Below are positions 1 through 64,000 of a stretch of 64,000 nucleotides of DNA, in pieces. Positions within the stretch are counted from its first letter, which is position 1. Each line of letters opens with the position of its first letter. Under the pieces are notes generated by a model. That model saw nothing but the letters and a program-made list of their open reading frames with translations. It made no database searches and was not told the origin of the DNA. The stretch is from assembly GCA_963847125.1 (NCBI GenBank), contig CAWJYM010000006.1:6602-70601 (forward strand), written 5' to 3'. Position numbers and translations under genes: made by a program. Source of the DNA: an uncultured Acidobacteriota bacterium (lineage in GTDB: Bacteria > Acidobacteriota > Vicinamibacteria > Vicinamibacterales > 2-12-FULL-66-21).

Positions 1-1114
1 CGATCCGGTCGATGAACTTGACGTTCCGCGGTTCGAGCGTCAGGCCCGTGTAGCGCTTGTCGAGCGCGCGCGCGACGGCCTCGGGGTGCGCCGCGATCTT
101 CTCGTCGAAGATATTGTCCTCGTGCAGGGCGATCACGCCGAGGCGCCAGCCCGTGCAGCCGAAGTACTTGCTGTAGGAATACACGCCGATCGTGTTCCTC
201 GGGAACTCGCCGAGGAGCGACCGGAATCCCGGAACGAACGTCCCGTAGACGTCGTCGGTGAGCAGCAGCAGGTCGGGGCGCTTTTTGAGGACGTCGCCGA
301 TCCGCGCGATCGAGTCGCGGCTGAGCGCCACGGCGTACGGGTTGCCCGGATTGACGACGAAGAAGGCCTTGACCTTGGGATCCAGCAGGGGCTTCAGATC
401 CTCCTCCGTGAACTGCCATCGCTGCTCCTGCCGTGCCTGGATGAACACCATCTTCAGGTCGTAGTCTTCGAGGTGCGGCATCTCGAGATACGGCGTGAAG
501 ATGGGGGTCACCATGGCGATCGTGTCGCCCGGGTTCAGGAGGCGATTCAGCTTGAGCGACTTGAAGATGTAGCACATCGCCGCCGTCCCGCCCTCGACCG
601 CGTACAGGGCGAACGTGCCCTTCGGCCGCGGCTCGCCGCACATGGCCCACTGCAGGTACTCGCGAACGATGCGTTCGTTGTGGACGAGCATCCGATCGGG
701 GACGGGGTAGTTATCGCCGATGATCGAATCGACCAGCTCGTGCACGAACGCGTCTGCGTTGAAGGCGAATGTCCTGACCGCCCAGGGAATGACGTTCTGC
801 AGGAACGTGGCGCCGGGCATGTCGGCGTGCGCCTTGAGCCAGGCGTCGAGGCGCGCGGCGACGCCCGGGGCCTTCGGCATGCCCCCCACGCCCGCTGGCA
901 GCTCCATGGTGCGCTGGCTTTCGGTAATGGCGAACTGGCCGAGCAGGAAGAAGCCCGAGCGCGGCTCGGTCGCGATCCAGTTCGGATTACCTCGTCCCGC
1001 GTTCAGATACGCGATCTGCGCGGCCTTGGCGCTCTTGGTCGCGATCTTCGCCAGATCGTTCTTGATTTCGAACGGGCTGAGCGTCTCGTACTGACGCAAC
1101 GTCACGGCATCCAT
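1..1114 (-). CDS. asdA: aspartate 4-decarboxylase (PLP-dependent AsdA/AspD type); C-terminus runs off the left edge
   Basis: Absent from the ORF track because it leaves the window. My minus-strand translation from ATG 1114 (GGAGA about 8 nt upstream) gives MDAVTLRQYETLSPFEIKNDLAKIA..LNAGRGNPNW..DNYPVPDRML..AVEGGTAAMCYIF..FVVNPGNPYAV..LLTDDVYGTF..YSYSKYFGCTGWRLGV. This is colinear with aspartate 4-decarboxylases as I remember them. Confidence 0.8.
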   Translation of the reverse strand, partial: MDAVTLRQYETLSPFEIKNDLAKIATKSAKAAQIAYLNAGRGNPNWIATEPRSGFFLLGQFAITESQRTMELPAGVGGMPKAPGVAARLDAWLKAHADMPGATFLQNVIPWAVRTFAFNADAFVHELVDSIIGDNYPVPDRMLVHNERIVREYLQWAMCGEPRPKGTFALYAVEGGTAAMCYIFKSLKLNRLLNPGDTIAMVTPIFTPYLEMPHLEDYDLKMVFIQARQEQRWQFTEEDLKPLLDPKVKAFFVVNPGNPYAVALSRDSIARIGDVLKKRPDLLLLTDDVYGTFVPGFRSLLGEFPRNTIGVYSYSKYFGCTGWRLGVIALHEDNIFDEKIAAHPEAVARALDKRYTGLTLEPRNVKFIDRI

Positions 1115-1141
1115 AGTCCGTCTCCTGCTCTCGCGAGCCTT

Positions 1142-2845
1142 CTAGCCGAATCTGCTCATCACGAGCACGATGGCCATCCCGAAAATCGTGAGGAGCGTGT
1201 TGCCGATCGCGTAGGGCATCCCGTAGCCCAGCGCCGGGACCTTGCTTCTGGCCGCATCCTGAATCATGCCGAGCGCCGCGGTCGTCGTTCGCACGCCGGC
1301 GCAGACGCCGAACAGGATCGCCGGGTCGAACTTGAAGACGTGGTACCCGAGCAGAATCCCGATGACGAGCGGCACCGAGGTCGCCACGACGCCCCACACG
1401 AAGAGGCTCAGACCCACCTGCTGCAGGCCGGTCACGAACGCCGGCCCCGCGTTGATCCCGACGACGGCAATGAAGACATTGAGGCCGAGGGTGTTCATCA
1501 GGTTCAGGGCCGCGGCCGGAATGCGCCCGAATGTCGGACGAACCGCCCGGAGATACCCGAGGATCAGACCCGCCAGCAGCGCGCCGCCCGACGTCGACAG
1601 CCCGATGGGAATCCCTTTCCAGTTCACACTGAGCGCCCCCACCAGACCGCCGATCACGATCCCCCCGGCGACGGTCATGAGATCCGTCGATTCCAGCGGT
1701 CGATCTGCGTAGCCGAGGGCCCTGGCGGCTTCCTCGACATGCCGCGTGGTGCCCACGACCGAGAGGATGTCGCCCCGCAACACTTCCAGCTCGGGGAGAA
1801 TCGGCAGCTCCACCATGTTCCGCGTGATTCGCCGGAGGTAGACGCCCCGTGCGAATGGCTGGTCGGCCAGTTGCCGCAGCGTCGTGCCGCTCATCGCCTT
1901 GTTCGTGACGAAGATGTCCATCGCGGTCGCCGGGACCTGCAGCAGGCTGGGGTCGTGCACCTCCGGGATCGCGGGTTCGACGTGCTCGACCAGCGCGGCA
2001 TGCGGGCCCGAAATGGCGACGACGTCCCCCGGCGCGAGGACCGTGTCCGGTCCCGCCTCAATCACGGCGTCGCCGCGCCGGACCCGTTCGACGAAGACAC
2101 GAAGGCCCGGGAAGAGATCGCGCACGGGTCGGCCGGTCAGGGCGGATGCGGCGTCGACGCGGTACGCGCGGATCTCGATCGCGCGGTAGGCCGAGAAGAC
2201 GCCCGGATCGAACTCGACGGTCCCACCGCCGAGACGGCGTTCGTACGCGACGCAGGCCGCCGGCAGGTCGATGCCGATCAGCTTCGGGCCGAGCTGCGCG
2301 AGCAGGATCGCCGATCCAATCGTGCCGAAGATGTAGGTCACGGCGTAGCCGATGGGCACGGCGTCGGTGTATCGCTTCGCCTCTGCCGCCGCCAGGCCCA
2401 GCCGCTCGATCTGGTCCGAGGCGACGCCAATCGACGCGGAGATGGTCTGCGAGCCGGCATAGAGGCCGGCCGCGTAGCCCAGGTCGAGACCGGCCACGAG
2501 AGCGCACAGAATCGGGACGACCAGGCAGAGAGCGAGCACGACCAGCGAGAACGCGATCTGCCGGGGCCCGTCGCTGCCGAGCCCTCGGAAGAACTGCGGG
2601 CCGACGCCGTAGCCGACCGCGAAGAGAAACATGAGAAAGAAGGTGGACTTGATCGGTCCTTCGATCGCAAGCCCAAGCTGGCCGATCAGGATGGCCGCCA
2701 GGAGCGTGGCGGTCACGCTGCCGAGCGAGAATCCCGCAAGTTTCCGTGGACCGATCCCGAACCCGGCCGCCAGCGCAAGGAAGACGGCGAGCTCGGGATA
2801 GGCCCGCAGGGTCGCGACGAACCAGCTCCAGACGGCGAGATCCAT
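1142..2845 (-). CDS. aspT: aspartate:alanine exchanger family transporter (AAEx, YidE/YbjL-type duplication with two central RCK_C-like domains)
   Basis: Intact 567-aa ORF. Hydrophobic halves flank two soluble repeats (PGDVVAISGP.., RGDILSVVGT..). It lies 27 nt upstream of asdA, the classical aspT-aspD pairing. Confidence 0.7.
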   Translation of the reverse strand: MDLAVWSWFVATLRAYPELAVFLALAAGFGIGPRKLAGFSLGSVTATLLAAILIGQLGLAIEGPIKSTFFLMFLFAVGYGVGPQFFRGLGSDGPRQIAFSLVVLALCLVVPILCALVAGLDLGYAAGLYAGSQTISASIGVASDQIERLGLAAAEAKRYTDAVPIGYAVTYIFGTIGSAILLAQLGPKLIGIDLPAACVAYERRLGGGTVEFDPGVFSAYRAIEIRAYRVDAASALTGRPVRDLFPGLRVFVERVRRGDAVIEAGPDTVLAPGDVVAISGPHAALVEHVEPAIPEVHDPSLLQVPATAMDIFVTNKAMSGTTLRQLADQPFARGVYLRRITRNMVELPILPELEVLRGDILSVVGTTRHVEEAARALGYADRPLESTDLMTVAGGIVIGGLVGALSVNWKGIPIGLSTSGGALLAGLILGYLRAVRPTFGRIPAAALNLMNTLGLNVFIAVVGINAGPAFVTGLQQVGLSLFVWGVVATSVPLVIGILLGYHVFKFDPAILFGVCAGVRTTTAALGMIQDAARSKVPALGYGMPYAIGNTLLTIFGMAIVLVMSRFG

Positions 2846-2856
2846 CGCGTCCCCGG

Positions 2857-3933
2857 TCAGTACTTGTCGAAGAGTTCCTGGACCTTCTTCGGGTCCGAGG
2901 ACTGGGTCAGCGCGAGCTTCAGCAGCACACGCGACTTGGATGGGTTGAGCTCCTTCGACACCACCGTGCCGGTCTTGTCGTCATCCACCTCGATATTTCG
3001 GCGGACGATTCCCTCCCCCACTCGCGTCGATCGCACGACGACGACACCCTTTGCGAGCGCGCGCTTGACCGCCTCGAGCGCCGGCGTCGTCATGTTGCCG
3101 TCGCCGACGCCGGCGATGACGATCCCTTTCGCGCCGCCCGCGACGGCGGCATCGATCAGGTCGGGAGACATCCCGGCGTGCGCGTAAATGACGTCCACGC
3201 GCGGCAGGGTCTGGCCCGCGGTCACCTTGAATGGCGTCGCGGTCGTGTGCGCCCGTGCCGGCGACCGGGAGAACTCGCGGTCATCGAACAGACACACGCC
3301 AATCAACCCCGCTTCAGGGGAGACGAACGTCTCGACGTCGGTGGTGTGCCGCTTGGTGATGGCGCGCGCCCCGTGGATGTCGTCGTTGGCCACGACCAGC
3401 ACGCCCCGGCCCTTGGCCCGCGGATCGCCCGCGACGCCGACGGCGTTGTAGATGTTCAGCGGGCCGTCGGCGCTGAGCGACGTGGACGGGCGCATCGAGC
3501 CGGTCAGCACCACCGGCTTGTCGCTCTTCACGACCAGATTGAGGAAATAGGCCGTCTCCTCCATCGTGTCGGTGCCGTGCGTGATCGCCACGCCGTCGAC
3601 ATCGGACTTCGCCAGCAGACCATTGACCTCGGTCGCGAGCTTCACCCAGAGCTCGTCGTTCATGTCCTGGCTGCCGACCGACGACACCTGCACGCCGCGC
3701 ACGTCCGCGAACTTCTTCATCTGCGGCACGGCGTTGATCAGCGTCTCCACCGCGACCGCGCCGGACTTGTATCCAGCCGCGGTCGTGGATTCGGCCGAGC
3801 CGGCGATGGTCCCGCCGGTGGCGACGATGACGATCCTGGGCTTGGCTCCCTGCGCGCCGGCCGGGACTGTGCGAATCACGACGGCACCAGCCACGGCCGC
3901 GGCCAGGGACACATACAAAACGTTCCGGTACAT
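2857..3933 (-). CDS. ansB: periplasmic type II L-asparaginase
   Basis: ORF 2857..4173 trimmed to ATG 3933, giving the signal peptide MYRNVLYVSLAAAVAGAVVIRTVPAGAQG. Motifs IVATGGTIAG and ITHGTDTMEETAYFLNL are present. Confidence 0.85.
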   Translation of the reverse strand: MYRNVLYVSLAAAVAGAVVIRTVPAGAQGAKPRIVIVATGGTIAGSAESTTAAGYKSGAVAVETLINAVPQMKKFADVRGVQVSSVGSQDMNDELWVKLATEVNGLLAKSDVDGVAITHGTDTMEETAYFLNLVVKSDKPVVLTGSMRPSTSLSADGPLNIYNAVGVAGDPRAKGRGVLVVANDDIHGARAITKRHTTDVETFVSPEAGLIGVCLFDDREFSRSPARAHTTATPFKVTAGQTLPRVDVIYAHAGMSPDLIDAAVAGGAKGIVIAGVGDGNMTTPALEAVKRALAKGVVVVRSTRVGEGIVRRNIEVDDDKTGTVVSKELNPSKSRVLLKLALTQSSDPKKVQELFDKY

Positions 3934-3955
3934 GTTGACCTCTGAACTTTCTGCG

Positions 3956-5024
3956 TCAGCTTCCGCTCTTCCTCGCCGCGTACGGATTTCCGCCCAGCGC
4001 ATTCGAGATGTCGGTGATCGCCCGCTGCGCGCGCACGCTGTTGCCCGCATCGTCGAGCGGCGGGGACACGACGGCGATGCCGAACTTGCCCGGCGAGACG
4101 GCGATGATGCCGCCGCCGACGCCGCTCTTGGCCGGCAGTCCCGTCGCATAGAGCCACTTGCCCGAGTCGTCATAGAGTCCGGCCGTCGCCATCACGGCGA
4201 GTACGCCGGGCACCCTGGCCGGGTCCATCACCTGCTTGCCCGTGACGGGGTTCCTGCCGCCAAACGCCAGCGTGGCCGCCATCATCGCCAGATCGTTCGC
4301 GTTGACCCCGATCGAGCACTGGCGCGTGTAGAGATCGACCGCCTGCTGCCAGTTGTTCTTGATGTAGCCGTAGGCGAGCATGAGCGCGCCGATCGCCTGG
4401 TTGCGCTGGTTCGTGTCGGACTCCGACTTGTAGACGTCCTGGAGCACGCTCAGCTGGCGTCCCGCGGCGTCGTTGTGGAAGCCGATGATCTTCTTCCAGA
4501 CCTCGTCGGACGAGGATCCCGTCACCATGCTGGTCGCCGAGATGGCGCCTGGATTCACCAGCGGGTTCATCTCCGGCGCGCCCGTCCCGACGACGGTCCG
4601 GACGCCCTCGATCGCGATGATCGAATTGAAGCGCGCGCCCGTCGCGTCGACGCCGATGCGCTTCGCGACGGAATCCAGCCCCTGTTCCTGGATGACCTGC
4701 GCCATCGTGAAGACCTTCGAGATCGACTGGATCGAGACCTCGGTCTTCACGTCGCCCGCGGAGAAGACCTTGCCGTCCGCGGTCACGACGGCGATGCCGA
4801 ACAGGTTCGGGTCGACCTTCGCCAGGGCCGGGATGTAGTCCGCGTTCTTGCCTTCCTTCAGCGTCCTGAACTTCCCATAGGCCGCGTCAACGGCCTGTTG
4901 CACCTGGGAGGATGAGGCGGGCTGGGGTGGAGTGGGCGCCTGCGCGCCGAGCGACGGCATGCCCAGGGCCAGCAGCGCCGAGCAGCCCCGCCCCGAGAGA
5001 AACACGCCGATTCCGTCGATTCAT
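3956..5024 (-). CDS. glsA: glutaminase A with N-terminal signal peptide (probable 1-nt indel near 5003)
   Basis: ORF 3956..5005 carries YIPALAKVDP and the SxxK motif QSISKVFT. GGAGG-N6-ATG at 5024 opens MNRRNRR in a neighbouring frame, so the real start is probably 5024 with a frameshift a few codons in. Confidence 0.8.
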
Positions 5025-5026
5025 GA

Positions 5027-6286
5027 TCAACCTCCAAGCTTCCACGAGAAGTTGTATTTGAACGAGAACTGCACCTTGACGCCGTCGCTCGTGAACCCGT
5101 CCGAGAAGTTCTCGCGGCGGCCCCACTGGAATTCGCCGGCGACCATCACATTCGGGGCGGGGTAGTGGACGAGGTTGCCCACCACGTAGTGACCCGTCCT
5201 GAAGGCGCTGGGCGCCTGCGCGTCGGTGTTGTCGTTCTCCTGCCACGAGTAGCCGATCGAGGTGCTGTATTCCTCGCTGAAGGAGTGATCGAGAAACGCG
5301 ACGATGCCGAGGATCGGGACCGGTTCGCCGACGACCGGCGTCACCGGGTTGGAAAGGTTATTGGCGATGCCGATGTCTATGGGAGAGTCGTTCATGTAGT
5401 TCTGAATGCCCTCGCCAAACACGAACTGCAACCGGATCGTGCTCGCCTTGCTCGGCTTGAGGTTCGAGCTGAGGTTGATGCCCCATCCCCAGGCATCGCC
5501 CGAGAGGTCGAATTGATCGTCGAGGACGTCGTCCCACTTGATCAGCCGGAGCATGCCGGCGGCTCTGCAGGTAGCCCCAGTCCTGTGAGTACTTGTAGGC
5601 GCCGGAGAAGTCGGGCAGCGGGAATCGTGCCCGGATGTTCTGCAGCTCCACACGGTCCGCATAGACGCCCGAGTCGCCGCTCGCGCCGGGCCGCTCGACG
5701 GCGAGCGTGAGGCTTGGCGGTTGGCATCCAGCGGACCTGCACGTTGCGAAACAACACCATGCCGGTGGGTCCCCAGTACTCGACAATGTTCGGGAAGACG
5801 TCCGGATCCATGAACGGGCTCCACCACTGGCCCGCCCCGAATTGTCCGAGCTCGCCATATGCGTGGCGGAGGCGGAACGTGGTCTGCCCCTCGTCCACGC
5901 CCACGCCGAACAGCTCGAACTCGAACGTGGTCTTCAGGTCGCCCACCGCCGTCGGCGTGGTCGATCGCACGCCCAGGCGGCTCTGCCGGACGCCGGCGAA
6001 CGTGCTGCCGTCCTCGCCGAACTGATTCTCGAATGAGGGCAGCCTGGTGAGACGCAGCGTGTCGAACCAGTTCGGGTTGATCTGCGTGAAGTTCCCGCCG
6101 ATGTCGAGCATCGCGAAGCCGTAGATCTCGAAGCTCGGCTTCGTTTCCTGCGGGCATGCTCGGAGGCGCAGGTGCTGGCCTGCTGGGCTGCGTCTCCTGC
6201 GCGCGCGCGATCGAGGAGCCGCCGACGATCAGAAACGCCGTCAGCCAGATCAAACCGGTATGCCGGTTCGTCGGTGTTCGTCGCAT
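5027..6286 (-). CDS. outer-membrane porin (DcaP-like beta-barrel), reading frame broken at least 3 times
   Basis: AAGGAGAG SD plus ATG 6286 gives the signal peptide MRRTPTNRHTGLIWLTAFLIVGGSSIARAQE. It continues in other frames as FEIYGFAMLDIGGNFTQINPNWFD.. (ORF 5542..6111), ..FPLPDFSGAYKYSQDWGYLQ (ORF 5358..5858) and ..FSFKYNFSWKLGG (tail of ORF 5027..7204). Confidence 0.55.
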   Translation of the reverse strand: MRRTPTNRHTGLIWLTAFLIVGGSSIARAQETQPSRPAPAPPSMPAGNEAELRDLRLRDARHRRELHADQPELVRHAASHQAALIRESVRRGRQHVRRRPAEPPGRAIDHADGGGRPEDHVRVRAVRRGRGRGADHVPPPPRIWRARTIRGGPVVEPVHGSGRLPEHCRVLGTHRHGVVSQRAGPLDANRQASRSPSSGPARAATRASMRTVWSCRTSGHDSRCPTSPAPTSTHRTGATCRAAGMLRLIKWDDVLDDQFDLSGDAWGWGINLSSNLKPSKASTIRLQFVFGEGIQNYMNDSPIDIGIANNLSNPVTPVVGEPVPILGIVAFLDHSFSEEYSTSIGYSWQENDNTDAQAPSAFRTGHYVVGNLVHYPAPNVMVAGEFQWGRRENFSDGFTSDGVKVQFSFKYNFSWKLGG

Positions 6287-6312
6287 GTCTGTCTCTCCTT
6301 GTCTGAGTGCAT

Positions 6313-7445
6313 TCATTGCGACGTTTGCCTTTTCCCACGCGCGGACACGGCGCCGGCCTTCGTCGAAGATCCGCTCGTAATTGCCCTTCCGGACTTTCAG
6401 GCTCGCGTCCGGCGTGAGCAGGCGCCAGACCGGCGCCCACATGTCGAACACGGCGAAATACGGCGCCGGACCGGCCGGCGCCACGGTGTCGGTTCCGAAG
6501 AGGAACCGGTCGGGATACTTGTTGAGCATCGCCGCCACGCGCTTGACGGACTCCGGCGAGGCCACCGCGTACTTGGCGACCTCGTCCCAGGAGATATCGA
6601 AGCTCACATGGGCGAGCGCCGGATCGGTGAGCATCGCCTCGACGATCCCGACGTGCGTGGGCGTGCGCTCGGCCGCCTCGGCCGACACCCGCACCGGATG
6701 GACGATCCGTCCGAGGCCGATGTGCGCCCAGATGATGGTCGTCTTCGGGTGGCGCTTGAGCAGCGCTTTCATCTGAGACAGGTACACCGGCTCCGCGTCG
6801 GTCTTCGCGAACGGCATGTCGATGTCGTTGTGGAGGATCACGACGAGGCCCGACTCTGCGGCGAAGTCGAGGATGCGGTCGAGCGCGGGATTGGTGAGGC
6901 TGGCCGTCTCGCCGGAGATCTTGGCCGAGACGAATTCCTTGTGGATGCTGAACTCGCCGATGCCGGAGAAGACGCCGGGAAACGCCTTCAGCACCCGCCG
7001 GATGTGATCGACGCCGTACATGTCGGCCGGGTTGAAGCCGGTGATCATCGGATCGAAGCGCGCCTGTTCCTCCTTCGAGAGCGAGCGATAGACGGCCGCG
7101 ATGTACGCGTCGGTGAACGAGTAGTAGTAGAGCGGCGCGTCGCTCTGCAGGTAGTAGGTCGGCGCGAAGTCGCCGGAATTGCCGTACGACCACTGCTGCT
7201 GCAAGCGGGATGCCGAAGAGCGTCGAGCGGCCGACGCGGTTCCCCATGATCTTGAGGAACTGACGCGGCTCGATGCCCTCCTGGATGTAGTTCGTCAGGT
7301 GGAAATGGGAGTCGTTGAAACCGTCGGCCGGTCCCTGTCCCTGCGCGCCGGTGGGACGCGCGAGAAACATCGCGGACAACGTCAGGCTCGCGAGGGCAGC
7401 CAGGAAGACGGCCGACCGGGACGACAGGTGGCGAAGGATCTTCAT
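6313..7445 (-). CDS. secreted metal-dependent amidohydrolase (TIM-barrel, Amidohydro_2-like), two frame breaks
   Basis: ATG 7445 gives MKILRHLSSRSAVFLAALASLTLSAMFLARPTGAQG..DSHFHLTNY. The frame switches near 7205 into ORF 5027..7204 (QQQWSYGNSGDF..HNDIDMP..WAHIGLG..FGTDTV). No in-frame stop precedes the next gene. Removing one A of the A4 run (6330..6333) gives a stop at 6313. Confidence 0.6.
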
Positions 7446-7452
7446 AGATCGA

Positions 7453-9031
7453 TCAGAAATTCATCTCGAGATTGATGTGGAAGACGGGTCCCTTGGACCC
7501 GACCGCGTACGGATAGGCGGTATATCCGACCGGAGACCCGTTCACGTACATCAACTCTCCGTTCACTCGCAGCCCCCGCTCCTTCATGAAGTACCAATTG
7601 GCCCCGCCCCGCACTTCCCAGGGGTCGCCGAAGTCGCCGTACACCTGCGAGGTGCCGAAGTACACCTGAAGGATCCTCGGAACGGCCATCGCGGAGGCCT
7701 GCAGCTGATAGCCGGTGTCGTCGATGTTCGGGATGCTGCCGGTGTTGAGGCCGGTGAAGTTCCTCAACCAGCGCCAGTACACCTCGCCTTCGAGCGCGAT
7801 GCCCTTGTACTTGACGCCGGCGTCGATGCTCACCATGTGGTAGTCCACCTCGTTGACGGTGATCCCCTGGCCGAAGAGGTCGGGCGTGAAGATGATGCTG
7901 CCGTCAGACAGACGGATCTGGCTGTTCTCGATCGACTCGGTGCCCGGCTGGCTCTGTCGCTCCTCGAGGCTGTGCGTGTAGTGCAGGCCGACCCGCGTGG
8001 CGACCTTCTGGTGATCGTCGTAGTCGCCGAACGTGTTCCACAGGCCGAACTCGCCGGTCGTGGGCAGCCACACCAGGGAGTACGATTGCGTATCGAACTT
8101 GTTGTCGAGTTGCGCGGCGCTCACGCCGAGCGTGCTCAGATTGTTCCCGACCATCACCTGGTACTTGAGCTCGGTCTGGAACTCGCCTTTCAGCCACACG
8201 CCACGTCGTGTACGAGCCCCTGAAGAACTCGTCGGCGATCAGGCGATTGTCGACGCCCAGCCAGTACGGGAACTGGCCCTCCGTACTCCGTACCGACGGC
8301 AGTGAAGTGATACCGGCACCGACGGCGATGTGCCTGTTGAAGCTGAACGTGAGGTTTCCCGCGCCGACGACCTGTGCCGGATCGCCCTGCGACGTATTCG
8401 CGGACCAGACATAGAGGTAGTAACGGAACTTCGGCGTGAGAAACCATCCGGAGAATGGCGCGAAGAACTTCTGCAACTGCACGTCCTGGCGCCGTTGCAC
8501 CGTTTTTGTGTTGCCGAACGCGTCGACATAGGTCTCGTCCAGATTTCTCTGGTTCAAGTACCTCGCGTAGCTGAAGAGCCGAAAATAGATCTGGCCCTTC
8601 TCGCCGTCGACGAGCAGGAACCCGACGTTGGGAATGTACTGAAGCGGCTTCGGCTTCGTCGTCTCCGGCTGTGCGGCCTGGCCGGTGATGAACTCGCCGC
8701 TGCAGCCGTCGGAGACCCAGATGTTCGTCTGATCGTAGCCCCACGTTCGTCCGAGCAGACACGCTGACTCGCCGGTCGAGCGCTGCAGCACGACGCCCGC
8801 CGACGTGTCGGCCGCGCAGTTCGTGCGTTCTCCGGGCTTCGACGCGCACAAAATGGAGACCGCCGCCAGCTGCGCGGCGGCCTGGGCCGTGCGGCGCAGC
8901 GCCGGCCCCGGTCGGCGGCGCCGACGTCTCTTGCGCGCTGATCGAAGAAGTCGAAAGCAGGAAAAAGGCGGCGGTGACGGCGCGCGTCTCTGAATCGCGC
9001 GTGGATTCCGGGCCAGTAGCAGTCTAATCAT
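7453..9031 (-). CDS. DUF3011-like Cys domain fused to a porin-type beta-barrel (frame breaks near 8203 and in the signal-peptide region)
   Basis: ORF 7904..9061 contains CASKPGERTNCAADTSAGVVLQRSTGESACLLGRTWGYDQTNIWVSDGCSGEF, which fits the DUF3011 pattern. This is followed by beta-strand-rich sequence that continues in ORF 7453..8199 and ends ..HINLEMNF. Confidence 0.5.
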
Positions 9032-9044
9032 CCGCTGTGCGCTC

Positions 9045-9060
9045 AGCACGCGCGGTGCCA
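9045..9060 (-). promoter_or_regulatory. sigma-54 (-24/-12) promoter candidate P1, reading leftward into the porin/Asn-Gln-Asp operon
   Basis: The minus strand reads TGGCACCGCGCGTGCT. GG (9059/9058) and GC (9047/9046) are 12 nt apart. The site is intergenic and correctly oriented. Confidence 0.6.
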
Positions 9061-9152
9061 CGCACAGTCAGCCGGACCAACGCCGTCCAAGTCGTTGACC
9101 GCGAACGAGTCCCGCGAGCGACCGAGCTACGGACTCACGGCTGGCCCTCCGA

Positions 9153-9180
9153 TATTCCGGAGCACCTCCGGTATAACGGC
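9153..9180. promoter_or_regulatory. 28-bp conserved site A (putative enhancer/UAS)
   Basis: TATTCCGGAGCACCTCCGGTATAACGGC. It shares ATTCCGG-N5-CTCCG-N6-CGG with sites at 19888, 31181 and 37339, and lies about 105 bp from both flanking -24 elements. Confidence 0.55.
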
Positions 9181-9268
9181 AGGTTCCACCCGCGCGAAGG
9201 GGCGTCCGGGATCGCGCAATCTTCCCGGCACCCAACCGGTTAGACTGTTCGCGTACCCGCGGTGCGTC

Positions 9269-9284
9269 TGGCATGTCGGGTGCT
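9269..9284 (+). promoter_or_regulatory. sigma-54 promoter candidate P2 for the lipoprotein-porin pair
   Basis: TGGCATGTCGGGTGCT, with GG at 9270/71 and GC at 9282/83. Predicted +1 is about 9295. AAGGAGAGAGG SD and ATG at 9321. Confidence 0.6.
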
Positions 9285-9320
9285 CACGTTCGATTCAGAT
9301 CTGGGCTAAGGAGAGAGGAA

Positions 9321-10029
9321 ATGAAAAGGATCGGTTCACTGGCGCTTGTCGCCGTGACCCTCGTGGCGTTCTCCGGTTCGGGCGCTGCCTGGACGCGGCA
9401 GCAGCCGACCGTGGCAGATCCCCAAGCCCGGCGTGCCGGAGATCATGACGCTCGAGGGGATGTACGTGCGCGCCGCGTACAACAACGAAGGCTATGCGAT
9501 CCTCGGCTATCGTCTCGCCAACCTGTCGATCGGCGAAGAGTGGATGCTTCTCGAGTTCGGCACGACGGTTCGCGATGGCGTGCCGAACTACACGCTGAAA
9601 CGCGACGCGCTGTCGATCGAGACGCCGGACGGCAAGACCATTCCGATGGCGACCAACGCGGAGTACCTGAAGGTGGACCTGCGGGCGATGCAGAATCGCG
9701 AGAAGGTCCAGCGCGACTCGATCAACTACTTTCCGCCGAGCGCGACACACGCGTGCCGCATCGGGTTCTTCGCCGAGGTGGGCTCGCGCCAGATGGCGTT
9801 CGACGAGGTCGAGCTCAGCAACACGCGCGGATGCGTCGGCCGGATCTTCTTCCAGGTGCCGGGTGGGATTCAGTACGGCCAGCACTGGCTCAACGTGAAG
9901 TTCGAGAAGAGTCTCGTCCGCGTGCCGTTCAGGATCCTGACGAAGGACGAAGAGAAGCTGCTGTCGAAGAACTACAAGGACATCCGGAAGCAGGTCCAGG
10001 ACGCCTTCAAGCCGAAGAAATCGACCTGA
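9321..10029 (+). CDS. secreted or lipoprotein of unknown function (frame break near 9420)
   Basis: ATG 9321 follows a strong SD and gives MKRIGSLALVAVTLVAFSGSGAAW. It continues in ORF 9433..10029 (..IPKPGVPEIMTLEGMYVRAAYNNEGYAILGY..). I recognise no family. Confidence 0.45.
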
Positions 10030-10047
10030 CGGACGAGTAGCGCCATC

Positions 10048-11126
10048 GTGACGCCACCGATCACGGCGCTACTCACGCTCTATCTGAGTGTGGCGGCGGC
10101 TTCCCGCGCCGGCCAGGCGGTGGCGCAAGGCCGCGCCGCCGCAGGAGGCCGACGCCGACAAACACACCGGCCTTCAAGATCAGCGGCCTCGTCTACGGCG
10201 ACTACTACTATGTCGCCGCGAATCACCGCGACGAGCTCGTCGATCGGAACGGCTTCTGGCTCCGGCGTGTGTACTTCACGTACGACCACACGCTGACGCA
10301 GGCGTTCTCGTTGCGCGTTCGGCTCGAGGTGAACAGCGAGGGCGACTTCGTCTCGACCGGCGTCAACAGCCCGTACCTGAAGGACGCCTGGCTCAAATGG
10401 ACGCGCGGGTCGCACGCGCTCACCTTCGGCATGGCCTCGACACCACAGATCGAGTTCGTCGAAGGCTTTCAGGGCTACCGCTCGATCGAGAAAACCCCCA
10501 TCGATCTGTACCGCTGGGACTCCTCGCGGGACCTGGGCATCCTGCTGCAGGGCCGCCTCGGCGGCGCGCAGCGAACGAGCTACTCGGTCCAGGTGGGCAA
10601 CGGATCGGGAACCGAATCCGAAGTGGACCGGAGCAAGTCCGTGCGGGCGCAGCTGGCCCATCGCTTCGAGGGCGGCCTCGCGCTCGAGGGCTACGCCGAC
10701 TGGCAGGATCGACCCGACGGGCGAGACATCTCGACGCTCGAGGCGTTTGCCGGCTGGCAGGAAAAGACGTGGCGCGCGTCTCTCGAGTACGGCTCGCAGA
10801 AGCGTCGCGACGCCTCCGACTCGGGGGGCGATCTGGATCTCGAGTTCCTGTCCGCGTTTGCGACTGTCCAGCTGACCTCGAAGCTGGCGGCCGTGGGTCG
10901 AGTCGACCGCAGCTTCGACCCGATCCCGGACGGTGAGACGATCGACTACATGCCGTTTGCCGACACGGCCCGCTCGTTCTTTGGCTACGCGGCGATTGAC
11001 GTGACGCTTGCGCCGACGGTGCACCTCATTCCGAACGTCGAGTGGACGACGTACGGACGGGGACCGGACGGCACGACACCGGCATTCGACCTGGTTCCGC
11101 GTGTGACGCTGTTTTTCAGCTGGTAG
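10048..11126 (+). CDS. outer-membrane porin-like beta-barrel (frame break(s) near 10150)
   Basis: Signal-like VTPPITALLTLYLSVAAASRAGQAVAQ, then PAFKISGLVYGDYYYVAANHRDE.. in the frame of ORF 10269..11126. Alternating beta pattern, with an aromatic end ..RVTLFFSW. Confidence 0.55.
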
Positions 11127-11614
11127 ATCGAGCCCAACGATTCGAGACGGCTCGGGCCAGCGCATAGGGAAGCATGATCAACACGGGGCCCGACGACGAG
11201 CGCCGCGCCGGGATGCGAGACGCCCAGGATGATCCGCTGGAAGATCGCATCCATGAGGATGCCCATCAGCAGCAGGTTGATCACGGTCTGGAACGCGCTT
11301 CTCACGAGCGCGCCGCGCACACCCGAACGGAACAGCACGCCGGACAGATAGGGCGGCAGCCCCGCCTTCGCGTCAGCCAGCCCGCTTCGGACGCCCAGGA
11401 TGACCGCGACGAGGGGTTGCACGACGAATCGGAATTTACCCGGGCCGGCGAGCCTTCGGGGGATGTCCTCGAGGAAGGCGCGCGAAAAGAGATAGATGCC
11501 TCCCCGTTCGTACGCGTCACCGAGCGCCGCCGGCGCCGACAGCACGAGCACGAGCAGCGTGACGCTCGCGAGAATCGCGGTGACGCTCCCGCGACGCCAT
11601 CGATTCCACCTCAC
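11116..11614 (-). CDS. small integral membrane protein, unknown family (frame break at C4/G4 run 11185..11188)
   Basis: GTG 11614 overlaps the SulP stop (GTGA). Removing one base of the homopolymer gives ..HPGAALVVGPVLIMLPYALARAVSNRWARSTS with a stop at 11116. Confidence 0.45.
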
Positions 11615-13324
11615 GGCGACGCGCTGCGGTCCGGCGGCCGCGTCGACGCCTTCCAGTCAGACACGACGAGATCGACGGTTTGTCCCGATTGGAGCGGACC
11701 GTACTCCTGTTCGAAGCCGATCCGCCGGAGCGCCTCTCGGACCTCGCCGTGCACTTCGGCCAACCGGAACTCGATGCTCGCGAGCGCGGAAGTGTTTTGT
11801 GCAGGTCGGCGAGGAGCTCGGCGCCGGCGAGATCGATTCTCGGCACCGCGCCCATGAAGAACACGACGAGCCGCACGGCATCCGTGCGCACGTTCAGAAG
11901 CTCGAACAGCCGCTCACGCACGAATTCCACGTTGAAGTACAGCAGCGCCGACTCGCAGCGGACCACGAGCACGCCGGGCGTGCGTTCGTTATCCGGCTGA
12001 CGCGAACGGTCGGCGTAATAGGTCGTTCCGGGGACGCGCGTCAGCTCGGTGACCCGCGGGCGTGAGGCCTGGCGCAGCAGGAGCACGATCGATATCGCGG
12101 CCCCAAGCAGTACGCCGTTGACCGGCCCGGATCCGAGCACGCCGACGAGCGCCGCGATCGCCACGAAGAACTCCCCGCGGCTGAATCGCCAGATGTGCCG
12201 CAGCGCGTGGACGTCGACGAGGCTCATGACGGCGGCGAGCACGATCGCCGCCAGGACCGGCTGCGGCAGGTTCCGCAGCAGTCCGGAGGCAAAGAGCACG
12301 ACGAACGAGCGTGAAGATCGGCGGCGACCAGGCCCGACAGCGGCGTGCGCGCGCCCTGCGCTCTCGTTGACGAGCGACTGCGACATGCCGCCGCTCACCG
12401 GAAACCCGCGGCCGATTCCCGCGGCGAGATTGGCCGCGCCGATCGCCAGCAGTTCCTGATTCGCGTCGAACCGATGGCCGTGCTTCTGGCCGAACATCCG
12501 GCCGATGGCGGACGACTCCACCGCGGCGAGGACGAACGCCGCCAGCGCGATGGGCAGGAGCGCGTTCAGCTCGTGCGGCTGACAGGACGGCACGCCGAGC
12601 GAGCGGCAGGCCCTGCGGCACATCGCCCAGCAACGACACGCCCCGTGCCTCGAGGCTCAGGAATCGCGCCGCCAGCATGCCGGCGACGACGACAAGGAAC
12701 GCCACCGGCCGGTTCTTGAGCCAGAGCTTGCCGGCAATGAGAACGGTCAACGCAACCGCTCCCACGAGCAAGGACACCTCGTGCGTGTCGCCCAGATGCG
12801 CGAGGAAGTAGCCCGAGCGCTCCCAGAAATCGCCGTGCGTGCCCTTGAAGCCAAACAGCTTGGGAAGCTGCGTGCTCGCCAGGTACAGCGCCAGTCCCGC
12901 CTTGAAGCCGACGAGCACGGTTTCGGAAAAAAAGCCGACGGCAGTGCCGGCGCGGACGAGCCACGCCACGAACGCAATGCCGCGACACGATCAGCGCCAC
13001 GCACGCAGCCAGGGCCGCGTGCCGCGCCGGATCGCCGGCGCTCAACTCCCCCACCGACGCGCCGACGAGCAATGACAGCGCCGACGTGACGGTCACGACG
13101 GTGTGCTTCGAGCTGCAGAACAGCCAGAAGATCAGCCCGGAAAAGAGGCACGCGTAGAGGCCCGCTTCGGGCGGAAGGCCGGCGAGCGACGCGTCGCCGA
13201 TCCCCGCGGGCAGGAGGTAGGCGGCAAGCGTGAGGCCGGCGATGAGATCGGGCCGCAGCCACTCGGCCCGATACTCAGGCAGCCACCGGAGGGCCGGCAG
13301 CGCCAGCGCGGTAGGTACGGTCAC
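11611..13324 (-). CDS. SulP-family anion transporter with C-terminal STAS domain (at least 6 frame breaks)
   Basis: Pieces lie in ORFs 12566..13324, 11989..12969 and 11517..12623. They include LPAGIGDASLAGLPPEAGLY, FFSETVLVGFKAGLALYLA, GGMSQSLVNESAGARTPLSGLV (the last only after frame correction), and the STAS part VLVVRCESALLYFNVEF...LAGAELLADLHKTL. Confidence 0.7.
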
Positions 13325-13734
13325 GTTCTCCGGCGCCGCTTGACGTGCAGCTGCGCCAGCGACCGCGCGAGCGAGGCGTTGACCGACGCGACCTCCTCAT
13401 CCGAGATCTTCTCGCGAAGTCGGGCTGCGGCGCGCTGGCGCGCCTCCTCCACTTTGGCTTCATCGACCTGCTCGGCGGGAATCGCCATGTCGGTGACGAT
13501 CGACACGCGGTCGGCGGTGATCTCCACGAGCCCTTCGCCCACCGCGAGCAACCGATCCTGCCCGTCCCTGGTGACGATGATCCCGCCCGGCACGATTTGC
13601 GTGATGAGCCTGACGTGGTGCGGATACACCCCGAGCTCTCCCTCGATGCCCGGCAGGGTGACCATGTGGACGTCCTCGGAGAAGACGGTCCCCTGCGGCG
13701 TGACGATTTCCAGCTTGAGGGTGTCCATACTCAT
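13321..13734 (-). CDS. atpC: F1 ATP synthase epsilon subunit
   Basis: Intact 137-aa ORF at the last position of the atp operon. Its stop overlaps the SulP GTG start (GTGA). Confidence 0.85.
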   Translation of the reverse strand: MSMDTLKLEIVTPQGTVFSEDVHMVTLPGIEGELGVYPHHVRLITQIVPGGIIVTRDGQDRLLAVGEGLVEITADRVSIVTDMAIPAEQVDEAKVEEARQRAAARLREKISDEEVASVNASLARSLAQLHVKRRRRT

Positions 13735-13876
13735 ATGGGGCTCCGCCCCAAACCCCGGCTCGGTCGCTCGCGCCCTTCGACGCTGCTCAGGGCGTCCCGA
13801 GCAACGTCGAGGGACGGGGGCCCCTACGCCCCGCTCCGCTCCCTCGCGAGGCGCGCCGTGCGCGCCTCAACCCGCC
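13735..13876. repeat. GC-rich REP-like intergenic element with internal hairpin
   Basis: Fills the whole atpD-atpC spacer. CCCTTCGACG..CGTCGAGGG inverted repeat. No ORF support. Confidence 0.4.
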
Positions 13877-15282
<1,406 letters not shown>

Positions 15283-15318
15283 GCTCCTACCTGTCTGCGA
15301 AATCTGAGAGTGTTCGGC

Positions 15319-16185
15319 TCATTCGGCCTGACCGCCCGCGATCTCCAGTAGTTCCTTCGTGATGTTGCCCTGCCGCAGCTTGTTGTATTCCAGCTTCAGC
15401 GCATCGATCAGGGTCTCCGCGCTGTCGGTGGCGTTCTTCATCGACACCATGCGCGCGCTCTGCTCGCTGGCCTTGGCATTCAGCAACACGTAATAGATGT
15501 AGATATTCAGGTAGTGTCCGAGGAGATAGCCCAGAAGCGCCTCGGGGCTGGGCTCGAACAGCGTTTCGGCCGTGTCGGCCGCCAGGGCCTCCTCGCGTTG
15601 CGCCCCGACGACCTTGACGCCTTTGATCTCCCCCACCGGCAGATACTCGATGGACACCGGCTCCTGCGTGAGCGTGTTGACGAAACGTGTCGTGACGATC
15701 CGGACCTGATCCACCTCCCCCTTCAGGAAGAGGTCGCGGGCGAAGCCGGCGATGGCTCTCGCTTCGGGAAACGTCGGCGAATCGCCGTAGGCGAACTCGG
15801 CGGCCAGATTCCGTCCGGTGCGGGCGACGAACTGCGCGGCTTTGCGGCCGGCCGTGATGAAGATCGTCGACGCCGGATCGAACTGCGCCGCGACGCGGAA
15901 GACGTTGGTGTTGAGCGCCCCGCAGAGGCCCTTGTCGGCCGCGATCAGGATGACCGCGCGCTTGCGGACCTCGCGCGCTTCCAGAAGCGGATGGGTGAAG
16001 TCGACGGTCCGCGTGGTCGCGCTGCGCTGGATGCGGTACAGGAGGCGCGCGAAGGGCTGGGTGGCAATCGCCGCCTGTTGCGCCTTGCGCATCTTCGACG
16101 CGGCCACCATCTGCATGGCTTTCGTGATCTGCGCGGTGCCGCTGATCGACTTGATCCGCCGGCGAAGCTCGCGGGGGCTGGCCAT
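15319..16185 (-). CDS. atpG: F1 ATP synthase gamma subunit
   Basis: Intact 288-aa ORF with ..[17 protein letters not shown].. and ..[12 protein letters not shown]. Confidence 0.9.
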
Positions 16186-16186
16186 C

Positions 16187-17721
<1,535 letters not shown>

Positions 17722-17759
17722 GTGTCTCTCACCTCACCGCGCTGCCGGACGGCTCGACC

Positions 17760-18152
17760 TCACAAGCGCGCCGCGAGAGCGGCCAGCCGCGCCCTCACGG
17801 TGCCGTCGTACACGTCGCTGCCGACCTTTATGCGCATGCCACCGATGAGCGCCGGGTTCTGGCCGAACGACGTTTCCAGCCCGCGGCCATAGACGCGCGT
17901 CAGGCCGGCCTGGACGGTTTCGCGCACGCTGCCGGCGAGCGGCGCCGCGGTCTCGACGACAGCCGTATGCCGATCGCGTTCGAGTCGCACCAGGCGCTGA
18001 AAGCCAGACAAGATGGGCAGAGCGCCTCGGCGCCTGGACTGGGCGACACCCCGCGCGACCTGCCGGACGCGGCCCTCGTCCAGCAGGCCGTCGACCAGAC
18101 ACAGCTGGAACAGTTGTCGCGCCGCGCGCCTGGCCTTTCGGCTCTGCTTCAT
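17760..18152 (-). CDS. atpH: F1 ATP synthase delta (OSCP) subunit, short form
   Basis: 130-aa ORF between atpF and atpA, with a C-terminus ..ALIGGMRIKVGSDVYDGTVRARL typical of delta. Confidence 0.7.
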   Translation of the reverse strand: MKQSRKARRAARQLFQLCLVDGLLDEGRVRQVARGVAQSRRRGALPILSGFQRLVRLERDRHTAVVETAAPLAGSVRETVQAGLTRVYGRGLETSFGQNPALIGGMRIKVGSDVYDGTVRARLAALAARL

Positions 18153-18154
18153 TC

Positions 18155-18664
18155 CTACGACGCCAGTTGCCTGGCCGTCTCCTCCGCGAGCCGGCGATGA
18201 TCCTCCGGCGTCAGGACCTTGCCCGTGACCGTCGCGGTCGTCTCCACGACGAGCCGGCCGACCTCGCGCTTCAACTCAGTGAGCATGTGGGCACGGTCCC
18301 GCTCGGTGGCTTCGCGCGCCCTGATCATGATCTGTTCGGCGGCGGCGATCGCCTTCTGAGTTTCCTGCGCCTGGACGCGGGCGGCCGCGGCGCGCGCTTC
18401 CTCGATCAGCCGCTTGCCCTCGGCATCGGCCTTCATCAGCACCGTCTGACGGTCCGCTTCGATGCGCGCCAGCTCCGCTTTGATCTTCTCGGCGTTGGCC
18501 AGACCGCTCGCGATCTGCTGCCGCCGCGCCTCCAGCATCCGGAGAATCGGTTTGTACGCGAGGAGGTACAGGACGCCGCACACGATCCCGAAGCTGACGA
18601 TCTGGGCACCCAGATGAGGCCAGTCGACGCCGAACGTGCGGGCGACCTGTTCGATCTGTCCCAT
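18155..18664 (-). CDS. atpF: Fo ATP synthase b subunit
   Basis: 169 aa. One N-terminal TM segment, then a long charged helix (..EARRQQIASGLANAEKIKAELARIEADRQ..). Confidence 0.8.
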   Translation of the reverse strand: MGQIEQVARTFGVDWPHLGAQIVSFGIVCGVLYLLAYKPILRMLEARRQQIASGLANAEKIKAELARIEADRQTVLMKADAEGKRLIEEARAAAARVQAQETQKAIAAAEQIMIRAREATERDRAHMLTELKREVGRLVVETTATVTGKVLTPEDHRRLAEETARQLAS

Positions 18665-18673
18665 GCTGACCGC

Positions 18674-18865
18674 CTACTGCTGCACGAGGAACAGGGCGTA
18701 GAACACAATCGCCTCGGCGAAGGCGATGGCCAGAATGGACTGGACCATGATCTTCGTGGACGCGCCGGGATTCCGGCCGACCGCTATCGACGCGCCCTGG
18801 CCGATCAACCCCACGCCGATGGCCGCGCCAAGAGCCGCGAGGCCGACATGAATGCTTCCGATCAT
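18674..18865 (-). CDS. atpE: Fo ATP synthase c subunit
   Basis: 63-aa hairpin protein with an RNP loop and the carboxylate in ..AIAFAEAIVFYALF. Confidence 0.85.
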   Translation of the reverse strand: MIGSIHVGLAALGAAIGVGLIGQGASIAVGRNPGASTKIMVQSILAIAFAEAIVFYALFLVQQ

Positions 18866-18890
18866 CTGAGTTGTCCTTTCTGTCCGGCGT

Positions 18891-19745
18891 TCAGCCGTGC
18901 GCGGCCGCGGCCCCGGCTTCCTCGTGATGCTGACAAATCAACAGCGTGAAGACAGCGGTCAGCAACATGAAGACCATCGCCTGCACCAGACCCACCAGCA
19001 GCTCCATGAAATAGAACGGTATCGGCAGCAACCACCCGAGACCCGGCACGATCGTGGCCATGGCCTCGAGCATGTTCTCGCCTGCGAAGATGTTCCCGTA
19101 GAGACGAAAGCTCAGTGAGACGGGGCGGAACAGGATCGACACGATCTCCAGGCAACCGGCGGCGAAGAACACGACGACCATCAGGACCTTCAAGAACCCC
19201 GTCGTCTCTCCCTTCGGCGCAAAGAGCTCCTTGACGATGCCGCGCGGGCCGGTTTCCTGGAGCGCCCAGATGATCCACCACGCGAAGAACACCAGCGCCA
19301 TCGCCAGCGTCAGGTTGAGATCGGCGTTCGCTCCCCGAAAAAGGGGCTGTTCGATGACGAACCGGTGAGCGGTCTGGTGTCCCCACCCGATCGTTCCAAC
19401 GCCAGGGATGAGGCCCATCCAGTTCGCCGCGAGGATGAAAATGAAGGTGGTCGCGAAGAACCAGAAGGTCCGCTCGACCAGGTGCTTGCCGATGATGCTC
19501 TCCAGGAGGCCGTACAGGCTCTCCACCAGCCACTCCAGGAAGTTCTGAGCGCCCTTTGGAACCTGGGTCATCTTGCGTGTCGCGATTTGGGCAAAGACGA
19601 TCAGCCCAAGTGCCACGATCCACGTGACGACCATGGAGTTCGTGATGGGAAAGCCGAATGGACGCCCGATCTCGACCGCCTTCTGCGACAAGCCGTGTCC
19701 GACCGGTTCGGCGAGGCCGAAGCAGACGATGTCGAGGATGTTCAT
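18891..19745 (-). CDS. atpB: Fo ATP synthase a subunit
   Basis: 284-aa polytopic ORF with the stator arginine region ..SLSFRLYGNIFAGE.. Confidence 0.85.
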   Translation of the reverse strand: MNILDIVCFGLAEPVGHGLSQKAVEIGRPFGFPITNSMVVTWIVALGLIVFAQIATRKMTQVPKGAQNFLEWLVESLYGLLESIIGKHLVERTFWFFATTFIFILAANWMGLIPGVGTIGWGHQTAHRFVIEQPLFRGANADLNLTLAMALVFFAWWIIWALQETGPRGIVKELFAPKGETTGFLKVLMVVVFFAAGCLEIVSILFRPVSLSFRLYGNIFAGENMLEAMATIVPGLGWLLPIPFYFMELLVGLVQAMVFMLLTAVFTLLICQHHEEAGAAAAHG

Positions 19746-19768
19746 GCGAGTGCCGCGTTCTCGCCGGC

Positions 19769-19784
19769 AGCACGGCGCGTGCCA
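19769..19784 (-). promoter_or_regulatory. sigma-54 promoter candidate P3 upstream of atpB
   Basis: The minus strand reads TGGCACGCGCCGTGCT, with GG at 19783/82 and GC at 19771/70. Predicted +1 is about 19758, 13 nt before the atpB ATG. Confidence 0.5.
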
Positions 19785-19887
19785 CGGGCTGGCCGATCGA
19801 CACGGATCCAGCGAGCCCGCGGATCGGCTGGTACAACGGAGACTTCGCGTCGCGGGTCCAGGGTCCTATCGACGGTCCGGCCTCCGG

Positions 19888-19915
19888 TATTCCGGACGTT
19901 CTCCGCGATGCCGGA
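19888..19915. promoter_or_regulatory. 28-bp conserved site B (putative enhancer/UAS)
   Basis: TATTCCGGACGTTCTCCGCGATGCCGGA. It lies 119 bp from the P3 -24 and 99 bp from the P4 -24. Confidence 0.55.
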
Positions 19916-19998
19916 GGGTGCCCGCCGCCGTTTGAATCACGACCGGCCGATTCGCCGCACTTGCGGGACTCCGGAGGCCTTCGAGCAGGGTGCCGCCT

Positions 19999-20014
19999 TG
20001 GTACGTCTGCTGCA
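19999..20014 (+). promoter_or_regulatory. sigma-54 promoter candidate P4
   Basis: TGGTACGTCTGCTGCA, with GG at 20000/01 and GC at 20012/13. GAGGAG SD and ATG 20084 lie downstream. Confidence 0.5.
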
Positions 20015-20083
20015 ATCGACTCGGCCCGCCCGCCTTCGCCTTCGGCTTCGGCGCGGCAAGCACTTGCGCTGCTGAGGAGTGAG

Positions 20084-20674
20084 ATGGCCATGGCTACGAT
20101 GACTATTGGACAGGCGACGATTCACGGCGTGCTTTCCTTCACGGTGTTCATGGCAGCCGCTTCGACAGCGCAGCCACAGACAGCCGTCGAAACCTTCACG
20201 GCAACGGCGGCGGTCAAGACCGCCGCGGCCGCGACGGCCAGCGCGCCCGTGACGCTGACCGTCGACCGGAAGATGTCGCAGGCCGAAGCGGACACGCTCG
20301 TCGCCGCCTTCAAGGCGGGCGGGGTCGCGGGACTGCGCAAGGCGCTCGTCGGCGTTGCTCCGACGGGCTCGGTGCGGCTCGGCGACGGGACTCCGACGCC
20401 TACGCGCCTGACCATCGAGCGGCCGACCGACAGAGGGCGGCTCCTCACCATGGTGACCGACAAGCCAATCCTGTTTCTGGGCGCCGGCATGGCTGGCGCC
20501 AAGCCGAAGGAGGGCTACGACTTCGCCATCGTCGACATCGAGGTCGACGCCCAGGGCAAGGGATCCGGCACGCTGGCCCCCGCGGCAAAGGTCACCGTCA
20601 AGGAAGGCGTGTTCGTCGTGGATGATTACGCCTCGGAGGTCGTCCGGCTGACCGGGGTCAGCAGGGTGAAGTAG
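20084..20674 (+). CDS. secreted protein of unknown function
   Basis: The in-frame ATG within ORF 19658..20674 follows GAGGAG and gives the signal-like MAMATMTIGQATIHGVLSFTVFMAAASTAQ. I recognise no family. Confidence 0.45.
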   Translation: MAMATMTIGQATIHGVLSFTVFMAAASTAQPQTAVETFTATAAVKTAAAATASAPVTLTVDRKMSQAEADTLVAAFKAGGVAGLRKALVGVAPTGSVRLGDGTPTPTRLTIERPTDRGRLLTMVTDKPILFLGAGMAGAKPKEGYDFAIVDIEVDAQGKGSGTLAPAAKVTVKEGVFVVDDYASEVVRLTGVSRVK

Positions 20675-20684
20675 GGCTCAAAAA

Positions 20685-22640
20685 TTGACTGTGGCGAGTC
20701 GAAGCATCGATCTGGCGGAGACGTCTCGGCTGGCAATCGAGGCGTTGCCGAGCGGCGTTCTGATCGCAGACGTCAACGGCACGATTGCGCTCGTCAATCG
20801 CGAGCTGGAACGACAGTTCGGCTACACGCGCGCGGAGCTCGTCGGACAGAACGTCGATCTGGTGCTGCCCGAGGCCTCGAACCTGATTCACGCCGCGCAC
20901 CCGGCAGGTTTCGAGCACGCCCCCTCGGCGCCGATCATGGGAGCCGGCCGTGAGCGTTTCGGCCGCCGCAAGGACGGTTCGCAGATCCAGGTGGAGATCG
21001 GGCTCAGACCGGTCCAGCTCGCGGATAGCTTCTTCGTGCTCGCTTCCGTCGTGGACACCACGCAGCGCGACGAGCTGGAACGCGTCCGCCAGGCCGCCTT
21101 CGAGGAACAGCTCGAGTTCGAGCGGTTCATCGCCGAGCTGTCAGGTCAGTTCATCAATCTCGACGCCGACCGGATCGACGAAGCGATCCGGAGTGGTCTC
21201 GGCCGCATCTGCGCGCAGCTCGGTCTGGACCGAGGCAGCTTCTACCGGATAGGACCGGATGGCGAGCTCTTCGTCGATTGCGTCGGCTGGGTGGCGCCCG
21301 GCGTGCCACCGATCGACGGGCCCATTCCTGCGAAGGAACGGCTGCCCTGGGCGCTCGGACGGCTCCGTGCGGGGGAGGTCGTGTCCTTTTCGACGCGCGA
21401 CGACGTGCCGAGCGACGTCGATCGCGCCAGCTACGCGGCGCTCGGCATCCGGTCGGCACTGGTGATACCCCTGTCTGTCGACGACCGCATCGAAGGCGCA
21501 GTGGGCTTCAACGCCGTACGCGAGGACCGGCCGTGGCCGCCGGAGGTCGTGCACCGCCTCGAGGTCGTCGCGGGCGTGTTCGCGCAGCTCCTGGCGCGGC
21601 AGCGGCGTGACGAGGCGCTGCGCGCCGCGACGGCCGAAGCGCAGCGTCTGAAGGAGCAATTACAGTCGGAGAACGTGTACCTACGGAGGGAGGCGCGGGA
21701 ACGTCTGGGGCCCAGCCGCGCCGTGGGCCAGGGCGCCGCCGTGCGGTTAGTGCTGGAGCAGATCGAGCAGGTCGCGGCGACCGATTCGACGGTCCTGCTG
21801 CTGGGGGAGACCGGGACGGGAAAGGAGCTCTTTGCGACGCAGATCCACGAGCTGAGCGAACGTCACGGCCGGGCGATGGTCAGGGTCAACTGCGCGGCGA
21901 TCCCGGCGACGCTGATCGAGAGCGAGCTGTTCGGGCGCGAGAAGGGGGCTTTCACAGGCGCGCTGGCGCGGCAGGTCGGTCGCTTCGAGCTGGCGGATCA
22001 CTCGACGATCTTCCTCGATGAAATCGGCGATCTGCCCCCCGACGTGCAGGTGAAGCTGCTGCGCGTGCTCGAGGAACGACAGATCGAGCGGCTGGGCAGT
22101 CCGCGGCCGATCGCGGTGGATACCCGGATCATCGCCGCCACGCACCGGAACCTTGAGCAGCGGATCGCGGAGGGCCTCTTCCGGGAAGATCTCTACTACC
22201 GGCTGAGCGTGTTTCCCATTCACGTGCCGCCTTTGCGCGAGCGCGTCGAGGACATTCCGCTGCTCGTCTGGCGGTTCGTGGAGGAATTCTCGAAGGCGTT
22301 CGGCAAGCGCGTGGACTCCATCGACAAGGACAACCTCGTGGCCCTGCAGCAATACGCGTGGCCCGGGAACATCCGGGAGTTACGCAACGTCGTGGAGCGC
22401 GCGATGATCGGCGCGACGGGCCCGCGGGTGACCATCGCGCTCCCGCAGCCGACGCCGGCAGCGAGCCGCCGCAGCGGGAAGCTCGTCGACGTCGAGCGAG
22501 AGCACATCCGGAGCGTGCTCGAGGGCACGGGCTGGAGGATTCGAGGCCCCGGCGGGGCGGCCGAGCGGCTCGGAATGAAGCCCACGACCCTCGAGACGCG
22601 AATGGCAAAACTCGGGCTCAGGCGCCCCGGCCACCGCTAG
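20685..22640 (+). CDS. sigma-54-dependent transcriptional activator, PAS-GAF-AAA+-HTH (bEBP-1)
   Basis: Intact 651 aa. Contains GETGTGKE Walker A, the GAFTGA loop (EKGAFTGA), and the C-terminal [26 protein letters not shown]. Confidence 0.85.
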   Translation: MTVASRSIDLAETSRLAIEALPSGVLIADVNGTIALVNRELERQFGYTRAELVGQNVDLVLPEASNLIHAAHPAGFEHAPSAPIMGAGRERFGRRKDGSQIQVEIGLRPVQLADSFFVLASVVDTTQRDELERVRQAAFEEQLEFERFIAELSGQFINLDADRIDEAIRSGLGRICAQLGLDRGSFYRIGPDGELFVDCVGWVAPGVPPIDGPIPAKERLPWALGRLRAGEVVSFSTRDDVPSDVDRASYAALGIRSALVIPLSVDDRIEGAVGFNAVREDRPWPPEVVHRLEVVAGVFAQLLARQRRDEALRAATAEAQRLKEQLQSENVYLRREARERLGPSRAVGQGAAVRLVLEQIEQVAATDSTVLLLGETGTGKELFATQIHELSERHGRAMVRVNCAAIPATLIESELFGREKGAFTGALARQVGRFELADHSTIFLDEIGDLPPDVQVKLLRVLEERQIERLGSPRPIAVDTRIIAATHRNLEQRIAEGLFREDLYYRLSVFPIHVPPLRERVEDIPLLVWRFVEEFSKAFGKRVDSIDKDNLVALQQYAWPGNIRELRNVVERAMIGATGPRVTIALPQPTPAASRRSGKLVDVEREHIRSVLEGTGWRIRGPGGAAERLGMKPTTLETRMAKLGLRRPGHR

Positions 22641-22663
22641 GCCTCGGCTCGTGCCTTCTCAGG

Positions 22664-22697
22664 CTCCGGCATGCCGTGGCCCCTCTGCGATACCGGG
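22664..22697. promoter_or_regulatory. degenerate half-site copy of the 28-bp motif (site E)
   Basis: CTCCGGCATGCCG at 22664 and GATACCGG at 22689. Only the right half of the motif is recognisable. It lies about 115 bp upstream of P8. Confidence 0.25.
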
Positions 22698-22795
22698 GGG
22701 GCGGATGCGCCAACGCGGTCTCCCGCGATCGTGCGATCACCGCCAAGGTGTTCATTCGATGGCCGCTAGGCGACCTGCGACCGAACTCGTCCACT

Positions 22796-22811
22796 TGGAA
22801 CGGCTGGTGCT
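22796..22811 (+). promoter_or_regulatory. sigma-54 promoter candidate P8
   Basis: TGGAACGGCTGGTGCT, with GG at 22797/98 and GC at 22809/10. Predicted +1 is about 22822, 2 nt before ATG 22824, which would make the mRNA leaderless. Confidence 0.4.
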
Positions 22812-22823
22812 TGGACACGCGGC

Positions 22824-23165
22824 ATGGTCCGGCTGACCGTCGCGCTCAGTGCAGCGTCCGCGCGCGGGACTCAGGATCTCCTCGAGGCGCTTCGTTTCCT
22901 GGAGTTGAGCACGCGGCTGGAGCGCGGCTGCCTGGGATGTTCCGCCTGGATCGATCCCGACTCGACGGTGCGTCACGTGGAGGAGTGGGCCACCGAACCG
23001 GACATGCGCCGGCGCGTGCGCTCGGACCGGTTCACCTCGCTCCTGGCCGTCGTGGAGTCCGCCCGCGAAGCCCAGGTGCAGTTCGACTTCGTCAAGGAGA
23101 CGCGCGGGCTCGACTACGTTGAGGAAGCCCGCCGCGATGGCCCAATGGAGAGTAGACAAGGATGA
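22824..23165 (+). CDS. small alpha+beta (ABM/Dabb-like) protein
   Basis: 113-aa ORF whose stop overlaps the ppk2 ATG (ATGA). The family call comes from size and pattern only. Confidence 0.35.
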   Translation: MVRLTVALSAASARGTQDLLEALRFLELSTRLERGCLGCSAWIDPDSTVRHVEEWATEPDMRRRVRSDRFTSLLAVVESAREAQVQFDFVKETRGLDYVEEARRDGPMESRQG

Positions 23166-23936
23166 AGCGAGCGAAGTACGAGAAAGCGCTGGGCAAGCTG
23201 CAGGTGCGGCTGTGCCATCTCCAGCGATGGGTCAAGGAGAAGGGCCTGCGCGTGGTCATCGTGCTCGAAGGACGCGACGGGGCAGGCAAGGGAGGGACGA
23301 TTCGCGCGATCACCGAGCGTCTCAGCCCGCGCGTGTTCAGGGTCGTCGCCTTACCGGCCCCCTCGGACCGCGAGAAGAGCCAGATGTACATGCAGCGCTA
23401 CATGCAACATTTTCCCGGCGGCCGGCGAGGTGGTCATCTTCGATCGGAGTTGGTACAACCGCGCCGGCGTCGAGTACGTGATGGGTTTCTGCTCGCCAGA
23501 GCAGCACAAGCGGTTCCTGCAGCTCTGCCCCGAGATGGAGAAGTACATGGTCGATGGCGGCGTCATCCTGATTAAGCTCTGGCTGGAAGTGAGCAACGAC
23601 GAGCAGAAGCGCCGCTTCGAGGCCCGCATCACAGATCCGCTCCGGCAGTGGAAGCTCAGCGTGATGGATTTGCCCTCGCGGAAGCGCTGGTACGACTATT
23701 CACGTGCGCGCGACATCATGTTGAAGCGGACCGACACCCGATTCGCACCCTGGCACATCGTCCGCACGGACGACAAACGGGCGGCGCGCCTGAATACGAT
23801 CGAGCACCTGCTCTCGAGGATTCCGCACAAGAAACTCCGCCAGGAGAAGATCAAGCTCCCCGCACGATCGTCGAAGCGCGCGTACGACGACGACGCGTCG
23901 ATCGCGCGGCGGCGCTTCGTGCGCGAGCGCTATTGA
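23162..23936 (+). CDS. ppk2: polyphosphate kinase 2 (frame break near 23416)
   Basis: ORFs 23162..23575 and 23430..23936 join. Motifs are VIVLEGRDGAGKGGTI, ..[24 protein letters not shown].. (after frame correction) and ..FAPWHIVRTDDKRAARLN. Confidence 0.85.
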
Positions 23937-23949
23937 GGGTGTGCAGGTC

Positions 23950-26148
23950 ATGAAGGGACTCACGATCGCCGTCAGCGCGGCTCTTGCGTGGGCCGGCGCG
24001 GCTCTGTTGCTGCCGGACGGACCGGCAGCGCATGAAGCGCTCGCGTCGCAAGCCGCCGCGCAAGCCGCGAAGACGACGCCGTCAAAGGCGGCGCCGAAGC
24101 CGGAGGAGCTCGATCGGCTGCTCGCGCCCGTCGCGCTGTATCCCGACGCGCTTCTGACGCAGATCCTGCTCTGCACGGCGACCCCCGGTAAGGTCGCCGC
24201 CCTCAACGAGTGGCTGGCGAGCCAGACCGCGAAGGGTACCGATCTCCAGGACGCCGCGACGAAATCCGGATTCGAGCCGAGCTTCGTTGCGCTCGTCCTC
24301 TTTCCGCAGGTTGTCGAGACGATGGCGAGCCAGATGGACTGGACGACCCGGATCGGCCAGGCGTTCGCGGCGGATCGATCCGCCGTGTTCGCCAGCATCC
24401 AGCGGTTGAGGACGCAGGCCAAGAACGTAGGGACTCTCAAGACCACGTCGCAACAGGAAGTCGAAACCCGGACGACGTCGTCAGGCGAGCAGGTGATCGT
24501 CATCGAGCCTGCCAACCCTCAGATTGTCTACGTGCCGCAATACAACCCGCAGGTCGTGTACACGCAGCCGGCGTCGACGACGGTCGTCATCCAGGAGGAT
24601 GACGACAGCGCCGAAGCGGTTGCGGCCGGCCTCATCGGATTCACGGCGGGGATCGCGATTGGCGCCGCGATCGACAACGATTATTACTACGGTCCTCACG
24701 GATTCTACGGCGGCGGCTACATGTACAACGACGCGTGGGACGACTACTACGACGCGCGCGAGGATGCCAGGGAAGACTGGCAGGATCACCGCGAGGACCT
24801 GAACGAGGACCGAAGCGAGCGTCGCGAAGACGTGGCCGACGAGCGCGGTGAGCGGGCGGGTACGACGCAGGAGCAACGTACCGAACGCCAGCAGACCCGG
24901 CAGGAAAACCCGCAGACGCAGGCGCAGCGCGAGCAGCGGAAGACCGAAGCGCAGGGCAAGGCGCAGCAGGCCCGGAGCTCGGGCGCCAGCGCGAGCGGCG
25001 CGAGCACGAGTCAGGCATCCCGGGGGCACAGCGGCAATAAGGCAGCCACGCAGCGCAGCTCCGGATCGGACGCGTTCTCCGGCTACTCGAGTGGAAAATC
25101 CACGCGCGCGTCCAGCTCGCGCGGCCAGAGCAGCCGGAGCAGCTCGCGCGGCGGCGGCGGCGGCGGCGGCGGCGGTGACGCGGTGACATCGAGCCGAGTG
25201 GTGAAGGACGTGACGAGAATCGCAAAGACGGCGTGCGGCGTGATCGCGCTGGCGTGCGCGTGCGTGGCGGTGGCGGCGGCCGTCTCCTGCAGCTCTTCTG
25301 CCCCGGGCCCGCGGACGTTCGGGACGCCGGAAGAGGCGGTGCGTGCGTTGAACGAAGTCGTCAAGGCCGGGAAGATGGATGACCTGCTGGCCATCTTCGG
25401 CCCGGACGGCAAGGAGTTGGCCGGGTCGTCGGATCCGGCAACCGGCAGCAGGAACCGCAAGGTGTTCACGGTCGCCGTCGCCGAGGGGTGGAAGCTGGTC
25501 GATCAGGGTACCGACCGCAAAGTACTCGTCGTCGGCAACGAAGAATGGCCGTTCCCGGTCCCTCTCGTGCGAGAGGCGAACGGCTGGCGATTCGACACGG
25601 CGGCAGGCAAGGAAGAAGTGATCGCCCGGCGCATCGGGCGCAACGAGCTCGCGGTGATGCAGATCTGCCGGACCTACGTCGCCGCGCAGAGGCTCTACGC
25701 CCGTTCCGGTCACGATGGAAAGCGCGCGGGGTTGTACGCGACGACGTTCCGGAGCGATCGCGGAAAACAAAACGGCCTGTATTGGCCGGCGGTGCGAGGT
25801 CAGAAGCGCAGCCCGCTCGGAGATCTCGTGGCCCAGGCGGCCGAGGAAGGCCGACCGGTGGGCGCGGATCGTCAGCCCTCGCCCTTTCACGGGTACTACT
25901 TCAAGATCCTGACCGGCCAGGGCGCCGCAGCGACTGGCGGCGCCAGGAATTATGTGGCAGCCGGAGACATGTCCGGCGGGTTCGCGCTCGTCGCGTGGCC
26001 TGCCCAGTACGACGTGACCGGAGTCATGACCTTCATCGTCAATCAGGACGGCGGCGTTCGCGAGAAGGACCTCGGACCTGGAACCGATGCCGCCGCCAGG
26101 GCGATGACGCTGTACGACCCCGATTCGTCCTGGGCCACGGTGGAGTAA
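23950..26148 (+). CDS. DUF3300 protein and DUF2950 lipoprotein read as one ORF (probably two genes joined by an indel in a (GGC)8 tract)
   Basis: N-terminal part: LDRLLAPVALYPDALLTQILLCTATPGKVAALNEWL (DUF3300) followed by a long acidic/S-G-R tail. A lipoprotein-type signal VVKDVTRIAKTACGVIALACACVAVAAAVSC begins at about 25198. Then the DUF2950-like part ..NELAVMQICRTYVAAQRLYA..GYYFKILTGQG..GGFALVAWPAQYDVTGVMTFIVNQDG. Confidence 0.6.
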   Translation: MKGLTIAVSAALAWAGAALLLPDGPAAHEALASQAAAQAAKTTPSKAAPKPEELDRLLAPVALYPDALLTQILLCTATPGKVAALNEWLASQTAKGTDLQDAATKSGFEPSFVALVLFPQVVETMASQMDWTTRIGQAFAADRSAVFASIQRLRTQAKNVGTLKTTSQQEVETRTTSSGEQVIVIEPANPQIVYVPQYNPQVVYTQPASTTVVIQEDDDSAEAVAAGLIGFTAGIAIGAAIDNDYYYGPHGFYGGGYMYNDAWDDYYDAREDAREDWQDHREDLNEDRSERREDVADERGERAGTTQEQRTERQQTRQENPQTQAQREQRKTEAQGKAQQARSSGASASGASTSQASRGHSGNKAATQRSSGSDAFSGYSSGKSTRASSSRGQSSRSSSRGGGGGGGGGDAVTSSRVVKDVTRIAKTACGVIALACACVAVAAAVSCSSSAPGPRTFGTPEEAVRALNEVVKAGKMDDLLAIFGPDGKELAGSSDPATGSRNRKVFTVAVAEGWKLVDQGTDRKVLVVGNEEWPFPVPLVREANGWRFDTAAGKEEVIARRIGRNELAVMQICRTYVAAQRLYARSGHDGKRAGLYATTFRSDRGKQNGLYWPAVRGQKRSPLGDLVAQAAEEGRPVGADRQPSPFHGYYFKILTGQGAAATGGARNYVAAGDMSGGFALVAWPAQYDVTGVMTFIVNQDGGVREKDLGPGTDAAARAMTLYDPDSSWATVE

Positions 26149-27778
26149 GTGACCACCCACGTGTTGGGTGCCTGTGTCGTCGCGCTGGTTCTGTCCTCGC
26201 TCGACGCGCGCTCACAAACGATGCCGGGTGCCGCTCCGGCCGCGGCGCCAACCCAACCCGAACCACCGAAAGACGTCCTCGGCCGCAGCACACCTCGAGG
26301 GACGGTCCTCGGGTTTCTCAGCGCCGCGCGCCGGGGAGAGGATGCACTGGCGGGTCAGTACCTGGACGCTCCGTCCGGTGGAGAGGCCGCGGACACTCTC
26401 GCCCACGAGCTGTTCATCGTTCTCGACGCCCGGCTGCCCGCTCGACTGCCGCAACTGAGCGACGCTCCCGAGGGCTCCCGTTCGAACCCACTGACACCCA
26501 ACCAGGAGCTGGTCGGAACGGTCCAGGGCTCCGCCGGCGCCGTGGACATCGTGCTCGAACGAGTCGAACGTGGAAGCACCGGTCCGATCTGGCTCTTCTC
26601 ACGCAGGACGCTCGAATCCGTTCCGAGGCTGTACCAAGAGATCGCGGTCCTCTGGAAGGATGCGCCCGTTCCCAGGTTCCTGACGAGTACGCGCGTAGGA
26701 GGCGTCCGGCTCTTCGAGTGGCTCGCCGTCATTCTCGGTCTGCCACTGTTGTATCTGGCGACCGTGCTCTTGAACAGGATGCTCACGCCGCTGATGGGAC
26801 TCGCGTGGCGTCGCATGTTCAAGGGATCGGATCTCTTCACCCGCAGCGTTCTGCCGGCGCCGGCCCGACTGCTGATCCTGGCGCTGGCGGGTCGCTGGCT
26901 GCTGGCCCGACTGCCTCTGTCGCTGCTCGGTCCGGCAGTTCTGGACCAATCTGGCAATCCTTCTGACGATTGTGGCGGTCGTCTGGCTCCTGTTTCTCCT
27001 GAACGGTGAGGTCGAACGCTACATTCGCCGGCGCTTTCCGCGCACCAGCTCCGCTGCCGCGACCTCGCTGCTGCGCGTCGGTCGCAGGGTCGTCGACGTC
27101 CTGATCGTGTTCGCAGCCGTGCTCGTCGTGCTTCGTCGTTTCGGCGTGGACCCGACGCCGGTGCTGGCGGGACTCGGTGTGGGAGGCATCGCCGTAGCGC
27201 TTGCGGCGCAGAAGACACTGGAGAACGTGATCGCCGGCGCGTCCCTGATCTTCGACCAGGCGGTGCGTGTCGGAGACTTTCTGAAGGTGGGGGACGTTCA
27301 GGGTACCGTCGAACACATCGGCCTGCGCTCGACACGGATCCGTACTCTCGATCGGACCGTCGTGAGCATCCCCAACAGTCAGATCGCGAACGCGAGCCTC
27401 GAGACGCTCTCAGTGCGCGACAAGTTCTGGTTTCATCCGGTCGTGGGGCTCGTGTACGAGACGACGTCGGACCAGCTGCGCGCCGTCGTCGACGGCATCC
27501 GTCAGATGCTCGACGACCACCCCTCCGTCGCCCACGAATCGGTGCGCGTCCGGTTCATCCACCTCGGTTCGTTTTCTCTCGACGTGGACGTCTTCGCGTA
27601 CGTCTTCGCCCGCGACTGGAACCACTTCCTCGAGATTCAGGAGCAGCTGCTCTTCGCCGTCACGGAGATCGTCGACAAGGCCGGCACCCAGATCGCGTTC
27701 CCGTCTCAGACGATGTACGTCTCCAACGAACAGGCCGCCGCCCCTGTCGCGGAATCCATCCCGACGGCGACGCGATAA
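26149..27778 (+). CDS. MscS-family mechanosensitive channel with large N-terminal periplasmic/TM extension (frame break near 26935)
   Basis: ORFs 26149..27009 and 26972..27778 join. MscS core: GLGVGGIAVALAAQKTLENVIAGASLIFDQAVRVGDFLKVGDVQGTVEHIGLRSTRIRTLDRTVVSIPNS. Confidence 0.8.
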
Positions 27779-29226
27779 GGTGTGACGATTACTGGCGCGC
27801 GGTTCCGGTCGACGGGTCGCGGGCGGCGGGCCGGCGGCATCGCCTCGAAGTTGCCCCCGAGCGCCAGGTGCACGTTCACGCGCTGCACCCGTTGTTCGGC
27901 CTGCACGCGGATGACGGCCGCGCGCGTCGCCTCCAGCGCGAGCTGTCGCTGCGTCACGAATCTGAGATCGGTGCTGCCGACCTTGAACTGGGTCTGCACG
28001 ATCTCGAGCGCGCGCTGACTGTCGGAGAGCGTCTGCGCGAGGATCTGCTCGCGCTCGCGCGCGGCGATTTCCGCGGACAGCGCATTCTCGACCTCACCGA
28101 AGGCCCGGAGGCCGATCGATGCGTACGCGGCGATGGCCTGTTTCTGCTCCGCCGTCCGAATCTCGACCTGCCTCTTGAGGGCGCCGCCCCTGAAGACGGG
28201 CGCAAGCAGGTTGGCGCCGACGTTCCACACGGGGTTGTCGCGATCCTGCAGCACGAACAGTTCGCTCGAGATGCTGCTGACGCCGGTCGTCAGCGCGATC
28301 GCCGGGAGCCGGGCCGCCTTCGCCTCATGGACCCGGTTGAACGCCGCGGCGATGCGCCGTTCGGCCGCGATCACATCCGGGCGGCGCTCGAGGAGGCCTG
28401 ACGGGAGCCCTCCTGGCACGGCGTCGGGCTGTCCCGGCAGCTGGGGCGAAACGGCGGCTGCAGCAGCGGGATACCTCCCGAGCAGGAGCTCCAGCGCGCG
28501 GATGGCCTGCTCGCGCGCGAGCTCGATCTGACGCAGCGTGTCACGGTAGGTTCCGGACGTGGCGCGCGCGACAAAGATATCTTCTTCGTTGCCTACCCCG
28601 ATGCGCGCCCGATCCTGGGCGAGGCGGACGAGTTCGTCGCCTTCCCGAATAGTCTCGCGCGCGCGCTCCGCCTGGAGCCCCGCTTCGGTGGCCAGGAACC
28701 AGCTCTTGGCCACGAGCGCGGCAAGCGACTGCCGCGCGTACTCGAAGTCGGCTTCGGCAGACCTGGCGTCGGCAACCGCCGCCGCACGGCCGTATCGGAC
28801 GCGGCCCCAGAGGTCGACCTCCCAGGACACCGTAAGGGCCGCGCCCTGCAGGCCCGAGTTGTCGCCCGACATCTTGCCGCCGCCGCGCGCGAGGATGTCG
28901 ACCGACGGATACAACCTCGCTCCCGCGAGCCTCGCAAGGAGCAGCGCCTGCTCCACGCGTGCGGCCGCCACTTGCAGGTCTGCGTTGTGCGCAATGGCCT
29001 CGACAACCGCAGCGGTCAGCTGATCGTCGCGGAACGTGGCGAGCCAGTTGTCCGAGATGGGGACACCGGCCGCAGGCCCCCTCCACCCGCTCGGGGGCGT
29101 CACCGCCGGCAACGCCTGTTCTTTGATCGCCGCCGCGTCCGGCGGCTTCTTGAGTATGCAGCCCGTCGCCGTCAGCAGGATCGCGGCCGCAAGCGGAGCT
29201 CGGAGGCGCGCCAGCAGACTCTCCAT
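27706..29226 (-). CDS. outer-membrane efflux lipoprotein (NodT/TolC family)
   Basis: ORF 27706..29487 trimmed to ATG 29226 (ATGA overlap with the HlyD stop). Lipobox LLTATGC. Two OEP repeats. The tail overlaps the mscS end by 73 nt, so the exact stop is uncertain. Confidence 0.75.
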   Translation of the reverse strand: MESLLARLRAPLAAAILLTATGCILKKPPDAAAIKEQALPAVTPPSGWRGPAAGVPISDNWLATFRDDQLTAAVVEAIAHNADLQVAAARVEQALLLARLAGARLYPSVDILARGGGKMSGDNSGLQGAALTVSWEVDLWGRVRYGRAAAVADARSAEADFEYARQSLAALVAKSWFLATEAGLQAERARETIREGDELVRLAQDRARIGVGNEEDIFVARATSGTYRDTLRQIELAREQAIRALELLLGRYPAAAAAVSPQLPGQPDAVPGGLPSGLLERRPDVIAAERRIAAAFNRVHEAKAARLPAIALTTGVSSISSELFVLQDRDNPVWNVGANLLAPVFRGGALKRQVEIRTAEQKQAIAAYASIGLRAFGEVENALSAEIAAREREQILAQTLSDSQRALEIVQTQFKVGSTDLRFVTQRQLALEATRAAVIRVQAEQRVQRVNVHLALGGNFEAMPPARRPRPVDRNRAPVIVTPYRVAVGMDSATGAAACSLETYIV

Positions 29227-30500
29227 CAATGACCCATGCTGATGCTGTGCTTGATGATGACGTAGTCGAGGTACGACGCCACGCGCAGGATCACCTTGCG
29301 GATGATGTGAACCAGCGCGAGGTGCTCGGTGTAGATCGCCGCGGACCCGCGCGCGCCCGCGGCCAGGAAGAGCTCGCGGTCCCGCTCGGCGACCACGAGC
29401 TTCACCGGGAACCGGCCGGGCGGCGCGCTGACGACCGTCCGCGGCAGATCGCCGGACGCCTCGATCTGTCCCTGTCCCTGCGCCCATATCACCGAGTCGA
29501 CGTGGGCCTTGATCACGCGGCCAGGGTACGTGTCGAGCGTAATCTCCACTTCATTCCCCGCTTCGACCTGATGCAGCTCGTTCTGGCCGAAGATCGCGAA
29601 GATCTGGTACTCGTCGTCCACGAACGTCATGACCTCGTTGAACGGCATGCCCGCCACGAAGAAGCCCGGACGAAGCATCACGTTCACCATGGTGCCGTTG
29701 CCCGGCGCGACGACGGTCGTCTGCGATAGATCCCACCGGGCGTTCTCGAGCTGCGCGCGCGTCGTATCCACCTGCGCCTGGGCGACCCGCACCTGCGCCT
29801 GGGCGGTGGCGATCTGCGCCTTGACCTCCGCTACCGCCGCAAGATCGCCGTTTACGCGTCCCGCGAGCTTTTCTCGCACCTGTTGTTCGGCGGCACGTGC
29901 GCCGGCGAGCTGAGCCGTCAGCTCGTTGACGTTCGTCTGGGCCTGCTCGAGATCGAAACGACTGCCGGCGCCCGTCGACACGAGCTCGGTGTTCTGCGCG
30001 ACGCGGGTCTTGGCCAGGGTCAGCGAAGCCGAGACCGAGCTCACCTGGCCGGTGGCCTGGTTCAACTGCTCGTGCAGCTCTCGCTCGCTCGCCGCTGCGT
30101 TGGCCAGCCGTGCCTGCATCTCCGTGAGCCGCGCCCGGTCGGCGCCGACCTTCGCATCCTCGGAGGCCAGCCGCGCCTCGAGCGACACCACCTCGTTCTG
30201 ATAGGGCGTCGGATCGATGCGGAACAGTACGTCCCCCTTTTTGACCGGGCGGTTGTTCTCGACCGGCACCTCGACGACGCGTCCCCTCACCTGCGACACG
30301 ACGGGCACGACGTACTTGACCACGCGGACGTCGCTCGTCGTCGGCGCAAAAATATTCAGGAGGAGAAGGAGCGCCGCGATCATGACGATCGGGAAGATCA
30401 CGACGCCGACCTTCCAGGGCGTGGTCCAGGGCAGCAGCTTCAGCTTGATGAAGATCAGCCAGACGAAAAACGAGTAGATGCCGAGTAGGATGACTTCCAT
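29226..30500 (-). CDS. HlyD-family membrane fusion protein (YiaV/AaeA-like)
   Basis: Intact 424 aa. N-terminal TM, a lipoyl-like segment VSQVRGRVVEVPVENNRPVKKGDVLFRIDP, and a long coiled coil. Confidence 0.8.
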   Translation of the reverse strand: MEVILLGIYSFFVWLIFIKLKLLPWTTPWKVGVVIFPIVMIAALLLLLNIFAPTTSDVRVVKYVVPVVSQVRGRVVEVPVENNRPVKKGDVLFRIDPTPYQNEVVSLEARLASEDAKVGADRARLTEMQARLANAAASERELHEQLNQATGQVSSVSASLTLAKTRVAQNTELVSTGAGSRFDLEQAQTNVNELTAQLAGARAAEQQVREKLAGRVNGDLAAVAEVKAQIATAQAQVRVAQAQVDTTRAQLENARWDLSQTTVVAPGNGTMVNVMLRPGFFVAGMPFNEVMTFVDDEYQIFAIFGQNELHQVEAGNEVEITLDTYPGRVIKAHVDSVIWAQGQGQIEASGDLPRTVVSAPPGRFPVKLVVAERDRELFLAAGARGSAAIYTEHLALVHIIRKVILRVASYLDYVIIKHSISMGH

Positions 30501-31052
30501 CTAGCGAGCCTCATCGGCGGCGAACTTCGCCTCGAGGGCCGTGAGATCGGCGCGAAGGACCTCGAGCTCGGACGGCGGAACGCCTCGCGCCTCGAGCCGC
30601 TCCAGCCTGTCGCGAAGGCTCGCCACGCCTTCTCCCGGCCCAGGCCCGTGCTCTTTGAGTGCGTCCGGATGGACGTCGGTCCCGTACGCCATCTTGTACA
30701 TGACCGGCTTCGAATAGGCCCACAGCCACGCGAGCGGCCAGAGGAGGCCTCCGAACACCAGCGAGAGCAGGCACAACGTCCGGATGGCCTCGAACTGGGG
30801 ATGGTGCCGCTTGTGCGCGATCTTCTCCGGAAGGACGTGGACCATCCAGAAGAGCACGATCAGCACGGCCGGCACGAGGAAGATCACAAGCACCGCGATG
30901 ATCGTGGCGAGCGTGTCCTCGAGTTCAGGCGACAGCAGCGACGCGCGCGCGTCGTCCGGAGCGGCCAGCGAGAAGACCAGGGCTGCCGCCCCGACGATCG
31001 CCCGGGCGGCTCTCGGCCCCTTCAAACTGCCGAATCCAAGGGTGGAGCGCAT
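30501..31052 (-). CDS. DUF3302 (YiaW-like) inner-membrane protein with N-terminal extension
   Basis: The core ..VLVIFLVPAVLIVLFWMVHVLPEKIAHKRHHPQFEAIRTLCLLSLVFGGLLWPLAWLWAY is colinear with E. coli YiaW as I remember it. Start chosen at ATG 31052. Confidence 0.65.
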   Translation of the reverse strand: MRSTLGFGSLKGPRAARAIVGAAALVFSLAAPDDARASLLSPELEDTLATIIAVLVIFLVPAVLIVLFWMVHVLPEKIAHKRHHPQFEAIRTLCLLSLVFGGLLWPLAWLWAYSKPVMYKMAYGTDVHPDALKEHGPGPGEGVASLRDRLERLEARGVPPSELEVLRADLTALEAKFAADEAR

Positions 31053-31067
31053 GACCGGTACCCGAAC

Positions 31068-31083
31068 AGCAGCCGCCGTGCCA
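31068..31083 (-). promoter_or_regulatory. sigma-54 promoter candidate P5 for DUF3302-HlyD-OMF
   Basis: The minus strand reads TGGCACGGCGGCTGCT, with GG at 31082/81 and GC at 31070/69. Predicted +1 is about 31057, 5 nt before ATG 31052. Confidence 0.6.
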
Positions 31084-31180
31084 GCGTTGCCGTCGGCCGT
31101 CGGCGTGTCCGTAAACCGATGACGCGCCGAGAGTAGACGCGCCAGCACACCCCTCTCCGTCGGCGCGCGTCAACCTCCGC

Positions 31181-31208
31181 TATTCCGGGTATGCTCCGGG
31201 ATACCGGA
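31181..31208. promoter_or_regulatory. 28-bp conserved site C (putative enhancer/UAS)
   Basis: TATTCCGGGTATGCTCCGGGATACCGGA, which contains the 14-bp palindrome TCCGGGATACCGGA. It lies 113 bp from the P5 -24, immediately upstream of bEBP-2. Confidence 0.55.
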
Positions 31209-31278
31209 GCCCAATTTCATTCGGCGCAATCGGGTGATATACCTAAGCCACATCTTCCATCCAAGGGAAGTCCCACTA

Positions 31279-33207
31279 ATGGGAGGATCCATCAGACCCG
31301 CGTGGAACGAGCCGGGGTTCGATGCCGACCGCCTGTTCAGGCTGGCGGCCGAGTCGCTCCCGAGCGGCGTTCTCGTCGTCGCCGCGGACGGCACGATCGT
31401 CTTCGTCAATGCCGAAGTCGAGCGATTGAGCGGCTTTACCCGTCAGGAGCTGATAGGGCAACCCGTCGAGATCCTGCTGCCGGACGCTCGGCCCGAACCC
31501 GGCCGGATGGGCGCACGTCGCGAGCTCTTCGGCCGCCGCCGTGACGGCTCCGAGTTCCCCGTCGAAATCGGCCTGAACCCGATCGAAACCCCCCACGGCA
31601 CGTTCGTGCTCGCGACGATGGTGGACATCGCCGCACGCAAACAGATCGACAGGGCGACCAGCGTGACGCTCGAGGAACAGCTCGAGTTCGAGCGGCTCGT
31701 CGCCGAGTTGACGGCAAAGTTCATCAACCTGCCTGCAGACCAGGTCGTTGACGCGATCCGCGATGCCCTCCGTCGGATTGGCGAGGGGCTCGATATCGAC
31801 CGCTGCAACTTTTACAGGATTCAGCCGGATGGCATGATGATCGATCCGATCAGCTGGGTGCGAGCGGGGTTTGAGCCTCCGCCGGCGCCCGTTGCCGCCG
31901 AAAAAGACTTTCCCTGGGCTCTCGAGACGCTCCGCGCCGGTCAGGTGGTGTGCTTCTCCAGCGTCGAGGAAATCCCCGACCCCGTAGACCGGGAGAACTA
32001 CCGCGCCAACGGGATTCGGGCTGCCCTCACCGTGCCGTTGTCGGTGGCGGGCGAGATTATCGGCGCCGTTGGCTTCAATCGGTTGCGGGAGCTACGCTCC
32101 TGGGCTCCGGAGACGGTTCATCGGCTCCGCGTGATCGCCGGCGCCTTCGGCAACGTTCTGGCGCGCCAGAAAGCGGACGAGTCGCTCGCGAAAGCGCTCG
32201 CCGAAGTGGAACGGTTGCGCGACCAGTTACACGCCGAGAACGTGTACCTCCGGAGAGAAGCCCGGGAGCGCCTGGGCACCGGCGCAATCGTCGGCAACAG
32301 CCCGGCCGTGCGCCGCGTTCTCGAGCAGGTACAACAGGTGGCGGCGACCGATTCGACGGTGCTGCTCCTCGGAGAGACGGGGACGGGCAAGGAGCTGTTT
32401 GCGACGCAGATTCACGAAGCCAGCACGCGGCGCGCGCGCACGATGGTGCGCGTGAACTGCGCGGCGATCCCCGAGACGCTCATGGAGAGCGAGCTGTTCG
32501 GGCGCGAGAAGGGAGCCTTCACCGGCGCGCTCGCACGGCAGGCGGGGCGTTTCGAGGTGGCAGACCACTCGACCATCTTTCTCGACGAGATCGGCGACCT
32601 GCCGGCCGACGTCCAGGTCAAGCTGCTGCGAGTGCTGGAGGAGCGGCAGATCGAGCGGCTCGGCAGCCCGAAGCCGATTCAGGTGGACGTCAGGATCATC
32701 GCCGCCACGCACCGGGACCTGGAGCAGCGGATCGCGGAGGGGACGTTTCGCGAGGATTTGTATTACCGGCTCAACGTCTTTCCCATTCGAGTGCCGCCGC
32801 TGCGGGAACGGGTCGAGGATATTCCGCTGCTGGTGTGGCGGTTCGTCGAGGAGTTCTCGCGCACGTTCGGCAAGCGGATCGAGGCGATCCCCCGCGAGGC
32901 GATGGCGGCGCTGCAGCAGCATGCGTGGCCGGGCAACATCCGCGAGCTGCGCAACGTCGTGGAGCGCGCGATGATCGTGGCGACCGGGCCCCGGCTGACG
33001 ATCGCCCTTCCGGCGACCAAGATGCCTCCGGGCAAGCGCAGCCTCAAGCTGGCCGATGTCGAGGAACAGCACATCCGGACCGTGCTCGAGACCACACACT
33101 GGCGCATCCGGGGGGCGGGAGGCGCGGCGGAGCGGCTCGGGCTCCGGCCCACCACGCTCGAAACGCGCATGGCCAAGCTGGGAATCAGCCGGCCGAGGGC
33201 CAGATAG
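31279..33207 (+). CDS. sigma-54-dependent activator, PAS-GAF-AAA+-HTH (bEBP-2)
   Basis: ORF 31234..33207. ATG 31279 is preferred because of the AAGGGAAG SD. Contains [16 protein letters not shown], and the [26 protein letters not shown]. Confidence 0.85.
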   Translation: MGGSIRPAWNEPGFDADRLFRLAAESLPSGVLVVAADGTIVFVNAEVERLSGFTRQELIGQPVEILLPDARPEPGRMGARRELFGRRRDGSEFPVEIGLNPIETPHGTFVLATMVDIAARKQIDRATSVTLEEQLEFERLVAELTAKFINLPADQVVDAIRDALRRIGEGLDIDRCNFYRIQPDGMMIDPISWVRAGFEPPPAPVAAEKDFPWALETLRAGQVVCFSSVEEIPDPVDRENYRANGIRAALTVPLSVAGEIIGAVGFNRLRELRSWAPETVHRLRVIAGAFGNVLARQKADESLAKALAEVERLRDQLHAENVYLRREARERLGTGAIVGNSPAVRRVLEQVQQVAATDSTVLLLGETGTGKELFATQIHEASTRRARTMVRVNCAAIPETLMESELFGREKGAFTGALARQAGRFEVADHSTIFLDEIGDLPADVQVKLLRVLEERQIERLGSPKPIQVDVRIIAATHRDLEQRIAEGTFREDLYYRLNVFPIRVPPLRERVEDIPLLVWRFVEEFSRTFGKRIEAIPREAMAALQQHAWPGNIRELRNVVERAMIVATGPRLTIALPATKMPPGKRSLKLADVEEQHIRTVLETTHWRIRGAGGAAERLGLRPTTLETRMAKLGISRPRAR

Positions 33208-33350
33208 GGCCCGCATGAGCTACCTGCCCTAAGGTCCCATAGACGCCCCTCGTTCGCTTCCCTATGCTGGCCCGGTCCTTTTTCGAGACATCTGAAGATG
33301 GAAGCGGGCCCTAGATGCGGGTGTAGACTCAGCCAACCGTCCAACCCGAT

Positions 33351-35333
<1,983 letters not shown>

Positions 35334-35337
<4 letters not shown>

Positions 35338-36113
35338 GACTGGATCTTCACCGCCGCGCTGAGCTGGAACTGGAGCCGCGTCTCGGCCGGCAGCTTCAGA
35401 TGCTCCTCGCCGCTTGCGGCCACGATGGCTCCGGTTGCGCCGCCGACGGCCGCGCCGATGGCCGCCCCTGAACCTCCGCCCGCGATACCCCCGACGATGG
35501 CGCCGAGGCCGGCGCCTCCACCGACCTTGCGCGCAGTCTTCTTCCCTTCTCCCTTGCCTGTGGTCTCGACGTAGGCGGTGGCCACCTCGTACACCATTCC
35601 ACCGAACCCAATCGAGTTCAGCTTCAACGAGATCTTGTCGCTGCCCTTCATCGTCCCCGACTGCTGCACCTGGACAGCTTGCAGGACGGCCGACGCGCCG
35701 CGCGGGATGACGGTCGAACCTTCGACCATCACCGGGTCGTCCACGATCGCCTTGAACTTCATTCCGGCCTGAGAAGCATCGACGTCGATCGCCTGCGTGA
35801 GGCGGACGTTCACCGTCGCGCCGGCCGGGACGGTCACCGTCTTTGGCGCCGGCTTTGGCGCGGTGGCCGGGCTCGCCGGCGACGCCGCCTGCGGCGGTTT
35901 CCGCGGGGTGAATTCCACCGAGACCGCCTCCGTCAGCGGGACCTCGGCCACGCGGCCGTTATCCAGAAGGACCCGAACGGCCTTGCTGTCGCCGCCGATG
36001 AACATCCCTTCCACGGTCTGTCCGGATCGCAGCCGGATCCGGTCCGCCGACAGCGACACTCCCGTCCCGAGCACGAGCATCGCGGCAATCCAGCGAGTCC
36101 TTCGAGTCGTCAT
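35334..36113 (-). CDS. secreted protein with C-terminal glycine-zipper segment
   Basis: ORF trimmed to ATG 36113 (ATGA overlap with the upstream stop). Signal [23 protein letters not shown] and C-terminal [35 protein letters not shown]. Confidence 0.5.
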
Positions 36114-36616
36114 TTCTGTGCTCTCTCGTCTTTGGCGATGGGAAGCGAGGCCGCGATCTGCAGGTCGATCAGCAGCTGGAGCTGATGCTCGACCTGCAGA
36201 AAGCGGAGGGCCGTACGCGGCGACAACGCCTTCCGGACGCGGTCGTAGCACCCGGCCCTGGCGGCCTGCCGCCGTGTCTCGAGGTCGAGCGCCCTGGTGG
36301 CGAGCTTTTCGGCGATCGCGTCGGTGAGCGTCTCGAAGGTGCTCGCATATTCCGCGATCAGGGCCACCCGCTCGTCGCCGAGCTTCGCCATCTCGGCGTC
36401 GTACTCGCGATAGATGGGCCAGAACGCCGCGTCCTCCGCCTCGGTGAAGCCCATGACCTCGGTGATGATCACGACTTTCTGCGCCACCACGTCACGGCGC
36501 ATCAGCTCCGCATAGGCGCTCAGATTGAGCGTCTTCGTGTCCTGCTCGGTAGCCTGCGGAATCTGCTCGTGTCCCGCGACACCAGTTGCCGCGAGCAGCA
36601 GGAGCGCGGCGATCAT
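36110..36616 (-). CDS. periplasmic helical protein of unknown function
   Basis: ATG 36616 gives MIAALLLLAATGVAG, followed by Ala/Glu/Leu-rich sequence. I recognise no family. Confidence 0.4.
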   Translation of the reverse strand: MIAALLLLAATGVAGHEQIPQATEQDTKTLNLSAYAELMRRDVVAQKVVIITEVMGFTEAEDAAFWPIYREYDAEMAKLGDERVALIAEYASTFETLTDAIAEKLATRALDLETRRQAARAGCYDRVRKALSPRTALRFLQVEHQLQLLIDLQIAASLPIAKDERAQK

Positions 36617-36660
36617 TCCTCGCCTCACCTTGCACCCTCCAGTCGTCTCGTCCGGTCGCA

Positions 36661-37215
36661 CTAGGTCTGTTGCTTGGGCGGATAGTTCTTGAAGATCTTC
36701 TTCATAGCGTTGTTGATGCTCTTGTCGCGCTTTTCAGGATTGGCCTGCGTATTCACTTCCTTCACGGCCATCCCGCGCCAGGCGAGCTTGTTCCCCTTGG
36801 CGTCGGCGAGGTCGACGACGAGCGTGCCGATGAGAATGTCCCGGACCTGTGTGGTCGTCGTCCCGCCGCCCCAGCCGCCGCCCCAGCCGTAGCCGTAGGC
36901 CCCGTAGCCGCCGCCGTACCCACTGCTGTACGTCGAGATGTCTTTCTGCTTGTCGAACGCGATGTGGTAGATCACGACGACGTCCGGGTTCGCGTCGTCC
37001 TTCGTCAAGCCTTTCGCGGCGAGCTGCGCATCGATGGCGGCAACGATGCGGTCGTCGATGAGCGGCTGGCCGACCTTCGTCCCATCCTTGTGCGTGTAGG
37101 TCTTGAAGGACGCGAAGTTCGCGGTCTTGTCGTAGTCGTAGCTGACCTTCTGGGCCATGGCGAGCGCCGGAGTCAGGAGAATGGCGATCGCGGCGGTCAC
37201 GAGTGTCTTCTTCAT
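36661..37215 (-). CDS. DUF4136-type lipoprotein with GY/GW-rich insert
   Basis: ATG 37215 follows GGAAG and gives MKKTLVTAAIAILLTPALAMAQKVSYDYDKTANFASFKTY.. and ..IGTLVVDLADAKGNKLAWRGMAVKEV.., the DUF4136 pattern as I remember it. Confidence 0.6.
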   Translation of the reverse strand: MKKTLVTAAIAILLTPALAMAQKVSYDYDKTANFASFKTYTHKDGTKVGQPLIDDRIVAAIDAQLAAKGLTKDDANPDVVVIYHIAFDKQKDISTYSSGYGGGYGAYGYGWGGGWGGGTTTTQVRDILIGTLVVDLADAKGNKLAWRGMAVKEVNTQANPEKRDKSINNAMKKIFKNYPPKQQT

Positions 37216-37267
37216 GCGAGCTTCCTTTCGACTGGCCGTTATTGGCGTCGGATTGAGGGAAGGAGGG

Positions 37268-37283
37268 TGCAATTGTCGAGCCG
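37268..37283 (-). promoter_or_regulatory. sigma-54 promoter candidate P7 for the DUF4136 operon
   Basis: The minus strand reads CGGCTCGACAATTGCA, with GG at 37282/81 and GC at 37270/69. The -24 half is weak, the -12 TTGCA is perfect, and the leader is 43 nt with an SD. Confidence 0.4.
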
Positions 37284-37338
37284 CGCCAGCGCCTTCACCC
37301 GCCGCGGCAGATGCTCGGACGCCCGAAGCATCACACGG

Positions 37339-37366
37339 CATTCCGGAGGAACTCCGGTCCAGCGGA
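37339..37366. promoter_or_regulatory. 28-bp conserved site D (looser copy)
   Basis: CATTCCGGAGGAACTCCGGTCCAGCGGA. A GTATAACG 8-mer at 37371 is shared with site A. The site lies between P7 (71 bp) and P6 (58 bp). Confidence 0.4.
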
Positions 37367-37408
37367 GCCCGTATAACGCGCCGCTGAATCAGAACAGGCA
37401 ATCGCGGC

Positions 37409-37424
37409 GGGCACAATCCCTGCT
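37409..37424 (+). promoter_or_regulatory. sigma-54 promoter candidate P6 for the STAS-like / large secreted protein pair
   Basis: GGGCACAATCCCTGCT, with GGCAC at 37410 and TGC at 37421. GG to GC spacing is 12 nt. Predicted +1 is about 37435 and the ATG is at 37455. Confidence 0.5.
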
Positions 37425-37454
37425 CTGTCGACGACACCCCACGCGTGGGTACCT

Positions 37455-37814
37455 ATGTCTATTACGATGGAGCACGAGCCAGGGAACGTCTATCGTCTCG
37501 AGATTCGGGGCACCTTGAGCAAGAAGGACCTCGATCGGTGTCAGGCGGCGCTGGCCGGCGAGATCGCCCGTGTCGGGCCGGTCAAGCTGTTGTTCGTGCT
37601 GGCCGGCTTCGAGGGGTGGGAGGCGCACGCCGACTGGAACGACCTGACCTTCTTCGTGAAGCAGGGGGACAGCATCGAGCGAATCGCCATCGTCGGAGCC
37701 GAACGATGGCGGAGCGAGGCATTGATGTTCGCCGGCGCGGATCTGCGGAAAGCGCCTGTGGAATTTTTTTCCGAGCAAGCGGCCGCGGCCGCTCGCGCCT
37801 GGCTATCGGCTTGA
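37455..37814 (+). CDS. SpoIIAA-like / STAS_2 (DUF3478-type) small protein
   Basis: Intact 119 aa. ..YRLEIRGTLSKKDLDRCQAAL..VKLLFVLAGFEGWEAHADWNDLTFFVKQGDSIERIAIVG.. matches the STAS_2 pattern as I remember it. Confidence 0.55.
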   Translation: MSITMEHEPGNVYRLEIRGTLSKKDLDRCQAALAGEIARVGPVKLLFVLAGFEGWEAHADWNDLTFFVKQGDSIERIAIVGAERWRSEALMFAGADLRKAPVEFFSEQAAAAARAWLSA

Positions 37815-37857
37815 TCGAGCCGGGCGACAGATCGCCCGCAGGAGAGGATCCAGCGTC

Positions 37858-40268
37858 ATGAATCAACCCAGGCACCCTCGTCGGGCCGCCGCTCTCGTTG
37901 CGGCGATCAGCCTATTGGTGCAACCGTCCGCCCCCGCGATCGCCGACGCGACGCCGCAGGCTCAGCCTGCCGCGAAGCCGGCGCCCGTCTTCCCAGACGA
38001 CAAAAACCACGACCCCGACCGCATCGAAGGCCACGCCGGCGTCGGCCGCCTCCGCGCCGGCGCCAGTCGATGGCGGCTGGCCGCGGATCTACGATCTGCC
38101 GAGCGGCGGCACGATCCTGTTGTATCAACCTCAGGTCGCCAGCTGGGAAAAGCAGGCCCACATCGTTGCCTTCAGCGCCGTCTCCTATCGCTCGACGACC
38201 GCTGACAAGCCGGCGATGGGCACGATCAAACTCGAATCGGATACGAAGGTCGCGCTCGACGAGCGGCTGGTCAGCTTCGACCCGATGAAGATTACCGAAG
38301 CCAACTTCCCAACACTGCAGAAGGAGCAGATCCGCGAGGTCACCGCGCAGATCGACAAAGCCATCCCGGACGACGACCGCGTGATCGCACTGGATCGGGT
38401 CCTGGCCAACGTGGACAAGAGCGCGATCGTCCCGAAGAACGTGGAGGGCATCAAGGCGGATCCCCCGACCATCTTCTTCAGCAAGACGCCCGCGGTCATC
38501 GTGAATCTCGACGGCGAGCCGATCTGGAGCCCCATCAAGGAGAACGACCTGAAGTTCGCGGTCAACACGAACTGGGACCTGTTTGAGCACGGCCCGACCA
38601 GCATCTTCTATCTTCGAAACAACGATGCGTGGCTCAAGGCCAGAGACGTCAAAGGGCCCTGGTCCGCCGCTGGGACGCTCCCCGACAGCTTCAAGAAGCT
38701 GCCGGCGGAAGAGAACTGGAAAGAGGTCAAGACGAATCTGCCCGGCAGGTCGATCGCGGCGTCGGCGGTGCCGAAGGTATTGGTCAGCCTCCAGCCGGCC
38801 GAGCTCATTCTCCTCACGGGCGAGCCCAACTACCTCCTGGTCCAGGGCACCGAACTTCTGTGGGTCAGCAACACCGAGAGCGACGTCTTCCGCATGGGAA
38901 AGAGCGGATCGGTCTACTACCTGGTGGCGGGCCGCTGGTTCTCGGCGCCGGACTTCACCGGACCGTGGACGTTCGCCACGCCGTCTCTTCCCGCCGACTT
39001 CAAGAAGATCCCGCTCGAGCACGCCCGGTCGCGGGTGCTGGCGTCCGTTCCCGGTACCGATCAGGCGGCGGAAGCGGTGTTGCTCGCGCAGGTGCCGCAG
39101 ACCGCGCGCGTCAAGAAGAAGGAGCTGAAGGCGCCCGACGTCGCGTTCCAGGGCGATCCGCAGTTCACGCCGATCGAAAAGACGACGGTGCAGCGCGCCG
39201 TGAACACCGACAAGGACGTCTTCAAGGTCGGCGACCTGTACTACATGTGCTATCAGGGCGTGTGGTTCGTCGGCAAGGGCGCCTCGGGGCCATGGGAAGT
39301 GGCCAGCTCGGTGCCGGAGCAGATCTACCAGATCCCGGTCAGCTCTCCAGCGCATCACGTGACCTACGTGACCGTTGAAGACGATGACGACGAGTGGGTG
39401 ACGTATGCCGCGGCGGCCGGCTACACGGGGATGATGGTCGCCTGGGGCTGCACCGTGTGGGGCTCCGGTTACTACTATCCCCCCTACATCGGGTGGGGCG
39501 GGTACTATCCTTATTACTACCCGCATTTCCCGACCTACGGGTATTCCGCCTGGTACAACCCATGGACAGGCGCATACGGACGCAGCGCCGGCGTCTACGG
39601 TCCGTACGGCGGCGCCGGCGTTGGCGCGCGCTACAACCCGCGGACGGGGACTTACGCTCGCGGCGCGGCCGCATACGGCCCGTACGGCGCGCGCGGCGTC
39701 GCGCAGGCCTACAATCCGCGCACGGGCACCTACGCGCAGACGCGTCAGGGATCGAACGTCTACGGCAGCTGGGGCTCGACGTCCGTGCAACGCGGCGACG
39801 ATTGGGCGAAGACCAATCGCTATACGAACCGGCGGACCGATACGACGACGCGAACGGTCAGGACCGACGACGGCGCCGCCGTGACCCGCCGCGGCGATTC
39901 GGGCTTCGTCGGCGCCGGCAGCGGCGGCAACGTCTACGCCGGCAAGGACGGCAACGTCTATCGGAATCAGGACGGCTCGTGGCAGAAGTACGACAACGGC
40001 GGATGGTCGAACACCGAGAAGCAGCCCAGCGGCGAGCGGCCCCGGCCGACGACGGGTCAGGAGCGGCCAAGCCACCACCGATCGCGGCAGTAACGTGGAT
40101 CGCGGCACGCAGGATCAACTCAATCGAGATTCGCGCGCGCGCAGCGAAGGCGCGCAGCGGAGCCAGGATTACAGTAACTATCGCAGCGGCAGCTCGTCGC
40201 ACCGCTCGGGCAGCTACCGCGGCGGCGGCGGCGGAGGTGGCCGAGGCGGAGGAGGGAGACGGCGCTAA
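37858..40268 (+). CDS. large secreted protein: beta-rich body, Tyr/Gly/Pro-rich YNPRTGTY repeats, S/G/R tail (frame breaks near 38000 and 40075)
   Basis: Signal peptide in ORF 37858..38205 and body in ORF 37898..40093. The third frame continues ..SNVDRGTQDQLNRDSRARSEGAQRSQDYSNYRSGSSSHRSGSYRGGGGGGGRGGGGRRR to TAA 40266..40268. Confidence 0.55.
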
Positions 40269-41129
40269 AGCTCACGCTCGCGCTGGCTGCGGCGAAAGAG
40301 CGCGATCGCACCGAGCATCAGCGGGATCTCGGTCAGAAAGTAACGTGTACGCGAAGCGCGCGAACTCGACGCGTCCGAGCAGCGTCACCGCGACCGCCAT
40401 TGCCACACCCAGATTGCGCGTGCCGAACTCGGCGGCCAGCGTGAATCGATCCCGAGGATCTTCGGTGACCGGCACCGCGGTCATCCAGCCGACAGCCGCC
40501 GAGCACACGATGAACGCGCACGCCAGCGGAACGGTGACCGACAGGCCGCTGACGAAGGTCCACGGATCGTCCAGGATGATGAGGACCAGCACCATCCCGA
40601 CACCGATGAACGCCAGCCGCTGAACCGGCGACCGGTACCGTCCCGACAGATCCGCCCACCGTCGCCGCACCCACATGCCGAGCCCGACAGGCAACGCCAG
40701 CATCAGGAGGAGCTGCACGAGGAGCAGGTTGATCGGCGGCGCGATGGCCAGTTGTCCCCCGAGCAGCGTCTCGAGCCCCTGGCCGATCAGCGGTACCGTG
40801 AAGCCGGCCAGCAGGCACGACAGACCGGTGAGCGTGACCGACAGCGCCGTGGACGCGCGCGCGAGGTAGCTGTAGGTATTCGAGATCCCGCCGATTGGAC
40901 ACGCGGCGACGAGGAGCAGGCCGGCCGTGACGTCTGGCGGGGGCCGAAAGGCCCACGTGAGGGCGACCGCGATCGGTGGCAGGAGGAGGATCGGCCCGAC
41001 GAGACCGGCCAGCACGAGCACCGGCTGACGACGCACGCGTGCGAAGTCCTCCCACGTCAGATCCAACCCGACCGCCAGGAGCAGGATGAACGTCAGCGGC
41101 GGCACCGTGACGTCGATGAGCGTCTGCAC
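40265..41129 (-). CDS. bile acid:sodium symporter (BASS/SBF-like) family transporter (frame break near 40340)
   Basis: 285-aa polytopic ORF with ..LLVAACPIGGISNTYSYLA.. and ..FGTRNLGVAMAVA... The corrected C-terminus YFLTEIPLMLGAIALFRRSQREREL ends at 40265. Confidence 0.6.
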
Positions 41130-41133
41130 CCGT

Positions 41134-43524
41134 CTACCGCTGTAGCGTCAACTGGATACCGATCTGGCGGGATTCTCCGGGACGCCCGCCGATGGCGGGC
41201 GGAGGCGTACCGAACGTCCCGGTGATGTAGTCCTCGTTCGTGAGGTTCCGCGCGTACGCGGCGAGGGACCAGTGGCGGTGTCCCGGCCCGGCTTCGGCGC
41301 TCACGTCCAGAAGCGCGTACGCACTCTGCCGCTGGATCGCGTCGTTGAAGGGCGTGAAGAACACGGTACTCTGCCACCTCGAGTCGCCGCGCAACGAAAA
41401 CCGACCTCTTCGTCCCAGCTGACCGTTCCACTCGAGCCAGAGACGTCCCGACCACTCCGGTGCGTTGTTGAGCCGACGTCCGGCGACGTCACCGGTGATG
41501 CCTTCGAGGCCCACGGCGATGTACCGATCGTAGGCGGCGTCGAGCCAGGCCAGATGTCCTCCGGCGCGCACGGCAGAGGCGAGGCGTGCCGCGCCTTCGA
41601 GCTCGACACCGCGAATCGTCGCCTCCGCCGCGTTGGAAATATCGATCACGCCGGGCCGAATCGGCGTCTGCACCTGCAGGTCCGTGTAGTCCATGTGGAA
41701 CATCGCGAGGTTGATCCGGGCGCGTCCACGCGCGAGATCGGTCTTCAGACCGCCCTCGTAGCTCCACGCCCATTCGGGATCGTACCCGCGACCCGCCTCG
41801 GGCGACGTGATGTTGAACCCGCCGCTCTTGAACCCTCGGGTCGCGGAGATATAAGCGAACGTGCTCTCCCGCAGGCGCGTGTCGAGCCCGATCTTCGGCG
41901 TCCACGCGGTGTGCGACAGCGCGTCCGTGTACTCGTAGGTCGAACCTGGAATCAGGACCACCGGCAGGTCGAGCGTATAGAGCCGCCCTCGATTGGCGAA
42001 CGTCTTCCGCTCCCGCGTGTAGCGTAGTCCGGCCGTCGCCGACAGACGCTCGGTGACGTCGAGTGTCGCCTGTCCGAATACCGCTCCTGCGCTGGCGTCG
42101 ACCGTGGGATCGAGGAGATTCTCGAGGCGGGGCCCCAGGACCTGGATCAATGTCGGTTGGTGGTCGACTTCGTCGAACAGGAACAGACCGGCGATCCACT
42201 CGACCCGGGGCCGCCGTTGAGCGACCGTCACTTCCTCCGACCACTGGTGGTGCATTTCGCGCAGGTCGACCGACGTGAGATCCAGCTCCGTGATGTCGGC
42301 GTCGTTCCGGACGCGGTAGTCCAGCTTCCGGTAAGCCGTCAGGCTCGTCAGCGTCGTCTCGGGCGCGAGCCGCACGGTGAGACGGGCGGCCCCGCCGTAC
42401 TGCAGGGTCCGACCGTCCGCGAGCGTCGACGCGCGGACCTCGTGAAGATCGGGAGGGTTGTCGATCTGGAACCCGGGCTTCACGGCCAGGACCTTCGCGT
42501 AGGTCAGCGGCACCGGATCCTGATCGGTCAGGTCCGCCGTCAGGAGCAGGCTGCTCCGCCGGTCGAACACGACGTGCAGCTTCCCGCGCGCGGCCGTGAC
42601 GTCCTCGCCGCCCAGCGGATGGTCGGGGTGATCCAGATCCCGGACAAAGCCCTGACGGATCCCGCGCAGGACGGCTCCGCTCGCCATGATCCTTCCCGGA
42701 ACGACAGGACCGCTCACGCGTGCCTCGGCCCGAAGCGTGTCGAGGCTCCCCACGACGAGCCGCCCCGAGACCTCGACATCGTCCGTGGGAGGCTTCGTGA
42801 TGACATTCAGCGCGCCGCCGACGGCGTTGCGGCCGTACAGCGTGCCCTGCGGGCCGCGGAGCACTTCGACGCGCTCGAGGTCCAGGAAATCCGCGAGCAC
42901 GGACACGGGGCGCGCGAGGTACACGCCATCGACGTAGACGGCGGAGCTCGGATCGGTCCCGGCGAAGACGACAGTGCTGCCGATTCCCCGGATAGTGAGC
43001 TGTGCGAAGTCGGAGTTCTGGGAGAACGTGACCGAAGGCGCGAGGCCGGAAAGGTGTGCCACCGTGTGAGAGTCGAGGCGCTGCAGCTCGGTCGCCGGCA
43101 GCACGCTCACCGCCATGGGGGTCGTTTGCACGTCCTGCTCGCCGGTCTTCGGCGCCGTCACGACGGCGTGTTCCAGCAGCAGGACCGAGAGCGTCAGCGT
43201 AACGGTGAGCTTTTCTCCGGGGCCGAGTCGAAGGATGCGGCGTGCCGGCGCAAACCCGGGATGCGCGGCGTGCAGCTCGTACTCGCCGACCGGAAGATTC
43301 TCGAGGTGGAAGCGTCCGTCAGGGCCGGTTTCGGTGACCCGATCGTCGGTCCCCTGCACGCTGATCGTGACAGCCGGGAGGCGGGCCCCGGTGGCGTCCT
43401 CGACGGATCCGATGATCCGAGACGAGGGTTGTGCGCTGACCGGCAGCGCGAACGACAGCGTGGCCACCAGCACAGACGCGAAGCGATAGTGTCGAGGCGC
43501 CGGCCCGAGCGGCGTCAAGAGCAT
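41134..43524 (-). CDS. TonB-dependent receptor with N-terminal carboxypeptidase-regulatory-like domain
   Basis: ORF 41134..43764 trimmed to ATG 43524 (signal MLLTPLGPAPRHYRFASVLVATLSFALPVSAQ). Contains IIGSVEDATGARLPAVTISVQG, plug motifs (VEVLRGPQGTLYGRNAVGGALNV) and a long barrel. Intact. Confidence 0.8.
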   Translation of the reverse strand: MLLTPLGPAPRHYRFASVLVATLSFALPVSAQPSSRIIGSVEDATGARLPAVTISVQGTDDRVTETGPDGRFHLENLPVGEYELHAAHPGFAPARRILRLGPGEKLTVTLTLSVLLLEHAVVTAPKTGEQDVQTTPMAVSVLPATELQRLDSHTVAHLSGLAPSVTFSQNSDFAQLTIRGIGSTVVFAGTDPSSAVYVDGVYLARPVSVLADFLDLERVEVLRGPQGTLYGRNAVGGALNVITKPPTDDVEVSGRLVVGSLDTLRAEARVSGPVVPGRIMASGAVLRGIRQGFVRDLDHPDHPLGGEDVTAARGKLHVVFDRRSSLLLTADLTDQDPVPLTYAKVLAVKPGFQIDNPPDLHEVRASTLADGRTLQYGGAARLTVRLAPETTLTSLTAYRKLDYRVRNDADITELDLTSVDLREMHHQWSEEVTVAQRRPRVEWIAGLFLFDEVDHQPTLIQVLGPRLENLLDPTVDASAGAVFGQATLDVTERLSATAGLRYTRERKTFANRGRLYTLDLPVVLIPGSTYEYTDALSHTAWTPKIGLDTRLRESTFAYISATRGFKSGGFNITSPEAGRGYDPEWAWSYEGGLKTDLARGRARINLAMFHMDYTDLQVQTPIRPGVIDISNAAEATIRGVELEGAARLASAVRAGGHLAWLDAAYDRYIAVGLEGITGDVAGRRLNNAPEWSGRLWLEWNGQLGRRGRFSLRGDSRWQSTVFFTPFNDAIQRQSAYALLDVSAEAGPGHRHWSLAAYARNLTNEDYITGTFGTPPPAIGGRPGESRQIGIQLTLQR

Positions 43525-43712
43525 GGAAGGGTGAGCTCTCCTCCAGGGCGCGTCGAACCGCAGGAACTGGCAGTAAGGAGCATATACCCGGGTCGGGGGG
43601 ACCCGGCTATAGGACCAAAGGCCGATGGAATGGTACGGCCGCCTGCGAGTGGCAAGACGTTGCGTCGGGGCGACGCTGACAGTAATGTGTCTGGGCACCA
43701 GAGGAGCTGTGA

Positions 43713-44348
43713 ATGCTGAGACGCGTTGTGCCGTGTGTCGTCCTCGCCTGCACGTTGACCGCATCGAACGCCTCCGCCCAATGGATCAAGGAAACAGCGA
43801 AGCGGTCCGGCATCGGCGGATCCGTCGGCGGCATCTTCACGACCGACGACGACGTCAGCCTCGGTCCGGCATTCGGCTTCAACTTCGGCCTCGCCCCTGA
43901 GCCAGGCCTCGGTGCGACGCTCGGTTTCGGGTGGTATCAGGCTGACCTGACTCTCCCGGGCGTCTCCGGCGACGTGGAGGTCGGGCGCCTCCGCGTTCGT
44001 CCCATCATGGCCGGCATCGGCTACACGTGGGTGACCGGTCGGGTGGCGACAGGCGTGTCAGTGAACGCCGGCATCAGCATCAACTCGATCCGTCTGGACG
44101 ACCAGTACCGCAACTTCTTCGGACCTGGCACCGAGGTCACCGTCGACGCGAGCAACAGCTTCTGTGTCCGGCCTCAGCTAAGGGTCGAATACGCGGCAGG
44201 GCGGAAGGTCGGCATCTTCTCGAGCGCCGGCTTCTTCTTCACCGAGTTCGACAACGTCATCGAGACGCCGGTCGGCCGCTTCGACAACACGTGGGACGCG
44301 AGCAGCTTCAACGTGTTCGTCGGCGTGATGGTCTACCCCTTCAAGTGA
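43713..44348 (+). CDS. small outer-membrane beta-barrel protein
   Basis: 211 aa. Signal MLRRVVPCVVLACTLTASNASAQ, alternating beta pattern, ending ..VFVGVMVYPFK. Confidence 0.5.
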   Translation: MLRRVVPCVVLACTLTASNASAQWIKETAKRSGIGGSVGGIFTTDDDVSLGPAFGFNFGLAPEPGLGATLGFGWYQADLTLPGVSGDVEVGRLRVRPIMAGIGYTWVTGRVATGVSVNAGISINSIRLDDQYRNFFGPGTEVTVDASNSFCVRPQLRVEYAAGRKVGIFSSAGFFFTEFDNVIETPVGRFDNTWDASSFNVFVGVMVYPFK

Positions 44349-44366
44349 GGCCTCGAAATAGGCGCC

Positions 44367-44984
44367 TCAGAAACCAGCGCGCCGAAGGGCCGCGGCGTAG
44401 TCCTCGACCGTATTGCAGGTCTGGAAGCTCTCGAGATCGGGATCGACGTCACGCAGCTCGTCGGGCTGGACACGTCGCGCGTGCACGTGGTCGAGGAGAT
44501 CGCGCGTGCGGAGCGCCCGTCTGGCGACGAGCGCCTCGACAATCGGCACTATCGAGCGCGCGTAGACGGCCGCCGTCATCATGAGATGGCCGTCGATTAA
44601 CGGGACCGCGGCATCGTAGCCCGTGCTGAGCTCGAGAAGCCGCCCGATGAGGGCGGGACGGAGGAACGGCGCGTCACACGCCGTCACGAACGCCCGGTCT
44701 GCCTTCACGTGGCGGAGGCCGACCATCAGCCCGGCCAGTGGCCCGAGGCCTTCCGCAGGGTCCCGTAGCGCCTCGAATCCCTCAGGCAGCGTCTGGCCTT
44801 CCCGCGCCACGAGCACGACATCGTCCGCCGCCTGCCGGACGATCCTGACGGCGCGCGCGAGGAGCGTTTCGCCGCCGAACGGGAGCGACGCCTTGTCGCG
44901 CCCCATGCGCGTCGAGCGTCCGCCGCAGAGCACGATGGCCGACCGGGTCGCGGACTGTATAAGATCTCCGCCGATGATCGTCAT
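44367..44984 (-). CDS. mobA: molybdenum cofactor guanylyltransferase
   Basis: AIVLCGGRSTRMGRDKASLPF signature. Start at 44984 or 45011. Confidence 0.7.
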   Translation of the reverse strand: MTIIGGDLIQSATRSAIVLCGGRSTRMGRDKASLPFGGETLLARAVRIVRQAADDVVLVAREGQTLPEGFEALRDPAEGLGPLAGLMVGLRHVKADRAFVTACDAPFLRPALIGRLLELSTGYDAAVPLIDGHLMMTAAVYARSIVPIVEALVARRALRTRDLLDHVHARRVQPDELRDVDPDLESFQTCNTVEDYAAALRRAGF

Positions 44985-45465
44985 TCTGATGGGGGTTTCC
45001 GGATCCGGCAAGACGACGGTCGGCCGGATGCTGGCCGGCGAGCTCGGGTGGGAATTCCTCGAGGCGGACGAGTTTCATCCGCCGGCCAACATCGACAAGA
45101 TGCGGCGCGGAGAACCGCTCGACGACGCGGATCGCGATCCCTGGCTCGCGGCGATCGCGAAGGCGCTCGACGAGCGCGTGCAAGCCGGCCGGAATGCGGT
45201 CCTCGCCTGCTCGGCGCTCAAGCACGCGTACCGCAAACGGCTGCGGGTCGCTCCGGAGGTCCGCTTCGTCTACCTGAAAGGGACGTTCGAGGAGATCGAG
45301 GAACGGCTCGGCGATCGCCGCGGGCACTTCTTCTCACCCGATCTGCTCGAGAGTCAGTTCGAGGCGCTCGAAGAGCCGCACGACGCGCTCGTCGTCGATA
45401 TTTCGAACCCACCCGCGGCGATCGTTCGCGAAATCACTCGCGAGCTCGAGATCAACCACCAGTAA
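44974..45465 (+). CDS. gntK: gluconokinase
   Basis: ATG 44974 within ORF 44623..45465 gives MIVILMGVSGSGKTTVGRMLAGELGWEFLEADEFHP..ACSALKHAYR. Confidence 0.8.
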   Translation: MIVILMGVSGSGKTTVGRMLAGELGWEFLEADEFHPPANIDKMRRGEPLDDADRDPWLAAIAKALDERVQAGRNAVLACSALKHAYRKRLRVAPEVRFVYLKGTFEEIEERLGDRRGHFFSPDLLESQFEALEEPHDALVVDISNPPAAIVREITRELEINHQ

Positions 45466-45468
45466 TCT

Positions 45469-46869
45469 TCAATCGCGCCCCCGCGGAGCATTCCAGCCAC
45501 CCACTTCCCTGGCCAGCGCCTCTGCCTCCGTGGGACCCCAGGTCCCCGGGTCGTACTCGTGTAAGCGGCCGCCGTCCCGGATGACGGGATCGACGATGGC
45601 CCACGCCGCTTCGACGACGTCCTGGCGGGCGAAAAGGGTGGCATCTCCGGCGATCGCGTCGCCGAGCAGGCGCTCGTAGGCGTCCATGCGCCCTTCGGTC
45701 CCCTGCTCCGGCAATTGCACGACGGACAGCTCGACCGGCTCCCCTTTCATGCCCTCGCCGGGCGACTTCGCCCGCGCGCCGATTGCAATCTCCACGTCGG
45801 GGCTCACGCGGAACCGAACGTAGTTGCCGAGCGACGGCATCGGCTCTTTGAACACGACGAGCGGGGGGTTCCGCAGCTCGACGATCACCTCTGTCGCCGT
45901 GAGGGCGAGGCACTTGCCGGCTCGCACGTAGAACGGCACGCCTTCCCAACGCCAGGAGTCCACGTGGAGCCGCAGCGCCGCATAGGTGGGCACCGGTGAG
46001 TCCTGCGCGACGTTGGCCTCGCGTCGATAGCCGCGGAACTGGCCGATGACCAGATCATCGACGCTGAGCGGCCGCGTCGTGCGCAGCACCTTCGCCTGCT
46101 CGTCGTGGATCGTCTCGGCGTGGACGCCGGCGGGGGCCTCCATCGCCAGGTAGCTCACGATCTGCAGCAGGTGATTCTGGATGACGTCCCGGATCACGCC
46201 CATCTCTTCGTACAGTTTGCCGCGCCCGTCGACGCCGAAGCGCTCCGCCATCGTGATCTGAACGTTCTCGACGTAATGCCTGTTCCAGATCGGCTCGAGG
46301 AAGGCGTTGGAGAAGCGGAAATAGAGAATGTTCTGCACCGCCTCCTTGCCGAGATAGTGATCGATGCGGAAGATCGCATCCTCTGGAAAGACCTCGTGGA
46401 GCGTCTCGTTGAGCGCGCGCGCGGACGCGAGATCGCGGCCGAACGGTTTCTCGATGATGACGCGCGCCCCGTGCGTGCATCCCGCTTCCCTGAGCTGGCG
46501 CACGACGACCGGGAACATGCTCGGCGGGATCGCGAGGTAGTGCGCGGGACGCTGAGCCTCTCCCAGCTCCGTCCGGAGGCGCTTGAACGTCGCCGGATCG
46601 TTGTAGTCGCCGTCGACGTAGCGCAGCCGATCGGCCAGCGTCGGGAAGGCCTTCGGATCGACGCCGCCGCCGTGCTCCTCGACGCTGGCCCTCGCCCGCT
46701 CGATCAGCTGCTCCCGCGTCCAGCCGGATCGACCGACCCCGACGATAGCGAAATCGAGCCGCCCGCGCCGCGCCATCGCCTGAAACGCCGGAAAGATCTT
46801 CTTGTAGGCCAGGTCGCCGGAAGCGCCGAAGAAGACGAGGGCGTCGGATCGGCGGCTGTCGTCGGTCAT
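45469..46869 (-). CDS. zwf: glucose-6-phosphate 1-dehydrogenase
   Basis: Intact 466 aa with [16 protein letters not shown] and RIDHYLGKE. Confidence 0.9.
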
Positions 46870-46880
46870 GTGGTCCTAGC

Positions 46881-47050
46881 TCACGGAGGCAAGGGAGGGC
46901 ACGGAGAATGACAAACACGGAGACACGGAGATCACGGAGTTGCCTGTTGTGGCCTTCCTCAAACCTTGGTTTCTCCGTGTCCTCCGTGTCTCCGTGTTTA
47001 TCACTTTCCGTGACCTCCGTACCCTCCGTGATCACCGCCGCTCCGTGTGC
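46881..47050. repeat. long imperfect hairpin built from inverted arrays of the heptamer CACGGAG / CTCCGTG
   Basis: The left arm has 5 copies of CACGGAG and the right arm has 6-7 copies of CTCCGTG. The arms are complementary over about 40 nt. The last unit encodes the gnd C-terminus (..GGHTERR). Confidence 0.7.
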
Positions 47051-48043
47051 CCCCCGAACCCGTACCGCATCGCCGACAGCACCTTGTTCGCGAACAGGTC
47101 GAGATCACGCGACGCGAACCGCTCGAAGAGCGCGGCCGTCAGCACGTGCGCCGGCACGCCCTCGTCGTTGGCCGCCTGCACCGTCCACCGTCCCTCGCCC
47201 GAGTCGGCGACGGTGCCGCCGAACTTCTCGAGCGTCGGATCGGCGGCGAGCGCCTGGGCCGTCAGATCGAGCAGCCACGAGCTGACGACGCTTCCCCGCC
47301 GCCACAGCTCGGTCACATCCGCCAGGTCGAAATCGTATTGATAGTGCTCCGGGTGCCTGAGCGGCGCGGTCTCGGCATCTTTCTCGTGGCTTGCCTTCCC
47401 GACGTTGGCGCGTTTCAGGATGTTGAGACCCTCGGCGTACGCCGCCATGAGCCCGTACTCGATTCCGTTGTGGATCATCTTCACGAAGTGCCCCGCGCCC
47501 GCGGGACCGCAGTGCAGGTAGCCATGCTCGGCGGTACTCTGCCGGCCCTCGCGGCCTGGTGTCCGCGCAATCTGTCCCGGACCAGGCGATAGCGTCTTGA
47601 AGATCGGATCGAGCCGCGCGACGACCTCCTTCTCGCCGCCAATCATCAGGCAGTAGCCGCGGTCGAGCCCCCACACGCCGCCGCTGGTGCCCATGTCCAC
47701 GTAGTGCATCCCCCGAGCGCTCAAGCGCTGGGCGCGCGCGATGTCATCCTGGTAGTGGGAGTTCCCGCCGTCGATGATGGTGTCTCCCCGCGCCAGCAAC
47801 GGGACCAGCTCGTCGATCGTCGCCTCGACGATCGCGGCCGGCACCATGAGGCAGATCGTTCTCGGAGGGCCGAGCTTCGCGACGAAATCGGCGAGCGAGG
47901 AGCCGCCGGACGCTCCGTCCTGAACCAGCGCGTCGACCGCCGGCAGCCGCCCGGTCGTACACCACGCACGCGTGGCCGCCGAGCATCAGGCGGCGGACCA
48001 TGTTTCCACCCATTCGGCCGAGGCCGATCATCCCGAGCTGCAT
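47032..48043 (-). CDS. gnd: 6-phosphogluconate dehydrogenase, decarboxylating, short (Gnd-like) form (frame break near 47945)
   Basis: [19 protein letters not shown] (ORF 47744..48043) joins ORF 47032..47847 (..[37 protein letters not shown]..). Confidence 0.85.
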
Positions 48044-48056
48044 TCGTGAGCCCCCA

Positions 48057-48105
48057 CGCGGGGCCTGAGAGGCCCGCGTTCAAACGCGGGCCTGAGAGGC
48101 CCGCG
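48057..48105. repeat. two tandem copies of a GC hairpin (CGCGGGCC-TGAGA-GGCCCGCG); likely terminator of the ECF sigma gene
   Basis: Copies at 48057..48078 and 48085..48105, directly 3' of the sigma-factor stop. Confidence 0.55.
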
Positions 48106-48118
48106 CTCCCGGCGGGAA

Positions 48119-48787
48119 CTATGTCACAGGCGCAGATGGGGCGGGAAGAGACGCGGGAGCCTCGGCGATCTGTTGCATCACGCGCGCGACGACCAGGTCG
48201 CATCGCGACGCGTGGAACTGGAAGGCCTCGGCGGTGGCGGCGCCGGCCCGCGCGTAGAGCTCGTCGCGGAGCAGGCCGCGCGCGCGATGCAGGCGGGTCT
48301 TGACCGTGTCCTCGTTGATCTCCAGGCACTCGGCCGTGTCGATCGTGCTCAGCCCCTCGACCTCCCGAAGCATGAACACGACGCGGTAGCTCTCGGGCAG
48401 CGCTTCCAGCGCCGCCTCGAGCATGCGCCTGAGCTCGCCCGCGAACGCCTGGTGCTCGGGGTCCGGCAATGCCGATGGATGAGCGTCCATGCTGGCAGGA
48501 TCGATCGACCCATTCCCGTCGGCCGGCGACCGTCGCCGCGCGCGGGCGAGCGCCTCGTGGACGGCGATCTTCGTGAGCCACGTCGCGAAGCGTGCCCGTT
48601 CGGCGAACTGATCCAGATGGAAGAAGGCGTTCACGTAGGCCTGCTGGATGGCATCCTCAATCTCGTTCGAGTTGCCCATGATAGAGCGTACGACGCGATA
48701 CAGTCGCTGGTTATAGCGGCGCATCAGCACTTCAAAGAGCGCCGTATCGCCAGCCCGGACGCGTTGAAGCAGCTCTTCATCAGACAT
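48119..48787 (-). CDS. ECF-type sigma-70 family factor with about 40-aa C-terminal extension
   Basis: ATG 48787 gives MSDEELLQRVRAGDTALFEVLMRRYNQRLYRVV.. (region 2), ..ESYRVVFMLREVEGLSTIDTAECLEINEDTVKTRLHRAR.. (region 4), then ..AEAFQFHASRCDLVVARVMQQI. Confidence 0.8.
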   Translation of the reverse strand: MSDEELLQRVRAGDTALFEVLMRRYNQRLYRVVRSIMGNSNEIEDAIQQAYVNAFFHLDQFAERARFATWLTKIAVHEALARARRRSPADGNGSIDPASMDAHPSALPDPEHQAFAGELRRMLEAALEALPESYRVVFMLREVEGLSTIDTAECLEINEDTVKTRLHRARGLLRDELYARAGAATAEAFQFHASRCDLVVARVMQQIAEAPASLPAPSAPVT

Positions 48788-48822
48788 ACATACAAAGAGT
48801 AATCGAGGTGCCAAAAGGTTCC

Positions 48823-49032
48823 CGCCTTCGCGCTACGCGCTTCGGCGGGGCAAGCCCGGCGTCGCGCTCCGCGCTTCGGCGGGGCAAGCCCGGCGTCGCG
48901 CTCCGCGCTTCGGCGGGGCAAGCCCGGCGTCGCGCTCCGCGCTTCGGCGGCCGGCAGGCCCGGCGTCGCGCTCCGCGCTTCGGCGGGGCAAGCCCGGCGT
49001 CGCGCTCCGCGCTTCGGCGGGGCAGGCCCACC
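48823..49032. repeat. tandem repeat, six units of 34 bp (one of 36 bp)
   Basis: TTCGGCGG phase markers at 48841, 48875, 48909, 48943, 48979 and 49013. The unit is TTCGGCGGGGCAAGCCCGGCGTCGCGCTCCGCGC. It lies in the divergent region between the ECF sigma and the di-haem gene. Confidence 0.85.
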
Positions 49033-49096
49033 CGCTCATCCCTTAGACATTGTCACCTCGGACGAGCTGCGCACTCTATAGAGAAAGGAGGCTCCC

Positions 49097-50428
49097 ATGC
49101 GCCGTTCCGTCACGCTCGTGCTTGCGGCCGCTGCAGGCGGCTGGGCTCTGTCGCTCGCCAGCATCTCGATTCTGCGCGCCGACGACGACCATCGATCGAA
49201 AAGGTCTGACGATCCCCTGTTCGCCCAGTCGGAGCAAATGCTGCGCGAGGGGCGGAAAACGTTCCGGTCCGATACCTTCGGAGACGAGGCATTCTGGGGA
49301 GGAACGCTCGAGCTGCACGAGGCCGTGGCCGGCCGGAAGCTCGGCGGGGTCGGTCCGGGCCTGAGCCCCAAAGCCGCCCTGGGGATCGGCCTGAAGGTCG
49401 ATCTCGACCAACTTCCCCGTGAGCTCGTCCGCCTGCTGCGTCGAGGCAGAGTCAACCTGGACGACGCCGCGACTACCCTTGCCCTGCTCCGCCTCGACGC
49501 CGTCGTCGGCCTGACCGGCTTCTTCGACGATGGGCGGCTGAAATCGATTGGGATCCAGTGCGCGCTGTGCCATTCGACCGTCGATAACTCGTTCGCGTTC
49601 GGCATCGGCCGCCGGCTGGACGGCTGGGCGGCCCGTGACCTGAACGTCGGAGCCATCATCGGGCTCGCGCCCAACCTGCAGCCGTTAGCCGATCTGCTGG
49701 GCGTCGACGTGGCGACGGTGAAGAAAGTGGTCGGGGCGTGGGGCCCGGGCAAGTTCGACGCCGAGCTGTTGCTCGACGGCCAGGGGTTCAGGCCGGACGG
49801 TAAGACCGCGGCGACGCTCATTCCACCAGCCTTCGGGCTCGCGGGCGTGAACCTCCACACCTGGACGGGCTGGGGCGGCGTGAGCCACTGGAACGCCTTC
49901 GTCGCCAACATCGAGATGGGCGGGTCGGGGATTTTCTACGACCCGCGGCTCGACAATGCCGAGCAGTTCCCGGTCGCCGCGAGAGCCGGGTTCGGCAACA
50001 TCCGGAACTCGCCGGATCGCATCACGCCGAAGCTCGCCGCGCTCCAGTTCTACCAGCTCGCGCTGCAGGCGCCGCCGGCGCCGCGGCACGTGTTCGACTC
50101 GAACATGGCGCGGCGAGGGAAGGTCCTGTTCAACGGACGCGCGCAGTGCTCGACCTGTCACGTGCCGCCACTCTTCACCGAGCCTGGCTGGAACATGCAC
50201 ACCGCCGAAGAGATCGGCATCGATCCGTTCCAGGCCGATCGCTCGCCGGACCGCCGATATCGGACCGCGCCCTTGAAGGGGTTGTGGACGCACATGAAGG
50301 GCGGCTTCTACCACGACGGGCGGTTCGCGACGCTTCGCGACGTGGTCGAGCACTACGATCGACTGCTGTCGCTCGGGCTCTCCGAGCCGCAGAAGCGCGA
50401 GCTCGTCGAGTATTTGAAGTCGTTGTAG
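49097..50428 (+). CDS. secreted di-haem cytochrome c (peroxidase-like) protein
   Basis: Intact 443 aa with a signal peptide and two CxxCH motifs (CALCH, CSTCH). The second lies in a GRAQCSTCHVPPLFTE context typical of di-haem peroxidase-type folds. Confidence 0.6.
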   Translation: MRRSVTLVLAAAAGGWALSLASISILRADDDHRSKRSDDPLFAQSEQMLREGRKTFRSDTFGDEAFWGGTLELHEAVAGRKLGGVGPGLSPKAALGIGLKVDLDQLPRELVRLLRRGRVNLDDAATTLALLRLDAVVGLTGFFDDGRLKSIGIQCALCHSTVDNSFAFGIGRRLDGWAARDLNVGAIIGLAPNLQPLADLLGVDVATVKKVVGAWGPGKFDAELLLDGQGFRPDGKTAATLIPPAFGLAGVNLHTWTGWGGVSHWNAFVANIEMGGSGIFYDPRLDNAEQFPVAARAGFGNIRNSPDRITPKLAALQFYQLALQAPPAPRHVFDSNMARRGKVLFNGRAQCSTCHVPPLFTEPGWNMHTAEEIGIDPFQADRSPDRRYRTAPLKGLWTHMKGGFYHDGRFATLRDVVEHYDRLLSLGLSEPQKRELVEYLKSL

Positions 50429-50570
50429 GTCAGAATTCAGAATACAGAATCTAGAATACAGAATGCAGGATTCAGAAGGCTCTCGTTCGAACGTCCGGAT
50501 GACCCGAGCGTTTCGTTTCTTCTGGATTCTGAATTCTGAATTCTAAATTCTGAATTCTAAATTCTGAATC
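50429..50570. repeat. hairpin made of inverted arrays of AGAAT(T/A)C motifs; probable bidirectional terminator
   Basis: Left arm: CAGAATTCAGAATACAGAATCTAGAATACAGAATGCAGGATTCAGAAG. Right arm: CTTCTGGATTCTGAATTCTGAATTCTAAATTCTGAATTCTAAATTCTGAATC. It lies between convergent stops. Confidence 0.7.
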
Positions 50571-50571
50571 G

Positions 50572-50940
50572 CTACCTTCTCGCGTCGAGCGCGAGCCGGA
50601 TGTCGTCGAGCAGCAGATCTTCGTTGAACGGCTTCCGGAGGAAGGAGACCGCGCCCTTCTGGATGGCGCGCTCCTTCATTTCTTCGGTGCCGTACGCGCT
50701 CATGAAAATGATCGGGATCCGCGGGCTGAGCGCCGCCAGCTCGCGCTGGAGGTCGAGTCCGCTCATGCCCGGGAGCCGCACGTCGAGGATGAGGCACGCC
50801 GTCTCGCGATCGCCCCGCTGCAGGAACTCCTCCGCCGATCCGAACGAATCCGCCGTAAGGCCCGCCGATTTCATCAAGCGCTGGAGGGCGCGCCGAATCG
50901 ACTCGTCGTCGTCCACGATGGTGACGAGGACCACCGCCAT
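50572..50940 (-). CDS. single-domain response regulator (receiver only)
   Basis: 122 aa: MAVVLVTIVDDDESIRRAL..ILDVRLPGMSGLDL..FLRKPF. Confidence 0.85.
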   Translation of the reverse strand: MAVVLVTIVDDDESIRRALQRLMKSAGLTADSFGSAEEFLQRGDRETACLILDVRLPGMSGLDLQRELAALSPRIPIIFMSAYGTEEMKERAIQKGAVSFLRKPFNEDLLLDDIRLALDARR

Positions 50941-50944
50941 CTCT

Positions 50945-50996
50945 CCTCCCGTCCACCAGATGATGAGCGCCGGAGCCGGCCGACCCGGACGGGAGG
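50945..50996 (-). promoter_or_regulatory. SD-sequestering hairpin in front of the receiver-only regulator
   Basis: In the mRNA sense, CCUCCCGUCC (50996..50987) pairs perfectly with GGACGGGAGG (50954..50945). The second arm is the Shine-Dalgarno, 4 nt before AUG 50940. Confidence 0.4.
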
Positions 50997-51047
50997 AACG
51001 TTAACAGCCTCCGGGGGCGACGGGAATAGGACCTTGGTCCATCCCCG

Positions 51048-51671
51048 TTATGAGGCGCGAGGAGGCGTGGGCAGATGGTCGGCCATCCGAACCAGCTCCG
51101 CGAGCGAGCCGGCGTGCATCTTTTGCATCACCTGTGCCCGGTGCACTTTGACCGTTTTCTCGGAAATCCCGAGCTCGGCGGCGACCTGCTTGTTGAGAAG
51201 GCCGGTCACGACGAGCCGCATCACCTGGCGCTCGCGCGGCGTCAGCTCGTCATAGCGACGGCGCAGCCCCGTCGCCTCCGAGCGCTTGCGGAGCGCCTCG
51301 CGGTCGCGGTCGAGCGCCTTCCGAATCGCCTCGAGGAGCTCCTGCTCGCGCAGCGGCTTGGTCAGGAACTCCGACGCGCCCGCTTTCATGGCCCGCACGG
51401 TGACGGGGATGTCGCCGTGGCCGGTGATGAAGATGATGGGCATCGGCCGCTCGATGCCGGCCAGCTCGCGCTGGACGTCGAGTCCGCTCGTGCCCGGCAG
51501 CCGCAGGTCGAGGACGAGGCACTGCGGCCCGTCCGTGCGCGGGGTTCGAAGGAACTCGTCCGCCGTCCCGAACGTCTGACACGCGAACCCCACCGATCCC
51601 AGCAGCCGCTTCAACGCCGTCCGCACGGAGGCATCGTCGTCGACGACGTAGACGGTCTGATCTTCAATCAC
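51048..51671 (-). CDS. FixJ/LuxR-family response regulator (REC + HTH)
   Basis: GTG 51671 overlaps the kinase stop (GTGATTGA). Contains VYVVDDD, LDLRLPGTSGLDV, and the HTH LTPRERQVMRLVVTGLLNKQVAAELGISEKTVKVHR. Confidence 0.85.
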   Translation of the reverse strand: MIEDQTVYVVDDDASVRTALKRLLGSVGFACQTFGTADEFLRTPRTDGPQCLVLDLRLPGTSGLDVQRELAGIERPMPIIFITGHGDIPVTVRAMKAGASEFLTKPLREQELLEAIRKALDRDREALRKRSEATGLRRRYDELTPRERQVMRLVVTGLLNKQVAAELGISEKTVKVHRAQVMQKMHAGSLAELVRMADHLPTPPRAS

Positions 51672-54093
51672 TCGGCAGCCCCTCAGCCGGGAGAACGATG
51701 TGGAAGGTGGCCCCACTGGAGTCGTTCGGCACCGCCCAGAGGCGGCCGCCGTGGGCCTGGACGATCGACCGGGTGATGGCGAGACCCATGCCCATCCCTT
51801 CCGGCTTCGTCGTGAAAAACGGGTCGAAGATGCGCTCGGCCTTCCGCGGGTCGAGGCCCGTCCCTGTATCGGACACCGAGATGAGGACGTCGCTCGCCTC
51901 GCGCCAGGTCCGCAGGCTCAGGTGCCGCTCCCGGTCGACGTCGCGCATGGCGTCGAGGCCGTTCACGATCAGGTTGAACACCACCTGTTGGAGCTGAATG
52001 CGATCGCCCATCACGCGCGGGAGCCCCGTGCACAGATCCGTCGAGCAGCGGACATGGTTTCGATCGGCGCGACTGCGGGCGAGCGCGATGACCTCGCGAA
52101 TCACCTCGTTCAAGTCGACGGGCGCATGCTCGACCGGGGCATGCCGGAACAGCTCGCGCGTCCGCCGAATCACCTCGCTCGCGCGGTTGCTGTCGGTCAC
52201 GACGTCCGCCAGTGCCTCGCGCACATCACCGAGCTCCGCGCCGCGTCCCTGAAGCCACCGCTGGCACGCGTTCACATTGGCGACAATCGCGCACAGCGGC
52301 TGATCGATCTCGTGCGCGATCGAGGCGGCCAGCTCGCCGAGCGCGGACATGCGGCCCATGCGTGCCACCTCCATCTGCGCGTGGTGGAGCGCCTCCTCCG
52401 CCTCTTTGCGTTCGGTGATGTCGGTCGCGGTGCCGCTGGCCCGAATCGGCCGCGCCCCGGCGCGCTCGACGATCGCGCCTCTTGCGACAAACCAGCGGAT
52501 GCTGCCATCGCTGTGAAACAGCCGGCACTCCAGTTCGACCGAGGGGATGCGCCCATCCACGTGCGCGGTCATCCGCTTGTGCGCTTGATCCAGATCCGCG
52601 GCGTGAAACAGGGGGACCCACTCGATCGCGGAGCGGCCGGGACCGCGCGGGTCGAGCCCGAGATCCGTGTTGATCGACGGATCGACGTACACCTGATTGG
52701 TCCGGAGGTCCCAGTCCCACACGCCGACTCGCGCCGCGCTCGTCGCCAGCGTGTAGCGCCGCTCGCTGTCGCGCAGCCGCTCCTCGGCGCGGGTCCGTTC
52801 GGTGACGTCCTGGACGATCGACAGCCGATGGTCGCCGTCGCAGCGGACGACCCGCGCCTGGTACGTCCGGTTCTCGCCCTGAATCGGCAGCGTGTACTGC
52901 ACCACAGCCGGATCGTGTTCTGTCGCGGCGGCGAAGGCCTCCTTGAATTGCGCGGCCAGCGCCGCCGGCATCACTTCCTCCGGCCGTCTGCCGAGAAAAC
53001 GCTCCGGCGGGACGAGCAGTTTGCTCCGGTCCTTCGCGTGAAAGTCCAGGTAAACGCCGTCGGCGGTCTGCAGGAACATCAGGTCGGGAATGGCGGTGAG
53101 AATCGCCCGGTTGCGCGCCTCGCTCGCCCGGAGCGCCGAGTCCCACCGGGTCCGCGCCTCGCTGAGCGCCGCGAGCAGCAGCAGGGGCACGGCCGCGACG
53201 ATGAAAAAGACCTGCAGCGACACGACGCTCGAGGCGGGGGTGGCGCCGACGAACGGGCCGACCCCGTCGCGCGCATCGGGAATCCATTGAAGGGCGACGA
53301 CCGTCAGCGCCGCCGACAATCCGAACGGCCCGAAGCGAACGGCTGCCCACAACAGCACGGGCAGCGGGAGGTACAGCAGCGCCGGCAGCCCGACGCTTCC
53401 GGAGGGAGTCCATCGGAAGGCTGCCGCGTGCACGACGAACAAGGCGACGAGCAATCCACAGAACTCAATCGCCCGGCCGGGACGGCGTCGGAGCTCTCGG
53501 ATCGCCGCAGGCGCCAGAAAAATCACCGGCGTCAGCATCAACCCGGTCGCGACGTTGGCAAAGACGCGCGCGCGGTACGCCGTCCAGAAACTGGGCGCCC
53601 ACCCCAACTCGACGTAGAGCATGGCGGGCAGAAACGACGCCGCCACCGGCGCGGCGACACACGCGGCGACGAACAGTGCGGCCGCCCGAAGATCATCGAG
53701 GTGGGGCCGAGGCCCCGCGTACAGCCGGACCATCCAGGCGCCCAGAAGCGCCTGCGAAGCGTTCCCGACAAAGCTGATGAGCTGAGCGCCCAGCCCTATG
53801 CCGTCCTGGGTGTGGGCCGCGATGTGGCCGACGAGCGCCGCGACGAGAGCGACACCCCAGGAGCTCGTGGGCAACAGAAGGAATGCGGCGAAGAGGATCG
53901 CGTTGGGCGGCCAGACGAAGCCGATGCCGCTCTGCGGGAGCCGCAAGGCAAACCCCGCGTGCGAGGCGAGATAGATCGAAAGAGCAATCAGGAAGGCGGT
54001 TGCGGGGACACCACCAAAACGCAACCGCAGCCGGGTCGCATCCGCGGATCGGTACGTGGCCCGGACGGCAACGTCACTCAAGCCCGTTGTCAC
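51664..54093 (-). CDS. sensor histidine kinase: MASE1 membrane domain, two PAS domains, HisKA, HATPase_c
   Basis: Intact 809 aa. The MASE1-like N-terminus has about 8 TM segments. H-box SIAHEIDQPL and G-boxes DTGTGLD..GMGMGLAI. Confidence 0.85.
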   Translation of the reverse strand: MTTGLSDVAVRATYRSADATRLRLRFGGVPATAFLIALSIYLASHAGFALRLPQSGIGFVWPPNAILFAAFLLLPTSSWGVALVAALVGHIAAHTQDGIGLGAQLISFVGNASQALLGAWMVRLYAGPRPHLDDLRAAALFVAACVAAPVAASFLPAMLYVELGWAPSFWTAYRARVFANVATGLMLTPVIFLAPAAIRELRRRPGRAIEFCGLLVALFVVHAAAFRWTPSGSVGLPALLYLPLPVLLWAAVRFGPFGLSAALTVVALQWIPDARDGVGPFVGATPASSVVSLQVFFIVAAVPLLLLAALSEARTRWDSALRASEARNRAILTAIPDLMFLQTADGVYLDFHAKDRSKLLVPPERFLGRRPEEVMPAALAAQFKEAFAAATEHDPAVVQYTLPIQGENRTYQARVVRCDGDHRLSIVQDVTERTRAEERLRDSERRYTLATSAARVGVWDWDLRTNQVYVDPSINTDLGLDPRGPGRSAIEWVPLFHAADLDQAHKRMTAHVDGRIPSVELECRLFHSDGSIRWFVARGAIVERAGARPIRASGTATDITERKEAEEALHHAQMEVARMGRMSALGELAASIAHEIDQPLCAIVANVNACQRWLQGRGAELGDVREALADVVTDSNRASEVIRRTRELFRHAPVEHAPVDLNEVIREVIALARSRADRNHVRCSTDLCTGLPRVMGDRIQLQQVVFNLIVNGLDAMRDVDRERHLSLRTWREASDVLISVSDTGTGLDPRKAERIFDPFFTTKPEGMGMGLAITRSIVQAHGGRLWAVPNDSSGATFHIVLPAEGLPSD

Positions 54094-54202
54094 TCCACGG
54101 TCTGCTGTCTCCGCCGCTCGCAGGCCGGGCGGGTGCAGAGCCTACTCACCGGTAATCGAGAGCGGTCCCGTCATTCTAACTGTAACGACCTGGAACGCGA
54201 AG

Positions 54203-54658
54203 ATGCCTGTTCAGTATTCAACGCCCCCTTGGGTTCACTGGGACCGCGTTTGCGGTAGCATCTGCGGTGTGCCCACCCACTTTGACGACCGCCGCCACAA
54301 TTCGGATCGCCGCCGCGCCTCGCGAGGAGGCCGCCGCCCGGCCGATCGGGCCGGCGCGGCGCCCCTGGTGCTCGTCGCCGACGACGACGCGGGGAGCGCG
54401 GCGCGCTCGGAAGCCATCCTGTGCCGCCTGAGGTTCGCCGTAGCGCCGGCCGGCAGCGTGGAGGAAGCCGTTCGGGTCATGCGGGCCCTCCGGCCGGAGG
54501 TAGTCGTAGCCCGGCTGCGCGACAACGACCGGCTCAAGTATGAGATGCGCAAAGATCCCCTGACGGCCGATATACCGGTCGTCGAGATAAACGACGGAGC
54601 GATGGAACCCGAACAGTTCGTCGAAGAAGTGCGGGCTGCCTTAAGGCCACCGCCCTAA
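54203..54658 (+). CDS. receiver-like (degenerate REC) protein with Arg-rich N-terminal segment
   Basis: Part of ORF 54056..54658: DDRRHNSDRRRASRGGRR, then LVLVADDD..AVAPAGSVEEAVRVMRALRPEVVV..DIPVVEI. The start is uncertain (ATG 54203 or GTG 54269). Confidence 0.4.
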   Translation: MPVQYSTPPWVHWDRVCGSICGVPTHFDDRRHNSDRRRASRGGRRPADRAGAAPLVLVADDDAGSAARSEAILCRLRFAVAPAGSVEEAVRVMRALRPEVVVARLRDNDRLKYEMRKDPLTADIPVVEINDGAMEPEQFVEEVRAALRPPP

Positions 54659-54730
54659 CTTTGCGACAATAAAGGGGTTCGTGCTACTCTGACCGGGTAC
54701 CGCCGGCTCCCCCGGCGCTAAACAGCTGCA

Positions 54731-55801
54731 GTGAGCAGATCCAACCCGCTCGAGGTAAACCTCGGGCTCGTACCGCGCGCGCGCGTCGACATCGTCGACC
54801 CGCGCACCTCCCTCTCGGCCGGCGAGCGTGCCGCACTCAGGCCCTTCGCCCGTTGTCTCTACTGGTCCAGTCACACCACCGCAGGCTTTCTGGAAAGGGC
54901 GCTGGCGGCGCGTCTATTGCGGCGAAAGGCGACGGCCGGCTACCTCGATGCCTTCCGGGCGATCTTCCCCGAGGGTGGGGGCTACGAGCACGACCGTCTC
55001 GATCAGCGGACGGAGCTGGCGCCGGAGCAGCGGCTCGTCGAGCCGAGGAACGCCGACTCGCACCTCGCCTTCATCGCGGCCGGGCTGCGCACCTGCGTGA
55101 GCTTCCCGAACCGGGAAGCCGAACCGGTCCGCTTCGTGGATCTGGACGGGATGCACGCGGGCCAGCCTCGCCAGCGCCTGGCCCGGATCATCGGGTACCA
55201 GCGCGAGGATGAGGTCGAGCGGCTCCAGATCGAGGTGCCCATGTCGGCCCACCCGGTCGACTCTATCAATCTCAAGGACCCGCGCCTCGGCATCTACGAG
55301 CAGCTCAACGCCCTGATCGCCCGCCACGACGTCACGAAGGGGCGCCTCAGGCTGGCGCTCGACCACGGAGAGCGTCACGCCGGGCTGACGGTCAACGAGT
55401 ACGAGACGCTCCTCATGCGCTACGACCTGGCCGAGGTGCTGCGCAACCCGCTCCGGTTCGCCGCCCAGCAGGCCCGCAATGCGTTGAAGGATCCGCGCGC
55501 GGTGCCGGTCAAGACGCTCGGCTACGCGAAATACGATCTCGTCCGCGTCGTCAATCAAGTCGTCGACGCGCTCGGCCTGCGCGAATCAGTCGTGGAGCGG
55601 CTGGTCTCGCGCGCGCTGGCCGCGCCGGCGGCGCGGTTCCTGCGCATGAAGCGGCGCGTGGACCTCCTCGTGTCGGACACGAACGGCGACGGCCGCGGCA
55701 CGCTCGTCGAGGGAACCTACCAGAGCCCCATCCTCGTCCAGTGGCATCGCGCGCCGCGAGAGGCGCGCTTCCTGGACGTCACGCTCACACGCCTGTCGTG
55801 A
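54731..55801 (+). CDS. 356-aa protein with two YjbQ/UPF0047-like modules
   Basis: Module 1: YWSSHTTAGFLE..GGGYEHD..NADSHLAFIAAGL. Module 2: HAGLTVNEYE..GTLVEGTYQSPILVQW. These echo the UPF0047 motifs HTSASLTINEN, YEHD, SHIKSSMLG and LGTWQGIWL as I remember them. Confidence 0.45.
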   Translation: MSRSNPLEVNLGLVPRARVDIVDPRTSLSAGERAALRPFARCLYWSSHTTAGFLERALAARLLRRKATAGYLDAFRAIFPEGGGYEHDRLDQRTELAPEQRLVEPRNADSHLAFIAAGLRTCVSFPNREAEPVRFVDLDGMHAGQPRQRLARIIGYQREDEVERLQIEVPMSAHPVDSINLKDPRLGIYEQLNALIARHDVTKGRLRLALDHGERHAGLTVNEYETLLMRYDLAEVLRNPLRFAAQQARNALKDPRAVPVKTLGYAKYDLVRVVNQVVDALGLRESVVERLVSRALAAPAARFLRMKRRVDLLVSDTNGDGRGTLVEGTYQSPILVQWHRAPREARFLDVTLTRLS

Positions 55802-56082
55802 CAGACGAGGAACGCGAAGAAATCCTGCGGCTGCTCGCGAGCTACGACGACATGACGCGCGCGATCATGACGCTCGTCAAGCTCGTGCACGCCGCCCCGG
55901 ATATCGAGCTCGACACGAAGCACGCCAGCCTCGTGGCCGAAGTCGCCGCGCTGGCGCCCGTGTGGCGGAGCCACGCCGAGACCGCGCGGGCGAAGCTCCT
56001 CCTGGAGCGGCGCAGCCGGAGGGTCGACCCACCGTCCGACGCCTATCACGGTCTCGAGCGCCGGCAATCGTGGGAGGAATGA
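55798..56082 (+). CDS. small helical protein of unknown function
   Basis: The GTG start overlaps the upstream stop (GTGA). 94 aa: VTDEEREEILRLLASYDDMTRAIMTLVKLVH.. Confidence 0.35.
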   Translation: MTDEEREEILRLLASYDDMTRAIMTLVKLVHAAPDIELDTKHASLVAEVAALAPVWRSHAETARAKLLLERRSRRVDPPSDAYHGLERRQSWEE

Positions 56083-56084
56083 TT

Positions 56085-56170
56085 GTAGGCCCAACCTTCA
56101 GGCCGGGCGTCCCCGCATAAGCCGAAGGTCCGGATGGTCCCACCACGCCCGACCTTAAGGTCGGGCCTAC
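56085..56170. repeat. REP-like palindrome (25-bp arms), probable bidirectional terminator
   Basis: GTAGGCCCAACCTTCAGGCCGGGCG ... CGCCCGACCTTAAGGTCGGGCCTAC. It lies between convergent genes, and the right arm covers the stop of ORF 56167..56631. Confidence 0.7.
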
Positions 56171-56631
56171 GGCGTCAGCTTCCGCGTCTCGAAATCGACG
56201 GGATTCAGCGGCACGTCCCAGTGGGCGTCCAGGATCTCGAACCGCCGCGCCTCTTCCTTCCTGAACTTCGCCTGGTCCGGGTACAGCTTCTTGATGACCT
56301 CTTCCTCGGACGGTCCCGCGGCCGGCTCGCGCGCGACCAGCTCCACGGCAAACGTCCAGTCCGCGCGCCCGTCGCCGTGGTACCGCGGCGCGTAAGTCCG
56401 AATAGTCGAGTACGCGCCTCCCTGCATCCGCGCCTTCAGTATCGGGTAGTGATTGCGCTGGAAGAGATTGAGGAACTCGTCCTGATGGCCCCATTTCACT
56501 TTGTAGAAGTACCAGGTGGTGACTTCGCGGACTTGGGTTCCTTGGGTTCTTGGGGTTCCTGGGGTTCCGAGGGTTCCAGCGGTTCCAAGGGTTCCAACAA
56601 GAAGCATGAGCGAGAGGGCGAGATAGCGCAT
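56167..56631 (-). CDS. small secreted protein with GT(L/A/P) 9-nt repeat linker
   Basis: 154 aa: MRYLALSLMLLVGTLGTAGTLGTPGTPRTQGTQ, then VTTWYFYKVKWGHQDEFLNLFQRNHYPILKARMQ.. No alternative start exists downstream of the repeat. Confidence 0.5.
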   Translation of the reverse strand: MRYLALSLMLLVGTLGTAGTLGTPGTPRTQGTQVREVTTWYFYKVKWGHQDEFLNLFQRNHYPILKARMQGGAYSTIRTYAPRYHGDGRADWTFAVELVAREPAAGPSEEEVIKKLYPDQAKFRKEEARRFEILDAHWDVPLNPVDFETRKLTP

Positions 56632-56671
56632 GTCGGCTCCGTTTCGAGCCGGAATGTTCTCACAACTCGCC

Positions 56672-56694
56672 GCAGCCCTAAAGGGCTGCGCTAC
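56672..56694. repeat. short REP hairpin GCAGCCC-TAAA-GGGCTGC-GCTAC (copy 1)
   Basis: Same 23-mer as 61594..61616 except for one loop base. Confidence 0.6.
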
Positions 56695-56713
56695 AAGGTT
56701 GCGCTAGGCTGCG

Positions 56714-57211
56714 CTACGGGCACAGTTTCACCCCCGCGTCGACCAGCGGGCCGAGGTCCTTCGGCTTGCGCGGCAGCGGCGGCCATGTTCGCTCGTGCCC
56801 TTCGTCCTCGATCTGCTTCAATTCGGCGGCGGAGACGCGGTGGGTCTCGAGCAGCTGCTGCCGACACGACTTGGTGTTGCACCGGGCCGATGCGGCGAAG
56901 ATGTCCATCCGCTGCTCCTGCTTCAGCCGCGAGAGCGGATTGCTCGGCGGTCGTGAGGACTCGGGCATTCTGATCGGCTGGACGGAACCGTAGCCGCGCG
57001 CAGTCGCTTCCTCGTTCACGGCGTAGTTGGCCCCGGCATGCCGAAACACGACCGCGCCGGATTGGCAGCCCAGCGTGCCGACGCCTACGCTGAACGGCCA
57101 GCGCCAGTCGAACTCCGACCTCGTCACCGTGCGCTGCTGGGACACGGGAACATCCGGGATCGGATCCTGGATGGCCTGGGACGCGCAGCCGGCGATCGCA
57201 AAGAGGAGCAT
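56714..57211 (-). CDS. lipoprotein, DUF2511/YebY-like N-terminal part
   Basis: ATG 57211 gives MLLFAIAGC (lipobox), then ..EFDWRWPFSVGVGTLGCQSGAVVFRHAGANYAVNEEA.. The family call is tentative. Confidence 0.4.
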   Translation of the reverse strand: MLLFAIAGCASQAIQDPIPDVPVSQQRTVTRSEFDWRWPFSVGVGTLGCQSGAVVFRHAGANYAVNEEATARGYGSVQPIRMPESSRPPSNPLSRLKQEQRMDIFAASARCNTKSCRQQLLETHRVSAAELKQIEDEGHERTWPPLPRKPKDLGPLVDAGVKLCP

Positions 57212-57240
57212 CGGCACGCCTGCGCGGGGTCTCACGTCGG

Positions 57241-59874
57241 CTACTCGTACCGCAGCGCGGTGACCGGATCGAGGCGCGTCGCCCGCCGCGCCGGCCAGAA
57301 GCACGCCGCGAGCGCAACCGCTACGAGCAGGATGGCGATCGAGACCAGCGTCGCCGGATCGGCGGCGCTCGTCTGCATCAGAAAGCTTCGCAGGAGTCTG
57401 CCGATGACCAGCGCGCCGCCAAGGCCCGCGACGAGCCCGGTGCCGAGCGGCAGAAGCGCATGGCGGACGAACAACCAGACGACGTCGCCTCGCTGGGCGC
57501 CGAGCGCCATGCGCACGCCGATTTCCTGCGTGCGCTGCCGCACCGAATACGCGGTCGTCGCATAGAGTCCGACTGCCGCCACGGCGAGCGCGATCCCGGC
57601 AAACACCACGAACATCAGACCGAAGATGCGATGCGCCCAGCGGGACTGTCCCTCGAGCACGCGCAGGGAGATGATGCCGGACACCGCCAGCTCGGGATCC
57701 AGCGCCCGGACTTCCTGCCGGACGAGCGCGGCGAGGCCTTCCGGCGCCGGGCCACGCACCAGCAACGTCGCGAACGGTCGGGGGTCGGCGCGCATCGGGA
57801 CGTAGGCGACTGGGTCCAGCTCCTGGAGGTCAAAGGGCTGCTGCTGCCGAATCGAGGGGGACACGCCGACGATCGTCAGCCACGGAGATTCGGTTCCCGA
57901 AACCACCGGATCTGACAGTCGGATGCGCCGCCCGAGCGGCTCCTCGTTCGGAAAGTGCAACCCGGCGAGGCGTTCGTTCACGATGACGGTCTCGTACCCG
58001 GGCGCGCCATCGACAGCGCTGAACACCCGCCCTCTCAGCAGCCGCACGCCCAGCGTCTCGAAATACTCCGGACCGATCGCAACGAAGGACACGTTCGGCG
58101 TGGTTCCTTCTTTCGCCGGAGGGCGTGCGTCAACGGACAGCGCCCGGCGACGGGCGCCGGCGAACGGCACGTTGCTCGTGAACGCAGCCGAGGCGATCGG
58201 GCCGATTCCTTCGAACCGCGCCATAAGACGGTCATAGAAGAGCAACCACTGCTCTCGCGGGTATTTCTGTACCGGCAGCGTCAGGCCCATCGCAACGACC
58301 TGGGAGCCGTCCACGACCCGGTCCGCCCGATGGAGCGCGAGGAAGCTGCGCATCATCAGGCCGGCGCCGGCCAACAACACGAGCGTGAAGGCGAGCTCGA
58401 TCCCGAGCAGCACGCGCGTCCAGCGGCGGGCCCGCACGCCGCCGGAGCCGGTCCATCCGGATTCTTTCAGGACCTCGTTCGCGCTGGTCCTGGAGAGGTG
58501 CAGCGCCGGCACCAGCCCGAAGATCAAGCCAGTGCCCAGACAGGCGGCCGCCATGAATGCGAGCACGCGCGCGTCCATCGTCCATCGGATGGAGTACGGG
58601 AAGTTGATCCCGTCGACGTGACTCATGAACGCTCGGAGACCGGCGACTGCCAGGGCAAGGCCCAGCCCGCCGGCGGCGATGAGCAGCACCGCGCTTTCGA
58701 CGAGCAGTTGTCGGACAATCCTCCACCTCGTCGCGCCGAGCGACGCGCGCATCGCCATCTCTCGCGATCGGGAGGCCGCGCGCGCGAGCAGGAGGTTGGC
58801 GATGTTCGCGCACGCGATCAGCAGCACGAATCCAACGGCGCCGACGAGCGCCATGAAGATCCGTCGTGCTGAGCTGCTGTCGACGAAAGGCGTTACCGCC
58901 GCGCCCAGATCCTTGTTCGTGTCGGGAAAGGCTCGGGCAAGACGGTCGGCGATTGCGGCCAGCTCCGACTGGGCCTCCAGTATCCCCTTCCGAGCCGCGA
59001 GACGTCCAAAGACCGTGAGCGTTCTGGCATCGCGCTTCTGCCTCGCGAGGTCGGGCATCTGCGCAAGCGGCTGCCAGATGTCCGAGACCACCGGGAACCT
59101 GAAACCCTCCGGCATGACGCCGATGACGACCGCCGGCACGCCGTTCACCCGGATCGTGCGGCCGACGACGGCGGGGTCGTTGCCGTAGCGTCCATTCCAG
59201 ACGCGGTAGCCGAGCATGACGACCGGCGGAGCGTCCGGACGATCGTCCTCGGGAAGGAAATCCCGGCCCAGCGTCGGGCGGTCCCCGATCAGCCGAAAGG
59301 CGTTCCACGAGAGATACGAACCAGAGAAGCGATCGGGCGCGGCGCTCTCGTCGGCGACGATCAGCTGCGTGTCGCTGTACGCCGCGACGCCTTCGAGTGC
59401 GTTCGTCGACCGACGCCAGTCTTCGAAGTCCGGGAACGACACCAGGAGCGGGCGCCCCGCCGCGTTGCGCATGCCCAGCCGCACGATGCGATCTGGATCG
59501 TCGACGGGTAGCCCGCGCGACAGCGCGTTCACAACCGTGAACACCGTGCCGTTGATCCCTATCCCGAGCGCTAGAGTCGTGACGGCCACGAGCGTGAACG
59601 CGCGGTCCTTCAGCAGCAGGCGCACGGCGAAACGCAGGTCCTGACCGGCATCCTGAAGCCAGGGCCAGATCCAGACGTCGCGGGCGCGCTCACGGGCCGA
59701 CAACACATTGCCGAGCGCACGCCGGGCCTCGAGCGCGGCGTCGTCACGTGTGAGGCCGCGCCGCTCGAGATCCTGCGCTTTCAGCCGCTGATGCTGTTCC
59801 AGTTCTTCGGCGAGCTCATCCTCGAGCCGCCCGCGGCGAGCGAGGTACCAAACGCGCCTGAGAAACTCTCGCAT
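57241..59874 (-). CDS. ADOP-family duplicated MacB/FtsX-like permease
   Basis: Intact 877 aa. The N-terminus is MREFLRRVWYLARRGRLEDELAEELEQHQ..WLQDAGQDLRFAVRLLLKDRAFTLVAV, followed by two MacB_PCD/FtsX halves. Confidence 0.85.
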   Translation of the reverse strand: MREFLRRVWYLARRGRLEDELAEELEQHQRLKAQDLERRGLTRDDAALEARRALGNVLSARERARDVWIWPWLQDAGQDLRFAVRLLLKDRAFTLVAVTTLALGIGINGTVFTVVNALSRGLPVDDPDRIVRLGMRNAAGRPLLVSFPDFEDWRRSTNALEGVAAYSDTQLIVADESAAPDRFSGSYLSWNAFRLIGDRPTLGRDFLPEDDRPDAPPVVMLGYRVWNGRYGNDPAVVGRTIRVNGVPAVVIGVMPEGFRFPVVSDIWQPLAQMPDLARQKRDARTLTVFGRLAARKGILEAQSELAAIADRLARAFPDTNKDLGAAVTPFVDSSSARRIFMALVGAVGFVLLIACANIANLLLARAASRSREMAMRASLGATRWRIVRQLLVESAVLLIAAGGLGLALAVAGLRAFMSHVDGINFPYSIRWTMDARVLAFMAAACLGTGLIFGLVPALHLSRTSANEVLKESGWTGSGGVRARRWTRVLLGIELAFTLVLLAGAGLMMRSFLALHRADRVVDGSQVVAMGLTLPVQKYPREQWLLFYDRLMARFEGIGPIASAAFTSNVPFAGARRRALSVDARPPAKEGTTPNVSFVAIGPEYFETLGVRLLRGRVFSAVDGAPGYETVIVNERLAGLHFPNEEPLGRRIRLSDPVVSGTESPWLTIVGVSPSIRQQQPFDLQELDPVAYVPMRADPRPFATLLVRGPAPEGLAALVRQEVRALDPELAVSGIISLRVLEGQSRWAHRIFGLMFVVFAGIALAVAAVGLYATTAYSVRQRTQEIGVRMALGAQRGDVVWLFVRHALLPLGTGLVAGLGGALVIGRLLRSFLMQTSAADPATLVSIAILLVAVALAACFWPARRATRLDPVTALRYE

Positions 59875-59878
59875 CGCG

Positions 59879-60214
59879 TCACGCCGTGTCGAGAACCTTG
59901 TGGATCGCCAGGATCAAGCGATCGAACTCCTGCCGCTCGACCACCAGGTGCTTACGGCCCGCCGCGGTCAGCGTGTAGTAGCGCGCCCGGCGGTTGTTCT
60001 CCGACGCGCCCCACTCCGCCTTGACCCAACCCTTCAGGAGGAGCCGCTGCAGCGCCGGATACAGCGAGCTCTCCCCCACCTGGAGCACGTCTTCCGACAC
60101 GAGTTGGATGTGCTGCGCGATGCCGTACCCGTGCTTCGCGCCAGGCCCGAGCGCTTTGAGGATCAGCAGTTCGAGCGTGCCGGGCAGGAGATCGGGCGCG
60201 TCATTGCTTCCCAT
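59879..60214 (-). CDS. PadR-family transcriptional regulator
   Basis: ATG 60214 within ORF 59879..60976 gives ..LLPGTLELLILKALGPGAKHGYGIAQHIQLVSEDVLQVGESSLYPALQRLLLKGWV.. Confidence 0.85.
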   Translation of the reverse strand: MGSNDAPDLLPGTLELLILKALGPGAKHGYGIAQHIQLVSEDVLQVGESSLYPALQRLLLKGWVKAEWGASENNRRARYYTLTAAGRKHLVVERQEFDRLILAIHKVLDTA

Positions 60215-60219
60215 GGCTT

Positions 60220-60238
60220 CCCATCGTCTGACGATGGG
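60220..60238. promoter_or_regulatory. perfect 8-3-8 palindrome, candidate PadR operator
   Basis: CCCATCGT-CTG-ACGATGGG, 6 nt upstream of the padR ATG. Confidence 0.4.
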
Positions 60239-60350
60239 AGAATGCCGCAACCCAACCTTCGTGTCAAGCGGACAGCCTTTCTCAGGATTCTTCAGGCGCC
60301 GCTCACGACCTGCGTCACGGGCTTGCGTAGAGTGTTCGGGAGGGGTGCAC

Positions 60351-60943
60351 ATGGCCGCGCTGGGATTGCTCATTGGGCTCAGTATGTTGAATTTCGGCGT
60401 CAAGGGAGGCGTGAACGCGGCAAACCTGATGGTCGAGGGCGGCGTGGTCCATCCTGGTCTGAACAACCACATCGGGTGGGTGGCAGGCACATTCGCGGCT
60501 TGGCCCGTGACCACGCACCTGGACATCCAGTGTGAAACGCTCTTCAGCCGAAAGGGGACCTCGTTCGACCAGTCCGGCGTCGATGCGGACATCAGCATCA
60601 GGTACCTCGAGATTCCGATCCTTTTCCGGTACGGGTCATCCGTGGAGGCCGGCAAATTGCGGCACGGCAAATCGGCGAAGGTCTTCGCGGGACCGTCGTT
60701 CGCCTTCAGGCGGAAAGTGGAAGCGACCGGCGAGTTCCCGGGTCTTGCCGACGAAGAGGACATCGAGGACGAGTCGCGGCGTTCGACCTCGGATTCGTGA
60801 TAGGCGCGGGCATCGAAAGTCGCGGGATCGTGTTCGACAGCCGGTACACGCGGGGGCTCAGGAACGTCAACGCTCGGCCCGGCGGGGATGACGCCAACTT
60901 CAAGCACCGGGTGTTCTCGATTATGGTCGGGGTCAGGCTGTGA
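60351..60943 (+). CDS. small OM beta-barrel protein (paralog 1; frame break near 60778)
   Basis: ORF 59994..60800 from ATG 60351. After frame correction it continues ..RRFDLGFVIGAGIESRGIVFDSRYTRGLRNVN..RVFSIMVGVRL to TGA 60941. It is colinear with the next gene. Confidence 0.55.
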
Positions 60944-60963
60944 AGAATGAGGGAGAGGTACAC

Positions 60964-61572
60964 ATGCGTGTAGCAACAGCGGTTCTGGCTGCGGTCCTGC
61001 TCGGAGCAGGGTCGGCGGCCGCGCAGGACGTCAGCGGCGGCGTGAAGGGGGGCGTCAACTTCGCGAACATCGTCATCGACGGCGACGCCGCCGACCTCAA
61101 TCTGGAGACTCGCATCGGCCTGGTCGCGGGCGGGTTCGTGACGTGGCCGATCACGCCGCGGTTTGACATTCAGCCGGAAGCGCTCGTCAGCCTCAAGGGC
61201 GCCTCGTTCGACGAGTTCGGCGTCGAGGCGGACATCGAGCTCACCTACCTCGAGTTTCCAATCCTGTTCCGCTACGGGTCGCCCATCTCGTCCGGCTCGT
61301 CGCTCAAGGTGTTCGCCGGACCGTCACTCGCCTTCAAGCTGAACGCGGAGACGACCGGAGAGTTCCTCGGCATGTCCGAAAATCAGGATATCGACGACGA
61401 TGTGGAGAGCTTCGACTTCGGCCTCGTGATCGGCGCCGGCATCGAGGCGGGTCACTTCACGTTCGACGGCCGGTACACATGGGGGCTCACCAACATCAAC
61501 GCCGAACCCCAGCAGGACGACACCTCGGTCAAGAATCGCGTCTTCTCGCTCCTGGTCGGATTCCGGTTCTGA
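60964..61572 (+). CDS. small OM beta-barrel protein (paralog 2)
   Basis: ATG 60964 gives MRVATAVLAAVLLGAGSAAAQDVSGGVKGGVNFANI..YLEFPILFRYG..FDFGLVIGAGIEAGHFTFDGRYTWGLTNIN..VFSLLVGFRF. Confidence 0.65.
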   Translation: MRVATAVLAAVLLGAGSAAAQDVSGGVKGGVNFANIVIDGDAADLNLETRIGLVAGGFVTWPITPRFDIQPEALVSLKGASFDEFGVEADIELTYLEFPILFRYGSPISSGSSLKVFAGPSLAFKLNAETTGEFLGMSENQDIDDDVESFDFGLVIGAGIEAGHFTFDGRYTWGLTNINAEPQQDDTSVKNRVFSLLVGFRF

Positions 61573-61593
61573 GGAGTATCATCCTCCTTCTTG

Positions 61594-61616
61594 GCAGCCC
61601 TGAAGGGCTGCGCTAC
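61594..61616. repeat. short REP hairpin GCAGCCC-TGAA-GGGCTGC-GCTAC (copy 2)
   Basis: See 56672..56694. Confidence 0.6.
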
Positions 61617-61646
61617 GTCTCGGATGTGGACGAAGGAGGGATCGTC

Positions 61647-62678
61647 ATGCGCAAACTGACGATAGTGGCGCTCCTCATCGCGTGTTTCGCCCTCGCGTGC
61701 GGCGGGCCGTCGGGCGGCCGCCCGGCGCAGGGCCCGCCCGCGCGCGTCAAGATCGGCCTTCTGATGGACGACGTCCAGCAGGAACGGTGGCAGCGCGATC
61801 GTGATCTGTTCGTGGCGCGCGCCAAAGAGCTGCGGGCCGAGGTGCTCGTGCGGTCGGCCGACCTCGATCAGGCGAAGCAGATCCAGCAGGCCGAGGAGCT
61901 GTTGAAGGAAGGCGTCAAAGTCCTGGTCGTCGTCCCGCACGACGCCGAGAAGGCCGCGGCGATCGTCGAGACGGCCAAGAAGCAGAACGTGCCCGTGATC
62001 AGCTACGACCGGTTGATCCGCAACGCCGACGTCGATCTCTACGTCTCCTTCGACAACGTCAAGGTTGGCGAGATGCAGGCGCGATATCTGCTCGACCGCG
62101 CGCCCAAGGGCAACTATCTCCTGATCGGGGGCGCGCCGACCGACAACAACGCCAAGCTCCTGCGCGAAGGGCAGATGAAGGTGCTCGAGCCGGCGATCAA
62201 GCGCGGCGACGTCAGGATCGTCGGCGATTACTGGGCGGACAACTGGGAAGCGGCGTCGGCGGAGAAGCACACGGAAGAGACGCTGAAAAAGACCCGCAAC
62301 AATCTCGCCGCGGTCGTCGCCTCGAACGACGTCACGGCAGGCGGCGTCATCCGCGCGCTCGAGAAGCAGAAGCTGGCCGGCAAAGTGCTCGTGTCCGGGC
62401 AGGATGCCGAGTTGCCGGCGGTTCAACGGCTGGTGGCGGGAACGCAGGCGATGACGGTGTACAAGCGCATTACGCCCCTCGCGCGCACGGCCGCGCGCTC
62501 CGCTGTGGACCTCGCCGACGGCGACAAGGTCGACGGCACATCGACCGTCAACAACGGCCGCAAGGACGTTCCGGCGCTTCTCCTCGATGGAATGCCCGTC
62601 GACAAGGAAAACGTCGAGCAGACGGTCGTCGCCGACGGGTTCCACAAGAAGGAGGAGGTTTTCAAACCCAAGCCTTGA
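61647..62678 (+). CDS. xylF: D-xylose-type ABC transporter substrate-binding lipoprotein
   Basis: ATG 61647 follows GAAGGAGGG and gives the lipobox LIACFALAC. KIGLLMDDVQQERWQRDRDLF..ISYDRLIRNADVDLYVSFDNVKVGEMQA..APTDNNAKLLREGQMKVL..VVASNDVTAGGVI..VSGQDAELPAVQRLVAGTQAMTVYK is colinear with E. coli XylF as I remember it. Confidence 0.8.
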   Translation: MRKLTIVALLIACFALACGGPSGGRPAQGPPARVKIGLLMDDVQQERWQRDRDLFVARAKELRAEVLVRSADLDQAKQIQQAEELLKEGVKVLVVVPHDAEKAAAIVETAKKQNVPVISYDRLIRNADVDLYVSFDNVKVGEMQARYLLDRAPKGNYLLIGGAPTDNNAKLLREGQMKVLEPAIKRGDVRIVGDYWADNWEAASAEKHTEETLKKTRNNLAAVVASNDVTAGGVIRALEKQKLAGKVLVSGQDAELPAVQRLVAGTQAMTVYKRITPLARTAARSAVDLADGDKVDGTSTVNNGRKDVPALLLDGMPVDKENVEQTVVADGFHKKEEVFKPKP

Positions 62679-62679
62679 A

Positions 62680-62748
62680 TCAATGCTGAATGCGGAATGC
62701 TGAGTGCTGAATGACATTCCACATTCAGCACTCCACAATCAGCATTGG
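62680..62748. repeat. hairpin made of inverted arrays of (A/G)TGCTGA motifs; probable bidirectional terminator
   Basis: AATGCTGAATGCGGAATGCTGAGTGCTGAATG-ACA-TTCCACATTCAGCACTCCACAATCAGCATT. It lies between convergent xylF and the HAD gene. Confidence 0.65.
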
Positions 62749-63452
62749 GAAACTCTCGCCACCAGCTCGTCCAGCGACCTGACGCGCTCGCACGGGTATT
62801 CCGCGTACAGATCGAGCGGATCGAGGAGCATCGCGCGAATCCCGGCCGCGCGCGCGCCGACGACGTCGACGTGGTAGATGTCGCCGACATGCAGCGTGCT
62901 CTCGCGGCGCGCGCCGAGCCGCTCGAGCGCGCACTCGAAGATGCGCGCGTCCGGCTTCTCGATCCCCACCTCGGCTGAATCGATCACGCAGTCGACGCAT
63001 CGCGCGAGGCCCACGCGCTCGAACTTCGCGCAGAGCGTGCCGTTGGCGTTCGACACGACCGCCAGCTGAAGTCCGAGCCGGCGCAATCGTTCCAGCGCCG
63101 GAACGACGTCGGGCGGAACCACCTCCCAGAGATTGTGTCGGGCGTGATAGGTCCGCAGCTCATCGAGCGCGGCGTCCCGCTCCCGGCTCGGCGGAACGCC
63201 GGCCGCGTCGAAGACGAGGTCGAGGTACCGCCGGCCTCGTTTCTCGTCCGGCGCCGAACGAATCAGGGCGGGCTCGTCGATCTGCTTCCGGACGTGAGGC
63301 TCCCCCGCCGCCAGCTTCCCGGGATCCACCTTGATTCCGTGTTGTCCCAGAACCGCGCTGACGCGGGTCCAGTTGGGAAACACGAGCACGCCGCCGGCGT
63401 CGAGGAAGAGGGTCTTGACCCTCACCGACACATCTGACACGCCAGTCGTCAC
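62739..63452 (-). CDS. HAD-superfamily hydrolase
   Basis: Intact 237 aa: LFLDAGGVLVFPNW (motif I variant DAGG), ..VVSNANG.., ..HVGDIYHVDVVGARAAG. Confidence 0.65.
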   Translation of the reverse strand: MTTGVSDVSVRVKTLFLDAGGVLVFPNWTRVSAVLGQHGIKVDPGKLAAGEPHVRKQIDEPALIRSAPDEKRGRRYLDLVFDAAGVPPSRERDAALDELRTYHARHNLWEVVPPDVVPALERLRRLGLQLAVVSNANGTLCAKFERVGLARCVDCVIDSAEVGIEKPDARIFECALERLGARRESTLHVGDIYHVDVVGARAAGIRAMLLDPLDLYAEYPCERVRSLDELVARVSQC

Positions 63453-64000
63453 TGCGCGGAACGCGCTCGGTCGACTGGTGCGTGGTTCAGGCGAGCTGCC
63501 TCAACCGAATCGACATCCGAGGCGGGCAGCAAGATGCGGAAGGTCGCACCCAGTCCCTCCCCCGGGCTTTCGGCCAGGGTCTTTCCTCCGTGGAGCTCGA
63601 CGATCTCTCGCACGAGCGAAAGGCCCAGCCCCAATCCGCCGGCACGGGTCGAGTTGGTGTCAGCCTGACGGAACCGTTCGAAGACATGCGGGAGTTGGTC
63701 CGGACGAATGCCGATGCCTGTGTCGCTGACGGCGATTTCCACGAAGCGGTCCGAGGTGGCGACCTTGACGTCGATGCGTCCATCCTTGCTCGTAAACTTC
63801 ACGGCATTGACGAGCAGGTTCCACACGGCCTGCTTGAGGCGATCGTGATCGCCGCGGCACTCGTGGGTGCCTGTCTCGATCGCGATATCGATTCGCAGGC
63901 CTTTGCCTTCTGCGGTCGACTGGACGGCTTCGATGGCGCCGTTGACGACGGCGGCGAGATTCACCGGCTGACGTTGGAGCTCGAGCTTGCCGTTGATGAT
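63449..64000 (-). CDS. sensor histidine kinase, C-terminal HATPase_c part; N-terminus off the right edge
   Basis: The open frame continues to the window end (..IINGKLELQRQPVNLAAVV..). N-box NLLVNAVKFT and G-boxes DTGIGI..GGLGLGLSLV. Confidence 0.8.
   Translation of the reverse strand: MINGKLELQRQPVNLAAVVNGAIEAVQSTAEGKGLRIDIAIETGTHECRGDHDRLKQAVWNLLVNAVKFTSKDGRIDVKVATSDRFVEIAVSDTGIGIRPDQLPHVFERFRQADTNSTRAGGLGLGLSLVREIVELHGGKTLAESPGEGLGATFRILLPASDVDSVEAARLNHAPVDRARSAQ

Follow-up and report, generated by a model that had tools for sequence, protein, structure and literature searches.

The aspD-aspT (AsdA/AspT) operon of Tetragenococcus halophilus joins electrogenic exchange of Asp(1-) for Ala(0) to cytoplasmic decarboxylation (PMC9508256, PMC12462496), and annotated loci of Rhizobium, Ruegeria and Bacteroides contain the AspT/AsdA gene pair only. 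In the ansB-aspA-dcuA cluster of Actinobacillus succinogenes, as with AnsB/DcuA/AspA of E. coli, periplasmic asparaginase II is followed by an Asp antiporter and a cytoplasmic aspartase (PMC10634366). [quoted passage not shown] The design of a periplasmic deamidase, an acidic-amino-acid transporter and a cytoplasmic enzyme, sometimes under sigma-54, is already known with other transporters (PMC10634366, PMC7962211). The novelty claimed in a preliminary description of the present locus is narrowed to the AnsB-AspT-AsdA combination, on which our literature search found no paper.

The locus lies in a 64,000-nucleotide stretch of DNA (the window) from a Vicinamibacteria-like soil acidobacterium. 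We lean, with modest confidence, toward reading it as a nine-gene sigma-54/enhancer-dependent operon, represented here by its first seven genes, in which one gene module (B) is inserted into another (A) and which may generate proton-motive force (pmf) by way of Asn, Asp and Ala. As in T. halophilus, AspT and AsdA equivalogs are adjacent on the same strand, with Asp-binding residues conserved. Unlike that system, the acidobacterial host is a diderm, and its operon has two AspT paralogs (44% identical), one on each side of asdA, adds a secreted AnsB, a glutaminase, an amidohydrolase and three or four outer-membrane proteins, and is placed under sigma-54 and an enhancer.

Gene content of the operon

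The seven genes occupy window positions 1-9031 on the minus strand, in the direction 9031 to 1, with start codons at 9031, 7445, 6286, 5024, 3933, 2845 and 1114. The tight same-strand packing described earlier was confirmed, with gaps of only 2-27 nt (in order 7, ~26, 2, 22, 11 and 27 nt) and the same order in relatives; no sigma-70-like promoters and no excess of terminators were found inside the cluster, which would be co-transcribed. A single RNA-labelled run (n = 1) was patchy. The seven-gene extent proposed earlier was too short: intact relatives have nine genes, adding a second AspT paralog (AspT2) and a DUF481 outer-membrane protein, and the operon extends beyond the window edge. The features of the region are as follows.

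1..1114, minus strand: gene 7, AsdA aspartate 4-decarboxylase (PF00155), first 371 of 544 codons, the rest beyond the window edge
1142..2845, minus strand: gene 6, AspT1 aspartate:alanine antiporter, AAEx family (TIGR03802), 567 aa, intact
2857..3933, minus strand: gene 5, type II periplasmic AnsB-type L-asparaginase (TIGR00520), intact, signal peptide MYRNVLYVSLAAAVAGAVVIRTVPAGA/QG
3956..5024, minus strand: gene 4, glutaminase A homolog (NF009020, PF04960) with an N-terminal signal-like sequence
5027..6286, minus strand: gene 3, DcaP-like outer-membrane porin (Pfam PF19577)
6313..7445, minus strand: gene 2, secreted metal-dependent hydrolase of the Amidohydro_2 family (PF04909), DSHFH motif
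7453..9031, minus strand: gene 1, putative DUF3011-porin; signal peptide, Cys-rich DUF3011 domain, then a predicted porin-like beta-barrel of ~390 aa
9045..9060, minus strand: sigma-54-type -24/-12 promoter TGGCACCGCGCGTGCT, 14 nt upstream of the ATG at 9031
9147..9181, no strand assigned: enhancer (UAS), palindrome CTCCGGAATATCGGAG at 9147-9162 and a degenerate second copy at 9166-9181, 19 nt away
9269..9284, plus strand: divergent sigma-54-type promoter TGGCATGTCGGGTGCT, with the same enhancer as the operon
9321..11126, plus strand: divergent gene pair, a secreted ~235-aa protein and an OprP-like porin
13321..19916, minus strand: F1Fo ATP synthase operon (a, c, b, delta, alpha, gamma, beta, epsilon), same promoter/enhancer design

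Gene identities given earlier were borne out by curated models above cutoff, except that the porin label of gene 1 is of low confidence and amidase activity of the Amidohydro_2 protein is not established. The asparaginase scored 436.6 bits against TIGR00520 (cutoff 314), matched Pfam Asparaginase and Asparaginase_C, and had a dN/dS of 0.02 relative to the related locus L001 (range across all seven genes 0.02-0.18). AspT1 scored 604 bits against TIGR03802 (cutoff 547), whereas YidE/YbjL-type models stayed below their own cutoffs, in agreement with the AspT-type assignment made earlier. It matched T. halophilus AspT (8y1x) over its full length (E=2e-51) and keeps five of the six Asp-contacting residues of that solved structure, S498 being replaced by T; Asp-binding residues are also kept in AspT2. 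The AsdA identity likewise stood: the full-length ortholog in L001 scored 732 bits against TIGR03801 (cutoff 435) and aligned full-length to the solved L-aspartate beta-decarboxylases 2zy2 and 3fdd (PDB; E ~1e-148). The glutaminase scored 424.6 bits against NF009020 (cutoff 395). Signal-like N-termini were found on glutaminase and asparaginase, as reported before, and also on the porins and the amidohydrolase; these proteins are predicted to leave the cytoplasm.

Gene 1 encodes a long beta-rich protein (orthologs of 516-525 aa, intact in L001 and L093) with an N-terminal DUF3011 domain (Pfam PF11218) and a C-terminal part matching no Pfam family. Its AF2 model had a pLDDT of 57, with long beta-hairpins at 77-91, and the top Foldseek matches were OprP, OmpT, OprO, Omp32 and DcaP, all matches being 16-strand porins; this low-confidence model suggests a porin. 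Gene 2 (375 aa in relatives) scored 35-41 bits against Pfam PF04909 (cutoff 26.4); sequence and profile searches turned up no relative in the PDB, and its weak AF2 model matched only amidohydrolase-superfamily TIM barrels; more than 8000 close homologs occur in soil metagenomes. Gene 3 (orthologs of 418-420 aa, intact in L001 and L093) matches Pfam DcaP like the DcaP porins of Acinetobacter baumannii (PDB 6eus), whose substrates, anionic carboxylates, would be in keeping with Asp and Glu. Unlike those porins, to which its identity is low, the form in the window and L001 has no N-terminal coiled coil, and orthologs in L003 and L088 have an N-terminal glutaminase domain instead. These fusion proteins link the DcaP-like porin to glutaminase.

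Two modules and their synteny

Module A (DUF3011-porin, Amidohydro_2, DcaP-like porin, glutaminase, DUF481) stands alone in L088-L090, and module B (ansB-aspT1-asdA-aspT2) in L002. DUF481 directly follows AspT2 in L093, L004 and L001, and judged by gene order the operon is a composite, with module B inserted into module A ahead of DUF481; the single pipeline proposed earlier gives way to a fusion of two modules, each also found alone. The arrangement is not due to chance, since gene order is conserved in L001, L093, L003 and L004, the first three with all genes intact.

The predicted proximity of asdA-aspT to ansB, glsA and porins was recovered in soil loci. AnsB with a signal peptide adjoins AspT/AsdA in 14 of 84 loci. 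There are at least three gene orders, with AnsB upstream in one lineage but downstream in other lineages; a contiguous DcaP-like porin was seen in 7 loci and glutaminase in 6. Such a recurrent association in several orders supports an Asn to Asp to Ala pipeline. The role of the porins and the amidohydrolase in it is less certain. The DUF3011-porin and amidohydrolase are mostly found without AspT/AsdA, so regulation may be all that ties them to the Asp pathway, and the earlier term "dedicated" does not fit them. Neither a Glu transporter nor a Glu decarboxylase was found among the encoded genes, and the glutaminase branch is therefore without an obvious cytoplasmic sink.

Sigma-54 promoters and a shared enhancer

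The sigma-54 promoter proposed earlier was found, is conserved, and is accompanied by an enhancer site. Three exact copies of its sequence occur in the window, where 0.05 would be expected; L001 has an identical element, L004 has TGGCATttggcgTGCT and L003 has TGGTACcggccgTGCT, while in L002 TGGCACttttcgTGCT lies upstream of AnsB. Given the distance of only ~14 nt to the annotated ATG, the mRNA would be near-leaderless or translated from a different start codon. The enhancer palindrome occurs six times in the window (0.12 expected), always 85-130 nt upstream of -24/-12 elements. It is invariant in an alignment of the window, L001, L003 and L004 and also present in L088, L089 and L090, and conservation of the promoter element or enhancer thus reaches loci with module A only and with module B only.

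The enhancer sits between two divergent sigma-54-type promoters, a layout shared with L001, L088 and L089. The divergent genes encode a secreted protein outside all known families (9321-10029, with a frameshift at 9414) and the OprP-like porin (10041-11126), whose L001 ortholog is a weak Porin_O_P match. The F1Fo ATP synthase operon, 10 kb away, has a sigma-54 promoter (19784..19769) together with a pair of enhancer palindromes (19882-19916), and by these motifs probably belongs to the same regulon, not to the amide operon itself. Three PAS-GAF enhancer-binding proteins (EBPs) are encoded 11-25 kb from the operon, and one of them may be its activator.

As in the Pseudomonas AauSR/RpoN regulon, a sigma-54 promoter follows two 14-16 bp palindrome copies with an N4 spacer (here TCCGG-N4-CCGGA), and periplasmic deamidases are grouped with an acidic-amino-acid transporter under common control. 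In contrast to that regulon, the candidate activators are PAS-GAF EBPs and not a response regulator, the transporter is an antiporter and not an ABC importer, the cluster also encodes porins, and an ATP synthase operon has the same promoter/enhancer design.

Proposed function and alternative explanations

From family knowledge we infer the following route. Anion-type porins would pass Asn and Gln, or their acidic products, across the outer membrane, although the reported substrates of DcaP porins are di- and tri-carboxylates and not amides (bioRxiv 10.1101/2025.07.02.662759), which counts against Asn/Gln entry. AnsB and glutaminase would deamidate in the periplasm, releasing NH3; AspT would swap Asp(1-) for Ala(0), building membrane potential; and AsdA would convert Asp to Ala and CO2, consuming one cytoplasmic proton. 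The net yield would be about one proton-equivalent of pmf per Asn, with ammonia and alkalinisation. An enhancer-binding protein would turn the operon on, and the same switch appears to control the nearby F1Fo ATP synthase operon. Like A. succinogenes ansB-aspA-dcuA, one cluster would provide periplasmic Asn deamidation, Asp antiport, cytoplasmic conversion and product export, but the antiporter is AspT (AAEx family) in place of DcuA, and a decarboxylase yielding Ala, CO2 and presumably pmf takes the place of an aspartase feeding fumarate respiration. L. casei alf-2 also encodes an Asn-amide hydrolase together with AsdA; unlike the acidobacterial operon, it is all cytoplasmic, is without AspT and has a glyco-amino acid as substrate.

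The window copy itself could be a decaying, non-functional pseudogene cluster, since at least nine frame-breaking indels (9025, 8895, 8204, 7204, 6321, ~6149, 5718, 5568, ~4976) affect four of its seven genes. They strike gene 1 (9025-8987, 8895, 8204), gene 2 (7204, and 6321, which throws the stop codon out of frame), gene 3 (~6149, 5718, 5568) and the signal-like sequence of gene 4 (~4976). We consider decay very unlikely. Of the window-private changes, nearly all are 1-bp insertions (24 insertions, 5 deletions), and SulP and the genes for the F1 alpha and beta subunits of ATP synthase are struck as well. Since the extra bases are missing from two close relatives and from short-read contigs in several soil runs, and dN/dS of the broken genes is low (0.16-0.18, the same as intact AspT1), the insertions are probably assembly or sequence errors.

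Two further explanations concern purpose. Two unrelated functions may merely be co-transcribed, module A as a nitrogen-scavenging or envelope unit of porins and NH3-releasing periplasmic hydrolases that feeds nothing AspT-specific, and module B as a self-sufficient Asn/Asp-to-Ala unit; we regard this as possible, if doubtful. Each module stands alone under its own sigma-54 promoter (A in L088-L090, where promoter and enhancer are the same, B in L002), amidohydrolase and DUF3011-porin homologs far outnumber the combination, and in Luteitalea pratensis the partner of the DUF3011-porin is another hydrolase, a member of the Cyclase family. However, a DcaP-like porin lies directly upstream of aspT-asdA-ansB in the independent lineages L025, L064 and L065, and glutaminase follows ansB in L026, so porin and glutaminase recur with module B; moreover, the insertion before DUF481 is retained in L093, L001 and L004. 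A main purpose in pH homeostasis (acid resistance) and not energy conservation, which uses the same parts and is compatible with the pmf route, seems to us unlikely. Here NH3 would buffer the periplasm, decarboxylation would draw on protons of the cytoplasm, and the co-regulated F1Fo may work in the reverse direction to pump protons out. Gln-dependent acid resistance in E. coli is based on the glutaminase A family, of which the operon enzyme is an equivalog. The lack of an inner-membrane transporter in module A is in keeping with a generator of ammonia in the periplasm. In Rhizobium sp. T136 (pT136c), an acid-stress island contains aspT-aspD alongside an HdeA/B chaperone, a large decarboxylase, carbonic anhydrase and DUF2254; in L088 and L089, DUF2254 is likewise found beside module A. 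Against this, the PAS-GAF sensor domains carry no sign of pH sensing, PFL/PflA neighbors in L001 and L065 point to anaerobic energy metabolism, and no acid-chaperone genes were found near the operon within the window.

Under the nine-gene, two-module reading that we prefer, with its function inferred throughout, the operon would offer this soil acidobacterium a plausible route from amide amino acids to ammonia, acid relief and membrane energy.

Gene content and extent of the operon

At the 65% G+C of the window many long ORFs are spurious, and stop-to-stop translation combined with a GC3 frame plot placed the real genes of 1-9031 on the minus strand throughout. Plus-strand ORFs with high GC3 in this interval (e.g. 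86-3187) were taken as antisense shadows of these genes, as expected at this G+C content. The preliminary description of seven packed, same-strand genes was largely right as an observation, with gaps of 2-27 nt and every named identity upheld by Pfam or NCBIfam models; its interpretation was partly supported.

Genes of the operon, by start codon. Intergenic gaps are, in order, 7, about 26, 2, 22, 11 and 27 nt.
9031, minus, long beta-rich protein with a DUF3011 domain, the DUF3011-porin (Pfam)
7445, minus, Amidohydro_2 protein (Pfam PF04909)
6286, minus, DcaP-like porin (PF19577)
5024, minus, glutaminase A (NF009020, 424.6 bits; cutoff 395)
3933, minus, type II asparaginase AnsB (TIGR00520, 436.6 bits; cutoff 314)
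2845, minus, aspartate-alanine antiporter AspT1 (TIGR03802, 604 bits; cutoff 547)
1114, minus, aspartate 4-decarboxylase AsdA (TIGR03801, 732 bits; cutoff 435; scored on the full-length ortholog from the relative L001)

Signal-like N-terminal sequences, judged by eye, were present on the porins, amidohydrolase, glutaminase and asparaginase. Inside the cluster, sigma-70-like promoters were absent and terminators were not in excess, and Rfam and tRNA scans of 1-21000 gave no match. Public RNA bearing on co-transcription came from one RNA-labelled soil run with 6% of the words, in which coverage was patchy and possibly derived from DNA.

The frame plot also revealed frame changes inside the DUF3011-porin, amidohydrolase and DcaP genes (three times in the last). 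We compared the window with two close relatives in which all genes are intact, L001 (an uncultured Acidobacteriota MAG, 93% DNA identity) and L093 (GCA_975095315.1, 92-95% over window 1-17555). The window carries 24 private single-base insertions and 5 single-base deletions between 4976 and 16726, and none in 1-4975; they break four operon genes, a SulP gene and the ATP synthase F1 alpha, beta and delta genes. It is unlikely that these frameshifts represent real, very recent decay. The indels are absent from the relatives, and the extra base at 5568, 5718, 6321, 7203, 8203/4 and 8896 is also missing from short-read-derived contigs of several unrelated soil runs. The dN/dS of the broken genes against L001 (0.16-0.18) equals that of intact AspT1, and intact ORFs of 650-890 aa resume at about 20.6 kb. 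The indels are therefore most likely errors of the assembly consensus, which is locally of poor quality here.

In L093 the gene order is DUF3011-porin, Amidohydro_2, DcaP, glutaminase, AnsB, AspT1, AsdA, a second AspT paralog (AspT2) and DUF481; a convergent CaCA gene comes next. L001 has the same order. The window thus stops inside the seventh of nine genes, and AspT2 and DUF481 were read from the relatives. The seven genes first described are real, but the unit is longer and is a composite of two modules. Module A comprises the first four genes and DUF481, and its DcaP frequently carries a fused glutaminase domain at the N-terminus; the module occurs alone in three homologous loci (L088, L089 and L090). 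Module B (AnsB, AspT1, AsdA and AspT2) occurs alone in L002. In L093, L001 and a further locus, L004, module B separates the glutaminase of module A from its DUF481, the pattern expected from insertion. Homologs of the amidohydrolase and DUF3011-porin occur in very large numbers in soil metagenomes and greatly outnumber the combination.

The AspT/AsdA core and its association with asparaginase

The transporter had been proposed as an AAEx-family protein that might prove to be of the YidE/YbjL type. Curated model cutoffs ruled out the latter: AspT1 scored above the TIGR03802 cutoff and below those of PRK04972 (310 vs 645) and PRK03818 (168 vs 449), and is of the AspT type. It aligned end to end with the Tetragenococcus halophilus AspT structure (8y1x, E=2e-51). 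Among the residues that contact L-Asp in that protein (T130, S132, Y167, L431, T496 and S498; PMC12462496), the first five are identical in AspT1 and S498 is replaced by threonine. AspT2 (TIGR03802, 600.5 bits; cutoff 547), which is 44% identical to AspT1, has the same pattern. The full-length L001 ortholog of AsdA, encoded in a stretch with 93-97% DNA identity to the window, scored 739 bits with NF006755 (cutoff 321) and matched L-aspartate beta-decarboxylases of solved structure (PDB 2zy2, 3fdd) from end to end, retaining the SKYFG motif of the PLP-lysine. AspT1 ends at 1142 and AsdA begins with an ATG at 1114 on the same strand, 27 nt apart. Judged by sequence, AspT1 and AsdA form a genuine AspT/AsdA module.

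The placement of a secreted type II asparaginase beside this module was likewise confirmed, with AnsB above the TIGR00520 cutoff and bearing a hydrophobic N-terminal signal that ends AGA/QG ahead of the ATGGT motif. The spread of the arrangement was surveyed in 84 soil loci, namely 80 recovered from metagenomes by an AsdA alignment search (69-84% identity) plus L001-L004; a scan of genome contigs with AspT1 returned a single locus.

Gene arrangements among the 84 soil loci. Counts are lower bounds, as many contigs are incomplete.
AspT-AsdA only, 33/84
AspT-AsdA-AspT, 20/84
AnsB homolog contiguous, 14/84
DcaP-like porin contiguous, 7/84
Glutaminase contiguous, 6/84

The close clade has the order AnsB-AspT-AsdA-AspT, and AspT-AsdA-AnsB, DcaP-AspT-AsdA-AnsB and AspT-AsdA-AnsB-Gls were found elsewhere, with signal peptides on all AnsB proteins of these loci. 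Repeated occurrence in orders that differ provides good evidence that periplasmic asparaginase and AspT/AsdA are functionally linked; the evidence is moderate for the DcaP-like porin and the glutaminase. The synteny search proposed in the preliminary description thus found ansB beside AspT/AsdA in several orders, and porins and glsA in fewer loci. Close AsdA homologs number in the thousands in soil metagenomes, often with a second AspT, and the annotated Rhizobium, Ruegeria and Bacteroides loci contain the gene pair only.

Some neighbouring genes were also recorded. Genes for pyruvate formate-lyase and the enzyme activating it are close to the cluster in L001 (18186-21289, minus) and directly upstream of DcaP-AspT-AsdA-AnsB in the distant locus L065 (3411-6451, plus); these neighbours, seen in two loci only, hint at an anaerobic context. 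In pT136c of Rhizobium sp. T136 (1357-12558), the neighbours of aspT-aspD encode a carbonic anhydrase, DUF2254, a decarboxylase of 912 aa and an HdeA/HdeB chaperone, so that the region resembles an acid-stress island. Module A, too, is flanked by DUF2254 in L088 and L089.

Sigma-54 elements and neighbouring units

Upstream of the operon, TGGCACCGCGCGTGCT at 9060..9045 has exact sigma-54 spacing with GG at -24 and GC at -12; three such matches occur in the window, with 0.05 expected. L001, L004 and L003 preserve the element, the last with one mismatch, and it is also conserved upstream of AnsB in L002. About 90-130 nt further upstream, at 9147-9181, the palindrome CTCCGGAATATCGGAG is accompanied by a degenerate repeat of itself at a distance of 19 nt. 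The corresponding enhancer motif CTCCGGAATAnCGGAG has six matches in the window (0.12 expected), all upstream of the three sigma-54 elements, and was adopted in place of CCGGAG-N4-CTCCGG, which occurred at chance level. The sigma-54 promoter initially suggested for the operon therefore finds good support at the sequence level in a conserved -24/-12 element and a putative upstream activator site. An oddity is that the promoter lies ~14 nt from the annotated ATG. The arrangement of two N4-spaced palindromes ahead of a -24/-12 promoter resembles that of Pseudomonas aatJQMP-ansB-ggt, which is controlled by AauR/RpoN through the site TTCGG-N4-CCGAA and provides a precedent for sigma-54 control over periplasmic deamidases and an acidic-amino-acid transporter (PMC7962211).

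Other sigma-54-type units and candidate enhancer-binding proteins (EBPs) in the window.
9269-9284, divergent sigma-54-type element sharing its enhancer with the operon; precedes genes for a secreted 235-aa protein (no known family) and an OprP-like porin
13321-19916, minus, second sigma-54 unit, a canonical-order H+-type F1Fo ATP synthase operon (promoter 19784..19769; two enhancer palindromes, 19882-19916)
29229-31209, minus, third sigma-54 unit, DUF3302 and HlyD-like membrane-fusion proteins (promoter 31083..31068; enhancer site 31175-31209)
20670-22640, 31123-33207 and 33327-35471, plus, three paralogous PAS-GAF-AAA+ (Sigma54_activat)-HTH_8 candidate EBPs, none adjoining the operon

A SulP/STAS transporter gene (L093 3765-6375; window about 10985-13260, minus) begins 4 nt before the atpC stop, so the ATP synthase operon seems to extend into a SulP-family anion transporter. 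A 165-aa ORF overlaps the end of the SulP gene. Substrates of the SulP family include bicarbonate and C4-dicarboxylates/aspartate. In Bacteroides finegoldii aspT-aspD lies about 4 kb from an F0F1 operon. A small OMP_b-brl gene in L004 (14667-15545, minus) is separately equipped with a sigma-54 element (15408) and an enhancer palindrome (15530), and similar small outer-membrane proteins are encoded divergently from module A in L003 and L088. The putative regulon seems rich in outer-membrane proteins.

Porins, hydrolases and the proposed pathway

The glutaminase has a signal-like N-terminus in L001 and L093, unlike E. coli YbaS; the window copy contains an indel there. The DcaP-like porin was well above the PF19577 cutoff (57-58 bits vs 27). 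DcaP of Acinetobacter baumannii carries an N-terminal periplasmic coiled coil. This element is absent from the L001 protein, which has only ~20 Pro-rich residues between signal peptide and barrel, and is present in distant orthologs in L065 and L025. At the coiled-coil position, a complete glutaminase domain (residues 51-337) precedes the DcaP-type barrel in two uninterrupted ORFs, of 725 aa in L003 (3937-6111) and 735 aa in L088 (11189-13393), which derive from independent assemblies. These fusions tie the porin to the glutaminase. The fusion gene is split by frameshifts in L089 and L090, and the glutaminase domain is absent from the window and L001 orthologs.

The amidohydrolase scored 35-41 bits with PF04909 (cutoff 26.4) and has the HxH metal motif as DSHFH. 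PDB sequence and profile searches were empty, and a Foldseek search with its AF2 model (pLDDT 56) ranked dihydroorotase first, all matches being unspecific barrels of the amidohydrolase superfamily with TM about 0.4. A fold-based substrate assignment was dropped, these matches being too weak to choose between amide, lactone and decarboxylation. The barrel of the DUF3011-porin matched no Pfam family even at E=10 and nothing in the PDB by phmmer; with an AF2 model that is poor overall, it can be classed as a porin-like barrel only. Foldseek matches of the model were anion-selective porins. Luteitalea pratensis, a cultured species of Vicinamibacteria, has a 77% identical DUF3011-porin (LuPra_02372; CP015136.1, 10001-13196), after which genes for a Cyclase-family (PF04199) protein and a glyoxalase stand in place of module A, which indicates that this porin is paired with different hydrolases in different genomes.

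The preliminary description had proposed a route from Asn or Gln through Asp to Ala. The best-supported chain, by analogy with characterized families, runs from AnsB through AspT to AsdA. Periplasmic AnsB would deamidate Asn to Asp, AspT would exchange Asp(1-) for Ala(0), and AsdA would decarboxylate Asp, using up a cytoplasmic proton; the outcome would be proton-motive force, NH3 and alkalinisation. The electrogenic AspT/AsdA part is drawn from established family knowledge (PMC9508256, PMC12462496). Since the Foldseek matches of the DUF3011-porin are anion-selective and DcaP porins transport carboxylates (bioRxiv 10.1101/2025.07.02.662759), the porins plausibly admit the substrates. No glutamate sink was found among the operon genes. 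A broader reading, which we consider rather unlikely as a whole, is a sigma-54/EBP regulon for "decarboxylation phosphorylation" in abundant, Vicinamibacteria-like soil Acidobacteriota, in which dedicated porins and periplasmic deamidases would convert Asn/Gln to Asp, the double-AspT/AsdA system would build membrane potential, an F1Fo operon with the same enhancer and promoter would be co-switched, energy from amide amino acids would be conserved independently of respiration, and the glutaminase-DcaP fusion of relatives would serve substrate channelling.

The same succession of periplasmic deamidase, antiporter and cytoplasmic enzyme is encoded in one cluster by ansB-aspA-dcuA of Actinobacillus succinogenes (PMC10634366), and in Lactobacillus casei AsdA lies beside an Asn-amide hydrolase (PMC6960285). 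Our literature search found no description of AnsB joined to AspT/AsdA, of a double AspT or co-encoded porins, of a glutaminase-porin fusion, or of an enhancer common to such an operon and an ATP synthase operon. The operon is a new assembly of known kinds of parts, the principle itself having been described already.

To our knowledge, work on the AspT/AsdA pair, a textbook case of proton-motive force generation by precursor/product exchange, has been confined almost entirely to a lactic acid bacterium. The AspT2 paralog, the glutaminase-porin fusion, the very conserved secreted amidohydrolase and the sigma-54 enhancer common with the ATP synthase operon are testable objects. If the pipeline works as inferred, abundant and poorly cultured soil bacteria would gain ATP, pH relief and ammonia from the Asn and Gln of roots and necromass, a candidate explanation for their survival under energy or oxygen limitation.

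Follow-up and report, generated by a model that had tools for sequence, protein, structure and literature searches.

The window analysed in this work is a stretch of 64,000 nucleotides from an uncultured Acidobacteriota bacterium; it has a G+C content of 66% and was placed in the Vicinamibacterales by its related loci. At the positions shown it holds an intergenic region from which two sets of genes depart in opposite directions (Table 1). The preliminary description, made from the sequence alone, had reported an Asn/Gln-Asp operon on the left; the Pfam searches agree as far as glutaminase, asparaginase and the Asp-Al_Ex permease are concerned, but the genes for an outer-membrane protein and an amidohydrolase come first. 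The longest asparaginase ORF (2857-4173) shares ~220 nt with the glutaminase gene (3956-5005) at the 3' end of the latter and, since the Pfam domain begins at residue 113, its start probably lies near 3950. Glutaminase and amidohydrolase carry Sec-type signal peptides, and deamidation of Gln and Asn is therefore likely to take place in the periplasm, beside two dedicated outer-membrane channels. The first gene on the right had been taken to encode a lipoprotein; its product does have a Sec signal peptide but lacks a lipobox cysteine, and is thus a secreted or periplasmic protein rather than a lipoprotein. Pfam and NCBIfam searches returned no family for the two rightward genes or for the C-terminal barrel of the left outer-membrane protein. 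Neither sigma-70-like promoters nor terminators were found in 8900-9400, and the Rfam search found no family in the region, the sub-threshold match to P17 sRNA being rejected (14.7 bits for a gathering score of 45). None of the RNA runs covers 7400-10100 of the window. A contig from a soil metatranscriptome (run X1, 204 nt, 99% alike, 2 differences) falls inside the orthologous outer-membrane gene of a related locus (L062:4456-4659), which indicates that this gene is transcribed in situ, the contig being internal to it and holding no 5' end.

Table 1. Positions of the control region elements, the neighbouring genes, the candidate activators and the further enhancer units in the window
Feature	Position	Strand	Remarks
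Leftward operon	1142..9031	-	Pfam, frames, conserved gene order; several genes with frameshifts
Asp-Al_Ex permease	1142-2845	-	leftward operon
Asparaginase	2857 to ~3950	-	leftward operon
Glutaminase	3956-5005	-	leftward operon; signal peptide
DcaP-like porin	5027 to ~6200	-	leftward operon
Amidohydro_2 amidohydrolase	~6100-7445	-	leftward operon; signal peptide
DUF3011/outer-membrane protein	7453-9031	-	first gene of leftward operon
ATG start, DUF3011/outer-membrane gene	9031..9029	-	13 nt after left 16-mer; no Shine-Dalgarno; predicted leader 0-5 nt
Leftward sigma-54 promoter (predicted), TGGCACCGCGCGTGCT	9060..9045	-	GG 9059/9058, GC 9047/9046; predicted +1 ~9034
Left IHF-like core, CAACGACTTG, context GGTCAACGACTTGG	9097..9088	-	37 nt 5' of left 16-mer, ~-63 from predicted +1
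Enhancer palindrome 1, CTCCGATATTCCGGAG	9147..9162		both half-sites strongly conserved
Enhancer palindrome 2, CTCCGGTATAACGGCA	9166..9181		inner half-site strongly conserved, outer half-site weakly
Right IHF-like core, CAACCGGTTA	9233..9242	+	36 nt 5' of right 16-mer
Rightward sigma-54 promoter (predicted), TGGCATGTCGGGTGCT	9269..9284	+	predicted +1 ~9295
Shine-Dalgarno, AAGGAGAGAGG, then ATG (9321) of rightward secreted protein	9308..9323	+	conventional leader, ~26 nt
Rightward secreted protein	9321-10040	+	frameshift near 9400; Sec signal peptide; no lipobox Cys
Putative outer-membrane barrel	~10050-11126	+	second rightward gene; ends ...LFFSW
Second back-to-back unit	19769..20014		ATP synthase operon on one side, small gene and bEBP1 on the other
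Second unit, TGGCACGCGCCGTGCT	19784..19769	-	towards ATP synthase operon
Second unit, palindromes	19882-19897 and 19901-19916		
Second unit, TGGTACGTCTGCTGCA	19999..20014	+	towards small gene, then bEBP1
bEBP1, PAS-GAF-AAA+(sigma-54)-HTH_8	20685..22640	+	GAFTGA intact; candidate binder of site A
Third unit	31068..31209		DUF3302-HlyD-OEP operon
Third unit, TGGCACGGCGGCTGCT	31083..31068	-	in-frame ATG (31052) 15 nt on; DUF3302-HlyD-OEP operon
Third unit, palindromes	31175-31190 and 31194-31209		
bEBP2, paralogue	31234..33207	+	probable start ATG 31279; enhancer copy directly 5'
bEBP3, third paralogue	33351..35471	+	C-terminal HTH out of frame in assembly
Fourth enhancer copy (37333-37367)	37268..37424		weaker -24/-12 matches 37283..37268 (-) and 37409..37424 (+)

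The intergenic region had been interpreted as a pair of back-to-back sigma-54 promoters on account of two 16-mers, both of which are present exactly, on opposite strands and with a gap of 12 nt between GG and GC in each. The left 16-mer departs from TGGCAC-N5-TTGCW at one position and the right 16-mer at two; searched with up to 2 mismatches, this loose consensus shows no enrichment across the window (21 matches for 18.2 expected). The pattern common to both 16-mers, TGGCAY-N6-TGCT, which was picked post hoc once the two sites were known, occurs 4 times for an expectation of 0.10, a count of 4 or more being reached in 0 of 100 shuffles. All four matches lie on the correct strand immediately 5' of a gene start, each ~100-105 bp from one copy of a palindrome pair of the kind described below as site A. 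The distance from the 16-mer to the ATG is 13 nt on the left (ATG 9031) and 36 nt on the right (ATG 9321). We also considered whether the left 16-mer might be coding sequence within an extended ORF that opens at GTG 9061, and rejected this option: what varies between loci is the N5 spacer and the flanks, and what stays fixed is the motif and how far it lies from the enhancer.

Conservation of the left promoter was assessed in 80 fetched loci encoding an orthologous outer-membrane protein. A strong -24/-12 16-mer is found 200-385 nt 5' of the match to this protein in 65 of them, for a background rate of 0.06-0.17 strong 16-mers per kb and strand. The resulting consensus, TGGCAc-N5-gTGCT with variable spacer and flanks, has to be taken as partly circular, because the promoter scoring demanded GG and GC. 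A second, divergent strong 16-mer is present in 33 of the 80 loci at a median spacing of 228 bp (224 bp in the window), and the gene that it faces varies by genome, being often an OmpW-like barrel of ~235 aa and sometimes an ABM-like protein of ~120 aa (L072, L075, L076, L088, L089, L097 and L108), with still other genes in the rest. Throughout loci L036-L108 the enhancer and the spacing stay constant while the gene on the divergent promoter changes; hence the conserved unit is the control module and not the gene pair. The order of the operon genes 3' of the left promoter is likewise conserved in the orthologous loci. Orthologues of the right gene mostly reside in other genomic contexts, yet they keep the 16-mer, the palindrome (111-124 bp 5' of the sigma-54 16-mer) and the IHF-like core at -35/-36, so that each promoter is conserved on its own; the right promoter is retained in ~12 closer orthologues. 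In one related locus (L002) an activator gene ends just 5' of the right-gene promoter site.

Midway between the promoters, site A consists of two tandem 16-bp palindromes placed 19 bp apart. Measured from its midpoint at ~9164, the left GG is 105.5 bp and the right GG 106.5 bp away, in agreement with the ~105 bp proposed for each side in the preliminary description. Of 65 loci, 26 carry the enhancer core, CGGAG-N3-CTCCG-N6-CGGAG, without any mismatch and 44 with at most 2, the best of 1300 shuffles still showing 3 mismatches; the consensus across loci reads ..ccg.....ccGGAG..cCTCCGgaat..CGGAGg. From the palindrome centre the median distance is 96 bp to the left 16-mer (mostly 91-100 bp) and 113 bp to the divergent one, both inside the ~80-150 bp usual for an upstream activator site, which puts the palindromes at ~-120 and ~-140 with respect to each promoter. 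The related loci contain 25 further enhancer copies at other places; 18 of these have outward sigma-54 16-mers, several of them on both sides. In four more distant loci (L075, L076, L088 and L089) the site takes a variant form, e.g. TCTCCGACGGGTCGGGGG ... CACGGGATTTCGGGGA, and the bEBP1-like genes are only ~50% identical; these variants could permit a covariation test of recognition helix against motif. No NtrC-like site (TGCACC-N5-GGTGCA, up to 3 mismatches) was found in 9061-9268, and no NifA-type site (TGT-N10-ACA) anywhere in the window.

Site A is flanked on each side by an IHF-like site, an element absent from the preliminary description. CAA-N4-TTR is found at -35 to -39 of the left 16-mer in 22 of 57 loci for 1.0 expected, frequently in the context TCAACGACTTG, and the right core keeps its position (-35/-36) in seven loci of the right-gene set, the window included (L001, L002, L011, L012, L014 and L030 being the others). 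On both sides it is the position that is conserved, the match to WATCAANNNNTTR being partial; the right IHF-like site (ACCCAACCGGTTA) is, together with the outer half-site of palindrome 2, among the weak matches of the region. No ihf genes were found in the window and the fetched loci.

The dual palindrome with outward -24/-12 elements recurs at three further places in the window. One of them faces an F-type ATP synthase operon of the usual order (13877-19784, minus strand; a subunit 18891-19745, alpha 16384-17721, beta from 13877), whose ATG lies 23 nt after the strong 16-mer at 19784..19769, with no obvious Shine-Dalgarno sequence; enhancer-dependent control of ATP synthase would be unusual. 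The opposite promoter of this unit faces a small gene of no known family (ATG 20085, Shine-Dalgarno GAGGAG) that is followed by bEBP1, which suggests positive autoregulation of this predicted activator through the promoter at 19999-20014. The third unit precedes an efflux-type DUF3302-HlyD-OEP operon (27706-31083, minus strand), the second in the window with a leaderless-type sigma-54 start. The fourth copy is flanked by two genes, one on the minus strand for a secreted protein (ATG 37215) and a small one on the plus strand (ATG 37455), at shorter enhancer-promoter distances of ~50-58 bp, and its 16-mer CGGCTCGACAATTGCA resembles the divergent promoters of two related loci (L062 and L065).

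Three sigma-54 activators of the PAS-GAF type are encoded in the window, all of them with an intact GAFTGA loop, and the 12 residues of the recognition helix are identical in bEBP1 and bEBP2. None of the three reaches the NCBIfam cut-off of a named equivalog, FhlA, NifA and NorR being the best-scoring models (385, 373 and 355 bits for a candidate activator, with cut-offs of 830, 529 and 476, respectively); FhlA scores best for bEBP2, which is no FhlA equivalog because 385 bits fall below the cut-off of 830. Scanning genomes with the PAS-GAF part of bEBP2 yielded no usable regulator orthologues, since generic PAS domains of many phyla dominated the matches. Copies of the enhancer precede both bEBP2 and the bEBP1 operon, an arrangement that recurs in other genomes, the layout enhancer, small gene and bEBP1 being found in the window and in three related loci (L001, L041 and L044); for this reason the paralogues are taken to be the likely binders of site A. 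A regular expression for the RpoN box gave no match in six-frame translations of the window and of 112 loci (~1.5 Mb of flanks only), and the presence of sigma-54 activators implies that the genome encodes rpoN.

With these elements at hand it can be asked whether a single enhancer would be used simultaneously by both promoters. We consider it unlikely, if worth serious thought, that the promoters are real but the enhancer is not shared, either because the activator is encoded elsewhere or because each promoter has a palindrome of its own. The placement of the palindromes at ~-120 and ~-140 from each promoter would fit such a one-to-one geometry, many loci combine the enhancer with a single promoter, the activator gene nearest to site A is 11 kb away, and our candidate activators are chosen by co-location and the common HTH. 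Both palindromes are nonetheless kept in the single-promoter loci, the half-sites with strong conservation, three in number, are packed into a single unit of 24 bp, and the enhancer copies in front of bEBP2 and the bEBP1 operon, along with the one recognition helix common to both proteins, speak for an activator from the window itself. A shared enhancer bound by one or more of the paralogues thus remains our preferred reading of site A.

The start of the leftward mRNA was a point on which the preliminary description had been cautious, noting that the predicted +1 falls very close to the first ATG and leaving open whether the transcript is leaderless or translation begins further in. The first observation holds, as a canonical C at -12 puts +1 at ~9034, next to the ATG at 9031. 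Comparison among the loci favours the leaderless option: in 43 of 66 loci the distance from the 16-mer to the first ATG is 11-16 nt (mode 13 nt; the codon is always ATG), as against 6.5% in controls, and among these 43 loci the ATG is in frame with the protein in 36 and is preceded by an SD-like sequence in 1. Sec signal peptides begin at this close ATG in the orthologous loci, in six of which (L047, L053, L058, L087, L093 and L102) no other start precedes the hydrophobic core. For other strong 16-mers in the related loci the ATG spacing is less enriched (16 of 121). In Campylobacter jejuni the sigma-54 motif lies 8-13 nt 5' of mapped transcription starts (PMC3847290); taken together with the spacing, the lack of a Shine-Dalgarno sequence and the position of the signal peptides, these distances lead to a predicted leader of 0-5 nt. 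A limited search retrieved no literature linking sigma-54 with leaderless mRNAs, the surveys of transcription starts leaving the two unconnected.

That the promoters are real and the leftward mRNA is not leaderless, whether through a later start codon or through a second upstream promoter giving a leadered transcript, we hold to be quite unlikely. The appeal of this reading comes from the +1 itself, which the canonical C at -12 places 1-5 nt before the ATG and not on it, from the frame after the ATG, which is broken in the window, from other in-frame starts that exist in some loci, and from the 23-nt gap of the ATP synthase promoter. A sharp peak of the ATG spacing at 13 nt without SD-like sequence speaks against a leader, as do the signal peptides that begin at the ATG and the several loci that offer no alternative start, and a second promoter of the sigma-70 type has no candidate in the region. 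All this favours, at the level of sequence comparison, a leftward mRNA that is leaderless or nearly so. If confirmed, it would mean that the tightly regulated class of sigma-54 promoters can couple to Shine-Dalgarno-independent translation.

The N-terminal frameshifts that had been noticed in the left gene are present, at least three of them in the window copy of this gene, and others affect the amidohydrolase, the DcaP porin, the right gene, a SulP-like transporter and bEBP3 (regions such as 5027-7445, 7453-9031, 9321-10040, 11517-13324 and 35200-35471). Were these frameshifts real, the operon would be decaying in the source genome and the control region would be a relic, an explanation that the frameshifts in these genes recommend but that we rate as very improbable. 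The regulatory motifs are intact. The frameshifts are scattered over unrelated genes across the window, and the orthologues in other assemblies read through in a single open frame, for which reasons most frameshifts are treated here as assembly errors; indel errors are their likely cause because the nearest relatives of the window are nanopore-only MAGs, where such errors are common. That the 16-mers are chance GC-rich matches, as the lack of enrichment of the loose consensus in a window of 66% G+C might insinuate, and the palindrome the operator of an ordinary sigma-70 regulator, is barely credible given the conservation of motif, spacing and orientation over 65 loci with varying N5 spacer and flanks, the absence of sigma-70-like promoters in the region and the three sigma-54 activators encoded in the window.

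Promoters, enhancer and spacing are thus maintained in dozens of divergent Vicinamibacterales genomes, which supports the back-to-back sigma-54 arrangement first proposed for this region, and we regard 9032-9320 as probably a control region that serves both directions and depends on an enhancer. What can be read directly are the activator genes and the sequence elements, which are conserved and spaced at fixed distances, and on these the following model can be built. Sigma-54 RNA polymerase would form closed complexes on the outward -24/-12 elements at 9060..9045 and 9269..9284. Both palindromes of site A (9147-9181), midway and ~105 bp from each GG, would be bound by a PAS-GAF-AAA+-HTH activator, for which one or more of the window's own three paralogues are the most likely choice; it would respond to a physiological signal that, like the identity of the activator, we infer. 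Bends at the IHF-like sites, -36/-37 of each 16-mer, would loop the bound activator onto either polymerase, and ATP hydrolysis by the activator would then open the promoter. The leftward output would comprise the outer-membrane channels, the enzymes of the putatively periplasmic amide hydrolysis (amidohydrolase, glutaminase and asparaginase) and the Asp-Al_Ex permease, from an mRNA whose exact start we infer to lie within ~0-5 nt of the ATG; the rightward output would be the secreted protein and the outer-membrane barrel, translated from an mRNA with a predicted leader of ~26 nt and a Shine-Dalgarno sequence.

It is tempting to go one step further and to see in these units a sigma-54 regulon of the Vicinamibacterales, defined by a dual CTCCG-N6-CGGAG enhancer midway between promoters and by IHF-like sites at fixed positions, a joint reading that we find quite possible but advance tentatively. 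Within such a regulon, the paralogous PAS-GAF activators with their common helix may converge different signals on the module, many members may fuse the -12 element to the start codon and give leaderless mRNAs that lack a Shine-Dalgarno sequence, and control may reach past nitrogen scavenging to the F-type ATP synthase operon and an efflux pump. Soil Acidobacteria are abundant and hard to grow, and to our knowledge their gene regulation is almost unstudied; our search of the literature for Acidobacteria together with sigma-54 enhancer-binding proteins found nothing relevant. For this lineage the present analysis puts forward an enhancer motif in concrete form, the promoter consensus TGGCAc-N5-gTGCT and a family of candidate activators, together with a predicted regulon that takes in outer-membrane channels, a probably periplasmic Gln/Asn deamidation, an efflux system and ATP synthase; each of these is testable in cultured relatives. 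The conserved gap of 11-16 nt from the -12 element to the ATG further predicts leaderless sigma-54 transcripts.

Several features of the proposed module have counterparts in well-known systems. In E. coli, zraP/zraSR (ZraR) and hyc/hyp (FhlA) have divergent sigma-54 promoters activated from a shared intergenic region, FhlA also carrying GAF domains, and their genes possess conventional leaders; the binding-site sequences in the window differ from theirs. The periplasmic glutaminase-asparaginase of Pseudomonas (ansB/PGA) is sigma-54-dependent and under AauR/AauS, and ties enhancer-dependent periplasmic deamidation of Gln and Asn to the uptake of acidic amino acids, as the leftward operon is predicted to do. 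Its regulator is a two-component response regulator, unlike the PAS-GAF activator of the window, and we know of neither dedicated outer-membrane channel genes nor a divergent promoter pair in that system. The enhancers of NtrC (glnAp2-type) and NifA are built of two tandem dyads ~100-140 bp 5' of -24/-12, with IHF assisting many NifA promoters; the window motif is CTCCG-N6-CGGAG, NtrC- and NifA-type sites being absent. Desulfovibrio vulgaris orp1/orp2 has divergent sigma-54 promoters with sites for the activator DVU2106 (OrpR) between them (PMC3897727; PMC8359166), the activator sites being separated from the promoters by functional IHF sites (PMC3897727). The window is predicted to follow the same plan, with two outward promoters, a single cluster of activator sites between them and IHF-like sites, in another phylum, with another binding motif and other target genes, the orp arrangement being established by experiment and ours from sequence. 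The sensors also differ, the window activators having PAS-GAF domains and OrpR being reported as an iron-sulfur redox sensor (PMC8359166); no mention of a leaderless transcript was found in these sources on the orp system. The general architecture is already known from D. vulgaris orp, and what the Vicinamibacterales module would add to this picture is the enhancer motif, an uncharacterised activator family and the unusual, conserved leaderless design predicted here.

Follow-up and report, generated by a model that had tools for sequence, protein, structure and literature searches.

The F1Fo ATP synthase operon carried by the 64-kb stretch of DNA analysed here (the window) is preceded by a conserved -24/-12 element, which is very probably a functional, enhancer-dependent sigma-54 promoter from which atpBEFHAGDC would be transcribed. 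The original prediction, made from the letters of the window, was that this operon has such a promoter; the proposal now draws support from the conservation of the element among relatives, from a tandem activator site (site B) located between it and a divergent element of the same type, and from a scan of the region that returned no sigma-70-like site.

The ATP synthase operon and its -24/-12 element

The window has a GC content of 66%, and its best relatives are Vicinamibacterales-like Acidobacteriota MAGs, one of which (locus L019) encodes an AtpB that is 98% identical to that of the window. The operon occupies 13321..19745 on the minus strand, where Pfam matches and three-frame translation identify atpB (18891-19745), atpE (18674-18865), atpF (18155-18664), atpH (17760-18152), atpA (16187-17721), atpG (15319-16185), atpD (13877-15282) and atpC (13321-13734). 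The gene order a-c-b-delta-alpha-gamma-beta-epsilon, with delta present and without atpQ or atpR, is that of a canonical F-type enzyme, not an N-type enzyme. Two frameshifts interrupt each of atpA and atpD, and others break the polyphosphate kinase 2 (PPK2) gene, an exported-protein gene at a locus we call site A (9322-10029) and the C-terminus of one of the activators described below (bEBP-3). Because the alpha (510-514 aa) and beta (467 aa) subunits are intact in relatives, including L019, these breaks appear to reflect indel errors in a long-read assembly, not pseudogenes. With so many indel errors in the window, the absolute spacings reported below may be off by one base. The delta subunit (17760-18152) is short: its 130-133 residues correspond to positions 69-172 of the OSCP profile, and most of the N-terminal domain is missing. 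A short delta is found in every acidobacterial locus with a listed delta ORF (L011, L019, L029, L058, L073), including two that are not Vicinamibacterales-like (L058, without a sigma-54 element, and L073, with a distant one).

Read on the minus strand (19784..19769), the promoter element, P_atp, is TGGCACGCGCCGTGCT, the reverse complement of AGCACGGCGCGTGCCA at 19769..19784 on the plus strand. Its GG (19782-19783) and GC (19770-19771) dinucleotides have the exact GG-N10-GC spacing, and the element agrees with TGGCACG-N4-TTGCW at 11 of 12 positions, its -12 box being GTGCT where the consensus has TTGCW. The gap between P_atp and the atpB ATG (19745, minus strand) is 23 nt; the 24 nt of the original prediction, whose sequence for the element we recovered exactly, is the count to the A of the ATG. 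Transcription is predicted to start at approximately 19758, for a leader of about 13 nt, and a clear Shine-Dalgarno sequence was not found in the window within this predicted leader.

Pattern counts place such elements well outside chance expectation. The stringent form TGGCAC-N6-TGCT matches the window three times (9045-9060, 19769-19784 and 31068-31083, all on the minus strand) where 0.06 matches are expected, and at least three copies were reached in 0 of 100 shuffles, bearing out an earlier rough estimate that three exact copies were far more than the fraction of a chance hit expected. The looser form TGGYAY-N6-TGCW yields five matches in the window against 0.35 expected, all of them intergenic and each facing into genes.

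Conservation of GG-N10-GC upstream of atpB had been suggested as a check, and we evaluated it in a comparison set of 80 loci encoding AtpB relatives (one genome per species, with two locus pairs from the same MAG). Of these 80 species-level relatives, 49, hereafter the motif-positive loci, have TGGYAY-N5-NTGC at most 450 bp upstream of atpB, with a variable spacer and unconserved flanks; L067, which belongs to the closed chromosome OY970193, is among those without it. Among 29 aligned P_atp variants, an alignment that leaves out the weaker variant of L080, positions T1, G2, G3, A5, T13, G14 and C15 are invariant. The central N4 varies among relatives (GGCC, CCCC, AGCC, GACT, CGGT and others), and close relatives share no common conserved sequence in the 30 nt before P_atp or the roughly 20 nt after it. 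The distance from P_atp to the start codon is 18-26 nt in relatives, and where AtpB carries an N-terminal extension P_atp shifts along with the new start codon; these extensions, seen in L004, L014, L031, L033, L037, L043, L044, L068 and L073, comprise 50-80 residues and resemble a signal or membrane anchor. Across 805 kb of loci, 67 of the 73 matches to TGGYAY-N6-TGCW fall at the atp or the divergent promoter position. The lower-GC loci of Terriglobia and Blastocatellia were searched for a sigma-54 element before atpB and gave none, so P_atp is clade-specific.

A shared enhancer, its divergent genes and related modules

Intergenic alignment and a tandem-site search delineate an enhancer, or UAS, at 19882..19916 (no strand), the site B already mentioned, with the sequence CTCCGGTATTCCGGAC gtt CTCCGCGATGCCGGAG. 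It consists of two tandem 16-bp palindromes, CTCCG-N6-CGGAG, spaced 19 bp centre to centre, which is the classic layout for what would be two activator dimers. A site between the two promoters had been predicted, and its existence as a tandem palindrome is confirmed; the distances assigned to it, 119 and 99 bp, need adjusting, because the boundaries differ slightly and its centre lies 116.5 bp from the GG of P_atp and 101.5 bp from the divergent GG.

The intergenic alignment, comprising the window and 31 relatives (32 sequences), contains only three conserved blocks: the two -24/-12 elements and, between them, the central 35-bp enhancer. The enhancer has 0-2 mismatches in all 32 aligned regions, with the GG of P_atp at a median distance of 113.5 bp and that of the divergent element at 103.5 bp, and a tandem palindrome conserved at a conserved distance in this way argues for the idea of one activator site common to both promoters. 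Tandem sites with at most 3 mismatches number 51 in the 805 kb of loci, with 41 of them just upstream of atpB, versus 0 in shuffled loci, and such a site is present in 40 of the 49 motif-positive loci. Loci that lack the exported-protein and activator genes described below retain the enhancer, 82-116 bp upstream of the atp promoter, and it therefore belongs to atp and not to the divergent unit alone. Enhancer-promoter distances fall into classes of about 114, 104, 93, 84 and 70 bp that look periodic, and helical phasing is only suggestive, the statistics (P = 0.13 for atp, 0.002 for the divergent side) being not robust and confounded by relatedness. The intergenic region of L019 (L019:4750-5000) is 79 bp shorter than that of the window, with both enhancer-promoter distances at 69.5 bp versus 101.5 and 116.5 bp; the shortening may stem from a true deletion or from the assembly.

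The divergent sigma-54 element, P_sec (TGGTACGTCTGCTGCA, 19999..20014, plus strand), lies upstream of genes for an exported protein and the activator bEBP-1, 69 nt before an ATG at 20084 that is preceded by a GAGGAG ribosome-binding site. Its form YGGYAY-N5-NTGCW, where the last five positions are mostly CTGCA, is kept in 32 of 32 relatives that have the exported-protein gene, so that the divergent element originally proposed at this position holds in sequence and in conservation alike. The first gene after it (20084..20674, plus strand) encodes the exported protein, a member of a family of about 191 aa that has no Pfam or NCBIfam match and whose 1061 homologues are all named hypothetical. Its AF2 model (pLDDT 76) gave no PDB fold match (best E = 0.3), and comparison with the exported protein of site A rejected a paralogous relationship between the two. 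Within the leader of this gene, 33 nt (20026-20058) are matched by very abundant metatranscriptome contigs (depth 125-348) that contain small insertions and do not resemble the window to either side; the match is probably a chance resemblance to an abundant RNA.

The gene that follows, bEBP-1 (20685..22640, plus strand), encodes a sigma-54 activator of PAS-GAF-AAA+-HTH_8 architecture (Pfam PF00158, 1.4e-68; AAA_lid_14; HTH_8). Its AAA+ (Sigma54_activat) domain contains the GAFTGA loop and its C-terminus an HTH, the features that define an enhancer-binding protein, and an orthologue adjoins atp in 23 relatives. We consider bEBP-1 a candidate for the cognate activator of the site B enhancer. Assignment as an FhlA, NifA or NorR equivalog was rejected on NCBIfam bit scores (369, 356 and 332, versus cut-offs of 830, 529 and 476, respectively).

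Immediately beyond bEBP-1 is a second module of the same kind, in which a variant tandem enhancer (site B2, 22664..22698, no strand; CTCCGGCATGCCGTGG ccc CTCTGCGATACCGGGG) lies 116.5 bp from another sigma-54 element, P_ppk2 (TGGAACGGCTGGTGCT, 22796..22811, plus strand), itself 12 nt before an ATG at 22824. This module is kept in about 30 species, with a spacing of 103-120 bp. It faces, on the plus strand, an ABM-like gene (22824-23165), for which the Pfam match is weak (2e-4), and the PPK2 gene (23162-23936, one frameshift), which has Pfam matches of 8e-31 and 5e-54 and an NCBIfam PPK2 match. The mRNA from P_ppk2 is predicted to be leaderless; the gap of 12-13 nt from this element to the ABM start is kept in about 20 species. 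Three sigma-54 elements of the window (22796-22824, 9031-9060 and 31050-31083) end only 12-15 nt before a start codon, and a canonical transcription start at these would produce mRNAs with no leader or with one of 2-5 nt. Downstream of PPK2 (23941-27778) are genes for a DUF3300-DUF2950 fusion protein (735 aa) and then a MscS-type mechanosensitive channel.

Gene content divergent from atp tracks the presence of the promoter motif. Of the 49 motif-positive loci, 42 have PPK2 divergent from atp, versus 3 of the 31 motif-negative loci, and none of the latter carries the ABM-like gene or encodes the exported protein or the activator. Where a relative has neither the exported-protein gene nor the activator gene, the place directly divergent from atp is taken by PPK2 or ABM-PPK2, with a -24/-12 element of its own. 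The conserved divergent partner of atp across the clade is polyphosphate kinase 2.

Besides B, the design of tandem enhancer plus sigma-54 promoter recurs in the window at sites A, B2 and C. Site A combines a leftward promoter (TGGCACCGCGCGTGCT, 9045-9060, minus strand), a tandem enhancer (9147-9181) and a rightward promoter (TGGCATGTCGGGTGCT, 9269-9284, plus strand), facing a DUF3011/porin operon and the exported-protein gene mentioned above, respectively. The genes beyond its leftward promoter (1142-9031, minus strand) encode DUF3011/porin-like, amidohydrolase, glutaminase, asparaginase and Asp-Al_Ex/TrkA-C transporter proteins, and may form one amino-acid or acid-stress unit of the same regulon. 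At site C, a promoter (TGGCACGGCGGCTGCT, 31068-31083, minus strand) with its tandem enhancer (31175-31209) faces DUF3302-HlyD-OMF efflux genes. Adjacent to site C are two paralogues of bEBP-1, bEBP-2 (31234-33207, plus strand, 66% identity) and bEBP-3 (33351-35471, plus strand, 59% identity), bringing the PAS-GAF-AAA+-HTH activators with GAFTGA encoded in the window to three. bEBP-1 and bEBP-2 have near-identical helix-turn-helices, a comparison that bEBP-3 does not allow because its reading frame is broken at that region. A possible further enhancer, ACACGGCATTCCGGAG gaa CTCCGGTCCAGCGGAG, occurs at 37333-37367, flanked by weak -24/-12 candidates (37268-37283, minus strand; 37409-37424, plus strand) at shorter distances than those seen around the other enhancers. 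A search for rpoN within the 64-kb window did not find it. From these recurring sequences we propose that the atp operon is a member of a regulon that would have at least four enhancers in the window and include PPK2, the porin operon and the efflux pump.

Alternative readings of the region upstream of atpB

The alternative that survives best accepts the sigma-54 promoter as real and makes it supplementary, with basal atp transcription supplied by an unrecognised sigma-A promoter in the same intergenic region and the enhancer adding to it only in certain conditions. We regard this as rather unlikely, although ATP synthase is constitutive as a rule and degenerate sigma-A promoters need not appear as conserved blocks. 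The conservation of only two -24/-12 elements and one enhancer in the alignment of 32 regions speaks against it, and read-through into atp is impossible because the upstream gene is divergent. An additional sigma-70 promoter had been named as something to look for, and our scan of 19700..20130 gave none (0 sites); this result must be tempered by its reliance on E. coli-type hexamers, as acidobacterial -35/-10 preferences are uncharacterised and a promoter of that kind could be missed. RNA contigs also stop short of the region upstream of the atpB ATG. In four soil metatranscriptomes we found contigs 88-99% like atpB, short, of low depth and derived from relatives; four of these, from four different runs, end at 19727-19748, and none continues upstream of the atpB start. 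These ends fit a short leader and lend it weak support. Runs found with L008 were rejected as RNA data, since their even coverage indicates DNA.

Alternatively, a dimeric regulator might use P_atp chiefly as a palindromic operator, GCAYG-N3-CGTGC, in which case the resemblance to a promoter would be incidental or the two functions would overlap. The dyad is kept in 95.9% of cells, including three compensatory cases (L035, L079), a level matched by only 2 of 500 shuffles, and the CG at positions 11-12 varies less at atp than in the remaining promoters of the window. Against this, the invariant T1, G2 and T/A16 are not part of the dyad and show the asymmetry that sigma-54 predicts; 5 of 29 variants break the pair 7-11; and the five remaining elements of the window have GG-N10-GC without the dyad. 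An operator would moreover leave both the fixed enhancer distance of about 114 bp and the gene-facing orientation unexplained, and we consider this reading improbable.

It is very improbable that the atp mRNA has a longer 5' UTR in which the element serves as an RNA hairpin or leader motif for attenuation or for control of translation: a 5-bp stem is possible and its C/T variation is wobble-compatible, but the stem is too short for stability, the fold is no better than that of shuffles (z = +0.53), no Rfam family matches upstream of atpB, no upstream promoter was found to transcribe the element, and the RNA contigs stop at the ATG.

Proposed mechanism and relation to known systems

Taking P_atp as a sigma-54 promoter, the arrangement of elements suggests the following scheme. 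RNA polymerase containing sigma-54 would sit on the GG (-24) and GC (-12) of P_atp as a closed complex unable to open alone. Dimers of a PAS-GAF-AAA+-HTH activator, which may be the neighbouring bEBP-1, its paralogues bEBP-2 and bEBP-3, or both, would occupy the two CTCCG-N6-CGGAG palindromes at 19882..19916. A signal sensed by the PAS and GAF domains would lead to formation of an activator hexamer, which could contact one or the other divergent promoter through a DNA loop of approximately 100-117 bp and, by hydrolysing ATP, bring about promoter opening. The leftward output would be the ATP synthase operon, on a transcript with a leader of only some 13 nt, and the rightward output the exported protein and bEBP-1, amounting to positive autoregulation; in relatives without these two genes the rightward unit would be PPK2 directly.

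A stronger form of this scheme, to which we give tentative credence at most, is that Vicinamibacteria transcribe their only F1Fo ATP synthase solely from this sigma-54 promoter, under an enhancer held in common with the divergent gene or genes. If so, PAS-GAF enhancer-binding proteins would turn production of ATP synthase on or off, both sigma-54 and the activator would be essential, and very abundant, slow-growing soil bacteria would possess a molecular switch by which they enter and leave low-energy or dormant states. Were the atp operon placed behind sigma-54 throughout dozens of species in a dominant lineage of soil bacteria, their core energy conversion would be signal-gated and all-or-none. 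PPK2 offers an alternative route to nucleotide triphosphates, and the related enhancers suggest a coordinated regulon of energy and phosphate. The scheme also offers a testable explanation for a possible essential role of sigma-54 in some bacteria, and a handle on the energy states of oligotrophic Acidobacteria.

The mechanism itself is textbook. Sigma-54 promoters support essentially no transcription without an activator, and are known for nitrogen assimilation, flagella and stress responses. In enterobacteria, the glnAp2 promoter controlled by NtrC, an AAA+ activator with a GAFTGA loop and a Fis-type HTH, has a GG-N10-GC element with two tandem dyads approximately 100-140 bp upstream and is strictly activator-dependent. 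The atp site resembles it in having GG-N10-GC, tandem dyads and a GAFTGA-containing AAA+ activator, and differs in its target (an F1Fo operon here, nitrogen assimilation there), in the sensors of the activator (PAS and GAF in bEBP-1, a receiver domain in NtrC) and in its CTCCG-N6-CGGAG sites, by which one enhancer would serve two divergent promoters. E. coli FhlA (divergent hyc/hyp) and NorR (norR-norVW) are GAF activators that work from divergent intergenic sites on sigma-54 promoters. The best NCBIfam similarities of bEBP-1 are to FhlA, NifA and NorR; unlike these it falls below the equivalog cut-offs, carries an extra N-terminal PAS domain and lies beside other targets.

What is new is the target, an ATP synthase operon, for which we found no published precedent: the open literature yielded no sigma-54-dependent F1Fo ATP synthase operon, the comparative sigma-54 study of Francke et al. 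does not mention ATP synthase, and ATP synthase is absent from the main text of the paper on the Geobacter RpoN regulon. RpoN is essential in Geobacter sulfurreducens and in Myxococcus xanthus (PMC2725144), for reasons that are unexplained in Myxococcus. Geobacter presents a likeness at the level of the regulon, in that its sigma-54 acts on genes of core energy or central metabolism and is hence indispensable (PMC2725144).

The nearest precedent comes from Corynebacterium glutamicum, where SigH controls atpBEFHAGDC from just upstream of atpB (PMC3917460). SigH differs in belonging to the sigma-70 family and needing neither an enhancer nor an ATP-driven activator, and C. glutamicum has no shared divergent enhancer; the likeness lies in a canonical atpBEFHAGDC operon placed under the control of an alternative sigma factor (PMC3917460).
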